Source: Bellilinea caldifistulae (GTDB lineage Bacteria > Chloroflexota > Anaerolineae > Anaerolineales > Anaerolineaceae). Taken from it: a DNA stretch of 32,000 bases. The stretch spans positions 60,001 through 92,000 of the forward strand of contig NZ_LGHJ01000014.1 of NCBI RefSeq assembly GCF_001306055.1, given 5' to 3'. Positions 1 through 32,000 of this stretch are shown here, one piece after another. The notes below the pieces were generated by a model. The model saw only the letters and a program-made list of their open reading frames with translations. It was not told where the DNA came from and searched no databases. Made by a program: the position numbers and the translations under genes. Positions within the stretch are counted from its first letter, which is position 1; each line of letters opens with the position of its first letter.

Positions 1-126
1 GAGGTGTTCATACCCTATTCGGTCGAGCAGGACACCCCGGTTCGACTGGTCATTCGCCAGGAATCGGCTACCCGCATCCCCGGCACGGTCTGGCTTTCGA
101 GTATGCTGCTAACCCTCCAGCCTTAA
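1..126 (+). CDS. 3' end of an unidentified gene (partial, runs off the left edge)
   Basis: Frame 1 is open from base 1 to TAA at 124-126 (EVFIPYSVEQDTPVRLVIRQESATRIPGTVWLSSMLLTLQP*). Third codon positions are G/C-biased like neighbouring genes. It is too short to assign a family. Its stop overlaps the stop of the convergent 123..848 gene (TTAA). Confidence 0.3.
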   Translation, partial: EVFIPYSVEQDTPVRLVIRQESATRIPGTVWLSSMLLTLQP

Positions 127-848
127 TCGCTGGTCAATTTTTGAAAGCGCGGCACACCGCGCAGATCATTCAGGTCAGGGTCCTGGCGGCACCATTCTAC
201 CAGGTGCGGGTCAAGCTGAAGGGCTTCTTCCAGCAAATCCAATGCCCGGTCAAACTCACCGCCACCGGTCAACAGGCAAGCCAGATCATAAAGAAGTAAG
301 GCGCGGCTTGCTCCCAGCTCCGCGAGGGAGGAAACCCATTGCAAGGCTTCCTCTTGAAGGGAGGAAGCCCGCGGGAGGTCATTCAACTTTCGATAGGTAT
401 GCACAAGATGCTGAATGACATGAATGTAACCGTTTCCTAGAATGTAGGAAAGGAGCGGAGTACCTTTGCGCCATTCAAAACGGTGAGGGTCAGTGAGGTC
501 TTCATCCTCGAAACGGTTGAGAGCCTCCTTTACGGCGTTCATGGTGCTTTGGGCTTCTCGAAGCAGAGCCGCCAGGGGAATGTGTTGTTTGTCAAAATAT
601 ACTTCACGGTTGACCTGATCATACGGGGGGTAAGAGGGCGGTGCTTGATTCCGGAAGGCGTAAGCCAGGGTTTCGACCATTCGCTGCCGCCAATAGGTGG
701 TGTGTGCCAGCGAGTCTTTGGGAGACCAGTTTTCAAAAGTGCCTTCGGCGCTTCGTTCTCCTTCGCTGAGACTTTCAATCAGGTCCATCTCGGCCTGATA
801 AGCCCTTTGCAGAAGGGTTACAATTTTTTGAACCAAATCTTTACCCAT
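123..848 (-). CDS. DinB/ClbS-like four-helix-bundle protein with a C-terminal TPR-like extension
   Basis: 241-aa ORF. The N-terminal ~160 aa show the DinB/ClbS-type pattern (WSPKDSLAHTTYW ... FEWRKGTPLLSYILGNGYIHVIQHL). The C-terminal ~70 aa (ALLLYDLACLLTGGGEFDRALDLLEEALQLDPHLVEWCRQDPDLNDLRGVPRFQKL) read as a TPR-type helical hairpin. Assignment is by motif recall only. Confidence 0.6.
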   Translation of the reverse strand: MGKDLVQKIVTLLQRAYQAEMDLIESLSEGERSAEGTFENWSPKDSLAHTTYWRQRMVETLAYAFRNQAPPSYPPYDQVNREVYFDKQHIPLAALLREAQSTMNAVKEALNRFEDEDLTDPHRFEWRKGTPLLSYILGNGYIHVIQHLVHTYRKLNDLPRASSLQEEALQWVSSLAELGASRALLLYDLACLLTGGGEFDRALDLLEEALQLDPHLVEWCRQDPDLNDLRGVPRFQKLTSD

Positions 849-877
849 ATAATCCCCTTTCTGGGGGTGTTGGAAAC

Positions 878-1297
878 TTACTCTCCAATGATTTTAACCA
901 GCACACGTTTACGCCGGCGTCCGTCGAACTCGCCGTAAAAAATTTGCTCCCATGGGCCAAAATCCAATTTACCGTTGGTGACCGCTACCACCACCTCTCG
1001 TCCCATGATTTGTCGTTTAAGGTGGGCGTCGGCGTTATCTTCGCCGGTGTTGTTGTGCCGGTACTGGCTGATCGGTTCGTGGGGGGCCAATTGTTCCAGC
1101 CAGCGCTCGTAATCATGGTGCAGGCCGGGTTCATCATCGTTGATGAACACCGAAGCGGTGATGTGCATGGCATTCACCAGACACAACCCTTCCCGAATGC
1201 CGCTTTCACGCAAGCAATCTTCCACCTGTGAGGTGATGTTGACGAAGCCGCGCCGGCTGGGGAGGTTAAACCAGAGTTCTTTGCGGTAGGACTTCAT
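878..1297 (-). CDS. YjbQ/UPF0047 family protein (secondary thiamine-phosphate synthase-like)
   Basis: 139-aa ORF of typical YjbQ size and motifs ([36 protein letters not shown] ... [39 protein letters not shown]). Confidence 0.85.
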
Positions 1298-1315
1298 GAC
1301 CTGTTCCTTTCCTTT

Positions 1316-3484
1316 CTACGGCAGGTTCTTGCGCCGCTGCAGGAAGATTTCCTGAGCGTTGATTGCCGGTTCACCTTCGGCTGGTTTCAGCCGCTTGTAG
1401 GTGCCGTCGGGGTTCATCAGGCGGGCTTTGACGTTATCTGCCAGATAGAGGGTGAGAATGTCCTCGTAGATGGTACGGATCATGCGTTTGTCTTCAATTG
1501 GGAAGAGTACTTCCACACGCTGATTGAGGTTACGCGGCATCAAGTCGGCACTGCCCATATAAATTTCTTCGTCGCCGTTGTTGTGAAAGTAGTAAATTCG
1601 GCTGTGTTCCAGAAAACGCCCCACAATACTGATGACGCGGATGTTTTCGCTCAAGCCTTTAATGCCGGGCCGCAGGCAGCAAATGCCGCGCACAATTAAA
1701 TCAATTTTAACTCCGGCCTGTGAGGCGCGATACAGCCATTCGATGATGGGTTGATCCACCAGTGCATTCATCTTGAAAATGAGATGCCCGTTACCGTACT
1801 TTTGCTGATGTTCGATTTCGCGGGCAATCATCGCTTCGAATTGTTTTCGTAGATTAATGGGGGCTACCAGAAGTTTGCGGTAGTCCTCTTTCAGGGAGTA
1901 GCCGGTCAGGTAGTTGAACAGGTCGGTGGCATCGGCGGCGATTTCATCATCGCAGGTGAACAACGAAAGGTCTTCATACACCAATGCGGTAATGTGATTG
2001 TAATTACCGGTGCCTAAATGAACATAGCGGCGGATGTGATCGCCTTCGCGCCGCACTACCAGGGCAACTTTTGAGTGGGTCTTGAGACCGAGTAAGCCGT
2101 AAGTCACATGCACGCCTTCCTGTTCCAGCAAGCGCGCCCAACTGATGTTGCTCTCTTCATCAAAGCGGGCTTTGAGTTCCACCAGCACGGCAACTTGCTT
2201 GCCGTAATCGCGGCGGGCTTGCAAGAGTGCCTTGACCACCGGCGAATTGGAGCCGGTGCGGTAAAGGGTTTGTTTAATGGCCAGCACGCCGGGATCACGG
2301 GCGGCGGTTCGTAAAAAGTCCACCACGGGCGAAAAAGAATCGTAAGGATGATGAAGCAGGATGTTTTCCTGTTGAATAGCGCTGAAGATGGCGTCTTCTT
2401 CCGCATCTGGCCCAAAGCGGAGGATGGGCGGAGTGTAAGGCACGAAAGGACGATCCTTAAGCTCGTGGCGTTCGATGCGGGTCAGTTCCATGACCGCGCG
2501 TAAGTTCAGGGGTTTGTCGAGCACATACACATCGTTGCGGTCTACTTGAAGGTTGGCAATTAACATTTCCTTCAAGGATTCCGGAATGTCTTTCCGTACC
2601 ATCAAACGCACCACTTTGCCAAAGCGGCGCTTGCGCACACTTTCTTCAATGGTTTCCAATAAATCGGCTGCTTCCAGTTCCTGAATTTCCATATCCACAT
2701 TGCGGGTGACGTGGAAGAGGTGGGCGCCGGTTACTTTCAAGCCGGGAAAGAGGTCGTCCAGATTGGCTTGAATCAGGTCTTTCAACCAGATGAAGTAATG
2801 ATGGCGGGGTACGGTGCCGTCCTTGCGAACGCTTCCCGACGAACGCTTAATCGGCACCAGTTGGGGCAGGGTGTCGGGCACTTTTACGCGCGCAAACCGT
2901 TGCTGTCCGTCTCTGCCTTCAAGGGTGATGGCAAGATTCAGGCTGAGATTGGAAATATGCGGAAACGGATGAGCCGGATCGAAAGCCAGCGGAGTCAGAA
3001 CAGGGAAAACAGTTTCGTGAAAGTAGTCATCCGCAATTTGTTTCTGGCGGGGAGTTAATTCTTCGTAGGCGCGGATATGAATGCCGGCTTCATCTAACTT
3101 TGGCATTAATTTTTTGTTCCAGTAATCCCGTGCCTCGCTCATGATTTTTTGGGCGACCTTGCGGATTTCAACCAGCTGCTGGGCAGCCGTCAAACCATCA
3201 ATCGAGAGATCTACCACCCCTTCATCGCGCTGGAGGATAAGACCGCCAACCCGCACCATGAAAAATTCGTCCAGATTGGAACCTAAAATACCCAGAAATT
3301 TAACTCGTTCCAGCAAGGGGTTCGATTCGTCCATCGCTTCTTCCAGCACCCGCCGCTGGAATTCGAGCATGCTCAATTCACGGTTGATATAGAGGGCAGG
3401 ATTTTTGAGGTCAATTTCCTCAACACCGGCAGGGATTACTTCGGGCATTTTTGGCAAACTCGCTTTCTTTTTACCTTTGGCCAT
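1316..3484 (-). CDS. ppk: Polyphosphate kinase 1
   Basis: 722-aa ORF with PPK1 hallmarks throughout (YINRELSMLEFQRRVLEEA, NLDEFFMVRV, KTHSKVALVVRRE, two PLD-like C-terminal domains, MGSADLMPRNLNQRVEV). Confidence 0.95.
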   Translation of the reverse strand: MAKGKKKASLPKMPEVIPAGVEEIDLKNPALYINRELSMLEFQRRVLEEAMDESNPLLERVKFLGILGSNLDEFFMVRVGGLILQRDEGVVDLSIDGLTAAQQLVEIRKVAQKIMSEARDYWNKKLMPKLDEAGIHIRAYEELTPRQKQIADDYFHETVFPVLTPLAFDPAHPFPHISNLSLNLAITLEGRDGQQRFARVKVPDTLPQLVPIKRSSGSVRKDGTVPRHHYFIWLKDLIQANLDDLFPGLKVTGAHLFHVTRNVDMEIQELEAADLLETIEESVRKRRFGKVVRLMVRKDIPESLKEMLIANLQVDRNDVYVLDKPLNLRAVMELTRIERHELKDRPFVPYTPPILRFGPDAEEDAIFSAIQQENILLHHPYDSFSPVVDFLRTAARDPGVLAIKQTLYRTGSNSPVVKALLQARRDYGKQVAVLVELKARFDEESNISWARLLEQEGVHVTYGLLGLKTHSKVALVVRREGDHIRRYVHLGTGNYNHITALVYEDLSLFTCDDEIAADATDLFNYLTGYSLKEDYRKLLVAPINLRKQFEAMIAREIEHQQKYGNGHLIFKMNALVDQPIIEWLYRASQAGVKIDLIVRGICCLRPGIKGLSENIRVISIVGRFLEHSRIYYFHNNGDEEIYMGSADLMPRNLNQRVEVLFPIEDKRMIRTIYEDILTLYLADNVKARLMNPDGTYKRLKPAEGEPAINAQEIFLQRRKNLP

Positions 3485-3622
3485 AGGCGTTTCGACTCGT
3501 TTTATGCATTTTTAGGTTTACCCTTTTCGCCAAGTTTAACCAAGGGAGAAGTCCATGTATATCCTATTATACTGAATCCCCCATCCGCTGGTTCATCGAA
3601 GTTTAAACCGCTTTGGGGCAAA

Positions 3623-5584
3623 TCAATCAATGCCCGGCAATGTGTCCTGCTGCTGTTGATAAACGGCAACCCGGTTGCGGCCATTTTCTTTGGCTTGATA
3701 GAGGGCCTTATCGGCAGCGTCTACCAGTTGATCGAGACTGATCGGTTTGCCGGGTTCAAAGCAGGCTACTCCCAGACTGATGGTGATGAACGCTTTCCCT
3801 CTGGCGGTTGGGATGCTGATCGCTTCGACCGCATGGCGTAATCGCTCGGCAATGACGACGGCTTCCTTGATGCAGGTTTCCGGCAGTAAAATGATGAATT
3901 CTTCCCCGCCAAACCGCCCAATCGTATCAAACACACGGAGATTGCTGCGACAGCGTTGCGCCAGTGCCTGTAACATCTGATCGCCCACCAGATGACCAAA
4001 GGTGTCATTAATCCACTTGAAATGGTCAATATCCAGCAGGATGATGGCCATGTTCCGGTCGTAGCGGTGCGAGCGTTCCAGTTCGGTTTGAGCCACGTAA
4101 TAAAAGTGGCGCCGGTTGAAAACACCGGTGAGCGAGTCGGTAATTGCCAGTTCGTGCAATTTCTGTTCGGCCAGTTTCCGTTCGGTAATGTCGCGGAAGG
4201 AAAACAGCCAGCCAATCTGTTTGCCTTCCAGGCGATAAGTGGTCATCAAGCAATCCAGTGTCACACCCGAATGGAGATCCAGCGTGATCGAGGTTTCCTC
4301 CACAGAATGCCGGATAATTTCTTCGACTGTGGATAAGAAGGGACTGCCGTCAGACATTTTTTGAGCCAGCATATCCAGTGGATGATGATCAATCTGATTG
4401 TGCCAGTTGTTGGGCAAGTCGAAGAGTTTCACCAGCCGTTGATTGTAGAGAATGACGTTCAGGTCCTGATCGAACACGACCAGACCGGAGGCGGAAGAAT
4501 CTACGGTGGCTTGTAAAAGCGCCATCGAGCGGCGCAGGTCTAATTCCACCTGTTTTTGTTCGGTGATGTTATGAAGGGTGATGATATACCCGCTCAGTTC
4601 GCCGTTATCCTGAATGAGACGATTGACCTTGACCTGATAATGCTGGGTGGTGCCTTTGCCGGGCAGGGAAAGCTCGGTGATTTGAGTGGAGCGCCCGATG
4701 CCAAAATCGGCCCAATTTTCAGCCAGTGGCAGCAGGCTGGTTATTTCACGGCCAACCAATGTTTCAGCCGGGGTTGAAAACAAAGCGCATGCTGCCGGAT
4801 TGGCATCCAATACCCGTTTGCCGGTATCTGCCACAATCACTGCATCCGACAGGTTTTCAAACAGGGTGTCACGGGCGACGGGCACCAGATCAAGCAGGTG
4901 GTGGCGAAACAGCGCCCATGCAATGATGAGATTGCTGATTCCAAAAGACAAGGGGACAAGGTCGTGCAGGTTTAGGGGGATCCAGCCTGCAGCGGTGATG
5001 ATGCTCACCAGCCAGGGAATGATCGTGCCGACCAGTAAAGTGCCAACCTGCCTGCGGAACAGGCGCGGTGCACCGATGTACTTGACCACAAAAAACAGCG
5101 TGGCGAGGATGATCAGGGTGTAGGCATAGACAGTATAAATTCCGAACAGGGATCCGTTCTGGAATTCCAACGCATAAAACAAGTCCCTCTGGATGACCTG
5201 CGGATTGATTCGGAATAAACCGTGAAGGGCATCCGTCCAGATGAATGCCACCATGAGGCCGGCAAGGCCAAAGAGCAATTTCCAATTGAACCGTTTGAAG
5301 GGGATTTGACGATAGTTGTAATCCAGCGCAAAACCCAAATAAAAAACCGGCAACAAAGATGCTGCCAGAAATTGAATGTTATTCCAGAATAATCCGATTT
5401 CGATCCGATGGCTGAGGATTTGGAGGATGTAAGCAAACACCCACAGGGCTTCTGAGTATGCCAGACCCGCCAGCGCCCGGGATGCGACATCCTGCTTGCG
5501 GGTAGTGGCTAGCCGCCCGACCCAGATGCAAATCCCCGCTGAAATCAGATAGGGTAACAGGCCGATGATGTAGCGTAAGATCAT
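3623..5584 (-). CDS. Membrane sensor diguanylate cyclase (7TM N-terminal sensor module, two PAS-like regions, GGDEF)
   Basis: The N-terminal ~230 aa are polytopic and hydrophobic. Two PAS-like segments follow (LFENLSDAVIVAD..., LQATVDSSASGLVVFD...). The C-terminal GGDEF domain has an intact GGEEF and an RxxD I-site five residues upstream (RVFDTIGRFGGEEF). The first codon in the ORF track is TTG at 5587; I prefer the adjacent ATG at 5584. Confidence 0.9.
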   Translation of the reverse strand: MILRYIIGLLPYLISAGICIWVGRLATTRKQDVASRALAGLAYSEALWVFAYILQILSHRIEIGLFWNNIQFLAASLLPVFYLGFALDYNYRQIPFKRFNWKLLFGLAGLMVAFIWTDALHGLFRINPQVIQRDLFYALEFQNGSLFGIYTVYAYTLIILATLFFVVKYIGAPRLFRRQVGTLLVGTIIPWLVSIITAAGWIPLNLHDLVPLSFGISNLIIAWALFRHHLLDLVPVARDTLFENLSDAVIVADTGKRVLDANPAACALFSTPAETLVGREITSLLPLAENWADFGIGRSTQITELSLPGKGTTQHYQVKVNRLIQDNGELSGYIITLHNITEQKQVELDLRRSMALLQATVDSSASGLVVFDQDLNVILYNQRLVKLFDLPNNWHNQIDHHPLDMLAQKMSDGSPFLSTVEEIIRHSVEETSITLDLHSGVTLDCLMTTYRLEGKQIGWLFSFRDITERKLAEQKLHELAITDSLTGVFNRRHFYYVAQTELERSHRYDRNMAIILLDIDHFKWINDTFGHLVGDQMLQALAQRCRSNLRVFDTIGRFGGEEFIILLPETCIKEAVVIAERLRHAVEAISIPTARGKAFITISLGVACFEPGKPISLDQLVDAADKALYQAKENGRNRVAVYQQQQDTLPGID

Positions 5585-5637
5585 CAAAATTCAGTAAGGT
5601 AATATTCTGGTAGATTAAATCTAATCATACCTTATAA

Positions 5638-5667
5638 TTTGCAATTTTGATTTAATGAAATTGCAAA
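5638..5667. promoter_or_regulatory. Perfect 10-bp inverted repeat TTTGCAATTT-N10-AAATTGCAAA (candidate operator)
   Basis: Read directly from the sequence. The arms are at 5638-5647 and 5658-5667 and are exact reverse complements. The repeat lies in the AT-rich divergent intergenic region, directly upstream of the -35 at 5674. Confidence 0.35.
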
Positions 5668-5673
5668 CTTCAC

Positions 5674-5701
5674 TTGACAACCCCGGTCAAGACGTTATAA
5701 T
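5674..5701 (+). promoter_or_regulatory. Sigma-70-type promoter for the isochorismatase-family gene
   Basis: Consensus TTGACA (5674-5679), a 16-nt spacer and consensus TATAAT (5696-5701), about 78 nt upstream of the ATG at 5780. Confidence 0.5.
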
Positions 5702-5752
5702 GGTGTTGTAAATACACTAACAAGATGTTTTTAATTTTTTTCAATTTAATTT

Positions 5753-5767
5753 GTGTAAATTTTACAC
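5753..5767. promoter_or_regulatory. Palindrome GTGTAAA-T-TTTACAC between the promoter and the RBS (operator or 5'-UTR hairpin)
   Basis: Exact 7-bp arms at 5753-5759 and 5761-5767, 3 nt upstream of the GGAGG Shine-Dalgarno at 5771-5775. Confidence 0.3.
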
Positions 5768-5779
5768 GAAGGAGGCGAG

Positions 5780-6487
5780 ATGAGCGATTTACTTTCAACC
5801 CGATCACAGGCGTTTGTGGATTTTATTGAAAAATGGCTTTCTGAAAGACCGGTTTTGCCGATGGCGCATGCTGCTCCGCATCCCGAACGTGTTGCCATCC
5901 TTTCGGTGGATATGATCGAAGGGTTTTGCCATATTGGCCCGCTGGCAAGCCCGCGAATTGCGGCCATCGTTCAGCCGATTGTGGAACTGTTCTCCAAAGG
6001 CTGGCAGCACGGTATCCGCCATATTCTGCTCAGCCAGGATGCCCACGAACCGGATGCGGTGGAGTTTGGCTCATGGCCGCCTCACTGCGTACGCGGCACA
6101 CCTGAAGCCGAAACCGTAGCAGCCTTCAAAGCCCTGCCGTTTTTCGATCAAATGGTTATTCTGGAAAAGAATTCCATCCATAGTGGACTGAATACCGATC
6201 TCAACCGCTGGCTGGAAGATCATCCGCTGGTGGATACTTTTATCGTTGTGGGGGATTGTACCGATTTGTGCACCTATCAACTGGCCATGCACCTGCGGCT
6301 GGATGCTAATGCCCGTCAGCGTCACCGGCGGATTATTGTGCCGGCCAATGCTGTTGAAACCTATCATCGCAGCCTGGAAACTGCGCAAGAGCAGGGCGGT
6401 CTGCCGCACGATGGCGATTTGCTGCATGCCATTTTTCTCTATCACATGGCGCTGAACGGCATTGAGGTGGTTGCCCGCATTGATTAA
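5780..6487 (+). CDS. Isochorismatase-family cysteine hydrolase (nicotinamidase-like)
   Basis: 235-aa ORF with a strong GGAGG RBS. It has the family-typical Asp segment (VAILSVDMIEGFC) and the nucleophile Cys segment (FIVVGDCTDLCTYQ). Confidence 0.8.
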   Translation: MSDLLSTRSQAFVDFIEKWLSERPVLPMAHAAPHPERVAILSVDMIEGFCHIGPLASPRIAAIVQPIVELFSKGWQHGIRHILLSQDAHEPDAVEFGSWPPHCVRGTPEAETVAAFKALPFFDQMVILEKNSIHSGLNTDLNRWLEDHPLVDTFIVVGDCTDLCTYQLAMHLRLDANARQRHRRIIVPANAVETYHRSLETAQEQGGLPHDGDLLHAIFLYHMALNGIEVVARID

Positions 6488-6558
6488 GCCGGTCATCGGC
6501 AGGTGTGAGACACAGACGTGTTCGGGTTGGGCAGTAAGTTGCTCAACCCAACATGTTT

Positions 6559-6608
6559 AACCGCCGAAAATCAGCCCGAACTTGATCCTCGAAGGCGGTT
6601 GGCTTTTT
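6559..6608 (+). terminator. Weak candidate intrinsic terminator after the isochorismatase-family gene
   Basis: AACCGCC (6559-6565) pairs with GGCGGTT (6594-6600) and is followed by GGCTTTTT. The 28-nt loop is long, so confidence is low. An extended -10 (TGaTATAAT, 6608-6616) for thrS follows immediately. Confidence 0.3.
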
Positions 6609-6639
6609 GATATAATAAGGTACTTCGTGGAGGTGAAGT

Positions 6640-8451
6640 ATGGATCAGAACAATCAAGAACGATATGAAGACAGCGAGTTATATCGTATCCGCCATTCGC
6701 TGTCGCACATTATGGCGCAGGCAGTCCTGGAAATGTTCCCGGAAGCCAAATACACCATCGGCCCGCCGGTGGAAAACGGCTTTTACTACGATTTCGACCT
6801 GCCACGCACGCTCACTCCCGAAGACCTCGAAAAAATCGAAAAGCGCATGCGGCAGATTGTGGCCGGCAAGTACGATTTTGTCCGCAAAGTGGTCAGCGCT
6901 GACGAAGCCCGTCGGATTTTTGCCAACCAGCCTTACAAGCTGGAACTGATCAACGACCTTGAACGCGGTGAGACCGACGAGCACGGTCAGCCGCTGGATG
7001 AAAAACCCGAAATTTCCATTTACACCCACGGCAATTTTGTGGATCTGTGCCGTGGCCCACATGTGCAAAATACTTCTCAAATCAATCCCTCGGCCTTCAA
7101 ACTGATGAGCGTAGCGGGAGCCTACTGGCGCGGTGATGAAAAAAACCCGCAATTGCAACGGATTTACGGCACGGCGTGGCGCACCAAAGAGGAATTGGAG
7201 CGCTATTTGCAAATGCTGGAAGAAGCCAAAAAGCGCGATCATCGCAAACTGGGCAGGGATTTGGAGATTTTCATCTTCGATGATGAGGTTGGCCCCGGTT
7301 TGCCGCTCTGGCTGCCGCGCGGTGGGGTGATCATTGAGGAACTGGAAAAACTGGCCAAGGAAATGGAAGAACAAGCCGGTTATCAGCGTGTGCGCACTCC
7401 GCACCTGACCAAAGAAGACCTGTTCCTGCGCAGCGGCCACCTGCCGTATTACGCCGAAAGTATGTACCCGCCGATGGAACTGGAAGGGGTGCGTTACTAC
7501 GTCAAACCGATGAACTGTCCTTTCCATCACAAAATTTATGCTGCCAAACCGCGCAGTTACCGTGATTTACCTGTCCGGCTGGCTGAGTACGGCACCTGCT
7601 ACCGCTATGAGAAAAGCGGCGAGTTGTTCGGGCTGATGCGCGTGCGTTCGATGCAGATGAATGATGCCCATATCTACTGCTCGGAAGAACAATTCGAGCA
7701 GGAATTTTTGGCGGTGGTGGAATTGTACTTAAGGTACTTTGCGCTGTTTGGCATCGAAAAATACGTGATGCGCCTGAGCACCCATCACAAGCGCGGACTG
7801 GGCAAGAAATACGTGGACAACGAACGCCTGTGGCTAAAGACCGAGGAAATGGTACGCAATGCCATGCGCCATGGCGGCGTGCCGTTTGTGGAAGCAGCCG
7901 ATGAGGCGGCTTTTTACGGGCCAAAGATTGATGTGCAAATCTGGAGCGCCATCGGGCGGGAGTTCACCCTTGCCACCAATCAGGTGGATTTTGCCGTACC
8001 GGAACGCTTCAACCTGACTTTTGTCAACCGTCACGGTGAGGAGGAAACCCCGCTTTGTATCCACCGCGCTCCGCTCAGCACGCATGAGCGCATGGTCGGC
8101 TTTTTGCTGGAACATTACGCCGGTAATTTTCCGGTCTGGCTCTCGCCGGAGCAGGTACGCATTATCCCCATAACTGACTCTCATAATGAGTATGCCCGCC
8201 AGTTGGAGCAGGAAATGCGGGCAGCCGGCATTCGCGCTGAAGCCGATTTGGGACAGGATCGCATGAATGCCAAGATCCGCTCGGCGCAGCTGCTCAAAAT
8301 TCCCTACATGGCGGTGGTTGGAGATCAGGAGGTCAACAGCCGGACGATTGCCCTGCGCCGGCGGGACGGCAGTCGCCAGAACGATGTGCCGGTGCAGGCC
8401 TTCATCGAGCAGGTCAAGGAGCGTATCCGCACCCGCTCGGCTGAATTATGA
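6640..8451 (+). CDS. thrS: Threonine--tRNA ligase (no N-terminal TGS domain)
   Basis: 603-aa ORF with a GGAGGTG RBS. It carries the editing-domain HxxxH (RHSLSHIMAQ), class II catalytic motifs (FRSGHLPYY, NCPFHH, YRYEKSG, MNDAHIY) and a C-terminal anticodon-binding domain. An in-frame TGA at 6634-6636 excludes a longer N-terminus. Confidence 0.95.
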   Translation: MDQNNQERYEDSELYRIRHSLSHIMAQAVLEMFPEAKYTIGPPVENGFYYDFDLPRTLTPEDLEKIEKRMRQIVAGKYDFVRKVVSADEARRIFANQPYKLELINDLERGETDEHGQPLDEKPEISIYTHGNFVDLCRGPHVQNTSQINPSAFKLMSVAGAYWRGDEKNPQLQRIYGTAWRTKEELERYLQMLEEAKKRDHRKLGRDLEIFIFDDEVGPGLPLWLPRGGVIIEELEKLAKEMEEQAGYQRVRTPHLTKEDLFLRSGHLPYYAESMYPPMELEGVRYYVKPMNCPFHHKIYAAKPRSYRDLPVRLAEYGTCYRYEKSGELFGLMRVRSMQMNDAHIYCSEEQFEQEFLAVVELYLRYFALFGIEKYVMRLSTHHKRGLGKKYVDNERLWLKTEEMVRNAMRHGGVPFVEAADEAAFYGPKIDVQIWSAIGREFTLATNQVDFAVPERFNLTFVNRHGEEETPLCIHRAPLSTHERMVGFLLEHYAGNFPVWLSPEQVRIIPITDSHNEYARQLEQEMRAAGIRAEADLGQDRMNAKIRSAQLLKIPYMAVVGDQEVNSRTIALRRRDGSRQNDVPVQAFIEQVKERIRTRSAEL

Positions 8452-8483
8452 GTTAAATTGGTGAAATTGAAAGGCAGAATCGG

Positions 8484-8512
8484 TTGACATCACTTTCAAC
8501 CTGTGCTAATAT
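8484..8512 (+). promoter_or_regulatory. Sigma-70-type promoter driving the SAM riboswitch-metK transcript
   Basis: TTGACA (8484-8489), a 17-nt spacer and TGcTAATAT (extended -10, hexamer at 8507-8512), about 37 nt upstream of riboswitch helix P1. Confidence 0.5.
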
Positions 8513-8548
8513 TCTGCTCCAGAACAATTGAATAAGCCCCTAAAAGGC

Positions 8549-8668
<120 letters not shown>

Positions 8669-8686
8669 CACTTCTTAATGAGATAG

Positions 8687-8725
8687 AAAGTTGCCCCTTG
8701 AGGCCAGAAGGGGCAACTTTATTTT
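8687..8725 (+). terminator. Riboswitch expression-platform intrinsic terminator
   Basis: Perfect 13-bp stem AAAGTTGCCCCTT (8687-8699) / AAGGGGCAACTTT (8708-8720) with an 8-nt loop, followed by ATTTT. The metK RBS (AGGAGG) and ATG follow. Confidence 0.85.
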
Positions 8726-8745
8726 ACAGGAGGATCAAAAACAGA

Positions 8746-9978
8746 ATGAACACCACTTTTATGAACTCGCCGCGTTACTTGTTCACCTCTGAATCGGTAA
8801 CCGAGGGCCACCCGGATAAGTTGTGTGATCAGGTCAGTGATGCGGTACTGGATGCCTGTCTTGAGCAGGATCCTTATTCGCGTGTGGCTTGTGAAGCGGC
8901 AACCAAAACCGGCTTTGTGCTGGTCTTTGGCGAAATCACCACCCGCGCACAAATCAATTTTGATGAACTGGTGCGCCGCGTCGTCAATGAAATTGGTTAT
9001 GATAGCAGCGAAAAAGGCTTCGACGGTACTACCTGTGCCGTGCAGGTGGCCATTTCCAAACAGTCCGGTGATATTGCCATGGGCGTGGACAAAGCATTGG
9101 AAGCCAAGACCGGCTCGATGAGCGAACGAGAAATTGAAGCCGTCGGCGCCGGCGATCAGGGGATGATGTTTGGGTATGCCTGCAATGAAACCCCCACCCT
9201 GATGCCCATGCCCATCTATCTGGCTCACAAACTGACCCGCCGGTTGGCGGAAGTGCGCAAAAACGGCACATTGCCCTGGCTGCGCCCGGACGGCAAATCT
9301 CAGGTTACAATCGAATATCGCTTCGGCAGGCCTCACCGGGTAGATACCGTCCTGATCAGCACCCAGCACGCGCCGGAGATCTCTCAGGAGGAAATCTATC
9401 AGGCGATTACCCGGCACGTCATTTATCCGGTGCTTCCGCCGGAAATGGTGGATGATCAGTTGAAGATTTATGTCAACCCCACCGGACGCTTTGTCATCGG
9501 CGGGCCGATGGGAGATTCCGGTCTGACCGGCCGCAAAATTATCGTGGATACCTACGGCGGGATGGGCCGGCACGGCGGCGGTGCCTTTTCCGGTAAAGAC
9601 CCGACCAAAGTCGACCGTTCGGCAGCCTACGCTGCCCGCTGGGTGGCCAAGAACATTGTTGCTGCCGGTCTGGCAGAACGGGTGGAAATTCAGGTGGCGT
9701 ATGCGATTGGGGTTGCCCGCCCCTTAAGCATTAATGTGGAAACCTTTGGCACCGGCACCATTCCAGATGAGGAAATTGCCCAATTGATTAATGAACATTT
9801 TGACCTGCGGCCCGGTGCCATTTTGCGCGATCTCGATCTGCGCCGTCCGATCTACCGTCAACTGGCGGCCTACGGCCATTTTGGCAGGGATGATTTAGAC
9901 CTGACCTGGGAACGCACCAACAAAGCCGAAGCATTGAAGCAGGCTGTGGCTGCCAAACTGGCAACCGCAGCGGATTAA
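8746..9978 (+). CDS. metK: S-adenosylmethionine synthase
   Basis: The sequence from [32 protein letters not shown] onwards is canonical MetK ([33 protein letters not shown]). The start is moved to ATG 8746, in frame with the track ORF at codon 40, with AGGAGG 9 nt upstream. The track start at 8629 lies inside the riboswitch. Confidence 0.95.
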
Positions 9979-10002
9979 GTACCCGAACCGCTGTTGAATT
10001 GG

Positions 10003-10041
10003 AGGACACCCGCCATCCCTGGACGGGTGTCCTTTATTTTT
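10003..10041. terminator. Hairpin terminator shared by convergent metK and ftsK
   Basis: AGGACACCCG (10003-10012) pairs with CGGGTGTCCT (10024-10033) and is followed by TTATTTTT. The T-tract overlaps the ftsK stop codon (TTA on the plus strand, 10034-10036). Confidence 0.7.
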
Positions 10042-12505
10042 CGGCTGGCGGTGCGGTGGGGCCGTAATCCAACACCTCGCGCACCTGTGAGTTGGGCAGA
10101 GCCGGAGAAATAATGCCTTTTTCTTCGAGAGCGTCAATCAATCGGGCGGCACGGGTGTACCCGATTCGCAAGCGGCGCTGCAGCATGGTGATTGAAGCGC
10201 GTCCCTCACGGCGCACCAGATCAATGGCTTCCTTTAAGAGGGGATCGCCATCGTTTTCCTCATCATCCCACAGAGGCGTTTGTTTGAGCGGGATACCGGC
10301 CGGGAGGAGGTCTGCCGGGGATGCCGGGCTGGTTTCGCTGCCGCTTTTCTCGCGGATCATAGCCGCCTGGGTGCGCCAGAAATCCACCAGGCGTTGAATC
10401 TCAATATCCGAAACGAACACGCCCTGCAAACGGACCGGAGCAGCCGCATCCGGGGCTTGAAAGAGCATGTCACCGCGCCCCAAAAGACGTTCGGCGCCCG
10501 GTTGATCGAGAATCACGCGGCTGTCAACCGATGAGGCTACCGCAAAGGCAATCCGGGCAGGAAAATTAGCCTTGATCAGGCCGGTGACCACATCCACCGA
10601 GGGACGCTGAGTGGCAAGAATTAAATGGATGCCAGTGGCGCGTGCCAGTTGCGCCAGCCGGGTGATGGCGCGCTCGGTTTCATCGGGAGCCAGCATCATT
10701 AAGTCAGCCAGTTCGTCAATCACAGCCACCAGATAAGGCAACCGCTCGGCCGGGTGGCGGGCGTTGTAATCCTGAATATTGCGCGCGCCGCTTTGTGAGA
10801 ATTTGTGGTAGCGGGCATCCATTTCGCGCTGCAGCCATTGGAGCGCACCGATCACCCGCTCGGTATCCACCACAACCGGGGCCAGCAGGTGAGGAATGCC
10901 GTTGTAACCCGTCAGTTCCACACGTTTGGGGTCAACCAGAATCAGGCGCATCTCGGCGGGGGTGTTGTTGAGCAGGAGACAGGTGAGGATGGAATTGACG
11001 CATACCGATTTGCCGGAGCCGGTTGTGCCGGCGATCAGCAGGTGCGGCATGGAGGCGAGGTCTACCGCCACGGGTTTACCGGCAACATCCTTACCGAGTG
11101 CAAACCGCAGGTCTGAGCGGATGCGTTTGAAGGCATCGCTTTCGAGCACTTCGCGCATCGAAACGCGGCTGATTTCGGTATTGGGGACTTCGATGCCCAC
11201 GTAAGCCCGCCCGGGTACCGGCGCCTGAATGCGGATGCGCGGCGCGGCGAGCGCCAGCGCCAGATCGTCGGCCAGTGAAGCGATTTTGGAAACCCGCACG
11301 CGCGTCCTTCCGGAGCGGGTTTCTATAAAATCGGGCTCAACCCCAAAGCGGGTTACGGTAGGGCCGCGGGAAATATCCACCACATGCGCAGGCGCACCAA
11401 AGGAAGCCAGCGTTTCTTCGATCAATTTGGCGCGTTCTTGTTCCAGATTGGTCTGCTGGGCGGAGGGTGTGGCGGGGTCGAGAATGGAGTCCACTGGGGG
11501 TAGTTCCCAAATCACTGCCGGCGCGCTGGCGGGAGGTTGCCGGAGGGGGGCAGGGGAGGCGCGTTCGGGCGCTTCCGCCGGTTGGGTTTCCATCCCGGCC
11601 GAAGATGCCACGGAAGACGCTGCCGGGGAAGGTGCGGGACTTTCCCGCCGGGCTGTGGAAGAACGCTGGGGGGTTGCCGGAGGTAGAGGTTGAAAATCGG
11701 GGGGTAGTTCTTGCGATTCGGCTTCTTCTGATGATTTCGGCGGGCGGCTGGCAATAGCCCGTTCAATCTGTTTTTGCACACCGCTGAACAGCGGTTGAAA
11801 CCGGCGCATCAATTCGGGTATGGAAAGGTCAAAGGTAAATACGACTGCAATGATCAACCAGGCCAGCAAGAGAATGACCGCCCCTGCCACCCCCACGCTG
11901 GAAGTGAGCAAACGCAGCAAAAAACCGCCAATGTAACCACCGCCTTTTCCCAATGCGGCCAGTTCCATCTCTCCGCCGGCAATCAGGTGCAACCATGCAA
12001 GAAGGTTGAGGTAAAGCAGCAAACCACCGATTAATCGTTCGGCCGAAAGGCGCGGCAGACGTTCAAAACTGCGAAAAACCAGCCATAAACCAACCGCAAT
12101 GAACAGAATGGGCAGAAGATAAGCCCCCCAGCCGCTCAAACGCGAGAGGAAGGAAATCCAGGCGCCGGTAATGGAAGAACGCTGCGAAGAGAGCAGACTG
12201 AGCAGGGTCAGCAAGCCAGCAAACGCCAGAAACACTCCCAATAGGTCTAATTTTCGATCCAGCGAGAGTGAAGGAAGCGAAAAACGGCTGCTGCCAGAGC
12301 CTCCCTTTGTTGCACGCGAGCGTCCGGCTGCCGGCGAGGCCCGGCCGGTTTTGCGGCTGGCTGGACGTTCTGCCGTTTTGCTGCGTCCGCGCGAAGAGGA
12401 CGCAGGAGAGGGTTTTCGGCTTTTGGAAGGATGTTTTGCCAATGCAAACCGCTCCATTCGGAAAAGGTGTTCTATATCCATTATAGCCGGAATTGAGCAA
12501 AACAT
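10034..12505 (-). CDS. ftsK: DNA translocase FtsK/SpoIIIE
   Basis: Up to 823 aa. Order of parts: basic Ser/Arg-rich N-terminus, 4-5 TM helices, Pro/Ala/Ser linker, motor domain with Walker A (GTTGSGKSV) and Walker B (LVAVIDELADL), and a C-terminal gamma winged helix (ITMLQRRLRIGYTRAARLIDALEEKGII). The start is uncertain. ATGs at 12505, 12481 and 12457 all lack a clear RBS. Confidence 0.9.
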   Translation of the reverse strand: MFCSIPAIMDIEHLFRMERFALAKHPSKSRKPSPASSSRGRSKTAERPASRKTGRASPAAGRSRATKGGSGSSRFSLPSLSLDRKLDLLGVFLAFAGLLTLLSLLSSQRSSITGAWISFLSRLSGWGAYLLPILFIAVGLWLVFRSFERLPRLSAERLIGGLLLYLNLLAWLHLIAGGEMELAALGKGGGYIGGFLLRLLTSSVGVAGAVILLLAWLIIAVVFTFDLSIPELMRRFQPLFSGVQKQIERAIASRPPKSSEEAESQELPPDFQPLPPATPQRSSTARRESPAPSPAASSVASSAGMETQPAEAPERASPAPLRQPPASAPAVIWELPPVDSILDPATPSAQQTNLEQERAKLIEETLASFGAPAHVVDISRGPTVTRFGVEPDFIETRSGRTRVRVSKIASLADDLALALAAPRIRIQAPVPGRAYVGIEVPNTEISRVSMREVLESDAFKRIRSDLRFALGKDVAGKPVAVDLASMPHLLIAGTTGSGKSVCVNSILTCLLLNNTPAEMRLILVDPKRVELTGYNGIPHLLAPVVVDTERVIGALQWLQREMDARYHKFSQSGARNIQDYNARHPAERLPYLVAVIDELADLMMLAPDETERAITRLAQLARATGIHLILATQRPSVDVVTGLIKANFPARIAFAVASSVDSRVILDQPGAERLLGRGDMLFQAPDAAAPVRLQGVFVSDIEIQRLVDFWRTQAAMIREKSGSETSPASPADLLPAGIPLKQTPLWDDEENDGDPLLKEAIDLVRREGRASITMLQRRLRIGYTRAARLIDALEEKGIISPALPNSQVREVLDYGPTAPPAEK

Positions 12506-12627
12506 TGACGGTTGAAGGCCGGTTTCTGGCCTTCAGCCAATCAAACCGCATGGCATTGAAAAACGGCTAAATTGTTAGCAAAATATTCAAAGTCTGTAAG
12601 AGTTCCATTAGAGGTCTTACAAATCAC

Positions 12628-12657
12628 TTGACTTGTGGTATTCGGAAAGAATAAAAT
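12628..12657 (+). promoter_or_regulatory. Candidate promoter for the J-protein gene, positioned for a leaderless transcript
   Basis: TTGACT (12628-12633), an 18-nt spacer and TAAAAT (12652-12657). The ATG at 12664 begins 7 nt after the -10, and there is no Shine-Dalgarno sequence. Confidence 0.45.
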
Positions 12658-12663
12658 GAAAGC

Positions 12664-13617
12664 ATGGAATACAAGGACTATTACAAGATTCTGGGTGTTT
12701 CAAAGACAGCCAGTGAAGAAGAAATTAAAAAGGCCTATCGTAAACTGGCTATGAAATATCACCCCGACCGCAATCCGGGCGATAAGAGCGCGGAGGAAAA
12801 GTTCAAAGAGATTAACGAAGCTTATGAAGTGCTGGGCGATCCTCAAAAACGCGCTCGATACGACCAATTAGGAGAATCCTACCACCAATGGCAGCAAATG
12901 GGCGGTCAGCCGGGTTCCTTCAACTGGGAGCAGTGGTTTACCAGTGCGCCGGGCGGCGGCCGAACCGTCCAGGTGGACATGGAAGACCTGTTTGGCGGGA
13001 TGGGCAGCTTTTCGGATTTCTTCAGCGCCATATTTGGCGGAATGGGCGGGGAAACGGCGCGCCGCACAACCACTGGCCGTCGCACACGCCAGCCGCAGGC
13101 TTTTGAATACCCCGTACAAATTACCCTGGAAGAGGCTTACCGCGGCACCACCCGCCAGATTCAGGTGGATAACCGCCGGATCGAGGGCAAAATTCCGCCC
13201 GGCGCTCAAACTGGCACCAAAGTGCGCTTGCCGGGTGGCGGCCCCATCGGGGCAGATGGTCAGAAAAGTGACCTGTATCTGGTGATTGAGGTCTTGCCCG
13301 ACCCGCGATTTGAACGCAAAGGCAATGACCTTTACACCGAGGTGCCGGTGGATCTGTACACGGCGGTACTTGGCGGTCAGGTGCGGGTAAAGACCATGAG
13401 CGGCGAGGTGATGTTGACCATTCCACCCGGAACTCAGCCGGGGCAAAAAATTCGACTGGCGGGACGGGGAATGCCCGTTCTGCGCAATCCACAAACTTTT
13501 GGAGATTTGTACGTAACCGTCAAGGTACAACTTCCCCGGCAATTAACCGAGGAGCAGCGCCGCCTGTTTGAGCAGTTGCGCGCGTTGGAAAAACAAAAAT
13601 CAGCGGCTCGAGCCTGA
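12664..13617 (+). CDS. cbpA: CbpA-type J-domain co-chaperone (DnaJ-like, no zinc-finger domain)
   Basis: 317 aa. It has a canonical J domain ([36 protein letters not shown]), a G/F-rich linker and DnaJ C-terminal beta-domains (GDLYLVIEV..., [12 protein letters not shown]) with no CxxCxGxG repeats. Size and architecture match CbpA. The gene symbol is tentative. Confidence 0.8.
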
Positions 13618-13721
13618 GCCGCCAGTGAGGTTGGGCTGAAGCAAGCAGGTCAGACCTGCCGCTTCGACCACACCCTCGCTCAATCTCACTACAAGATTAA
13701 CCGGTAATCGAGAGGCACATC

Positions 13722-14930
13722 ATGAACAAGAAAACCATCTTACTCACCTCGCTGATCATTCTTCTCACTACTGCGGCATGCGGGTTCACGTTTCAGATTC
13801 CGCGGTTTATGGGCGGTGAAACGCCCGCTCCAACTGCCGAGGTTCGAGTTGAAACTGTACCGGCCAGTCCGCAGGTGACCCTGCCTGCCGTTCCAACCCT
13901 GAGTTCTCCGCCGGATATTTCGGGATTGAGCTACACCGAACGGGATGCCCTGCTGACCGCCCTTTATGAACGGGTTTCACCGGGTGTGGTTTCCCTGCTG
14001 GTCGAAAATGAGCAGGGGGGCAGTACCGGGTCGGGTTTTGTGATTGACCGCCAGGGACATATTGTGACCAATTATCACGTCGTGGAAGATGCAACCGAAG
14101 TGGAAGTGGATTTCCTGTTTGGCTTGAAGGTGCGCGGCAAAGTGATCGGCACCGATCTTGATTCGGACCTGGCCGTTGTCAAAGTGGATGTGCCGGAGGA
14201 CGTACTCGTTCCGCTTCCGCTGGGCGATTCGGACCAGGTCAAAGTCGGGCAGACGGTCATTGCCATTGGCAATCCTTTCCAGTTAAACGGCACGATGACG
14301 CTTGGGATTGTTTCGGCAAAGGGCAGGACGCTGGAATCGCTCCGCCAGGCTGAGAGCGGCTCGTTTTTCACAGCCGGTGATATTATCCAGACCGATGCCG
14401 CCATAAACCCCGGCAATTCCGGGGGGCCGTTGCTGAACCTGAACGGCGAGGTGATCGGCGTCAACCGCGCGATTCGCACCACGGGCACAACCATCACCGG
14501 CGATCCGGTCAACAGCGGGATTGGCTTTTCGATTTCCAGCAACATTGTCCGGCGGGTTGTGCCGGAGTTGATTGCCAACGGCAAGTATGATTACCCCTAC
14601 CTTGGAATCACCAGCCGCAGTAACCTGACCCTGCGGATGATCGAAGAATTGGGTCTGCCGCGCCAGACGGGTGCCTACGTCACCGCAGTGACCCCCGGCA
14701 GCCCGGCCGACCGCGCTGGCTTACGGGGCGGAAGCCGGCCGACCAGTTTCACCGGCTTGCCGGCTGGCGGTGATTTGATCGTCGGGATTGACGGCAAGCC
14801 CGTTTTGACCTTTGACGATTTGCTGAGTTACCTGATTAAGAACAAAAAACCCGGCGACACGGTCACCTTGACCATTGTGCGTGACGGGCAGGAGAAGGAG
14901 GTGAACTTAACTCTCGGAAAACGTCCATAA
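13722..14930 (+). CDS. htrA: HtrA/DegP-family serine protease with one PDZ domain (lipoprotein-like signal)
   Basis: 402 aa. The N-terminal hydrophobic segment ends in LLTTAAC (lipobox-like). The S1C triad contexts are present (TNYHVV, DSDLAVVKV, GNSGGPLLN). A C-terminal PDZ follows (GAYVTAVTPGSPADRAGLRGG...GDLIVGIDGKPV). Confidence 0.9.
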   Translation: MNKKTILLTSLIILLTTAACGFTFQIPRFMGGETPAPTAEVRVETVPASPQVTLPAVPTLSSPPDISGLSYTERDALLTALYERVSPGVVSLLVENEQGGSTGSGFVIDRQGHIVTNYHVVEDATEVEVDFLFGLKVRGKVIGTDLDSDLAVVKVDVPEDVLVPLPLGDSDQVKVGQTVIAIGNPFQLNGTMTLGIVSAKGRTLESLRQAESGSFFTAGDIIQTDAAINPGNSGGPLLNLNGEVIGVNRAIRTTGTTITGDPVNSGIGFSISSNIVRRVVPELIANGKYDYPYLGITSRSNLTLRMIEELGLPRQTGAYVTAVTPGSPADRAGLRGGSRPTSFTGLPAGGDLIVGIDGKPVLTFDDLLSYLIKNKKPGDTVTLTIVRDGQEKEVNLTLGKRP

Positions 14931-14989
14931 AGTAAAACCGGAAGCAGGCCAATTGAATAATCTATCCCACAACTAAAAAGGAGGTTGCC

Positions 14990-16090
14990 ATGTTGGCTGA
15001 ACGTGAGCTGCGGGAATTGCTGCAATTCGTATCGCCGGACCCCGTTTTGAGTGTTTATCTCAACACCGATCCCTCGGCTGGCAATTCAGATGCGTACCGG
15101 CTGCGATTGCGCAATTTGTTAAAGGGGGTCAACTTGCCGGATGATGTTGCAGCCATTGAAAATTATTTTCAGTGGGAATACGATTGGAGCGGGCGAGGGG
15201 TGGTATTGTTCTCCTGTGCTCCACAAAAGTTCTTCCGGGTTTATCCATTAGCCATCCCGGTGCCGGATGTCGTTCACGTCAGTGACCGTCCCAGTGTGCG
15301 TGTGCTGGCCGACCTGCTGGACAGTTATGGCGGTTACGGGGTCGTTCTGGTGGACAAGCAAGGCGCCCGCCTGTTTTTCTTCCATCTGGGGGAATTGCGT
15401 GAGCAGGAGGGCGTGGTGGGGGAGGCCGTCAAGCGCGTTAAGCGCGGCGGTGCTTCTACTGTACCGGGAGCATTGGGTGGAATTGCCGGGCGCACCCGTC
15501 ACATGGAAGAAGTGGTCGAACGCAACATGAAAGAGTCGGTGGAATTTGCCGTGGAGTTCTTTGAAGCCAACCGTGTTCGGCGGATTTTGTTGGGCGGCTC
15601 GGATGAGAATGTTGCCCAATTCCGCAGTCTGCTGCCGAAAGCCTGGCAAAGTCTGGTTGTGGGACATTTTCCCATGAATATGAACGCCGGTCATGCCGAA
15701 GTGCTGGCAAAAGCCATGGAAATCGGACAGAAGGCAGAACAACGGCGTGAGGAACTGCTGATTGAGGACTTGATCACCCGCGCTGCAAAAAATAGCGGGG
15801 CGGTAACGGGGCTGGATGCAACCCTCGAAGCCGTCAGCGGCGACCGCGTCAGTACGCTGGTTGTGGCGCAGGGCTATCAGCAGCCAGCCTACCGCTGCAC
15901 CAATTGCGGTTACCTGACCGCCAAAATCATGACAACCTGCCCGGTTTGTGGTGGTGAAGTGCGCGAAATTCCGGACGCGGTGGACTTCGCCATCAGCCGC
16001 ACAATGCGCGCCGGTGGAGATGTGGAAGTCATTCATGCCAGTGACCAATTGATCAAGGCTGGCCAGATTGGGGCATTTCTGCGTTACTGA
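14990..16090 (+). CDS. Bacterial archaeo-eukaryotic release-factor-like protein (eRF1/Pelota/Vms1 superfamily) with zinc-ribbon insert
   Basis: 366 aa with an AGGAGG RBS. The central region aligns by eye to the eRF1 M domain (KRVKRGGASTVPGALGGIAGRTRHMEEVVERNMKESVEFAVEFF versus eRF1 [30 protein letters not shown]). The C-terminal region resembles eRF1/Pelota domain 3 (GAVTGLDATLEAVSGDRVSTLVV ... GQIGAFLRY). A CTNCG..x10..CPVCG zinc ribbon is inserted. Confidence 0.75.
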   Translation: MLAERELRELLQFVSPDPVLSVYLNTDPSAGNSDAYRLRLRNLLKGVNLPDDVAAIENYFQWEYDWSGRGVVLFSCAPQKFFRVYPLAIPVPDVVHVSDRPSVRVLADLLDSYGGYGVVLVDKQGARLFFFHLGELREQEGVVGEAVKRVKRGGASTVPGALGGIAGRTRHMEEVVERNMKESVEFAVEFFEANRVRRILLGGSDENVAQFRSLLPKAWQSLVVGHFPMNMNAGHAEVLAKAMEIGQKAEQRREELLIEDLITRAAKNSGAVTGLDATLEAVSGDRVSTLVVAQGYQQPAYRCTNCGYLTAKIMTTCPVCGGEVREIPDAVDFAISRTMRAGGDVEVIHASDQLIKAGQIGAFLRY

Positions 16091-16117
16091 CGGACATAGG
16101 GCAGGAATCTCATAAAT

Positions 16118-16165
16118 AACATGCTCCCCCGCTGCAAGTCAGACGGGGGAGCATGTTCCATTTTA
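16118..16165. terminator. Bidirectional hairpin terminator between convergent operons
   Basis: Perfect 14-bp stem AACATGCTCCCCCG (16118-16131) / CGGGGGAGCATGTT (16144-16157) with a 12-nt loop. Flanks are T-rich on both strands (CCATTTTA on plus, ATTTAT on minus). Confidence 0.7.
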
Positions 16166-16177
16166 TGGGGGCGAGGT

Positions 16178-16849
16178 TCAGGGTTTTTCCAGCCGGGCAA
16201 GGTTTTCTGCCAGTATTCTCAATTCTTCCAGACTTTTTTCGGGATCGCTGGTAAGGTTTGAACGTACCGTGGCCAGCCGTTCGGTCAGGGCGGTTTCAAT
16301 GTCTTTATCGCCGATCATCGGGATCAGCTTTTTCAGGTTGCTGCTGGCTGAACTCAATTCCTGCCGGGCAGTAAGCAGGTCTTTGGTCACCAATGCCAAA
16401 CGCGCATAGGATACATTGTTTTGCAAGGCGGTCAACGCGGCAGAATACTGGAGGGCTTTCAATTCCTCGGAAGTCTGCTGCAACTCACCCTGAGACTTCT
16501 GCAACTGCTCGCGGGTCTCATTGAGGTCAGCTTCCAATGTGGCAATTTGCTCATTTTGGAGCAGAACCTGCCGGGTCTTTTCTGCCAATTTTTGTTCGGC
16601 GGGCAAATAAAGCAGGAAGTAAGCCAGACCAAAACCGACCAGCAGGGATGCCAGGATGACGACCAGCCAAGCCAGACTCCTTCGAAGCCATGCCGGCGCC
16701 GGTTTTTTTTCGGAAAGGAGTTCGGTTTCTTGTGTTGCTTCTGCCGGTTGAGGCTGAGCTTCTTCCGGTATGGGTCCACTGGTTGGGGTAGGTTCCTCGG
16801 CTTCGGTTGGCGGTGTCACCTCAGGGGCGGTTTCTTTCTCGTTTTCCAT
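16178..16849 (-). CDS. Bitopic membrane coiled-coil protein (acidic Pro/Glu-rich N-terminus, one TM, C-terminal coiled-coil/helical domain)
   Basis: 223 aa. The TM is LAWLVVILASLLVGFGLAYFLLYL, preceded by WLRR. Heptad-like Gln/Glu/Leu-rich sequence follows. The start is 22 nt downstream of the preceding gene, with a GGAGAAG RBS. No family was recognised; it shares motifs with the 16872..17822 product. Confidence 0.7.
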   Translation of the reverse strand: MENEKETAPEVTPPTEAEEPTPTSGPIPEEAQPQPAEATQETELLSEKKPAPAWLRRSLAWLVVILASLLVGFGLAYFLLYLPAEQKLAEKTRQVLLQNEQIATLEADLNETREQLQKSQGELQQTSEELKALQYSAALTALQNNVSYARLALVTKDLLTARQELSSASSNLKKLIPMIGDKDIETALTERLATVRSNLTSDPEKSLEELRILAENLARLEKP

Positions 16850-16871
16850 AATTGAGGCTTCTCCATTTCGT

Positions 16872-17822
16872 TTATGGGGTTGGGGAAGGGGTGGGGGTCA
16901 ATGTTAGGGTGCCGGCGGGGGTTGGGCTGGCGGTCAGTGTGCCGGTGGGGGTCAATTCCAGTGTACCGGCAGGGGTTGGGCTGGCGGTCAGAGCGCCAGT
17001 GGAAGTCATCTGCGGAGTTTCTTCAACCGCCAGGGGCGCAAGTGGTGTTTCTTCCAGCAGGGGTGGCAGCAGAATCAGGTTTTCAGCCGCCTGCAAATCA
17101 CTGGCTGCCATCACTGGCCGGTCGGGCAAGTTGACCAACGCAGAGTCAAGCCTGCCAATCCAGGCAGCCAGTTCTGCTTTTTGCTCCTCGCTGGCCGTTT
17201 GCTGCAATTCAACCAGCAAAAGCCGGGCTGCGCGGATTTCATCACGCGCCAGCCCCAAATTGGCCTGACTGAGGTATACCCGTGCCCGCTGAATCAACAG
17301 GGCGGATTTTAAGACGGTCAGCTGGTATTCCACCTCGTTGAGAAAATCTCCATTTGCAAGGGTCTGTTGATTTTCCTGCGCCAGTTGAAGCGCTTCGGTG
17401 CTGATTTTCCGTACCTCAGCCAGTTTCTTCTCCAGATCGTCCAATCGTTTGAGCTGCAGGGGGTAAGCCTGCTGGGTGGATTGAATCAGTTCAACATCGC
17501 TTTTCAAACCGGCTGATTCATCCTGAAGCAGGATGATCTGGTTACCCATGTCGGTAACCTGCTGCTGGAGTCTCTCCAACCGCTGGCTGAACTGCTCGTT
17601 TTGGCTGGCCTGTTGGGTCTCCAGCAAACTCAGGCGGGCGCTATTCTCCCGTGCCGGCAGGATGGCTTGCTGATAAATCAGGACGAAACCCATGTACAGC
17701 AGCCCGGCCAGGATGACACCTGCCAAAACCACTATGATCAAGCGCAGGACAGCGCGGAAAAACGCCCCTACTGCAATCGAAAATCGCTCACCAGCGGAAA
17801 GCGGGGGTTGTGAGTTACTCAT
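16872..17822 (-). CDS. Bitopic membrane coiled-coil protein with a Thr/Pro-rich repeat tail
   Basis: The start is moved to ATG 17822 (MSNSQPP...), which has AGGAG 6 nt upstream and removes the overlap with the upstream gene. One TM (FFRAVLRLIIVVLAGVILAGLLYMGFVLIY) is followed by a long coiled coil and a C-terminal tail, GALTASPTPAGTLELTPT GTLTASPTPAGTLTLTPT PSPTP. Confidence 0.7.
   Translation of the reverse strand: MSNSQPPLSAGERFSIAVGAFFRAVLRLIIVVLAGVILAGLLYMGFVLIYQQAILPARENSARLSLLETQQASQNEQFSQRLERLQQQVTDMGNQIILLQDESAGLKSDVELIQSTQQAYPLQLKRLDDLEKKLAEVRKISTEALQLAQENQQTLANGDFLNEVEYQLTVLKSALLIQRARVYLSQANLGLARDEIRAARLLLVELQQTASEEQKAELAAWIGRLDSALVNLPDRPVMAASDLQAAENLILLPPLLEETPLAPLAVEETPQMTSTGALTASPTPAGTLELTPTGTLTASPTPAGTLTLTPTPSPTP
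16890..16997 (-). repeat. Two tandem, in-frame 54-bp repeats encoding an 18-aa Thr/Pro-rich unit
   Basis: 16890-16943 and 16944-16997 are near-identical, with a handful of mismatches. They translate to GTLTASPTPAGTLTLTPT and GALTASPTPAGTLELTPT at the C-terminus of the 16872..17822 product. Confidence 0.85.
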
Positions 17823-17835
17823 GGCAATCTCCTGT

Positions 17836-18750
17836 CTAGGGGGTTTCACCCACGCTCAACAAACGGCGTAAGCCGTCCAAAAAGTTTTGAAAAACATTGC
17901 TGCGTTTTTGCAAATCCTCGATCTGGGTTTGGAAAGCGGCGGTTTGTTGCTGCAAGTCAGCCAGTTCACTCTGGGCTGATTTCAATTCATCGCTGAGTGA
18001 CTTTTGGCCTTGCTCCAGCGTGGTCACCCGTCCGCCGAGGGCTTCAATCGTCTGTACCCGGCTGCGTAAATTATCCACATCTCCCTCTAATAAACGGATG
18101 CGGTTATTCAGTGCATCCAGTCTTCCTGAGAGCGCCTGTGCCTCTGCGGCGGGCGCATAGGTGAGGGTTTGATTGATCAGTGCCAGGGTACCCAGGGTGA
18201 AGACCAACGAGAGGATCAGGGTCACGATGGCCACACCGACGGCTGTCCAGAGCAAATCTTCACGTCGTACCCATTTCTCGTCGGTTTTGAGAGGCTGGCC
18301 GACGGGCGGCGGGGTAGAAGCAGTCCGGGATTCAAGCGCCGCAGCCGGTTCAGCAGCAGGCGGGGTGGCCTGTGTGGCTTCTTGTATTTCACCCTCGGCC
18401 TCAGATTGGGCGGGTTCGCTTTCCACTTCGGGCGGTTCTGCTGCAGGGCTTTCCGACAGGGTTGACTCAACCTCCTCTCGCGCCGGAGCGGAAGCCACAG
18501 CCGCCACAGGCTCCGGGAGGGTTGATTCGGGCTCTTCCACTGCGGTGTCGGTAAAATCAATTTTCAGGTAGGGCCGGATCTTTTCCAGCGAAGCTGGCCC
18601 AATTCCGCTCACCCGTGTCAATTCATCCAGCGTGGAAAAGGGTCGGGCCGCCACAATCCGCTCGGCGAGGGCCGGGCCAATCCCCGGTACCGAGGCCAGT
18701 TCTTCCAGTGTGGCACGATTGACCTCAACTGCGCCATTTTGCGTTTCCAT
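17836..18750 (-). CDS. Membrane protein with N-terminal ComEA-type helix-hairpin-helix DNA-binding domain, acidic linker, one TM and C-terminal coiled coil
   Basis: 304 aa with a GGAGGA RBS. Residues ~8-63 (VEVNRATLEELASVPGIGPALAERIVAARPFSTLDELTRVSGIGPASLEKIRPYL) match the ComEA HhH (HHH_3) motif. An acidic Pro/Ala/Glu linker follows. KWVRRED precedes the TM LLWTAVGVAIVTLILSLVFTLGTLALI. A heptad-rich tail ends the protein. Confidence 0.75.
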   Translation of the reverse strand: METQNGAVEVNRATLEELASVPGIGPALAERIVAARPFSTLDELTRVSGIGPASLEKIRPYLKIDFTDTAVEEPESTLPEPVAAVASAPAREEVESTLSESPAAEPPEVESEPAQSEAEGEIQEATQATPPAAEPAAALESRTASTPPPVGQPLKTDEKWVRREDLLWTAVGVAIVTLILSLVFTLGTLALINQTLTYAPAAEAQALSGRLDALNNRIRLLEGDVDNLRSRVQTIEALGGRVTTLEQGQKSLSDELKSAQSELADLQQQTAAFQTQIEDLQKRSNVFQNFLDGLRRLLSVGETP

Positions 18751-18792
18751 ATTTCCTCCTTTTCTTAATAAAGAAAACTTTCAGTCCCGGTA

Positions 18793-19641
18793 TTACTCGC
18801 TTTTGGTTTTACGCGCCGGTAGCGCCGGACGGGCGGGGTAGGGCAAGGGGATGTATTCAACCGAGGGGCGGCGCTGCTGAGTTTGCGGGTACAAATTCAT
18901 CAACTGGTAGATTTCTTCGGGTAGTTCGGTTTTGACATTCAGGCCCAACTGACGGGCTTCGTCCACCGTAATCGGGTAATCGTGCGTCCATTTGCCGGTA
19001 GCCAGTTCTTCGGCCAGAAATTCAGCCTTCTCCGCAGGGTAGTGGGCCGACGCAATTCTGCGAATGGTGGCTTTGACCTGTTCAATGGCTTTTCGGGAGA
19101 TGTCCGCCAGAATCAGGGTTTCATCGTCAATTCGATTACGGTCTTTTTCGGCAACCACTTGCAGAATCGAAGCCGCGGGAAAATTGCCGATTTGCGGGTC
19201 CACCGGGCCGAGCACCGCATTTTCATCCATGAGAATTTCATCGGCAGCCAGCGCAATCATCGTGCCGCCGGACATGGCGTAATGCGGCACCATGACGGTC
19301 ACCTTGCCTTCGTGACGGGCAAGCGCATTGGCAATTTGCTCGGCCGCCAGCACCAGACCGCCGGGGGTATGGAGGATGATGTCAATGGGCAGTTTGGGAT
19401 CGGTCAATTTGATGGCGCGCAAAACCTGTTCCGAGTCCTGAATATCAATATAACGGGCAACCGGGAAACCCAGAAAACTCATACTCTCCTGCCGGTGAAT
19501 GAGGGCGATGACGCGCGAACCGCGTTTGGTTTCGATGGTTCTCATCAAACGCAGCCGGTCTGCTTCGATGATTTTTTGTCGGAACAGCGGCACAAGACTG
19601 GAAATGATAAGAAAGAGCCAGAGAAGATTGAGTAGATCCAT
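18793..19641 (-). CDS. Membrane-anchored SDH-family ClpP-fold serine proteinase
   Basis: 282 aa with a GGAGG RBS. It has an N-terminal TM (LLNLLWLFLIISSLVPLF). The body matches the SDH/ClpP-fold pattern (RVIALIHRQE..., IDIILHTPGGLVLAAEQIANAL, VMVPHYAMSGGTMIALAADEILMDENAVLGPVDPQ). Confidence 0.8.
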   Translation of the reverse strand: MDLLNLLWLFLIISSLVPLFRQKIIEADRLRLMRTIETKRGSRVIALIHRQESMSFLGFPVARYIDIQDSEQVLRAIKLTDPKLPIDIILHTPGGLVLAAEQIANALARHEGKVTVMVPHYAMSGGTMIALAADEILMDENAVLGPVDPQIGNFPAASILQVVAEKDRNRIDDETLILADISRKAIEQVKATIRRIASAHYPAEKAEFLAEELATGKWTHDYPITVDEARQLGLNVKTELPEEIYQLMNLYPQTQQRRPSVEYIPLPYPARPALPARKTKSE

Positions 19642-19674
19642 AAAGCCTCCGTCCAGAATTTCAAAGAGTTGTGG

Positions 19675-20373
19675 TTACCATGGGTAATATTCGTCGCGGT
19701 ACCAGTAGACTCTATTGCGGTTGGAAGCGCTGAAGGGAAAACCCAGCAGCAGCCCAAATAAAAACCCGCCAATGTGAGCCCACCAGGCAATTCCGCCCAT
19801 GCTCATGCCGGCCGGCAGGGCAAGAGAAACCAGACCAGAGAATAACTGGGAAACGAACCAGAATCCGAGGTAGATGACGGCAGGAATGTTGACGAACCAC
19901 GGCAGGAAAAATACCGGTACAAAAGTGATGACCTGAGCGCGCGGGAAGAACAGGAAGTAAGCGCCCAGCACCGCCGCAATTGCCCCGGATGCGCCGATTG
20001 AGGGTATATTCGGTGCGCCCAGCAGCAGCTGCAGCATTCCGGCTGCAACGCCGCCGATGATATAAAACACGAGGAAACGGAACGAACCCATCCGGTCTTC
20101 GACATTGTCCCCGAAAATGAACAAAGTCCACATATTGCTGAGAAAATGCACCCACCCACCATGCAGAAACATGTGAGTGAGGAGCGGATACCACGTCAGG
20201 GGGTTGTCAATTTGAATGCGGGTGCCCAATAAACCGAACGTACGGATGAAACGCTCCAATTGAAAGGGACTCAGATCCAGCTCGATGAAAAAAACAAACG
20301 TGTTTGCCAGAATGATGAGCCAGGTCATGATCGGAAGCGACCTGGAGCGGATGGTGTCTTTGAGTGGAAACAT
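19675..20373 (-). CDS. Rhomboid-family intramembrane serine protease
   Basis: 232 aa with a GGAGGAG RBS. It is polytopic and has rhomboid signatures: HMFLHGGWVHFLSNMWTLFIFG, catalytic GASGAIAAVLGAY and AHIGGFLFGLLLG. Confidence 0.9.
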   Translation of the reverse strand: MFPLKDTIRSRSLPIMTWLIILANTFVFFIELDLSPFQLERFIRTFGLLGTRIQIDNPLTWYPLLTHMFLHGGWVHFLSNMWTLFIFGDNVEDRMGSFRFLVFYIIGGVAAGMLQLLLGAPNIPSIGASGAIAAVLGAYFLFFPRAQVITFVPVFFLPWFVNIPAVIYLGFWFVSQLFSGLVSLALPAGMSMGGIAWWAHIGGFLFGLLLGFPFSASNRNRVYWYRDEYYPW

Positions 20374-20413
20374 ATCTCCTCCGATGTCATCTTTAGTATA
20401 GCCTTATTGGTAA

Positions 20414-20456
20414 AGGATTGCAAACCAGAATTCTCAACCGGGCATGAGGATTGCAA
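20414..20456. promoter_or_regulatory. Direct repeat AGGATTGCAA x2 spaced 33 bp start-to-start (candidate regulator binding sites)
   Basis: Exact 10-mers at 20414-20423 and 20447-20456, in the divergent intergenic region between the rhomboid operon and the 20537 gene. Confidence 0.3.
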
Positions 20457-20500
20457 CAGGTACAGCAGGATCACTTGATCGGACGGCGTAAAAATTTGGC

Positions 20501-20529
20501 TTGTATCCCCTCTCTGCCCGTGATAGACT
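20501..20529 (+). promoter_or_regulatory. Candidate promoter for the 20537 gene, positioned for a leaderless transcript
   Basis: TTGTAT (20501-20506), a 17-nt spacer and TGaTAGACT (extended -10, hexamer at 20524-20529). The ATG at 20537 begins 7 nt after the -10, and there is no Shine-Dalgarno sequence. Confidence 0.45.
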
Positions 20530-20536
20530 TTAAAGT

Positions 20537-22045
20537 ATGAACGGAAAAGTGCTTGTTTTCAGCGTTCATGAACCATTCCGAACCCTGTTGCTGAACAGCT
20601 TGAAGGGCGGCGGTTTCAGCCGGGTGGCTGCCGCCGGCAAAGTTGAGGAAGTCCGTCAGATTCTGCCGGAGGGGGATTTTGAGGCGCTGGTGGTGGACCT
20701 GGATGCCGGTGAGGACATTCAACAGGCCTGGTTGCATCTGGTGCAGGAAGTGCAGCCCTCTCGTTTGATCATCTTCCCGCCGGATAACGACCGGCTTCAT
20801 CCGTTGGTGGGGCTCCTTCGTCCGGCAACTGTGCTGATCAAGCCGTTTTACCTGCCGGATTTGCTTTCTGCTTTACAGGTAAACGAGGGTCATTCCCCGA
20901 CCGTTCGGCCGGCTCCCCCGCTCTCATCACCTGCTACCGAACCGAAAGAGACCCTCGCCAAGTGGTTGAGTGAAGCCCATGCGCTTGGCGCGGTCATTCT
21001 GCGGCGGGGTCAGCCGCCGCTGCTGGTTGGCAACCTTGAAGAGGAAGATTTACGCGAAGCCGGTCTGGTTTTGGGGCGGTTCTGGCAGAGCGAAAGGCGA
21101 ACGGATTTAATTCGCTATTTTCGCCCGCATGTTGCCGATCAAGATGTTTTGCTTTACGCCACCTTGCTTTCGGAAGGCACACCATTGGGGTTGTTGTTCG
21201 AGGCGCATACTTCCCTGCGGGAAGCGCGCCGTGTAAGTCAGTGGTTTGCCAGCCGTTGGAATGACCGGCTGCTCGCCGAACCCGTCAACGACCTGCCAGG
21301 AACCGCAGAATTGGTTTCTCCGTTCACAGTTGAAGAGGAGAATTCTCAGTCAGCAGAACAATCATTCTTATCGGAGGAAGATGGGAATCTCGCAGAATTT
21401 GATCAGATTCGATTGGAGGATCTACTTGGCAGTGTTCCCTCGCCTGACCCGGTAAGGTACGAAAAGTCCTCTGACTGGCAGCCTGAAAGTGACTTCCTGC
21501 CCGGAAGTGACGTTATGGCACCTGTGAGAGAACCTGTTCAGCCCTCAAATCCCCAACCCGATCCAACGCTACCACCATTTGCTGAAAGCCCGGCCGCACT
21601 GGAAGAAACTCGCCCAAGCCGGAAAACCACGTTACCTCCAAGGGGGGACTTGCTGAATCACGAAGCGCGCCAAACTTACACCTGTGTTTTGCTGCCTCGT
21701 TCCCCTGAGGTAACTTTAGAAGGGGAAATCGGGGAGGAACTGCGCCGTTGGCTGCCGGATTTTTGTGCTACACTGGGGTACACACTGGAATCGCTGATCG
21801 TCGAGACGGCTTATCTACTGTGGACGGTCAACCTGCCCCCGGCAGTATCACCCGGACATGTGGTGCGGATTGTACGGGATCAAAGTTCCAGCCATCTTGC
21901 CGGGTGTATCCCCGAACTGGCGGGTAAGGGAAATTTCTGGGCTTCAGCCCACCTGATCCTGCGCAGCCGGCATGCACCGGAAGCCTCATTGATCGAGGAC
22001 TTTATCAGCCGTACCCGCCGCCGGCAGGGATTTCTTTCCTCATAA
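20537..22045 (+). CDS. Multidomain protein: pseudo-receiver (REC-like), Roadblock/LC7-like region, acidic/Pro-rich linker and a degenerate IS200/IS605-type Y1 transposase fold
   Basis: 502 aa.
- Residues ~4-115 are CheY-like (LVVDLD, VLIKPFYLPDLLSAL), but the N-terminal acidic pair is replaced (VFSVHEP).
- Residues ~140-240 resemble Roadblock/LC7 (ALGAVILRRGQPPLLVG ... VLLYATLLSEGTPLGLLFEA); this is weaker.
- Residues ~380-497 align along their length with IS200 TnpA (YxxV..P, LPPxxS, SS, FW). HUH is replaced by YLL, and the catalytic Tyr by Phe (IEDFISRT). Confidence 0.7.
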   Translation: MNGKVLVFSVHEPFRTLLLNSLKGGGFSRVAAAGKVEEVRQILPEGDFEALVVDLDAGEDIQQAWLHLVQEVQPSRLIIFPPDNDRLHPLVGLLRPATVLIKPFYLPDLLSALQVNEGHSPTVRPAPPLSSPATEPKETLAKWLSEAHALGAVILRRGQPPLLVGNLEEEDLREAGLVLGRFWQSERRTDLIRYFRPHVADQDVLLYATLLSEGTPLGLLFEAHTSLREARRVSQWFASRWNDRLLAEPVNDLPGTAELVSPFTVEEENSQSAEQSFLSEEDGNLAEFDQIRLEDLLGSVPSPDPVRYEKSSDWQPESDFLPGSDVMAPVREPVQPSNPQPDPTLPPFAESPAALEETRPSRKTTLPPRGDLLNHEARQTYTCVLLPRSPEVTLEGEIGEELRRWLPDFCATLGYTLESLIVETAYLLWTVNLPPAVSPGHVVRIVRDQSSSHLAGCIPELAGKGNFWASAHLILRSRHAPEASLIEDFISRTRRRQGFLSS

Positions 22046-22087
22046 AGGAAAGCGTTTGAGTGCAAATCATTTTTCAGGTGAGAATCA

Positions 22088-24868
22088 ATGCCGCCAATTC
22101 TTTATTTGATTGATGGACATGCATTAGCCTACCGAACCTATTTTGCCATCACCCTTTCCGGTCAACAACTGACTACCAGCAGCGGCGAACCAACCGCCGG
22201 TATTTACGGTTTTGCCAGTGTTTTACTGCGATTGCTGGAGCAGGAAAACCCCGAATACCTTGCGGTTGCTTTCGACACAGGGGTGACGTTTCGTAACGAC
22301 CTGTACCCGGAATACAAAGCCACCCGTGCCAAAATGCCCGATGAATTACGCCCGCAAATTGATCGCATTCGCGAGATGGTGGATATTTTTGGCTTTCCCC
22401 GTCTGGAAGCCGAAGGCTTTGAGGCAGATGATGTGCTGGGCAGCATTGCCCGAAAGGCGGCAGAAAACGGACTGGCCGTCAAGATCATCACCGGTGATCG
22501 AGATTTGCTGCAACTGGTGAATGACCGGGTGATTGTCAATCTGGCCGGCAGTAAACTTTCGGAAGCGCGGGATTTCGGCGTGAGAGAAGTGATCGAAACC
22601 CTTGGGATCCGACCCGAACAGGTGGTGGATTACAAGGCATTGGTGGGAGATAAATCGGATAATATCCCCGGCGTGGCCGGTATTGGCGAAAAAACGGCGA
22701 TCATGTTGTTGCAGCAGTACTCCAATCTGGATGACATTTACGCTCATCTGGATCAGATTCCTGCAAGGGTGCGAAACCTGCTCGAAAAAGATCGCGAAAA
22801 AGCCTATTTAAGCCGTCAACTGGCTACAATACGCACGGATTTACCGGTAATGCTCTCCCTTGAACAGGCGCGTACTTCCCAAATCCAACTTTCGGCGGTG
22901 GAGGAGTTTTTCCAAAAACTGGAATTTCGTTCGTTGTTGCCACGCCTGAAGAAACTGGAAAATCGGGGGGAAGCCGTCCCAACCGCAGGGCAGCAGCTGT
23001 CGCTGTTCGGTGAACCGCTGGTGAAAATTGGCGAACCGCCGCCTCAAGATGGGAGATGGGTTACCATCCAGACCCGCGGAGCACTGGCAGATCTGATCCG
23101 TAAACTGGAAGGGGTGAAATATCTTTCGTTAGACACCGAAACCACCTCCACCGATCCAATGCGGGCGGAGCTGGTGGGAATTTCGCTGGCTTTCGAGGGC
23201 GGTGAAGGTTATTACCTGCCGGTTGGTCATCGGACGGGCGAAGAGCAATTACCTGCCGATGAAGTGCTGGAGGCGTTGCGCCCGGTTTTGAATTCGCCGC
23301 AGGTGGCAAAAATCGGTCACAACCTCAAATATGATGCACTGGTACTGGAAAATCAGGGTATCCCCGTCGCACCGCTGATTTTCGATACGATGATCGCGGC
23401 CTGGCTGGTGCAACCGGAAAATTACAATCTGGGATTGAAAGAACTGGCGCAGTCCTATCTGGGTGTGCAAATGACCCACATTGAAGAACTGATCGGGAAG
23501 GGTAAAAATCAACGAACCATGGATCGGGTGCCGATTGCCACGGCAGCGCCATACGCGGCGGCGGATGCAGAAATCTGTATACGACTGATGCCCCTGCTGC
23601 GCGAACGGTTGGAACAGGTGAACGCCGTCCGTTTATTTGAAGAAATTGAAATGCCACTGGTGCCAGTGCTGGGAATGATGGAACGGAATGGGGTCATGCT
23701 GGATGTACCCTTCCTTAAGAAAATGTCGCAGGAATTGAACAGCCGGCTGGCGGAAATCGAAAGGGACATTTTCGAGGTTGTGGGGTATTCTTTCAACCTC
23801 AATTCCACCCAGCAGTTGTCAAAAGTCCTGTTTGATACCCTCAAACTGGAACCGCCGGATCGGCGCAAAAAGACCGCATCGGGACATTTTTCAACCTCGG
23901 CGGGTGTGCTGGAGGAGTTGCGCAATCAGCACCCGATTGTCGAGAAAATTCTGGAATACCGCGAACTGGCAAAACTCAAATCCACTTATGTGGATGCCCT
24001 TCCGCAGCAAATCAACCCCCGGACGGGGCGCGTGCATACCTCGTATAACCAGACCGGTTCAGTGACCGGCCGATTGGCATCCTCCGATCCGAATTTGCAA
24101 AACATTCCAACCCGAACGGAAACCGGCCGGCTGGTGCGGAATGCCTTCATTGCTGCACCGGGTTACAGGTTGCTTTCAGTGGACTATTCCCAAATTGAGT
24201 TAAGAATTGTCGCTCACATGGCTCAGGATGAAGCCATGCTGGCAGCTTTCCGCGCCGGACAGGACATTCATGCGGCTACCGCGGCGGCTATTTATGGAGT
24301 AGGTCTGGATCAGGTCACCAAAGAGCAGCGCCGCCACGCCAAGGCGATTAACTTTGGCTTGATTTACGGCATGAGTGCTTTTGGGCTGCATCGTTCCACT
24401 GACCTGACGCTGGCAGAGGCCGAGAATTTTGTTAAGGCGTACTTCCAGCAATTCCCCGGTGTAAAAGCCTTTCTGGACGGCTTGCGCCGTCAGGCGTCCC
24501 GGCAGGGATATGTAGAAACGCTGTTGGGGCGAAGGCGATACTTTCCCAATTTGAAGAGCAATGCCAACCCAGCCCTGCGCGCCCGCGAGGAACGCGAAGC
24601 CATCAATGCACCGGTGCAGGGTACCGCTGCCGATATCATGAAACTGGCAATGGTGCGTCTGCCACCGGCTTTGAAAGCGGCGGGTTTGGGAGCGCGTATG
24701 TTGCTTCAAGTGCATGATGAACTGGTGCTGGAAGTGCCAGAGAACGAACGGGACGAAACCGTGCGGGTGGTACGCGAAGTGATGGAAAATGCCTATCCAC
24801 TTTCTATTCCGCTGGTGACCGAGGCCCGCTGGGGACAAAACTGGGGTTCGCTGGAGGTGTTATCCTGA
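22088..24868 (+). CDS. polA: DNA polymerase I (5'-3' exonuclease, 3'-5' exonuclease and polymerase domains)
   Basis: 926 aa. It has the 5' nuclease N-terminus (LYLIDGHALAYRTYFA), Exo I LSLDTETTS and Exo III YAAADAE, so proofreading motifs are retained. Polymerase motifs are present: A (LLSVDYSQIELRIVAHM), B (RRHAKAINFGLIYGMS) and C (LQVHDELVLE). Confidence 0.95.
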   Translation: MPPILYLIDGHALAYRTYFAITLSGQQLTTSSGEPTAGIYGFASVLLRLLEQENPEYLAVAFDTGVTFRNDLYPEYKATRAKMPDELRPQIDRIREMVDIFGFPRLEAEGFEADDVLGSIARKAAENGLAVKIITGDRDLLQLVNDRVIVNLAGSKLSEARDFGVREVIETLGIRPEQVVDYKALVGDKSDNIPGVAGIGEKTAIMLLQQYSNLDDIYAHLDQIPARVRNLLEKDREKAYLSRQLATIRTDLPVMLSLEQARTSQIQLSAVEEFFQKLEFRSLLPRLKKLENRGEAVPTAGQQLSLFGEPLVKIGEPPPQDGRWVTIQTRGALADLIRKLEGVKYLSLDTETTSTDPMRAELVGISLAFEGGEGYYLPVGHRTGEEQLPADEVLEALRPVLNSPQVAKIGHNLKYDALVLENQGIPVAPLIFDTMIAAWLVQPENYNLGLKELAQSYLGVQMTHIEELIGKGKNQRTMDRVPIATAAPYAAADAEICIRLMPLLRERLEQVNAVRLFEEIEMPLVPVLGMMERNGVMLDVPFLKKMSQELNSRLAEIERDIFEVVGYSFNLNSTQQLSKVLFDTLKLEPPDRRKKTASGHFSTSAGVLEELRNQHPIVEKILEYRELAKLKSTYVDALPQQINPRTGRVHTSYNQTGSVTGRLASSDPNLQNIPTRTETGRLVRNAFIAAPGYRLLSVDYSQIELRIVAHMAQDEAMLAAFRAGQDIHAATAAAIYGVGLDQVTKEQRRHAKAINFGLIYGMSAFGLHRSTDLTLAEAENFVKAYFQQFPGVKAFLDGLRRQASRQGYVETLLGRRRYFPNLKSNANPALRAREEREAINAPVQGTAADIMKLAMVRLPPALKAAGLGARMLLQVHDELVLEVPENERDETVRVVREVMENAYPLSIPLVTEARWGQNWGSLEVLS

Positions 24869-24984
24869 ACCCGCGAAACGACCGGCAACCTTGCGGATTT
24901 GTTATCCAAATTGCTTTGCGTTTTCCAGGGCAATCGGTTAAAGTAGATGAGAATTAAACCATTGAGGGAGTAAGGTAGAGAAAC

Positions 24985-27315
24985 ATGGCTGGCGACCAGA
25001 GATTATTTGAGGAAGCCATGAATAAGGGGCATTCGGCGGCCTGGGATCAGGAATGGGAGCAGGCAGCCCGATATTATCGAGCGGCTTTGGAGGAATTTCC
25101 GGATCATCCGGCTGCGCTGAGTAATTTGGGCCTGGCGTTGTTTGAGTTACAGGATTTCGAGGAAGCCCTGCAGGTATATAAGCGGGTTGCGCTGATCAAC
25201 CCCGATGATCCAATTCCTGCCGAGAAAATGGCACGGATTTACGAGCGGCAGGGCAGGTTGAATGATGCCATACGCGCCGGGATGCAGGCTGCCGAACTTC
25301 ACCTCAAAGCCAGAGATGTGGAAAAATCCATCGAGGGCTGGCAGCGGGTTCTCAGCCTTAACCCCGAAATTTTCACAGCCCACTCACGGCTGGCTTTGAT
25401 TTATGAGCGATTGGGCAAAAAGAGCGAGGCTGTTTCGGAATTGATTGCCTGTGCCAGCCTGATGCAACATGCGGGGGATCTGCAGAAAGCCCAACAAATT
25501 GTACTTTACGCCCTCAAATTGATTCCCGGCAGCGCTGAAGCAACCCAGGCGTTGCAGATGCTCAAAATTGGTCAGCCAATGCCCAAGCCGCTCCGTCCGC
25601 GTGGCGGGACGGGGCCGATGCGCATGGCGGAGGTCAAACTGCTCGAAGCTCCGCAGGAAACCGATCGGCAGCTTTCCCTCGACCCGATTTCCGAAACCCG
25701 CCAGCGGGCTTTGATTCAACTGGCGGAATTGCTGTTTGATACGCCGGAGGATTTTTCCGGCACGGATGCCCCTTCTCCGCGGCGCGGGATTAACGCATTG
25801 ATGCGCGGGACGGGTGAACTGGTTCTCGATCCATCCACCCGCACCCGCGTTTTGCTGCACATCGGGCAGGCAATTGAGTCGCAAACGATGGGGCAGGAAA
25901 AACAGGCAGCGGAAGAACTGGAACGCGCCTATGATTTGGGCTTTTCGCATCCAGCCCTCTATTTTGATTTGGGGTTACTGCTGGCAGATAAAGAGGATCA
26001 AAAAGCCCTGCCCATTCTTCTCAAGGCCGTTAAACACCCCGAATTTTCGCTGGCTTCGTACTTGCTTATAGCCAAAATTTACTACCGTGCCGGCAATTAT
26101 AAAGAGGCTGCCACGGCCTATCTTCAGGCATTGCGTCTGGCAGATACGGAAACGGTTGCGTTGGAACAAAGAGAAGAACTCCGCCAGATTTATGAGCCGA
26201 TCATCGAGGCGCAGGCGCAGAGGAATGATCCTCAATTGTTTAAGACGCTGTGCGATACGATCGCCGATCAACTGCTGCGCGGGGACTGGCGTCAATTTTT
26301 GGCGAAGGCTCGGGAACAATTACCACCCCCGCCGCCGAATTCACCCCCGCCGCCGTTGGCAAGTCTGCTACTCGAATCGCGTAGTTCAGAAGTGATAGAA
26401 GCCATCGGTCGAATTCGGGATTACATGCGGCAGGGTAAATACCGTACTGCCATGGAAGAGGCTCACTACGCCATAGACTTTGCGCCGACCTATTTGCCGC
26501 TGCATGTTCAAATTGCCGAATTGTTGGTTGCCATCGGTCAGATTCAGGAAGCCATTACCAAATATCTGCTGGTGATGGATCTCTATAATCTGCGCGGCGA
26601 AGCCAGTCAGGCCATTCAAATCATGGAGCGGGTCATTCAACTTTCACCAGCCGATTTCAATTTCCGGAAAAAATTGATTCGGATGCTTGTTGAGCAGGGG
26701 CGGGTAGATGATGCACTCAAGCAGTACATGGCAATGGCCGATTTTTATTATCAAATGGCCGATTTGGAAGCCGCTCGTCAAATCTACATGGAAGCCTTGA
26801 AACTTTCCCAGCAATCCCGCCGCAGCCGGCAATGGGCTTATGAATTGCTGGGCTATCTGGCGGAGATTGACATGCAGCGCCTGGAACCGCGTCAGGCATT
26901 GCGCTTTTACGAACAAATGCGTTCTCTCCAGCCGAATGATCCCAACCCGCGGATTCGGATTGTGGTGTTGAATTTCCAACTGGGGCAGGATAAGACCGCC
27001 TACCTTGAAATGGATAACTTCATCGGCGTTCTGGAAGGTTTGCGCCAGGATGATGCGGCCATCCAATTTGTCAAAAGCATTCTGCTGGAATTGCCGGAAA
27101 GATACGAATTGCGCCACAAACTGGCTGATTTATATAAACGGACTCACCGCCTTGCAGAGGCGATTGCCGAATTGGATACCCTGGCGGAGCATTATGCGGA
27201 AGTGGGTGATTACGCATCTTCCATACGCACTGTGCAGGAGATCATCGCTCTTAACCCGCCCAACCGCCGCGAGTATGAGGTTGTGCTGGATAAACTGCGA
27301 AAAGGCGGAAATTGA
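24985..27315 (+). CDS. Large tetratricopeptide-repeat (TPR) protein
   Basis: 776 aa with repeated 34-aa TPR-like units throughout (for example AARYYRAALEEFPDHPAALSNLGLALFELQDFEEALQVYKRVALINPDD) and a poly-Pro hinge (LPPPPPNSPPPPLA). No catalytic motif was recognised. Confidence 0.8.
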   Translation: MAGDQRLFEEAMNKGHSAAWDQEWEQAARYYRAALEEFPDHPAALSNLGLALFELQDFEEALQVYKRVALINPDDPIPAEKMARIYERQGRLNDAIRAGMQAAELHLKARDVEKSIEGWQRVLSLNPEIFTAHSRLALIYERLGKKSEAVSELIACASLMQHAGDLQKAQQIVLYALKLIPGSAEATQALQMLKIGQPMPKPLRPRGGTGPMRMAEVKLLEAPQETDRQLSLDPISETRQRALIQLAELLFDTPEDFSGTDAPSPRRGINALMRGTGELVLDPSTRTRVLLHIGQAIESQTMGQEKQAAEELERAYDLGFSHPALYFDLGLLLADKEDQKALPILLKAVKHPEFSLASYLLIAKIYYRAGNYKEAATAYLQALRLADTETVALEQREELRQIYEPIIEAQAQRNDPQLFKTLCDTIADQLLRGDWRQFLAKAREQLPPPPPNSPPPPLASLLLESRSSEVIEAIGRIRDYMRQGKYRTAMEEAHYAIDFAPTYLPLHVQIAELLVAIGQIQEAITKYLLVMDLYNLRGEASQAIQIMERVIQLSPADFNFRKKLIRMLVEQGRVDDALKQYMAMADFYYQMADLEAARQIYMEALKLSQQSRRSRQWAYELLGYLAEIDMQRLEPRQALRFYEQMRSLQPNDPNPRIRIVVLNFQLGQDKTAYLEMDNFIGVLEGLRQDDAAIQFVKSILLELPERYELRHKLADLYKRTHRLAEAIAELDTLAEHYAEVGDYASSIRTVQEIIALNPPNRREYEVVLDKLRKGGN

Positions 27316-27322
27316 CGCTGGT

Positions 27323-28066
27323 TTAGCCCGGCCGTTTGCCGAGTGAGGCGGCATATACCAGAAAAAGCGTCTCGCCATCCAGCCCCAGGGCTGCATTGAT
27401 GGCGTCATCATCATAAGCTGCGATGGCACATACTCCGCAGCCCAGCCCTTCGGCAGCCAGATATAGATTCTGGCAGATGTGACCGGCATCCAGCAACAGG
27501 AAGCGGTAACCGCGCTCAGGATATCGCCAAAACATCCGTTCGCCCACGGCTACCCAGAAAAATGAGACGGCACTGGTAGCAACCTGCCGCTGATTGAAGC
27601 ATGCCTGAGTGAGTTTGTCGTTGATATGCTCATCGAAGTTCAAACCCAGCAAGGCGTGTTCCAGTGCCACGTAACGGTAAACGCCCGGCTGTAACCCTTC
27701 CACCCGGTTGATCAGTAAATACGTTTCAAAGGCATGCCGGGCGCCCGCCGAAGGCACCGTGCGTAGCGTAACCGGCCGGTTGGTCACCTCTTTGACACCC
27801 TGAGTAAACCATAACAGGGCCGATAGTTCGTTAAGGGAAAGTGGGTCACTGCTGTAGCGCCGCAAGGTTGTCCGGCGATTCATCACCTCCCAAAGCGAAG
27901 CAGCCGGCAGAGAAAGTTGATCCGGGTTGACCAGCCGGATTAATGCGGCGGTTGGATCGTAGGGCAATTCGAGCGGTGGTTGCGGTTCTCCCCGGCTTTG
28001 GGGGGATGGCGGGAGAAAAGCGTGCTTGGTCTGTTGCCAGAAGGTTTTACCAATGGAATGGCTCAT
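27323..28066 (-). CDS. SagB/ThcOx-type nitroreductase-superfamily dehydrogenase
   Basis: 247 aa with an AAGGAGGA RBS. The pattern is SagB-type: RRTTLRRYSSDPLSLNELSALLWFTQGV ... RTVPSAGARHAFETYLLI ... GVYRY ... LLLDAGHICQNLYLAAEGLGCGVCAIAAYDDD. It lies 35 nt downstream of murJ on the same strand. Confidence 0.75.
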   Translation of the reverse strand: MSHSIGKTFWQQTKHAFLPPSPQSRGEPQPPLELPYDPTAALIRLVNPDQLSLPAASLWEVMNRRTTLRRYSSDPLSLNELSALLWFTQGVKEVTNRPVTLRTVPSAGARHAFETYLLINRVEGLQPGVYRYVALEHALLGLNFDEHINDKLTQACFNQRQVATSAVSFFWVAVGERMFWRYPERGYRFLLLDAGHICQNLYLAAEGLGCGVCAIAAYDDDAINAALGLDGETLFLVYAASLGKRPG

Positions 28067-28101
28067 TTTGTTCCTCCTTAATTCAGTGTGAGTGAAGGTG
28101 A

Positions 28102-29718
28102 TTAACCCAATCGTGAGCCGAGGACATGCCTGGCTCGCTGAATGAAACTCTGCCAGAGAATGTGCAATTCAGGAACCCGTTGAATCCACAGCATGGCCGC
28201 ATACACCGCCGCACCCAACAACACGGTAGTGAGTACGACAAAACCGGAGCCCATAGACGGGGTGAACTGCTGCCACAGGATGATTGTGCCGGTCATGACC
28301 AGAGCCCCTGCTATGGCGTAGCGTATCCCTTGTAAAAGATGATTTCCCTGCAACCCTCCTAATCGGCGGCGTAGTAAAAACAAAAGCAGACTGCATTCCA
28401 GGAAGGTGGCCAGCGAATTGGCCAGCGCCAACCCGCCGTGCGGCATCCAGCCAAGCCGAGCAAACAAGGAAGGGAAGGTCAGACTGAAAAGAATGTTGAG
28501 AGTCATTGCACCGGCTGTGACACTCACCGGTGTGCGGGTATCGTGCAAGGCGTAAAAAGCCCGCACGATGATTTCCAGTAGAGAATGAAAAACCAATCCC
28601 AGCGCATACCAGAGCAGCGCCCAACCGACCATCTCGGTTGAACGGCTGGAAAATTCACCCCCTTCATAAAGCCAGCGGATCAGCGGGATTCGCACTGCGA
28701 TCAACCCCACCGCTGCCGGCACAGCCAGCAGTAACACACCGCGTAGACTGGCAGCGAGAGAGGTACGCAATTCGGCGAGTTTACCCAATGCGGCCTGGGC
28801 TGAGAAAGTTGGCATGGCGGCAATGGCCACCGATTGGGCGATGGCCGCCTGTGGCATCAGCATGAGCGTAAAGGCGAGGGTGAGAGATGAGACGCTGCCC
28901 TCCGGCAGGCTGAGTCCGATGATGGTGTTGACGATGAAATTAATCTGGACGACCGCCACTCCCAGCACGCGTGGTCCCATCAGGCGTGCCACTTCTCGCA
29001 CTTCCGCCATGCGGATACCGAGCGTGGGAGTGTATTGGGCGTTCAAGCGGAATAGCTGAGGTATCTGCACCCCTAAATGTAATGCTGAACCGATCAATGC
29101 GCCGACTGCCAGTCGGTAAATGCCCCAATCGCCCGGCAGTAACAACACCCCCCCAATTTGTCCGAGTGAATACATGGCGGGGGCAATTGCCGGAAGCCAG
29201 AATTTTTGATGGGCGTTGAGGATGCCCATCACCAAACCGCTCAAGCCAAACAAAATGACGGTAGGCAGCAGCCAGCGCAGAAGAATGATGGTAGTTTGTT
29301 CCTGCCCGATGGAAAGTTCCGGGGCGAGAATGAAAAGACCTTGCCTGACCACCTGAGGGGCAAAGAGGAACACCAGCGCTGCAATCAGGGTAAGCACAAT
29401 CAACAGGAGGTTGGCAACTGCCGAAGCCAGTTTCCAGGCGGTCTGACGTTGCTCGCGGGCAAGCAGACCGGTAAAAGTAGGGATGAATGCCGAACCCAGT
29501 GCGCCGCTTGCCATCAGGTTGAACAGCATCTCGGTTACCCGGTTGGCGGCATTGAAGGAATCCAGGTCGGCGCTGGTGCCAAAAGCACGGTAGACGAGGA
29601 TGGTGCGCGCCAGACCCAGTAACTGGGTCAGCACAAAGGCAGCCATGACCGTACCCGCTGCTCGTGCAATCTGGCGGCCAGCCGAACGGGTCGGGGTTGA
29701 GGCGGGAATGCTGGACAT
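28102..29718 (-). CDS. murJ: Lipid II flippase MurJ (MviN family, MOP superfamily)
   Basis: 538 aa and polytopic (~14 TM) with MurJ-typical N-terminal sequence (RAAGTVMAAFVLTQLLGLARTILVYRAFGTSADLDSFNAANRVTEMLFNLMASGALGSAFIPTF). Confidence 0.9.
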   Translation of the reverse strand: MSSIPASTPTRSAGRQIARAAGTVMAAFVLTQLLGLARTILVYRAFGTSADLDSFNAANRVTEMLFNLMASGALGSAFIPTFTGLLAREQRQTAWKLASAVANLLLIVLTLIAALVFLFAPQVVRQGLFILAPELSIGQEQTTIILLRWLLPTVILFGLSGLVMGILNAHQKFWLPAIAPAMYSLGQIGGVLLLPGDWGIYRLAVGALIGSALHLGVQIPQLFRLNAQYTPTLGIRMAEVREVARLMGPRVLGVAVVQINFIVNTIIGLSLPEGSVSSLTLAFTLMLMPQAAIAQSVAIAAMPTFSAQAALGKLAELRTSLAASLRGVLLLAVPAAVGLIAVRIPLIRWLYEGGEFSSRSTEMVGWALLWYALGLVFHSLLEIIVRAFYALHDTRTPVSVTAGAMTLNILFSLTFPSLFARLGWMPHGGLALANSLATFLECSLLLFLLRRRLGGLQGNHLLQGIRYAIAGALVMTGTIILWQQFTPSMGSGFVVLTTVLLGAAVYAAMLWIQRVPELHILWQSFIQRARHVLGSRLG

Positions 29719-29826
29719 CTTCCCAATTATACTTTCAAGATGGCAAAGCGGCAGATTCGGCCGAGTTTGGGGGTGTTTGGGATATAATTCTCACAAAACT
29801 TAGCCGTCATCCAGGAGACCTTGTGA

Positions 29827-31107
29827 ATGAATTTTGAAAAGATATGCGTGCTGGGTTTGGGGTATATCGGGCTGCCCACAGCCAGCACCTTTGCAACTCA
29901 TGGTTTGAAAGTGATCGGGGTAGATGTCAACCCACAAATTGTGAACGGCTTGCAAAACGGTCATTTGCACCTCTACGAACCCGGCTTGCGCACCCTGGTG
30001 CAGGCTGCCTTGCGTTCCGGTAATCTGATGGTCAGCCAGCAGCCCCAACCGGCGGATGCCTTCATCATCGCCGTGCCGACCCCATTTTATGCGGATAAAC
30101 GTGCCGATATGCGAGCCGTCCAGTCGGCCAGTGAAGCGATTGTTCCACACCTGCGCAGGGGCAATCTGGTCATTTTGGAGTCCACCTCGCCGCCATTGAC
30201 GACCGTTAATCTGGTGGCTCCAATATTGGAAAAGAGCGGCTTGAAGGCCGGAGAGGATTTCTTTCTGGCTTACTCACCGGAGCGGGTGCTGCCCGGCCAG
30301 ATATTACGCGAGTTAATCGAGAATGCGCGGATTATCGGTGGAATCAACCCCGAATCGGCAGAGGCTGGGCGGGATTTATATTCCATTTTTGTGCGCGGGG
30401 AGATCATCCTCACCGATGCAACCACCGCCGAAATGGTGAAGTTGATGGAAAATACCTATCGGGATGTGAATATTGCCATTGCCAATGAATTTTCCCGTCT
30501 GGCAGATCGTTTTGGGGTGGATGTGTGGGAAGCGATTCGTCTGGCCAACCGCCATCCGCGGGTCAACATTCTTTCACCGGGGCCGGGAGTGGGCGGGCAT
30601 TGCATCAGCGTGGACCCATGGTTTTTGGTGGAGGCTGCCCCGGACCTGACACCGCTCATTCGTACGGCTCGCAAAGTCAATGACGACCAGCCGCATTTTG
30701 TGGTGCAACTGGTACAGCGGATTCTGGGCGATGTGAACGGACGCCCCATTGCAGCGCTGGGACTGGCTTATAAGCCCAATGTGGATGATCTGCGCGAAAG
30801 CCCGGCCATTGAAGTCGTGCATTTGTTGCAATCGGCCGGCGCCAGAGTTTTTGCTTACGAACCGTATAAAACCGATTATGCTTTCAATGGGGTGGCCAGC
30901 ACAACCTCTTTGATCGAAGCCATTCAGGAGGCAGAGCTGCTGGTTTTGCTGGTTGCCCATGACCAGTTCAAGACACTTGATCCGCGGCAGGTTGCCGAAA
31001 TGACGAAAGCACGGGTGGTGCTGGATGCGGTCAATGCCTGGAAAGCGCACGAGTGGCAGGCGGCTGGTTTTCAGGTTTTTCGATTGGGAGCAGGTCAAAC
31101 CCGATGA
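29827..31107 (+). CDS. wecC: UDP-N-acetyl-D-mannosamine dehydrogenase (nucleotide-sugar dehydrogenase, WecC/Cap5O type)
   Basis: 426 aa with an AGGAG RBS. It has an N-terminal Rossmann GLGYIGLP and a catalytic Cys context, SPGPGVGGHCISVDPWF, typical of WecC/Cap5O. It is translationally coupled to the 2-epimerase gene downstream (ATGA overlap). Confidence 0.85.
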   Translation: MNFEKICVLGLGYIGLPTASTFATHGLKVIGVDVNPQIVNGLQNGHLHLYEPGLRTLVQAALRSGNLMVSQQPQPADAFIIAVPTPFYADKRADMRAVQSASEAIVPHLRRGNLVILESTSPPLTTVNLVAPILEKSGLKAGEDFFLAYSPERVLPGQILRELIENARIIGGINPESAEAGRDLYSIFVRGEIILTDATTAEMVKLMENTYRDVNIAIANEFSRLADRFGVDVWEAIRLANRHPRVNILSPGPGVGGHCISVDPWFLVEAAPDLTPLIRTARKVNDDQPHFVVQLVQRILGDVNGRPIAALGLAYKPNVDDLRESPAIEVVHLLQSAGARVFAYEPYKTDYAFNGVASTTSLIEAIQEAELLVLLVAHDQFKTLDPRQVAEMTKARVVLDAVNAWKAHEWQAAGFQVFRLGAGQTR

Positions 31108-32000
31108 CTCGAAAATTACGCGTGGTTTCGATTTTCGGCACCCGCCCGGAGGCGGTTAAAATGGCGCCAGTGGTTCAGGCTTTGGCCAGGACGCCGGAAA
31201 TTGATTCGCGGGTGATTGTCACTGCCCAACACCGCCAGATGCTGGATCAGGTGCTGGATTTGTTTGGCATTCGGCCGGATTACGACCTGAATCTGATGCA
31301 GCCCAATCAAACCCTGGCGCAGTTGACAGCAGCCATCTTCACCCATCTTGACCCCGTGCTCCGCCATCTCCAGCCGGACTGGATGCTGGTTCAGGGTGAT
31401 ACCACCACTGTTATGGCAGCCGCCCTGTTGGGGTATTACCAACGGATTAAGGTGGGACATGTCGAAGCCGGTTTGCGTTCCGGTGACCGCTGGCAACCTT
31501 TTCCGGAGGAGGTCAACCGGCGGGTTGCCAGCGTGGTTGCGGATTTGCACCTTGCTCCAACCCGGCACAGTCGTCAAAATCTGCTGCGCGAAGGGGTCGA
31601 GGAATGGCGGATTGTTGTTACCGGTAACCCGGTCATTGATGCGTTGAATGAGATTGTGCGCCGGCCGATGCCGGCGGAAGCAGGCCAGATTCTTGACCGC
31701 TATCAGATTGGCCGGCAGGGCAGGCAACTGGTGCTGGTTACCGCTCATCGGCGCGAGAATTTTGGAGAACCGCTGGAAGCAATCTGCTGCGCCTTGAAGC
31801 AGCTGTCTGAGCGGTATAAGGATAAAATCCAGATCATTTATCCGGTGCACCTGAATCCGAATGTTCAAGAGCCGGTTTACCGCCTGCTCGATGGAGTGGC
31901 GAACATTGCCCTGTTGCCGCCGCTGGAGTATCTGACGATGGTGCATTTGCTGCAAGCCGCCCGTCTGGTGTTGACCGATTCGGGTGGTATTCAAGAAGAG
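31104..32000 (+). CDS. wecB: UDP-N-acetylglucosamine 2-epimerase, non-hydrolysing (5' part; continues past the window end)
   Basis: This gene is not in the ORF track because there is no stop within the window. My own translation from ATG 31104 gives [79 protein letters not shown]...[34 protein letters not shown]...PFPEEVNRR. This is canonical WecB/MnaA. The frame stays open for 299 codons to base 32000. Confidence 0.9.
   Translation, partial: [299 protein letters not shown]

What the first reader, a model, noticed from the sequence alone, without database searches (positions are those of the whole stretch)
14990..16090. Bacterial eRF1/Pelota/Vms1-like protein with a Gln-less GGQ-equivalent loop and a zinc-ribbon insert
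Seen in sequence:
- The central region is recognisably the eRF1 M domain. RVKRGGASTVPGALGGIAGRTRHMEEVVERNMKESVEFAVEFF aligns with eRF1 [28 protein letters not shown].
- The C-terminal region is domain-3-like, ending in GQIGAFLRY (compare eRF1 GGIGGILRY).
- A CxxC-x10-CxxC zinc ribbon is inserted (C303/C306/C317/C320, nt 15896-15949).
- The catalytic-loop equivalent (nt ~15440-15493) reads K-R-G-G-A-S and has no Gln anywhere in the loop. Classical GGQ-type peptidyl-tRNA hydrolysis is therefore doubtful.

Established knowledge:
- Bacterial aeRF1-like (baeRF / Vms1-like) families have been catalogued computationally. As far as I know they are essentially uncharacterised experimentally.
- Pelota lacks GGQ and acts in ribosome rescue without hydrolysis.
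- Vms1/ANKZF1 uses a divergent loop and has been reported to cleave the tRNA.

Inference: this is a candidate stalled-ribosome rescue or nascent-chain release factor.
Basis: partly seen in the sequence, partly recalled or inferred. Interest (0 to 1): 0.66.

Follow-up and report, generated by a model that had tools for sequence, protein, structure and literature searches.

The report
Balon-type ribosome hibernation factor homologue
This gene encodes a bacterial relative of the archaeal/eukaryotic release factor eRF1 that falls in the same protein family as a known ribosome "hibernation" factor (mycobacterial Balon), so it is an uncharacterised but fairly ordinary new member of a recently described kind rather than a new release or rescue enzyme.

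Summary
ORF 14990-16090 (+, 366 aa) is a three-domain aeRF1-superfamily protein. It has G153-G154-A155 where eRF1 has GGQ, no Gln in the loop, and a Cys4 zinc ribbon (C303/C306/C317/C320).

The statement that such proteins are uncharacterised is out of date. The protein is a strong member of Pfam baeRF_family10 (148 bits). Mycobacterium smegmatis Msmeg1130, shown by cryo-EM to be an A-site ribosome hibernation factor (Balon homologue, Nature 2024), belongs to the same Pfam family. The AlphaFold model (pLDDT 93) superposes on ribosome-bound Msmeg1130 with TM 0.83. The values for aRF1/eRF1 are about 0.5 and for Pelota at most 0.41. There is no hit to Vms1/VLRF1 profiles.

The gene is conserved across Anaerolineales; relatives were found in 289 species genomes. 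It is usually the last gene of a dnaJ(cbpA-type)-htrA-baeRF10 operon (58 of 80 loci) behind a conserved regulated promoter.

Best reading (confidence about 0.66): a non-hydrolytic, stress-induced A-site hibernation factor. The zinc ribbon is the ancestral aRF1 feature, kept in 98 of 106 family representatives. The special feature of this clade is a conserved Gly-rich loop expansion without Gln.

Verdict: new member of a known kind, modest interest.

The parts
14990..16090 (+). baeRF family-10 (Balon-type) gene, 366 aa
   Evidence: ORF. Pfam PF18854, 147.9 bits. Orthologues of 59-98% identity with conserved length of 366-367 aa.
14990..15289 (+). N-terminal domain (residues 1-100). It lacks NIKS and YxCxxxF. 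It has a conserved loop Y23-LNTDPSAGNSD-34 and a basic helix YRLRLRNLLK.
   Evidence: AF2 secondary structure. An N-domain profile hits only Balon-type chains in the PDB. The loop is positionally equivalent to the HP-motif loop of P. urativorans Balon. Y23, T26, D34, R41 and K45 are invariant in A1.
15290..15727 (+). Middle (eRF1 M-like, RNase H-fold) domain, residues 101-246
   Evidence: The Pfam baeRF_family10 match covers residues 101-246 and the full profile.
15422..15502 (+). GGQ-equivalent loop (residues 145-171): K151-R-G153-G154-A155-S156-T-V-P-G160-A-L-G-G-I-A-G-R-T-R-H. It is Gly-rich, contains no Gln and is about 8-9 residues longer than the family norm.
   Evidence: Alignments. Low pLDDT of 55-79 indicates a flexible loop. 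K151, G153 and G160 are invariant in 79 orthologues.
15728..16087 (+). C-terminal (eRF1 domain-3 / Pelota-type) domain, ending in GQIGAFLRY
   Evidence: Profile alignment to aRF1, eRF1 and Msmeg1130 through the C-terminus. G358, G361 and R365 are invariant.
15887..15970 (+). Cys4 zinc ribbon (residues 300-327; C303, C306, C317, C320) within the C-domain. It lies at the site of the aRF1 Zn ribbon and of the EF-Tu-contacting insertion of Msmeg1130/Balon.
   Evidence: Weak Zn-ribbon Pfam hits at residues 301-321. Cys conservation. The profile alignment places it opposite the aRF1 C..CxxC segment and opposite Msmeg1130 residues about 310-335. pLDDT is about 95.
12664..13617 (+). CbpA-type DnaJ (J domain plus DnaJ_C, no Zn-finger region), first gene of the putative operon
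   Evidence: Pfam. Found upstream on the same strand in 65 of 80 orthologous loci, and also in a 42%-identical short-loop relative (L085).
13722..14930 (+). HtrA/DegP-type serine protease with a PDZ domain and an N-terminal hydrophobic segment, second gene
   Evidence: Pfam Trypsin_2 plus PDZ. Found between dnaJ and the baeRF gene in 58 of 80 loci; the median gap to the baeRF gene is about 55 nt.
12596..12657 (+). Conserved regulated promoter of the operon. It consists of the tandem direct repeat GTAAGA-N5-ATTAGA (12596-12612), the -35 element CTTGACT (12627-12633) and the -10 element ATAAAAT (12651-12657). Only 6 nt separate the -10 element from the dnaJ ATG, which implies a leaderless or near-leaderless mRNA.
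   Evidence: Promoter scan, 10 of 12 matches. Conserved in orthologous loci: repeat in 42 of 53, fixed 36-nt distance from TTGAC to ATG in 43 of 53. The repeat pattern is unique in the window, with 0.01 expected by chance.
16118..16157 (.). Perfect 14-nt inverted repeat (AACATGCTCCCCCG / CGGGGGAGCATGTT, 12-nt loop) between the convergent baeRF gene and the downstream minus-strand gene. It is a probable bidirectional terminator marking the end of the operon.
   Evidence: No plus-strand terminator-like site lies in an intergenic gap between dnaJ and the end of the baeRF gene; the only two plus-strand hits are inside htrA and the number of sites found matches the shuffle expectation.

Best explanation
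The gene encodes a Balon-type ribosome hibernation factor. It is a bacterial aeRF1 homologue of Pfam baeRF family 10, the same family as the mycobacterial hibernation factor Msmeg1130.

Proposed mechanism, inferred by homology and not shown here:
1. Under proteotoxic or envelope stress the dnaJ-htrA-baeRF10 operon is switched on from a promoter with an activator-type tandem repeat.
2. The protein enters the ribosomal A site independently of mRNA.
3. Its N-domain loop (YLNTDPxxGNxD) and basic helix contact the decoding centre.
4. [quoted passage not shown] It has no Gln to position water, so it occupies the centre without hydrolysing peptidyl-tRNA.
5. The Cys4 zinc ribbon in the C-domain lies where Balon and Msmeg1130 carry the insertion that contacts EF-Tu.

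The result would be reversible parking and protection of ribosomes during stress, co-regulated with a cytosolic J-domain co-chaperone and an extracytoplasmic quality-control protease.
For: Shown here:
- Pfam baeRF_family10, 147.9 bits against a cutoff of 27.1. Msmeg1130 itself scores 124.6 bits on the same model.
- A family profile (71 sequences) finds Msmeg1130 as the best PDB sequence (E=2e-35, full length). It ranks ahead of aRF1 (2e-24), Rv2629 (1.5e-19), eRF1 (about 5e-18), P. urativorans Balon (2e-10) and Pelota (7e-10).
- An N-domain-only profile hits only the three Balon-type chains.
- The AF2 model (pLDDT 93.4, pTM 0.84, no templates) superposes on ribosome-bound Msmeg1130 at TM 0.83/0.81 and rmsd 3.9 A over all three domains. 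Other values are Rv2629 0.72, P. urativorans Balon 0.65, aRF1/eRF1 0.45-0.56 and Pelota at most 0.41.
- NIKS and GGQ are absent, and no Gln is conserved in the loop among 79 orthologues.
- An insertion is present at the site of the EF-Tu-binding insertion.
- The genomic context is stress and proteostasis. The dnaJ-htrA-baeRF10 arrangement occurs in 58 of 80 loci and dnaJ-baeRF10 in 7 more. Relatives lie next to DnaJ, a MerR-type regulator, ECF sigma factors, Lon and Hsp20.
- There are no defence-system hits.

From the literature:
- Balon, Msmeg1130 and Rv2629 bind the A site, lack NIKS and GGQ, and carry a C-domain insertion. Balon genes often lie in stress operons that include DnaJ, DnaK and Hsp20 (PMC10901736).
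- A native Balon-ribosome complex has also been seen in Synechocystis (bioRxiv 10.64898/2026.07.03.736309).
Against: - There are no experimental data for any Chloroflexota member.
- Sequence identity to Msmeg1130 is low: 20% in the structural alignment, and 29% over 148 N-terminal residues by BLASTP.
- The protein is far below the curated NCBIfam equivalog cutoffs of all three hibernation-factor models: 75 against 480, 51 against 330 and 45 against 320 bits.
- Unlike the characterised Balons, it keeps both glycines of GGQ and an intact zinc ribbon, both of which are ancestral aRF1 features.
- The loop is strongly conserved within the clade. Burroughs and Aravind associate catalytically dead families with poorly conserved loops, and they singled out family 10 as possibly active (PMC6514570).
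- The neighbours are DnaJ and HtrA, not RaiA/HPF, which the Balon paper reports as the most frequent Balon neighbour.
- No His-Pro dipeptide is present in the decoding-centre loop.
Confidence: 0.66

Rival explanations
1. Non-catalytic ribosome rescue factor, working like Pelota/Dom34. It would recognise stress-stalled ribosomes in the A site, possibly delivered by EF-Tu through the retained zinc-ribbon C-domain. It would promote dissociation or recycling, and the co-encoded DnaJ would take over the nascent chains.
For: - Membership of the aeRF1 superfamily and loss of Gln, as in Pelota.
- Tight and phylogenetically wide linkage to a J-domain protein, 65 of 80 loci plus L085.
- The neighbours are protein quality-control genes (HtrA, Lon, Hsp20), not HPF/RaiA.
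- The ancestral Zn ribbon is retained at the translational-GTPase-facing domain.
- Burroughs and Aravind proposed such a role for baeRF proteins (PMC6514570).
Against: - Pelota is the poorest structural match, TM at most 0.41.
- The best match is a protein shown to act as a hibernation factor.
- Bacteria lack an obvious ABCE1-type splitting partner (established knowledge).
- The Balon study reports that the factor keeps peptidyl-tRNA intact and the ribosome inert (PMC10901736).
Confidence: 0.15
2. Catalytically active, Gln-independent peptidyl-tRNA hydrolase, or a Vms1-like tRNA-cleaving enzyme. It would release nascent chains from stalled ribosomes using the retained Gly-Gly backbone of the K-R-G-G-A-S loop.
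For: - Both glycines of the GGQ equivalent are retained. G153 is invariant, G154 is present in 72 of 79 orthologues, and residue 155 is always small: A, G or S.
- The loop is under strong constraint within the clade.
- In class-1 release factors the two glycines are indispensable. The Gln side chain has a 'packing role' and the water is also held by the main-chain NH (PMC5799190).
- From my own memory of Shaw and Green 2007 (the paper could not be retrieved here), Gln-to-Ala release factors keep substantial hydrolytic activity.
- Family 10 was flagged as potentially active (PMC6514570).
Against: - The three Gln positions that are common in short-loop family-10 members (before GG, GGxSQ, and Y-Q-R) are all lost or unconserved in this clade.
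- The loop is about 8-9 residues longer than in families with a fixed catalytic loop length.
- There is no VLRF1 or acVLRF1 profile hit.
- The closest characterised relative, Msmeg1130, is non-hydrolytic and lacks GG altogether.
- There is no NIKS or other codon-reading motif.
Confidence: 0.1
3. The protein no longer acts on the ribosome. It would be an aeRF1-fold protein recruited to another role in the DnaJ/HtrA proteostasis pathway, for example as a zinc- or redox-sensing adaptor.
For: A conserved Cys4 site could sense zinc or oxidation. The operon partners are not translation factors. All evidence for ribosome binding is by homology only.
Against: - The whole-chain architecture matches the ribosome-bound conformation of Msmeg1130.
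- Conserved basic residues lie in the N-domain helix and in the helix after the loop, as expected for rRNA contact: R41, K45, R178, N179 and K181.
- No member of the superfamily is known to work off the ribosome (established knowledge).
Confidence: 0.05

Closest known systems
Msmeg1130 (MSMEG_1130), the Balon homologue of Mycobacterium smegmatis (PDB 8v9j/8v9l)
   Same: - Same Pfam family, baeRF_family10.
- Same three-domain architecture and relative domain arrangement, TM 0.83.
- No NIKS and no GGQ.
- A conserved [YF]-[LF]-N-x-D-P loop after beta-1, and the signature L-D-x-x-x-x-x-G-V-V at the junction of the N and M domains.
- An insertion at the same C-domain site.
   Different: - Only about 20-29% identity, and 75 bits against the 480-bit equivalog cutoff.
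- Msmeg1130 has lost all four Cys of the zinc ribbon and both glycines of the loop. The window protein keeps the Cys4 ribbon and G-G, and has a Gly-rich loop expansion.
- The genomic context differs: a hypoxia-related context in mycobacteria according to PMC10901736, and dnaJ-htrA here.
Balon of Psychrobacter urativorans (AOC03_06830; PDB 8rd8)
   Same: An aeRF1-derived A-site factor without NIKS or GGQ. It has a decoding-centre loop after beta-1 and a C-domain insertion. It is encoded in stress-response operons, which can include DnaJ (PMC10901736).
   Different: - A more distant relative: TM 0.65, profile E=2e-10.
- The window protein has no His-Pro dipeptide in the equivalent loop.
- It has a Zn ribbon where Balon has a beta-hairpin.
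- Whether equivalents of the 'lasso' loop and the bL27 trap exist could not be tested.
Rv2629 of M. tuberculosis (PDB 8v9k)
   Same: An A-site-binding baeRF protein with three domains; TM 0.72.
   Different: It belongs to Pfam baeRF_family2, not family 10, and has no Zn ribbon.
Archaeal aRF1 / eukaryotic eRF1 (class-1 release factors)
   Same: Homologous over the full length to aRF1 (E=2e-24). It retains the Gly-Gly of GGQ, the helix that follows, the C-terminal G-x-I-G-x-x-L-R-Y motif and the Zn ribbon of the C-domain.
   Different: - No NIKS or YxCxxxF codon-reading motifs, and a shorter N-domain (about 100 aa).
- Ala replaces the catalytic Gln.
- The loop is about 10 residues longer.
- TIGR03676 score of 49 against a cutoff of 234.7.
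- Global TM of only about 0.5.
Pelota/Dom34 and Vms1/ANKZF1 (VLRF1)
   Same: The same superfamily fold. Pelota also lacks the catalytic Gln.
   Different: - Pelota: TM at most 0.41, and only the M/C region aligns.
- Vms1: no VLRF1 or acVLRF1 Pfam hit for the window protein. The GGxSQ/GSQ-type Gln is absent in the window protein and present in only 15 of 79 orthologues.

Membership tests
aeRF1 superfamily (eRF1/aRF1/Pelota/baeRF fold) | Three-domain architecture with an RNase H-fold middle domain and an eRF1-domain-3/Pelota-type C-domain | tested here: met
   The profile aligns over the full length to aRF1 and eRF1. Foldseek probability is 1.0 to aRF1, eRF1, Pelota and Balon chains.
Pfam baeRF_family10 (PF18854) | Score above the curated gathering threshold over the whole model | tested here: met
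   147.9 bits against a cutoff of 27.1, profile positions 1-142 of 143.
Pfam baeRF_family10, as described by Burroughs and Aravind 2019 | A well-conserved Gln in the catalytic loop | tested here: not met
   Gln is common in short-loop members at three positions (44, 32 and 57 of 89). It is absent from the window protein and not conserved in its clade, where 28 of 79 orthologues have no loop Gln. This clade is a Gln-less subgroup of the family.
Balon-type hibernation factors (Helena-Bueno et al. 2024) | (i) No NIKS motif in the N-domain | tested here: met
   No NIKS in the sequence. The region aligned to the aRF1 NIKS reads LLKGVNLPDD.
Balon-type hibernation factors (Helena-Bueno et al. 2024) | (i') An extended decoding-centre loop on the N-domain (the HP motif in P. 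urativorans Balon) | tested here: inconclusive
   A positionally equivalent and strongly conserved loop is present (Y23-LNTDPSAGNSD-34), but it has no His-Pro. Msmeg1130 has YFNADPTQN there. Contact with A1492 and A1913 was not testable.
Balon-type hibernation factors (Helena-Bueno et al. 2024) | (ii) No GGQ motif in the middle domain | tested here: met
   The loop reads G-G-A, and Gln is not conserved anywhere in it. Unlike the solved Balons, the two glycines are retained.
Balon-type hibernation factors (Helena-Bueno et al. 2024) | (iii) A characteristic insertion in the EF-Tu-binding C-terminal domain | tested here: met
   An insertion is present at the same site as Msmeg1130 residues about 310-335, but here it is an intact Cys4 zinc ribbon.
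Balon-type hibernation factors (Helena-Bueno et al. 2024) | Binding to the ribosomal A site, recruitment of EF-Tu(GDP), the bL27 trap, and inhibition of translation | not testable with these tools
   This needs pelleting assays, cryo-EM and in vitro translation.
NCBIfam equivalogs MSMEG_1130_fam, AOC03_06830_fam and Rv2629_fam (ribosome hibernation factors) | Score above the curated equivalog cutoff | tested here: not met
   75.3 against 480, 51.1 against 330 and 44.7 against 320 bits. The protein is not an equivalog of any curated subfamily. It is a separate subfamily within family 10.
Class-1 release factor aRF1/eRF1 | NIKS and YxCxxxF stop-codon recognition, GGQ, and the TIGR03676 cutoff | tested here: not met
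   The motifs are absent. The score is 49 bits against a cutoff of 234.7.
Pelota/Dom34 | A Pelota-type (Sm-fold) N-domain with loop A, and close global similarity | tested here: not met
   Only residues about 161-294 align to Pelota sequences. TM is at most 0.41.
Vms1/VLRF1 (including acVLRF1 of Actinobacteria and Chloroflexi) | A match to the VLRF1 or acVLRF1 profile, and a loop containing GSQ/GGxSQ | tested here: not met
   No such Pfam hit at E<=10. Residue 157 is Thr. It is Gln in 15 of 79 orthologues.

The most novel reading that the evidence does not exclude
The Zn-ribbon-bearing, Gly-Gly-retaining family-10 proteins may not be passive hibernation factors. This Anaerolineae clade, with its conserved Gly/Arg-rich loop, would be one of them. 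They would instead be an evolutionary intermediate between aRF1 and Balon that still acts on the nascent chain. In that reading the factor is delivered by EF-Tu and releases or hands over nascent polypeptides from stress-stalled ribosomes to the co-transcribed CbpA-type J-protein. This would be a bacterial, Gln-independent counterpart of eukaryotic ribosome-associated quality control.
Probability: 0.1. Interest if true: 0.75.

Novelty: new member of a known kind. Interest (0 to 1): 0.3.

Why it matters
If the main reading is right, the family-10 (Msmeg1130-type) branch of Balon extends into Chloroflexota (Anaerolineales), abundant filamentous anaerobes of sludge, sediments and hot springs. The Balon paper reports homologues in 23 of 27 phyla without naming Chloroflexota in its main text.

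The protein would also be a natural intermediate form. It has already lost codon reading and the catalytic Gln, but it still carries the ancestral aRF1 zinc ribbon and the Gly-Gly turn. Comparing it with Msmeg1130 could show two things. One is how the EF-Tu interface changed from a Zn ribbon to a beta-hairpin. The other is how the loop facing the peptidyl-transferase centre was repurposed.

The very conserved dnaJ-htrA-baeRF10 operon has a response-regulator-like box and a leaderless promoter. It offers a testable link between ribosome hibernation and protein quality control.

None of this overturns current understanding.

Tried and rejected
- The search for related loci with the diverse alignment A2 failed because no stretch was conserved enough. 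The closer alignment A1 was used instead, so the genome survey is biased towards Anaerolineae.
- phmmer of the single protein against PDB sequences gave only a marginal Balon hit, E=8e-4. A family profile was needed.
- Classical heat-shock operators were searched for in the whole window and not found: CIRCE and HAIR, up to 3 mismatches. The 7-nt palindrome TGTAAGA/TCTTACA seen upstream of dnaJ is better explained as part of a conserved direct repeat.
- PADLOC gave no hit for the baeRF protein or for DnaJ. HtrA gave only generic protease-domain hits. A defence-system role was dropped.
- The Vms1 and Pelota readings were rejected on profile and structure grounds.
- Three context look-ups for distant short-loop relatives returned contigs shorter than 3 kb with little context.
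- The Shaw and Green 2007 paper (PMC2175178) on Gln-independent hydrolysis is not held. That point rests on PMC5799190 and on memory.
- Residue numbers for the HP motif and the bL27 trap are not given in the text or in the held supplements of PMC10901736. The HP motif was located by alignment instead. The bL27 trap could not be located.
- The antisense ORF 15248..16048 (-) inside the gene was treated as a by-product of base composition and not pursued.
Full report
1. Checking the observation

The window contains an ATG-initiated ORF at 14990..16090 on the + strand that encodes 366 aa, exactly as reported.
- The middle region matches an eRF1-type M domain. Pfam baeRF_family10 gives E=3e-43 over residues 101-246.
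- The C-terminal third is an eRF1-domain-3-type domain ending in GQIGAFLRY. It aligns with GGIGGILRY of eRF1.
- Four cysteines lie at positions 303, 306, 317 and 320 (nt 15896-15949).
- The loop K151-R-G-G-A-S156 contains no glutamine.

In profile alignments G153-G154-A155 falls on G-G-Q of aRF1/eRF1, so Ala occupies the catalytic-Gln position.

None of this is chance or a sequencing oddity.
- 2439 proteins match at E<=1e-5 in the word-indexed search.
- 2873 cluster representatives match at E<=1e-3 in the exhaustive search.
- 289 species-level genomes encode a relative. The best 80 are all Anaerolineae: Bellilinea, Thermanaerothrix, Longilinea, Ornatilinea and Anaerolinea.

In 79 species-level orthologues, K151, G153 and G160 are invariant and S156 is present in 77 of 79. 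The four Cys are present in 73-77 of 79. No loop position has a conserved Gln, and 28 of 79 orthologues have no Gln in the loop at all.

2. What it is

That has been overtaken. Helena-Bueno et al. (Nature 2024, PMC10901736) described Balon, a bacterial aeRF1 homologue. It occupies the ribosomal A site together with EF-Tu(GDP) in hibernating ribosomes of Psychrobacter urativorans. By cryo-EM they showed that the mycobacterial homologues Msmeg1130 and Rv2629 bind the A site in the same way. A 2026 preprint reports a native Balon-ribosome complex in Synechocystis.

The NCBIfam scan of the window protein lists the three curated "ribosome hibernation factor" models as its best full-length hits. All score far below their equivalog cutoffs: 75 against 480, 51 against 330 and 45 against 320 bits.

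I rebuilt the Msmeg1130 and Rv2629 sequences from printed alignments and scanned them against Pfam. Msmeg1130 is itself a baeRF_family10 protein (124.6 bits). Rv2629 is family 2. The window protein therefore shares its Pfam family with a structurally validated hibernation factor.

A profile of 71 diverse family members gave these PDB sequence matches:
- Msmeg1130: E=2e-35, full length
- archaeal aRF1: E=2e-24
- Rv2629: E=1.5e-19
- eRF1: E about 5e-18
- P. urativorans Balon: E=2e-10
- Pelota: E=7e-10

A profile restricted to the N-domain hits only the three Balon-type chains.

An AlphaFold2 model built without templates from that alignment is confident: pLDDT 93.4, pTM 0.84. Only residues about 145-170 are flexible. 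Foldseek against the PDB gave these TM scores:
- ribosome-bound Msmeg1130: 0.83/0.81, rmsd 3.9 A over all three domains
- Rv2629: 0.72
- P. urativorans Balon: 0.65
- aRF1/eRF1: 0.45-0.56
- Pelota/Dom34: at most 0.41

No VLRF1 or acVLRF1 (Vms1-type) profile matched even at E<=10. No defence-system model matched.

3. Anatomy compared with the defining features of Balon

The supplement of PMC10901736 lists three shared characteristics.

(i) No NIKS motif, plus an extended loop on the N-domain that binds the decoding centre.
- NIKS and YxCxxxF are absent. The aligned segment reads LLKGVNLPDD.
- By alignment, the His-Pro of P. urativorans Balon (…VKTHREHPANDQDP…) lies in the loop after beta-1.
- The equivalent loop here is Y23-L-N-T-D-P-S-A-G-N-S-D34. 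It is strongly conserved in the clade (Y23, T26 and D34 invariant) but has no His-Pro. Msmeg1130 has YFNADPTQN there.
- A conserved basic helix follows (YRLRLRNLLK).

(ii) No GGQ motif. This is met, with a twist, because the two glycines are retained.

(iii) An insertion in the C-domain that faces EF-Tu.
- The insertion is present at the same site as Msmeg1130 residues about 310-335.
- Here it is an intact Cys4 zinc ribbon, aligned with the C…CxxC segment of aRF1.
- Burroughs and Aravind (PMC6514570) had already noted that many baeRF families carry a two-strand insert at the site of the ancestral Zn ribbon.
- In family 10 the ribbon is the rule: all four Cys are present in 98 of 106 representatives. 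Msmeg1130 is the exception.
- The zinc ribbon is therefore an ancestral retention, not an insertion.

4. The loop

Burroughs and Aravind singled out family 10 as a baeRF family that keeps a well-conserved Gln and might be catalytically active.

The wider family fits this description. 89 of 106 representatives have a short, eRF1-length loop with the consensus [RK]-H-K-Q-G-G-W-[SA]-[QA]-A-R-[YF]-Q-R-H. In those 89:
- Trp sits at the position of the eRF1 Gln in 47.
- Gln precedes G-G in 44.
- Gln occupies the GGxSQ position in 32.
- Gln occupies the Y-Q-R position in 57.

The window protein belongs to a minority of 17 of 106, essentially the Anaerolineae clade. This minority has an insertion of about 8-9 residues (P-G-x-R-G-G-x-A-G), a small residue (A, G or S) at the Gln position, and none of those Gln conserved.

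The loop is nevertheless well conserved within the clade. That argues for a specific contact at the peptidyl-transferase centre rather than decay.

The chemistry does not strictly forbid hydrolysis. In class-1 release factors the two glycines are indispensable. The Gln side chain has a packing role, and the water is also held by the main-chain NH (PMC5799190). I therefore keep a catalytic rival at about 0.1.

5. Genomic context

The gene is the last of three co-oriented genes: a CbpA-type DnaJ (12664-13617; J domain plus DnaJ_C), an HtrA/DegP protease with a PDZ domain (13722-14930), and the baeRF10 gene. The gaps are 104 and 59 nt. No + strand terminator-like site lies in either gap. A perfect 14-nt inverted repeat follows the stop codon at 16118-16157.

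In 80 orthologous loci:
- 58 have dnaJ-htrA-baeRF10.
- 7 have dnaJ directly adjacent.
- 5 have htrA but no detectable dnaJ. In 4 of these the contig ends where dnaJ would lie.
- 10 have neither. In 2 of these less than 2.3 kb of upstream sequence is available.

The outer flanks differ between loci. The window has FtsK upstream, whereas other loci have a pair of REC-GAF signalling genes.

The link to DnaJ reaches beyond the clade. A short-loop relative of 42% identity also has a CbpA-type dnaJ directly upstream and an ECF sigma/anti-sigma pair downstream. Other relatives lie next to Lon, a MerR-type regulator, an ECF sigma factor, or Hsp20 plus bacterioferritin.

This agrees with the Balon paper, which states that Balon genes typically lie in stress-response operons that include Hsp20, DnaK, DnaJ and alternative sigma factors. 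RaiA/HPF, the most frequent Balon neighbour in that study, was not seen here.

6. Promoter (side finding that supports stress regulation)

Upstream of dnaJ the orthologous loci share a fixed architecture. It consists of a tandem direct repeat RTWAGA-N5-RTWAGA (42 of 53 loci), a CTTGACT -35 element, a 17-18 nt spacer and an ATAMAAT -10 element. Only 6 nt then separate the -10 element from the ATG. The distance from TTGAC to ATG is exactly 36 nt in 43 of 53 loci.

This spacing implies a leaderless or near-leaderless dnaJ mRNA. The repeat occurs once in the 32-kb window, at 12596-12612, where 0.01 matches are expected by chance. Its 11-bp period and its position just upstream of the -35 element look like the box of an OmpR/PhoB-type response regulator. 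From memory it resembles the CiaR and CpxR boxes that drive htrA/degP. That is a lead, not a test.

CIRCE and HAIR operators are absent.

7. Mechanism and verdict

The best-supported explanation (confidence about 0.66) is a Balon-type, non-hydrolytic A-site hibernation factor that is induced with a proteostasis operon.
- Shown here: family membership, fold, domain arrangement, loss of the motifs, conservation and synteny.

The rivals are a Pelota-like rescue factor that cooperates with DnaJ (0.15), a Gln-independent hydrolase (0.10), and a non-ribosomal role (0.05).

In terms of novelty this is a new, uncharacterised subfamily-level member of a known kind. Its variant features are the intact ancestral Zn ribbon, the retained Gly-Gly and the clade-specific Gly-rich loop. 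These make it a useful comparison point between aRF1 and the solved Balons but are not a surprise to a specialist. Interest 0.3.

Noticed in passing
window 12596-12663 (+): The promoter architecture upstream of dnaJ is conserved across Anaerolineae. It has a tandem direct repeat RTWAGA-N5-RTWAGA (unique in the window, 0.01 expected by chance), a CTTGACT -35 element and an ATAAAAT -10 element that ends 6 nt before the ATG. This implies a leaderless or near-leaderless mRNA and control by an unidentified activator of the response-regulator type.
   Followed up: partly
window 8550-8666 (+): A SAM (S-box) riboswitch, Rfam RF00162, 85 bits, lies upstream of the S-adenosylmethionine synthetase gene. 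The mechanically called GTG start at 8629 lies inside the riboswitch. The real metK start is therefore probably further downstream; the Pfam N-domain begins at residue 50 of the called ORF.
   Followed up: partly
window 16178-18750 (-): Downstream of the baeRF gene, on the opposite strand, lies a syntenic block. It has two coiled-coil proteins with an N-terminal hydrophobic segment (223 and 325 aa; one has only a sub-threshold T2SSM hit and the other no Pfam family) and a ComEA-like HhH protein with a coiled-coil tail (304 aa). An SDH-type ClpP-like serine protease (18793-19641) and a rhomboid (19675-20373) follow. The block is conserved in many Anaerolineae loci. Its function is unknown.
   Followed up: partly
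L001-L004, L039, L042, L061, L062, L070, L081, L082, L084 (about 1200-4900, minus strand): In many orthologous loci a divergent pair of REC-GAF(-PAS-HisKA-HATPase) signalling proteins lies upstream of the dnaJ-htrA-baeRF10 cluster, or directly upstream of the baeRF10 gene where dnaJ and htrA are missing. The window has FtsK there instead. This pair is a candidate regulator of the cluster. No DNA-binding domain was seen.
   Followed up: no
window 15248-16048 (-): A long antisense ORF (266 aa, TTG start) lies entirely inside the baeRF gene. It was treated as a by-product of base composition and not examined.
   Followed up: no
window 1316-5587 (-): Polyphosphate kinase Ppk1 (1316-3484) lies next to a 7TM-PAS-GGDEF diguanylate cyclase (3623-5587). 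Both are stress or stationary-phase signalling genes in the same neighbourhood.
   Followed up: no
window 20537-22045 (+) and 31116-31994 (-): Two sizeable ORFs (502 aa and 292 aa) have no Pfam family at E<=1e-4.
   Followed up: no

Follow-up and report, generated by a model that had tools for sequence, protein, structure and literature searches.

A conserved rhomboid-SDH protease gene pair and accessory bitopic coiled-coil genes in a probable composite operon of Bellilinea caldifistulae

Introduction

Rhomboid intramembrane proteases have been linked to the removal of membrane proteins together with a second, membrane-anchored degradative protease. In Bacillus subtilis the rhomboid YqgP works with the FtsH protease, and in Shigella GlpG and Rhom7 take part in the quality control of orphan membrane proteins (PMC7231995, PMC7232013). 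Membrane-bound ClpP-fold serine proteases are known from the NfeD (STOPP)/stomatin operons, where the protease gene lies next to genes for oligomerising membrane proteins, and for the ClpP-like S49 peptidases SppA and TepA there is the idea that they clear transmembrane remnants left by another membrane protease. Bitopic proteins with an N-in orientation, whose external coiled coil pairs with a partner encoded by a neighbouring gene, include FtsB, FtsL and DivIC as well as the phage Rz i-spanins. A (HhH)2 DNA-binding domain is found in ComEA (Thermus 2DUY; Bacillus 8DSS/8DFK), which has an N-terminal anchor and an extracytoplasmic, C-terminal HhH.

These systems are the closest known to a cluster of five genes, A to E, at positions 16178-20373 of a 32,000-nucleotide stretch of Bellilinea caldifistulae DNA (GCF_001306055.1, NZ_LGHJ01000014.1:60001-92000; the window), which we compared with a sample of about 1,000 other genomes. 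The original prediction was that two membrane proteases and three coiled-coil proteins could form one dedicated module at the septum or envelope, with the coiled-coil proteins as scaffold or as substrates. Part of this stood, as the proteases do form a conserved pair and the block is locally syntenic, but the cluster splits into three layers: A-B is found across many phyla, C-D is optional and confined to the Anaerolineae, and E is specific to the Anaerolineaceae.

Results and discussion

The five genes lie on the minus strand with intergenic gaps of 33, 42, 13 and 22 nt, and purine-rich Shine-Dalgarno sites are present 5' of all five starts (GGAGGAG at the rhomboid gene, and GGACGGAGG, AAGGAGGAA, GACAGGAGA and AATGGAGAAG); the ORF list and the sequence confirmed this arrangement as first described. 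By consensus scan, a promoter-like site (TTTGCA-N18-TATACT) was located 5' of the rhomboid gene at 20395-20424 on the minus strand, inside the divergent intergenic region 20374-20536. In an alignment of seven Bellilinea genomes the TTGC of the -35 hexamer and the -10 hexamer TATACT were invariant, as was the AGGA of the rhomboid-gene Shine-Dalgarno site. At the other end a strong hairpin (16118-16165) is common to two convergent units, that of E on the minus strand and that of baeRF on the plus strand. Its stem comprises 14+3 bp and is flanked on either strand by a T-rich tail; the folding energy is -35.5 kcal/mol (z -6.4), and none of 200 shuffled sequences folded equally well. Both of the proposed bounds of the cluster were upheld. 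Since the gaps are short, no minus-strand terminator-like site was found between genes A to E, the promoter is conserved and a terminal hairpin follows E, the five genes probably form a single, co-transcribed operon in this Bellilinea genome. Some members of the Bellilinea/Levilinea lineage carry the C-D cassette between B and E, and all five genes are thus probably transcribed from the conserved rhomboid promoter.

Gene A (19675-20373, minus strand) encodes an intramembrane serine protease of 232 aa that consists of the rhomboid core only and matches PF01694 with 126.2 bits (cut-off 22.6, E 1.5e-36). Its translation has intact rhomboid motifs, with the catalytic serine in GxSG (G127-A-S129-G), the histidine in a later TM helix (A199-H200-IGG) and the H...HxxxN signature in TM2 (H71/H76...N80). 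Assignment of gene A to GlpG or rhombosortase was rejected, the scores being 21-23 bits against equivalog-level cut-offs of 84-335, and it belongs to a different rhomboid subfamily. The source genome has one other rhomboid. Unlike YqgP, A carries no extra cytosolic domain.

Gene B (18793-19641, minus strand) encodes an SDH-type ClpP-fold serine proteinase of 282 aa. The match to PF01972 reached 394.2 bits (cut-off 31.3, E 3.6e-118) and that to the equivalog-level SDH family model NF047768 reached 434.5 bits (cut-off 250); together with PF01694 in A and HhH_3 in C, these matches agree with the gene order and domain calls made earlier. Ser124 lies in an intact nucleophile motif, PHYAMSGG; this motif did not vary among 12 sequences and served as the pattern when SDH loci were sought across phyla. 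The N-terminal TM anchor (aa 2-20) is followed by five K/R residues and preceded by none, and the catalytic domain is predicted to be cytoplasmic; this topology, like those of C, D and E, is a prediction from the positive-inside rule only. A search for a solved structure close to gene B found none. As an SppA (S49) homologue B was rejected, with 31.9 bits against 155 for TIGR00706 and 21.3 against 24.9 for PF01343; the two share a fold class, but B is single-domain and its predicted orientation is different.

Because of its fold, B was previously likened to the NfeD/stomatin systems, in which case the coiled-coil proteins would organise or gate a membrane ClpP-fold protease. B is indeed membrane-anchored, the same operon encodes three oligomerising bitopic proteins, and the N-terminal domain of NfeD1b is matched with 45.9 bits (cut-off 40, E 6.3e-12), although this match overlaps the far stronger SDH_protease match. 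However, no SPFH/stomatin domain or NfeD OB-fold (NfeD_C) was present in A to E, B scores at equivalog level as an SDH protease, and its conserved partner is a rhomboid. Furthermore, the SDH domain is predicted to be inside the cell and the bulk of C, D and E outside, which makes a scaffold role unlikely, and beyond one lineage the three proteins do not co-occur with B. We therefore regard the scaffold reading as extremely unlikely.

The pairing of the two protease genes is widespread. In 19 of 20 sampled families of Anaerolineae a rhomboid orthologue and the SDH gene are direct neighbours with a common orientation, and a GTDB-wide scan (one genome per GTDB species) found this arrangement at 46 of 80 loci, 78 of which were evaluable, in more than ten phyla and mostly with gaps between -4 and +50 nt. 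Paired loci include Ignavibacterium, Schekmanbacteria, Dictyoglomaceae, Binatia and Thermodesulfobacteriota, as well as Neomarinimicrobiota, Methylothermaceae, Cytophagia, Nitrospirota and Roseiflexaceae. Among 100 SDH loci the rhomboid was directly beside the SDH gene in 64 and was the only broadly shared neighbour; it was followed by baeRF (10), E (9), DnaJ-like (8), HtrA (7), Hsp20 (7) and ClpB (3). About 40% of the SDH loci had no adjacent rhomboid. The distribution points to A-B being an ancient two-gene unit that has been kept together in many phyla. Our literature search found no published description of the rhomboid-SDH pairing, nor of the C-D family.

In the most likely working model, A and B would serve in membrane proteostasis, by a division of labour that we call "clip and clear". 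Rhomboid A would cut the transmembrane segments of orphan or damaged membrane proteins, and the membrane-tethered, ATP-independent SDH protease B would then degrade the remnants in or at the membrane from the cytoplasmic face, much as has been suggested for SppA and TepA. Such a function agrees with the repeated presence of heat-shock and quality-control genes near the pair, and resembles YqgP/FtsH and GlpG/Rhom7 in joining a rhomboid to a second membrane-anchored degradative protease. It differs from these systems in that the partner is an ATP-independent ClpP-fold protease of the SDH type encoded in the same operon, and in that the link is suggested by gene adjacency across phyla. The pairing could also have been kept for some reason other than joint proteolysis.

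The three remaining proteins, like B, have one hydrophobic segment each, and acidic or Thr/Pro-rich low-complexity regions are present in C, D and E, as had been described. Gene C (17836-18750, minus strand) encodes a bitopic protein of 304 aa, predicted N-in, of which aa 6-62 (nt 18565-18735) match HhH_3 (HHH_3) with 64 bits (cut-off 27, E 1.3e-17). The region at aa 7-63 is a bona fide ComEA-type (HhH)2 domain in which both GIG hairpins are present, with the Thermus ComEA-related protein 2DUY as its closest solved relative (E 3.7e-16). Next comes a Glu/Ala/Pro linker of acidic character (net charge -18 over aa 64-160), which leads to the TM helix (aa 174-192, nt 18175-18231) and then to a coiled coil of about aa 196-300 that is predicted to be external; all profile matches beyond HhH_3 were coiled-coil noise. 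The HhH thus precedes the TM helix, whose N-side flank carries K/R, and is predicted to be cytoplasmic. Like ComEA, C has the (HhH)2 domain; unlike ComEA, it bears this domain at the opposite end, adds the acidic linker, a TM helix and the external coiled coil, and is paired or fused with the D family. As a full-length ComEA it was rejected (TIGR01259, 60.8 bits against 152; HhH N-terminal to the TM helix).

Gene D (16872-17822, minus strand) encodes a bitopic protein of 316 aa, also predicted N-in, whose ATG start is backed by homologues; an alternative in-frame GTG at 17849 would give a 14-nt overlap with C. In the AF2 model (pLDDT 72) the TM helix (aa 24-42) is continued by a helical stalk to aa 150. 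Residues 156-251 (nt 17070-17357) form a four-helix bundle, and the Thr/Pro tail beyond it (aa 252-316) is disordered; a 54-bp x 2.1 repeat at 16890-17002 falls within the coding stretch of this tail. Foldseek gave no match to the PDB better than E 0.09. The family comprises 722 clusters at E<=1e-10 and has no Pfam model. Gene E (16178-16849, minus strand; 223 aa, bitopic, predicted N-in) begins with a disordered acidic Pro/Glu region (aa 1-52, net charge -10). After this come the TM helix (aa 55-73) and a stalk helix that runs to aa 154, capped by a four-helix bundle that extends to aa 220; its AF2 model (pLDDT 77.7, above 90 in the bundle) had only generic four-helix-bundle matches in the PDB. 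No family above a curated cut-off was found for D or E by profile search, so that, with HhH_3 in C as the only match, the view that none of the three belongs to a recognised family holds. D and E aligned with each other over 74 columns (hhalign, 96.6% probability, E 5.8e-10), and their models have the same stalk-plus-bundle build, showing that E is a relative of D through the four-helix bundle. HemX (PF04375), which likewise has a TM helix, a coiled coil and a helical C-domain, was not matched in the genome at E<=10.

The distribution of C and D indicates that they belong together. Among 48 loci there were 34 pairs with C followed by D on the same strand, often with a 4-nt overlap, and four fusions, and D was always downstream of C. 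Gene order and fusions make it most likely that C and D form a hetero-oligomeric, envelope-spanning complex, in which the ComEA-type DNA-binding domain of C, with its long acidic tether, would be intracellular, while the coiled-coil stalk, the four-helix bundle cap and a wall-spanning Thr/Pro tail would lie outside. Of 301 genomes sampled from the class Anaerolineae, 65 have D, and in a sample of 301 genomes from the phylum D was limited to members of this class. Outside the Bellilinea lineage it was never beside A-B, and in 14 genomes with both, D and the SDH gene were on different contigs. C and D are jointly absent, genome-wide, from congeners that retain E (G003, G005, G014 and G020), and from G001, which retains A-B-E. 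E, which within the class sample was found only in the Anaerolineaceae, is kept without B in G003, G005 and G014 and without an A-type rhomboid in G020, and is far from the rhomboid in G246. There are also congeners with A, B and E that lack C-D throughout the genome.

These data bear on the proposal of regulated proteolysis, in which the rhomboid would cleave the TM helices of C, D and/or E, the SDH protease would degrade or trim the products, and the HhH domain might be released. The genes are tightly packed with no internal terminators, and a cytoplasmic SDH domain, as predicted, could reach stubs inside the cell. All three candidate substrates cross the membrane once. At its outer end, each TM helix bears a conserved Tyr-x(1-5)-Pro/Ala-Ala motif, possibly a shared recognition site, and C and E align across the TM helix and juxtamembrane region (hhalign, 94.8%). 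In many Anaerolineaceae E is beside the rhomboid, even where SDH has been lost. Synteny of the five-gene block extends to 8 of 21 congeners, to Levilinea and to a few further lineages within the order; the loss of synteny that would speak against a module is therefore not seen at short range. In several genera C, D and E follow closely on the proteases, which, like the position of E beside the rhomboid, is compatible with a lineage-specific functional link, and it is possible that C, D or E serve as substrates in particular lineages. However, D occurs without the SDH protease in five genomes (G117, G157, G221, G056 and G089), and in three of these (G117, G221 and G089) C-D is present with neither that protease nor an A-type rhomboid. 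The A-B pair is conserved in more than ten phyla without C, D or E, outside one lineage C-D is never beside the proteases, and E in G020 has no A-type rhomboid. The best-studied rhomboid substrates have an orientation opposite to N-in/C-out, which is the one predicted for C, D and E. A dedicated protease-plus-substrate module thus did not withstand the comparison, and we consider regulated proteolysis unlikely.

It is also conceivable that C, D and E belong to the divisome or elongasome of a filamentous bacterium, as proteins resembling FtsB/FtsL/DivIC or, in architecture, RodZ, and that the operon with the proteases is incidental. The architecture is similar to that of FtsB, FtsL, DivIC and the Rz i-spanins, with an N-in, single-TM topology and an external coiled coil, and C gave weak matches to DivIC (19.3 bits) and ZapB. 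In one public source a D homologue is named "cell division protein FtsB". The DivIC match is nonetheless below the curated cut-off of 28.9 bits, as are the other matches, and C, D and E are far larger, with an HhH, a four-helix bundle and a Thr/Pro tail. Their distribution is that of accessory genes: many high-quality congeners and the majority of Anaerolineae lack C-D, a pattern at odds with a core role in division that led us to reject C as FtsB, FtsL or DivIC. The neighbours of C-D vary, and among 122 no division or cell-wall gene recurs. This reading we hold to be very unlikely.

The same patchiness, with co-gain, co-loss and variable location, would be expected if C-D were an accessory cassette, shuffled horizontally and acting on DNA at the envelope, for example in uptake, retention or defence, and had landed in the protease operon by chance. 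The intact (HhH)2 domain and fast evolution (75% identity of C to its nearest relative, against 99% for SDH) are in favour of it. Against it, the HhH is predicted to be cytoplasmic, unlike that of ComEA, and no integrase, nuclease or ATPase partner recurs among the 122 neighbours, the commonest Pfam family being Usp (9 of 122). Searches for anti-phage defence (PADLOC) and with PHROGs gave no consistent match; JukB matched 3 of 11 E homologues only, and the other matches were SMC-like coiled-coil noise. We therefore judge such a role distinctly unlikely.

Conclusions

The explanation that we favour, and consider somewhat probable, is that the cluster is a composite operon rather than one dedicated machine, in which a proteostasis pair of "clip and clear" proteases (A-B) has been joined by a separate, optional C-D cassette and by E, an Anaerolineaceae-specific relative with the same predicted stalk-plus-bundle build as D.

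A more far-reaching possibility, which we regard as highly improbable, is that "clip and clear" is a general two-step function of the rhomboid-SDH pair, and that in the Bellilinea/Levilinea lineage the pair has been wired to captured C-D-E, with rhomboid cleavage of C freeing its ComEA-type DNA-binding domain from the membrane. If this is true, it would be a rhomboid-driven regulated intramembrane proteolysis pathway leading from the envelope to the nucleoid.

Organization of the cluster

Five genes on the minus strand, delimited from the ORF list and the sequence, encode a rhomboid protease (A, 19675-20373), an SDH-type ClpP-fold protease (B, 18793-19641), a protein with a helix-hairpin-helix (HhH) domain, a transmembrane (TM) helix and a coiled coil (C, 17836-18750), and two proteins built of a TM helix, a stalk and a four-helix bundle (D, 16872-17822, and E, 16178-16849). 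The layout described in the original prediction was borne out in every detail: the intergenic gaps are 33, 42, 13 and 22 nt, a purine-rich Shine-Dalgarno site lies 5' of all five genes, and a hairpin with a 14+3 bp stem (-35.5 kcal/mol, z -6.4), common to E and to the convergent baeRF gene, is found 3' of E. The start of D is an ATG at 17822 that is common to its homologues (MSxxxPxLxxGERF). No terminator-like sites were found between the genes on the minus strand, and upstream of A lies a promoter-like site, TTTGCA-N18-TATACT, whose core hexamer bases are invariant in seven Bellilinea genomes, as is part of the Shine-Dalgarno site. It is predicted that the five genes are co-transcribed.

In the divergent promoter region a repeated TTGCAA(TCC) element (20414-20456) was kept in five of the seven Bellilinea genomes in the promoter alignment. 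The element might serve as an operator, as one of its copies overlaps the -35 hexamer for the rhomboid gene. The sequence AAGTCTATCA, which is the reverse complement of the -10 hexamer of the neighbouring gene, was also conserved in this alignment, with AGT-TATCA invariant.

Conservation of the block in related genomes

It had been proposed that the two proteases and the three membrane proteins form one module, a proposal against which a lack of synteny in related genomes would have counted. The genes were found to be syntenic, as the block is present both in congeners and in other Anaerolineae. The whole arrangement, HtrA-baeRF / E-D-C-B-A / F-PolA, is kept in six Bellilinea genomes, HtrA through A is kept in a genome of another family, and a scan of named genomes located A-B-C-D-E in three further MAGs, one of Levilinea and two of other Anaerolineae/Anaerolineales. 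Of 21 congeners, 8 have a full-length homologue of C, and such homologues were also found in several other families of the order. In one congener (G016; L026, 3815-4237) A and B are reduced to a 140-aa remnant ORF joining a piece of the rhomboid (approximately aa 59-102) to the SDH C-terminus (aa 219-282), with C, D and E intact alongside; as polA is also split in that MAG, the remnant may reflect an assembly problem.

Over longer distances, comparison of the sampled sequences shows that synteny divides the cluster into three layers, A-B, C-D and E. The genome sets are samples with many MAGs, and absence here refers to genes not found in the genomes searched.

The rhomboid and SDH protease pair

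The rhomboid is a core-only member of its family (PF01694, E 1.5e-36) and one of two in this genome, with Ser129 in GASG, His200 in AHIGG and an H...HxxxN motif in TM2; profile comparison with GlpG and with rhombosortase ruled out both assignments. B is an equivalog-level SDH-type ClpP-fold proteinase (NF047768, 434.5 bits against a cut-off of 250; PF01972, E 3.6e-118) in which Ser124 falls within the invariant motif PHYAMSGG. The protein has one hydrophobic helix, at the N-terminus; five Lys/Arg residues occur in the 15 positions after it and none before it, from which the positive-inside rule predicts a cytoplasmic catalytic domain. We found no solved structure of a close relative of B, and no paper on what PF01972 proteins do, or on rhomboids paired with SDH proteases, was found in the literature library searched. 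Conservation of the SDH-type protease across bacterial phyla is unusually high: in a pattern scan covering one genome for each GTDB species, identity to B was 61-76% for the best 80 loci (L089-L168) out of at least 585, in other phyla and archaea too, the archaeal members including Syntrophoarchaeum and Methanosarcinales MAGs. Apparent "SDH fusion" frames of 580-613 aa in one family proved to be an out-of-frame extension over the rhomboid gene.

In the class Anaerolineae the SDH family exceeded its cut-off in 123 of 301 sampled genomes. An A orthologue directly adjoins the SDH gene in 19 of 20 families sampled, and in those 19 none of C, D or E was found directly beside it. Among the same best 80 of at least 585 loci (78 evaluable), a rhomboid was adjacent on the same strand in 46, usually at a gap of -4 to +50 nt; these pairs included ones from Ignavibacterium, Schekmanbacteria, Dictyoglomaceae, Binatia, Thermodesulfobacteriota, Neomarinimicrobiota, Methylothermaceae, Cytophagia, Nitrospirota, Deltaproteobacteria and Roseiflexaceae, and overall the two genes were paired in more than 10 phyla. 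When the neighbours of 100 SDH loci were counted, the rhomboid (64 loci) was the sole widespread one, followed by baeRF, E, a DnaJ-like protein, HtrA, Hsp20 and ClpB, which gives these loci a proteostasis flavour. Genes for DnaJ-like proteins, Hsp20 and ClpB recur near SDH loci in several phyla (L098, L105 and L108 among them). The two-protease pair is thus, on gene order, best read as the ancient unit of the cluster.

Little is known about what most bacterial rhomboids do. The handful of cases that have been worked out suggest quality control of membrane proteins in concert with another protease, and ClpP-fold peptidases such as SppA and TepA likewise inform what we propose here, a "clip and clear" division of labour between A and B. 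Its analogues are YqgP-FtsH of B. subtilis and GlpG/Rhom7 of Shigella (PMC7231995, PMC7232013). By this analogy, TM segments would first be cut by the rhomboid, after which the ATP-independent SDH protease, facing the cytoplasm, would degrade the membrane-retained remnants.

The C-D cassette

C begins with a ComEA-type (HhH)2 domain (aa 6-62; E 3.7e-16 to the Thermus ComEA-related protein 2DUY) and has a 97-residue Glu/Ala/Pro linker of net charge -18, one TM helix with Lys/Arg residues N-terminal to it, and approximately 110 residues of coiled coil. In the AlphaFold2 model of D (pLDDT 72), the TM helix and stalk form one long helix (aa 10-150), followed by a four-helix bundle (aa 156-251) and a disordered Thr/Pro tail; in that of E (pLDDT 78, rising above 90 over the bundle) an acidic, disordered N-terminus leads into a helix comprising TM segment and stalk (aa 53-154), which is followed by a four-helix bundle. 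The two models have a common build. Profile-profile comparison found the two bundles to be homologous (96.6% probability, E 5.8e-10, 74 columns) and showed a resemblance of C to D and E in the TM and coiled-coil region only. Identity to the nearest relative is 75% for C, 82% for D and 75% for E, against 99% for B and 95% for A; judged from sequence, the three membrane proteins evolve much faster than their neighbours. The tail of D contains a 54-bp x 2.1 tandem Thr/Pro repeat (16890-17002), whose copy number differs among close relatives, the protein at locus L021 being one unit short.

D and E had no match among curated families, the PDB sequence-profile search gave nothing beyond generic coiled coils, and Foldseek gave no match at E<=0.001, its best matches being generic four-helix bundles (FliS, SMBP, PsbQ and hemerythrin-like domains). 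A word-indexed homologue search for D returned low-complexity candidates and reached none beyond close relatives. A HemX-like reading of D and E was rejected, PF04375 having no match in the genome, and PADLOC/PHROGs matches of cluster proteins to LmuB, JetC, JukB and Rz-spanin were compositional and inconsistent.

The D profile detected the family in 65 of 301 Anaerolineae genomes, an exhaustive search yielded 722 clusters at E<=1e-10, and all 13 D matches in a phylum-wide sample fell in this class. Of 48 loci, 34 have C followed by D on the same strand, many overlapping by 4 nt, four encode C-D fusions, seven have D only (two of them near contig ends) and three C only; the HhH domain is still at the start in most fused and divergent forms. 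In the sampled genomes C-D was never found beside A or B outside the Bellilinea lineage, where it had no recurrent partner (neighbours were inconsistent: Usp, the commonest Pfam, accounted for 9 of 122, and others were transporters and TPR proteins). D and the SDH gene lie on different contigs in 14 genomes having both; the SDH protease was not found in five D-containing genomes (G117, G157, G221, G056 and G089), nor an A-type rhomboid in G117, G221 and G089. Conversely, D was not found anywhere in congeners G003, G005, G014 and G020, and G001 has A-B-E without C or D. This joint presence and absence, together with the shifting location, indicates that C-D is an optional cassette gained and lost as a unit.

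Upstream of C-D, some distant families carry a third small bitopic gene whose product is weakly similar to the D and E bundles (L048, 5530-6075; L060, 4830-5507; L063, 9143-9928), so that three-gene versions exist with no protease nearby. Natural single-chain proteins (L045-L047, approximately 347-479 aa; L065, 6287-7864, 525 aa) unite HhH domain, TM helix and coiled coil with a D-type bundle, and would lend themselves well to structure prediction or expression.

Constant gene order and natural fusions suggest that C and D most likely form an envelope-spanning hetero-oligomer, which would place a tethered DNA-binding domain on the inner side of the membrane and expose the stalk, bundle and Thr/Pro tail on the outer side.

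The E layer and the relation to the proteases

Matches to the E profile were restricted to Anaerolineaceae in the class sample. E directly follows A-B in Anaerolinea thermophila, Longilinea and other MAGs, and A alone in G003, G005 and G014; it is kept in G020 without an A-type rhomboid, and in G246 the closest A-like gene is 357 kb away. The neighbour found most consistently beside E is the convergent baeRF-HtrA unit. Across Anaerolineaceae, the Balon-like baeRF gene (14990-16090) and HtrA (13722-14930) remain convergent to E.

The original prediction offered two roles for the membrane proteins. That of a scaffold for the proteases is unlikely, as there is no SPFH protein and the predicted membrane sides disagree. 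That of protease substrates is contradicted by the co-occurrence data as an obligate relationship; restricted to this lineage, C, D and E may be cleaved, a reading with which the Tyr...Pro/Ala-Ala motif shared by all three just outside the TM helix and the frequent position of E next to the rhomboid are consistent. The topologies of all the cluster proteins are themselves predictions. The best reading of the cluster is that of a composite, and the five-gene "module", attractive as it is, should not be annotated as a single functional system.

C-D represents a sizeable uncharacterised protein pair, with more than 700 sequence clusters, found in Anaerolineae only, and its predicted architecture, a DNA-binding HhH domain inside the cell with a coiled-coil stalk and four-helix bundle outside, is unusual. 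The rhomboid subfamily is encoded together with a highly conserved ClpP-fold protease without a solved structure, and this candidate partner, concrete and testable, provides a testable hypothesis for many organisms simultaneously.

Follow-up and report, generated by a model that had tools for sequence, protein, structure and literature searches.

A captured IS200/IS605-type TnpA that has lost its catalytic residues was identified as the C-terminal module of a receiver-Roadblock protein of 502 amino acids encoded in the window, by which we mean the whole 32-kb stretch of DNA analyzed here. In Anaerolineales this is a host gene, present in one copy and passed on vertically; together with polA and the gene of a large TPR protein it makes up a conserved cluster of three. 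Its conservation and its linkage to polA point to an undescribed, non-catalytic host role for the former transposase, and, judged from sequence, we consider it possible (probability roughly 0.3-0.4) that the protein serves as a non-catalytic adaptor. No published description of this family was found in the openly accessible literature, which was covered by full-text searches, a Y1 survey, an exaptation review, a small-GTPase/Roadblock survey and the RomR paper.

Domain Organization of the Protein

The preliminary description of this DNA, made from the letters alone, had proposed a pseudo-receiver followed by a Roadblock region, an acidic/Pro linker and a catalytically dead Y1 domain, and the domain evidence supported that order. 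All the coordinates and motifs that it named were confirmed, including the 42-nt gap to polA; VFSVHEP corresponds to residues 7-13, LVVDLD to 51-56, LIKPF to 100-104, ETAYLLW to 423-429 (nt 21803-21823) and IEDFISRT to 486-493 (Table 1).

Table 1. Features of the 502-aa gene and of its downstream neighbors, in window coordinates.
Feature	Position	Strand	Basis
Whole gene, 502 aa: pseudo-receiver, Roadblock, acidic linker, inactivated Y1 domain	20537..22045	+	ORF list
Pseudo-receiver (REC-like) domain, residues 1-120	20537..20896	+	Family profile vs PDB receivers
Roadblock/LC7-like (MglB-like) domain, residues 134-245	20936..21271	+	Profile, AlphaFold, Foldseek
Acidic, proline-rich linker, residues 246-377	21272..21667	+	Charge, Pro content, low conservation
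Conserved linker motif 1, residues 291-305, IRLEDLLGSVPSPDP	21407..21451	+	Column conservation
Conserved linker motif 2, residues 355-360, LEETRP	21599..21616	+	Local conservation peak
Inactivated IS200/IS605-type Y1 (HUH-fold) domain, residues 378-498	21668..22030	+	Profile, AlphaFold, Foldseek
Y426-L427-L428 at the metal-binding H-u-H position	21812..21820	+	Alignment to H-I-H of 2f4f, 2ec2
F489 at the nucleophilic Tyr position, last helix	22001..22003	+	Alignment to Tyr of 2f4f
T493 at the Y+4 Gln position	22013-22015	+	Alignment, family counts
Family-specific basic C-terminal motif R494-R-R-Q497-G498	22016..22030	+	Column conservation
Spacer between the 502-aa gene and polA, 42 nt	22046..22087	+	No terminator-like site
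polA, full-length DNA polymerase I	22088..24868	+	NCBIfam NF004397 match
Cytoplasmic TPR-repeat protein, 776 aa	24985..27315	+	Generic TPR matches

The receiver of the window protein alone reached E=0.5 to CheY2 and had no match to Pfam Response_reg (PF00072); at the family level, the receiver profile matched solved receivers in PDB with E=1e-12, and 29 of 30 members matched Response_reg. D54 (nt 20696-20698) and K102-P103 are kept, with D54 present in 98% and K/R102 in 89% of the family, and KPFYLPDLL is the best conserved N-terminal stretch. The window protein has S9-V10 in place of the acidic pair, the family has T/S-P and never D-D, and the Thr position is occupied by P81-P82. A receiver with acceptor Asp and KP motif and without the acidic pair, as originally described, is thus borne out by the family profile, and the Thr is missing as well. 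A receiver without this Mg2+-binding pair and without the Thr cannot undergo phosphorylation of the usual kind. Orphan response regulators exist, and neither the window nor any of six annotated loci has a histidine kinase adjacent to the gene.

The middle domain is, according to its predicted structure, a Roadblock/LC7 fold with MglB as the closest relative. Its profile matched MglB in PDB with E=1e-4, and the AlphaFold model (pLDDT 90.3) has the topology a-b-b-a-b-b-b-a, including the C-terminal helix found in MglB. Foldseek searches with this model returned MglB, Ragulator/LAMTOR, MP1-p14 and 3kye (TM 0.55-0.66, probability 1.0, E about 1e-3), and together with the profile match they confirmed the Roadblock/LC7-like region that had been suspected earlier. 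D190, R193, Y207 and R231 are near-invariant, and dN/dS on the domain is 0.07-0.10. Small GTPases are the usual partners of Roadblock domains, and no MglA-like small GTPase was detected in the neighborhoods examined (the window and six annotated loci). The Pfam search with Robl_LC7 (PF03259), which the preliminary description had suggested as a check, gave no match at E<=1 in any of 28 members; divergent Roadblock members are known to escape this model (PMC4316618).

The long acidic/Pro linker also stood, with a net charge of -18 over residues 246-371 of the window protein and, in the family, a median charge of -23 and about 15% Pro. It ranges from 86 to 576 aa across the family, is presumably disordered, and is poorly conserved with many gaps except for two short motifs. 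The family consensus of motif 1 is I-x-L-x-x-L-L-G-x-V-P-x-P-D-P (P301 90%, P303 96%, P305 89%), and that of motif 2 is L-E-[DE]-T-R-P (P360 89%).

The Y1 Domain Keeps the Fold of IS200/IS605 TnpA

The C-terminal domain is unambiguously a homologue of IS200/IS605 TnpA, with the single sequence below thresholds and the relationship clear at the family level. The window protein alone scored 18.4-22.5 bits (E=2.5e-3 to 1.4e-4) against Pfam Y1_Tnp (PF01797), just under the gathering score of 23 bits, and 28-31 bits against NCBIfam IS200 (NF033573), for which the cut-off is 55. It matched PDB 2f4f as a single sequence with E=9e-5, in an alignment that places H-I-H opposite Y-L-L and Tyr opposite F489. 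The family profile reached 4e-15 to 2ec2, 8e-15 to ISDra2 2fyx and 8e-7 to IS608 2a6m, and all 44 family members tested matched Y1_Tnp. In addition, the AlphaFold model of the domain (pLDDT 95.1) showed the topology b-a-b-b-a-b-a, and the top 29 matches in the Foldseek search of PDB were all IS200/IS605 TnpA (TM 0.70-0.77). The structural comparison proposed at the outset thus returned TnpA structures as the best matches, and the similarity first noticed in the sequence was established by profile and structure alike; a failure to match the Y1 fold, which would have spoken against it, was not observed.

Non-catalytic landmarks are retained, namely P-R/K behind strand 1, R-x-x-T/S-S in a helix and an invariant F-W-A, and a new basic tail, TRRRQG, has been added (R494 98%, Q497 97%, G498 90%). 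Conserved basic or polar positions comprise R388, R447, T/S450-S451, R494, R496 and Q497. The domain is basic in the family (median pI 9.3) and neutral in the window protein (pI 7.1).

The catalytic positions tell of loss. Y1 transposases carry a Y---Q signature on the last helix (PMC6006769); the window protein has no H-u-H, no nucleophilic Tyr and no Y---Q, and Y-L-L, Phe and Thr at these positions leave it with neither metal ligand nor nucleophile. Among 176 members, the first HUH position is Y in 141, H in 13 and F in 12, and the third is Q in 117, L in 24, M in 10, E in 9 and H in 9. The nucleophile position is F in 114 and Y in 62, and the Y+4 position is T in 148. H-L-H occurs in one member, which has Phe at the nucleophile position, and none of the 176 combines H-x-H with Tyr, so that orthologues retaining both elements, an outcome that would have told against domestication, did not appear. 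The catalytic loss reported for the window protein, Y-L-L and Phe, was therefore confirmed, but Phe is not universal, and most members carry Gln at the second HUH position. With Tyr in 62 and Gln in 117 members, the word dead is safest for the window's own clade (YLL and F).

Family, Distribution and Selection

We found 33 close homologues of the 502-aa protein, and the full-length family comprises about 895 representatives (50% identity clusters). Relatives are encoded in about 479 species genomes, of which every named one belongs to the Anaerolineae, and the gene occurs in one copy per locus and at one locus per genome; two genomes carry a second, stand-alone dead-Y1 paralogue at the opposite end of the same cluster. 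The reading frame was intact in all orthologues examined. Purifying selection is strongest on the Y1 domain, which is better conserved than any other part (2.3-3.2 bits per site) and has a dN/dS of 0.08-0.13.

The 32-kb window holds no further Y1 copy and no repeated hairpin or REP family, and no subterminal or end hairpins flank the gene. The window and six annotated loci contained neither tnpB nor another transposase. The suggestion of a domesticated host gene instead of a decaying IS is accordingly upheld by the large family, single copy, low dN/dS and absence of tnpB, hairpins and repeats, and multiple copies with IS200 hairpins or tnpB, the finding expected of a decaying element, were not encountered. 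A defence system or phage gene was also considered and rejected: PADLOC returned nothing and PHROGs gave a weak transposase match only.

The polA Cluster and Its Spacer

The polA gene scored 1122 bits against NCBIfam NF004397 (cut-off 720) and encodes 5'-3' exo, 3'-5' exo and polymerase domains. In each of the 79 evaluable loci polA lies behind the family gene and shares its strand, so the linkage that the preliminary description proposed to score in orthologues is kept throughout, and it persists among proteins just 24-30% identical. The outer flanks vary among loci, with upstream genes shared within the Bellilinea clade only. A gene for a TPR protein of ~770 aa follows polA directly in 68 of 70 loci; the protein has generic TPR matches only, none of which comes near the curated cut-off of a named family. 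This third conserved member of the cluster was absent from the earlier account.

In close relatives the spacer before polA measures 37-42 nt and is partly conserved, and the window's own 42-nt spacer contains no conserved hairpin or terminator. A 7-bp palindrome spans the stop codon of the window gene and is not kept in close relatives. Spacers are short (7-50 nt) and free of a hairpin in the window's clade and in about half of all loci, whereas 35 of 83 loci (about 40%) carry a terminator-like covarying hairpin (GCGCAGAG-TATAATCA-CTCTGCG) with an invariant TATAAT loop, which is almost exclusive to the gene-polA spacer. No known RNA family in Rfam corresponds to this hairpin of distant loci. 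With its flanking A- and T-tracts, it is adequately explained as an ordinary intrinsic terminator, and co-transcription is thus not universal. A role of the TATAAT loop as the -10 box of polA is unsupported, since no consistent -35 is found at 16-18 nt.

Proposed Function and Alternatives

We tentatively favor the adaptor model; fold homology, catalytic loss, purifying selection, distribution, synteny, the basic Y1 domain with its acidic linker, and precedent together argue for it. The dead Y1 domain would probably still bind structured single-stranded nucleic acid without cutting it, with hairpins, gaps or fork-like DNA on the lagging strand as candidate ligands. Receiver and Roadblock would most likely form a dimerization or partner-switch platform, and the two linker motifs are candidate docking peptides for the TPR protein or Pol I. 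The outcome might be that Pol I, with a TPR scaffold, is brought to or held at particular ssDNA structures, or that such structures are reported. IS608 TnpA in its active form binds both fork-like DNA and the beta clamp, and its target is the lagging-strand template (PMC5027513); Pol I was reported to bind REP hairpins (Gilson 1990, as cited in PMC6006769). The ancestral enzyme worked on the lagging-strand template (PMC5027513), and Pol I completes that strand. On the other side, the functional steps are inferred from fold, conservation and gene order, and adjacency of genes can persist for reasons besides physical interaction. Further counterpoints are the neutral, not basic, Y1 domain of the window protein (pI 7.1), the lack of a repeated hairpin or REP family as possible ligand in the 32-kb window, the lack of a small GTPase nearby for the Roadblock domain, and the terminator-like hairpin between gene and polA in about 40% of loci. 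The most specific form of the adaptor model, that the ex-transposase would be a cleavage-incompetent sensor of ssDNA structures, with a receiver-Roadblock switch and a TPR-docked linker, acting with Pol I at lagging-strand gaps or hairpins, is doubtful.

Alternatively, the protein may be a phosphorylation-independent atypical response regulator whose dead Y1 output would recognize a nucleic-acid structure within or close to its own locus and set the expression of polA and the TPR gene, for instance through effects on termination or read-through. An N-terminal receiver with a C-terminal nucleic-acid-binding fold is the usual regulator layout, the gene is immediately upstream of polA in all evaluable loci, and the covarying TATAAT-loop hairpin lies in the spacer of 35/83 loci. 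However, this hairpin is missing from the window's clade and about half of the loci, where spacers are short, and hence cannot be a universal target; an intrinsic terminator explains it adequately, no histidine kinase was found nearby (window, six annotated loci), and to our knowledge polA, a housekeeping gene, has no need of a dedicated regulator, all of which makes regulation an unlikely main role. A pure protein scaffold, in which nucleic-acid binding by Y1 was lost too, the module served dimerization or interaction with the TPR protein, and the polA adjacency was an accident of operon history, would agree with the description of IS200-family TnpA as an obligate dimer (PMC3597680). Roadblock and receiver are both classic interaction modules, and conserved short motifs in a disordered linker beside a TPR gene fit peptide-TPR docking. 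Yet the conserved basic and polar Y1 residues and the basic family pI fit nucleic-acid binding better, and strict polA adjacency at 24-30% identity amid changing outer flanks is hard to ascribe to chance; we hold a pure scaffold to be improbable.

Some Rep proteins function with H-u-Q, and it is conceivable that Y1 is still an enzyme with a non-canonical site, using Tyr426 or the Tyr489 of some members and Gln as second metal position (HUQ-type Rep). Tyr at the nucleophile position in 62/176 members and Gln at the second HUH position in 117/176 would suit such chemistry. Nevertheless, the first His is replaced by Tyr or Phe in 87% of members, 0/176 have H-x-H plus Tyr, the Y+4 Gln is Thr in 84%, and the free Y/F exchange at the nucleophile position indicates that the hydroxyl is not required; the window protein, with Y-L-L, Phe and Thr, has neither metal ligand nor nucleophile, so that retained catalysis is very improbable. 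Almost no weight is left for a pseudogene remnant, a decaying IS200 copy fused by accident to an upstream regulator gene. The loss of the catalytic residues and single-sequence scores under the Pfam and NCBIfam cut-offs would fit decay, but the full-length architecture is intact in hundreds of lineages, reading frames are intact in the orthologues examined, dN/dS is about 0.1 with conservation peaking in the Y1 part, and the gene occupies one fixed place in the chromosome as a single copy, with no tnpB, subterminal hairpins or extra copies; it was rejected on these grounds.

Significance

Known prokaryotic domestications of Y1 proteins, the RAYTs, keep their activity; this family has kept the fold under strong selection and dropped the chemistry. 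Keeping a fold without its chemistry is the route taken by eukaryotic transposase-derived DNA-binding proteins. If the sensor reading is true, the protein would be a lineage-specific accessory factor of replication or repair and would give the Y1/HUH superfamily its first conserved member that is catalytically dead yet serves the host. Across an order of abundant, poorly studied filamentous Chloroflexota, the gene is invariably paired with polA and the TPR gene, which offers a testable entry point. Annotation labels are misleading here, since members are called 'hypothetical' or 'RayT/response regulator' and the short paralogue 'IS200/IS605 family transposase'. Furthermore, the main survey of the Y1 superfamily presumed sequences lacking HuH/Y to have no function and left them out (PMC6006769), and a conserved family of exactly that kind means that this filter hid real biology.

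Comparison With Known Systems

The closest relatives are the IS200/IS605 TnpA proteins, such as those of IS608, ISDra2 and Sulfolobus IS200 (class 1 of Quentin et al. 2018). The fold is shared, with clear homology, the same order of secondary structures and an rmsd of 2.2 A to 2fyx, and P-K/R behind strand 1, K/R-x-x-S-S in a helix and the Trp found throughout the family (noted in PMC6006769) are kept. In contrast, the window's clade lacks HUH, nucleophilic Tyr and Y+4 Gln, and the gene is not mobile, being single-copy without tnpB or end hairpins. TnpA is a stand-alone enzyme of ~130-155 aa, whereas the domain here terminates a multidomain protein of 500-850 aa.

RAYT/TnpA-REP (REPtron) proteins are likewise Y1-fold proteins recruited by the host, in single copy and with vertical inheritance, and in some distant lineages only, REP/MITE-like palindromes cluster right after the family gene. 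But RAYTs keep HUH and Tyr and cleave REPs, whereas this family does not keep these residues, and RAYTs have no receiver or Roadblock fusion and no polA linkage. The Foldseek match to the RAYT structure 4er8 is much weaker (TM 0.57, E=8e-4). Membership in the RAYT/REPtron group was rejected on the absent catalytic residues, this weak match and the lack of a REP family in the window.

A receiver at the N-terminus with an MglB-like Roadblock domain behind it is an architecture already recognized (PMC4316618), so that of the novelty first claimed for the whole REC-Roadblock-dead-Y1 arrangement, the addition of the dead Y1 domain is what is new. RomR joins its receiver to a long Pro-rich and Glu-rich region for partner targeting (PMC2034494), much as the acidic/Pro linker is joined here; the RomR receiver is phosphorylatable, with Asp and signature residues, whereas the acidic pair and Thr are missing from this family. 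None of the receiver-Roadblock, MglB and RomR proteins has a transposase-derived domain or a polA linkage, and the present loci have no MglA-like GTPase nearby. Pseudo-receivers and atypical response regulators (FrzS, KaiA, CikA PsR) have a receiver fold with incomplete phospho-acceptor chemistry and act as interaction modules. The family described here differs from them in keeping the acceptor Asp (98%) and K/R-P while having lost the Mg2+ ligands, and in having a dead transposase fold as its output.

Homology and catalytic loss of the Y1 domain

The IS200/IS605-type fold proposed for the C-terminus of X (the Y1, or HUH-fold TnpA transposase, domain) was borne out by a family profile, an AlphaFold model and structural matches. 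As a single sequence, X of the window reached 18.4-22.5 bits against Pfam Y1_Tnp, just under the gathering score of 23, and 28-31 bits against NCBIfam IS200 (cut-off 55), and it matched the Sulfolobus IS200 transposase 2f4f (E=9e-5) in an alignment that places Y-L-L under H-I-H and F489 under the catalytic Tyr. A Y1-domain profile built from 44 diverse family members, each of which matches Y1_Tnp individually (44/44), matched 2ec2 (4e-15), ISDra2 (2fyx, 8e-15) and IS608 (2a6m, 8e-7), and homology to TnpA is therefore settled at the level of sequence. The best 29 PDB structural matches of the model of residues 372-502 (pLDDT 95.1, order b-a-b-b-a-b-a) were all IS200/IS605 TnpA (TM 0.70-0.77; rmsd 2.2 A to 2fyx). 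Because 4er8, a structure of the RAYTs (TnpA-REP, domesticated Y1 transposases), reached a TM of only 0.57, the domain derives from the IS200-type class and not from RAYTs, and identification of X as a RAYT was rejected.

Four catalytic positions were tallied in 176 aligned family sequences. The first His of HUH is replaced by Y in 141 and F in 12 and kept in 13; the second reads Q in 117, L in 24, M in 10, E in 9 and H in 9; the nucleophile position is F in 114 and Y in 62; and T stands at the Y+4 Gln position in 148. H-L-H was found in one member, which has Phe as its nucleophile residue, and H-x-H together with Tyr in none of the 176. Members of the window's clade (Y-L-L, Phe, Thr) lack both metal ligands and nucleophile, so that the catalytic death claimed in the preliminary description is certain for them, although Phe is not universal in the family. 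Tyr is retained by roughly one in three family members, and Gln is the usual residue at the second HUH position, so that for the rest of the family death is graded as no more than very likely. Non-catalytic landmarks of TnpA are retained in P387-R388 (P-K), R447...T/S450-S451 (K-G-x-S-S) and W468, a superfamily-wide Trp that is 100% conserved in the family, and the C-terminus carries a new, almost invariant motif, T-R-x-R-Q-G.

X as a host gene

A search of 1.84 billion cluster representatives with the X-family profile gave 895 matches (E<=1e-30); of the top 150, most were full-length (460-950 aa). Relatives occurred in 479 stretches among 185,579 species genomes; the best 80 of these represent 79 distinct loci, one per assembly, and the named genomes among them are essentially all Anaerolineae/Anaerolineales, including cultured Longilinea arvoryzae. 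X is under purifying selection, the dead Y1 domain being its most conserved part (2.3-3.2 bits per site), and dN/dS among closer orthologues, at a near-saturated dS of ~0.8-1.8, was 0.08-0.13 for Y1, 0.07-0.10 for Roadblock and 0.14-0.26 for the receiver. The window contains no second copy of X or repeat family, no IS200-like end hairpins and no tnpB or any other transposase; its other genes are ordinary housekeeping genes, and PADLOC gave no defence-system match. The suggested domestication of the dead Y1 domain can thus be held with high confidence, X being a host gene and not an IS remnant.

In the homologue P0012 (485 aa, ENA contig of 5961 bp), an unrelated N-terminus matching PF03109 (ABC1/UbiB-type kinase) replaces the receiver; either the assembly is chimeric, or this is a rare alternative type of fusion. 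In L039 (labelled Bacteroidota) and L046 (labelled Syntrophothermus), two contigs from one MAG project, the X-polA locus is the typical Anaerolineales one, including the spacer hairpin described below; both are probably mis-binned Anaerolineales contigs.

Receiver, Roadblock domain and linker

At family level, residues 1-120 are homologous to receivers (profile against solved receivers, 1e-12; Response_reg matched by 29 of 30 members); in X of the window alone, without the family profile, this homology is undetectable. D54 is conserved in 98% of the family, and conservation in the N-terminal region is highest at K/R102-P103-F104-Y105-x-P107, whereas the acidic-pair position reads T/S-P in the family and S-V in X and the Thr position reads P-P. 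The domain is thus a pseudo-receiver, as originally described. The Roadblock/LC7-like region stood by profile and fold: residues 134-262 match MglB (1e-4), and the structural matches of the model (pLDDT 90.3, a-b-b-a-b-b-b-a), at TM 0.55-0.66, include MglB, Ragulator/LAMTOR, MP1-p14 and a Roadblock domain from Streptomyces. The Pfam Robl_LC7 model, however, gave no match to this domain in the X family; missed Roadblock domains are a known weakness of that model (PMC4316618). The long acidic, Pro-containing linker was likewise recovered, with a net charge of -18 in X (residues 246-371); in the family the median charge is -23, Pro makes up ~15% and lengths run from 86 to 576 aa. It is poorly conserved except for two short motifs.

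Coordinates of features in the window and in homologous loci fetched from other genomes (L-numbers)
Feature	Position	Strand	Remark
X ORF	20537..22045	+	502 aa
X-polA spacer	between 22045 and 22088		42 nt
polA ORF	22088..24868	+	926 aa
VFSVHEP	X residues 7-13		
LVVDLD	X residues 51-56		
LIKPF	X residues 100-104		
Linker motif 1	residues 291-305		I-x-L-x-x-L-L-G-x-V-P-x-P-D-P
Linker motif 2	residues 355-360		L-E-[DE]-T-R-P
ETAYLLW	X residues 423-429		nt 21803-21823
IEDFISRT	X residues 486-493		
7-bp palindrome	22034-22052		CTTTCCT-cataa-AGGAAAG, across X stop codon
SAM riboswitch	8550-8666	+	RF00162, at metK 5' end
metK ORF, as listed	8629-9978		GTG start
Tandem direct repeat	16890-16997		54 nt, 85% identical
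Uncharacterised ORF	16872-17849	-	325 aa
Dead-Y1 paralogue	L066:16440-17051	+	203 aa
Dead-Y1 paralogue	L025:11503-12114	+	203 aa
Phage-like genes	L004:1-7878		directly 5' of X
Split polA	L007/L012:5778-8554		618 and 307 aa
Spacer hairpin	L014:10643-10686, L021:10713-10756, L084:1659-1702		examples
Spacer palindrome	L021:10626-10712, L022:4883-5001, L029:6519, L036:10595, L063:10626, L073:10614 (examples)		

The X-polA-TPR cluster and its spacers

All motifs quoted previously were found in place, as was the short spacer before polA, which encodes full-length DNA polymerase I (NCBIfam NF004397, 1122 bits vs cut-off 720). No terminator was found in this 42-nt spacer, and the palindrome across the stop codon of X is probably due to chance, since it has no T-run and is unconserved in the closest orthologous loci.

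The linkage to polA proved general in a survey of 86 fetched loci with gaps measured by tblastn: in all 79 evaluable loci polA lies 3' of X and on the same strand, at 23-425 bp in 75 and beyond a 0.9-1.5 kb insert in four, and the TPR gene comes next in 68 of 70. Six annotated loci have the order X, polA, ~770-aa TPR protein with varying outer neighbours, and upstream rhomboid and SppA-like genes are common to the Bellilinea clade only. At matching distances, identity is 24-30% for X, ~62% for polA and ~46% for TPR. In two genomes a 203-aa stand-alone dead-Y1 paralogue (D-Y-I/F-Q-W at the HUH position, C-terminus NDYI..TRQQQG) directly follows the TPR gene, a case in which the module is linked to the cluster a second time and independently. 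At 62.6 bits this paralogue passes the NCBIfam IS200 cut-off of 55, and automatic annotation would call it an active transposase. The next ORF (283 aa) looks Mrr-like by sequence. In L004, phage-like genes (terminase, portal, capsid) mark a prophage that borders the cluster and leaves X-polA-TPR undisrupted; the two called polA ORFs of L007/L012 probably reflect a frameshift or assembly error in that MAG.

Distant members, outside the window's clade, have strongly structured X-polA spacers of 80-400 nt (mean folding z -3.5; 34 of 50 below -2). The hairpin GCGC(A/G)GAG-TATAAT(n)(n)-CTC(T/C)GCG with a T-run is present in 35 of 83 spacers and absent from the window; GAGTATAAT occurs in 35 defined spacers vs five other sites in 1.39 Mb, among them one (L034) that also lies just after X, where the contig ends before polA. 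In the stem, 97.5% of cells are paired, with compensatory changes in 4 of 9 pairs and covariation reached by 0 of 500 shuffles; the frequency of G-U pairs points to folding of the sense strand. Rfam gave no match to it, and its TATAAT has no consistent -35 before it; the element looks like an intrinsic terminator with an invariant TATAAT loop. A REP/MITE-like palindrome, GTCATTGCGAG...CTCGCAATGAC, often begins 2-5 nt past the X stop codon and is dispersed in those genomes (15 half-sites in 14 kb of spacers vs 26 in the remaining 1.37 Mb); it may be read as a REPtron-like relic or as marking a preferred insertion site. Each of the two elements may be a relic of the Y1 domain, a ligand for it, or simply a sign of an insertion-tolerant spacer.

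Other features of the window

The SAM riboswitch (85 bits, E=5.5e-19) overlaps the listed GTG start of metK (S-adenosylmethionine synthetase), so that translation probably begins at a codon downstream of the one listed. The 54-nt repeat encodes a repeated peptide unit of an uncharacterised protein for which no Pfam match was found.

Proposed function and alternatives

Of the preliminary interpretation, the domestication, the inactivation and the polA linkage are established, and the ssDNA-binding or recruitment role is a candidate. We propose that X is an adaptor and give this model, taken as a whole, a probability of roughly 0.4. Its dead Y1 domain may still bind structured single-stranded nucleic acid without cutting, because the fold and the non-catalytic conserved positions, several of them basic, are kept and the domain is basic (family median pI 9.3; 7.1 in X of the window). 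The pseudo-receiver and Roadblock pair might serve dimerisation or partner switching, and the two linker motifs are candidate peptides through which the TPR protein or Pol I could dock. Pol I completes the lagging strand. The ancestral TnpA acts on the lagging-strand template, recognises ssDNA hairpins and binds fork-like DNA and the beta clamp, as described for IS608 (PMC5027513); PMC6006769 cites a report of REP-hairpin binding by Pol I.

Other readings appear less probable than this adaptor. The spacer elements bear on whether X is a phosphorylation-independent regulator of polA/TPR expression, but they belong to distant members and not to the window's clade, and we consider such a role unlikely. 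Equally doubtful is a pure protein scaffold that has lost nucleic-acid binding, a reading to be set beside the retained basic positions. A non-canonical residual enzyme is very improbable with the HUH and nucleophile positions so altered, and a decaying IS, given the size of the family and its selective constraint, is scarcely credible.

Comparison with known systems

No conserved HUH-less Y1 family, receiver-Y1 fusion or polA-linked gene like X was found in the full-text literature searched; the main Y1 survey discarded sequences lacking HuH/Y as presumed non-functional (PMC6006769), and databases label X-family proteins 'hypothetical' or 'RayT/response regulator'. X belongs to the Y1/IS200 superfamily by fold and descent but lacks its defining catalytic and mobility features. 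Its N-terminal half is similar to receiver-Roadblock fusions, an architecture already recognised (PMC4316618), and, taken with the Pro/Glu-rich linker, is also similar to RomR from the MglA/MglB polarity system (PMC2034494). In X, by our classification, a domesticated transposase domain is joined to an atypical response-regulator module.
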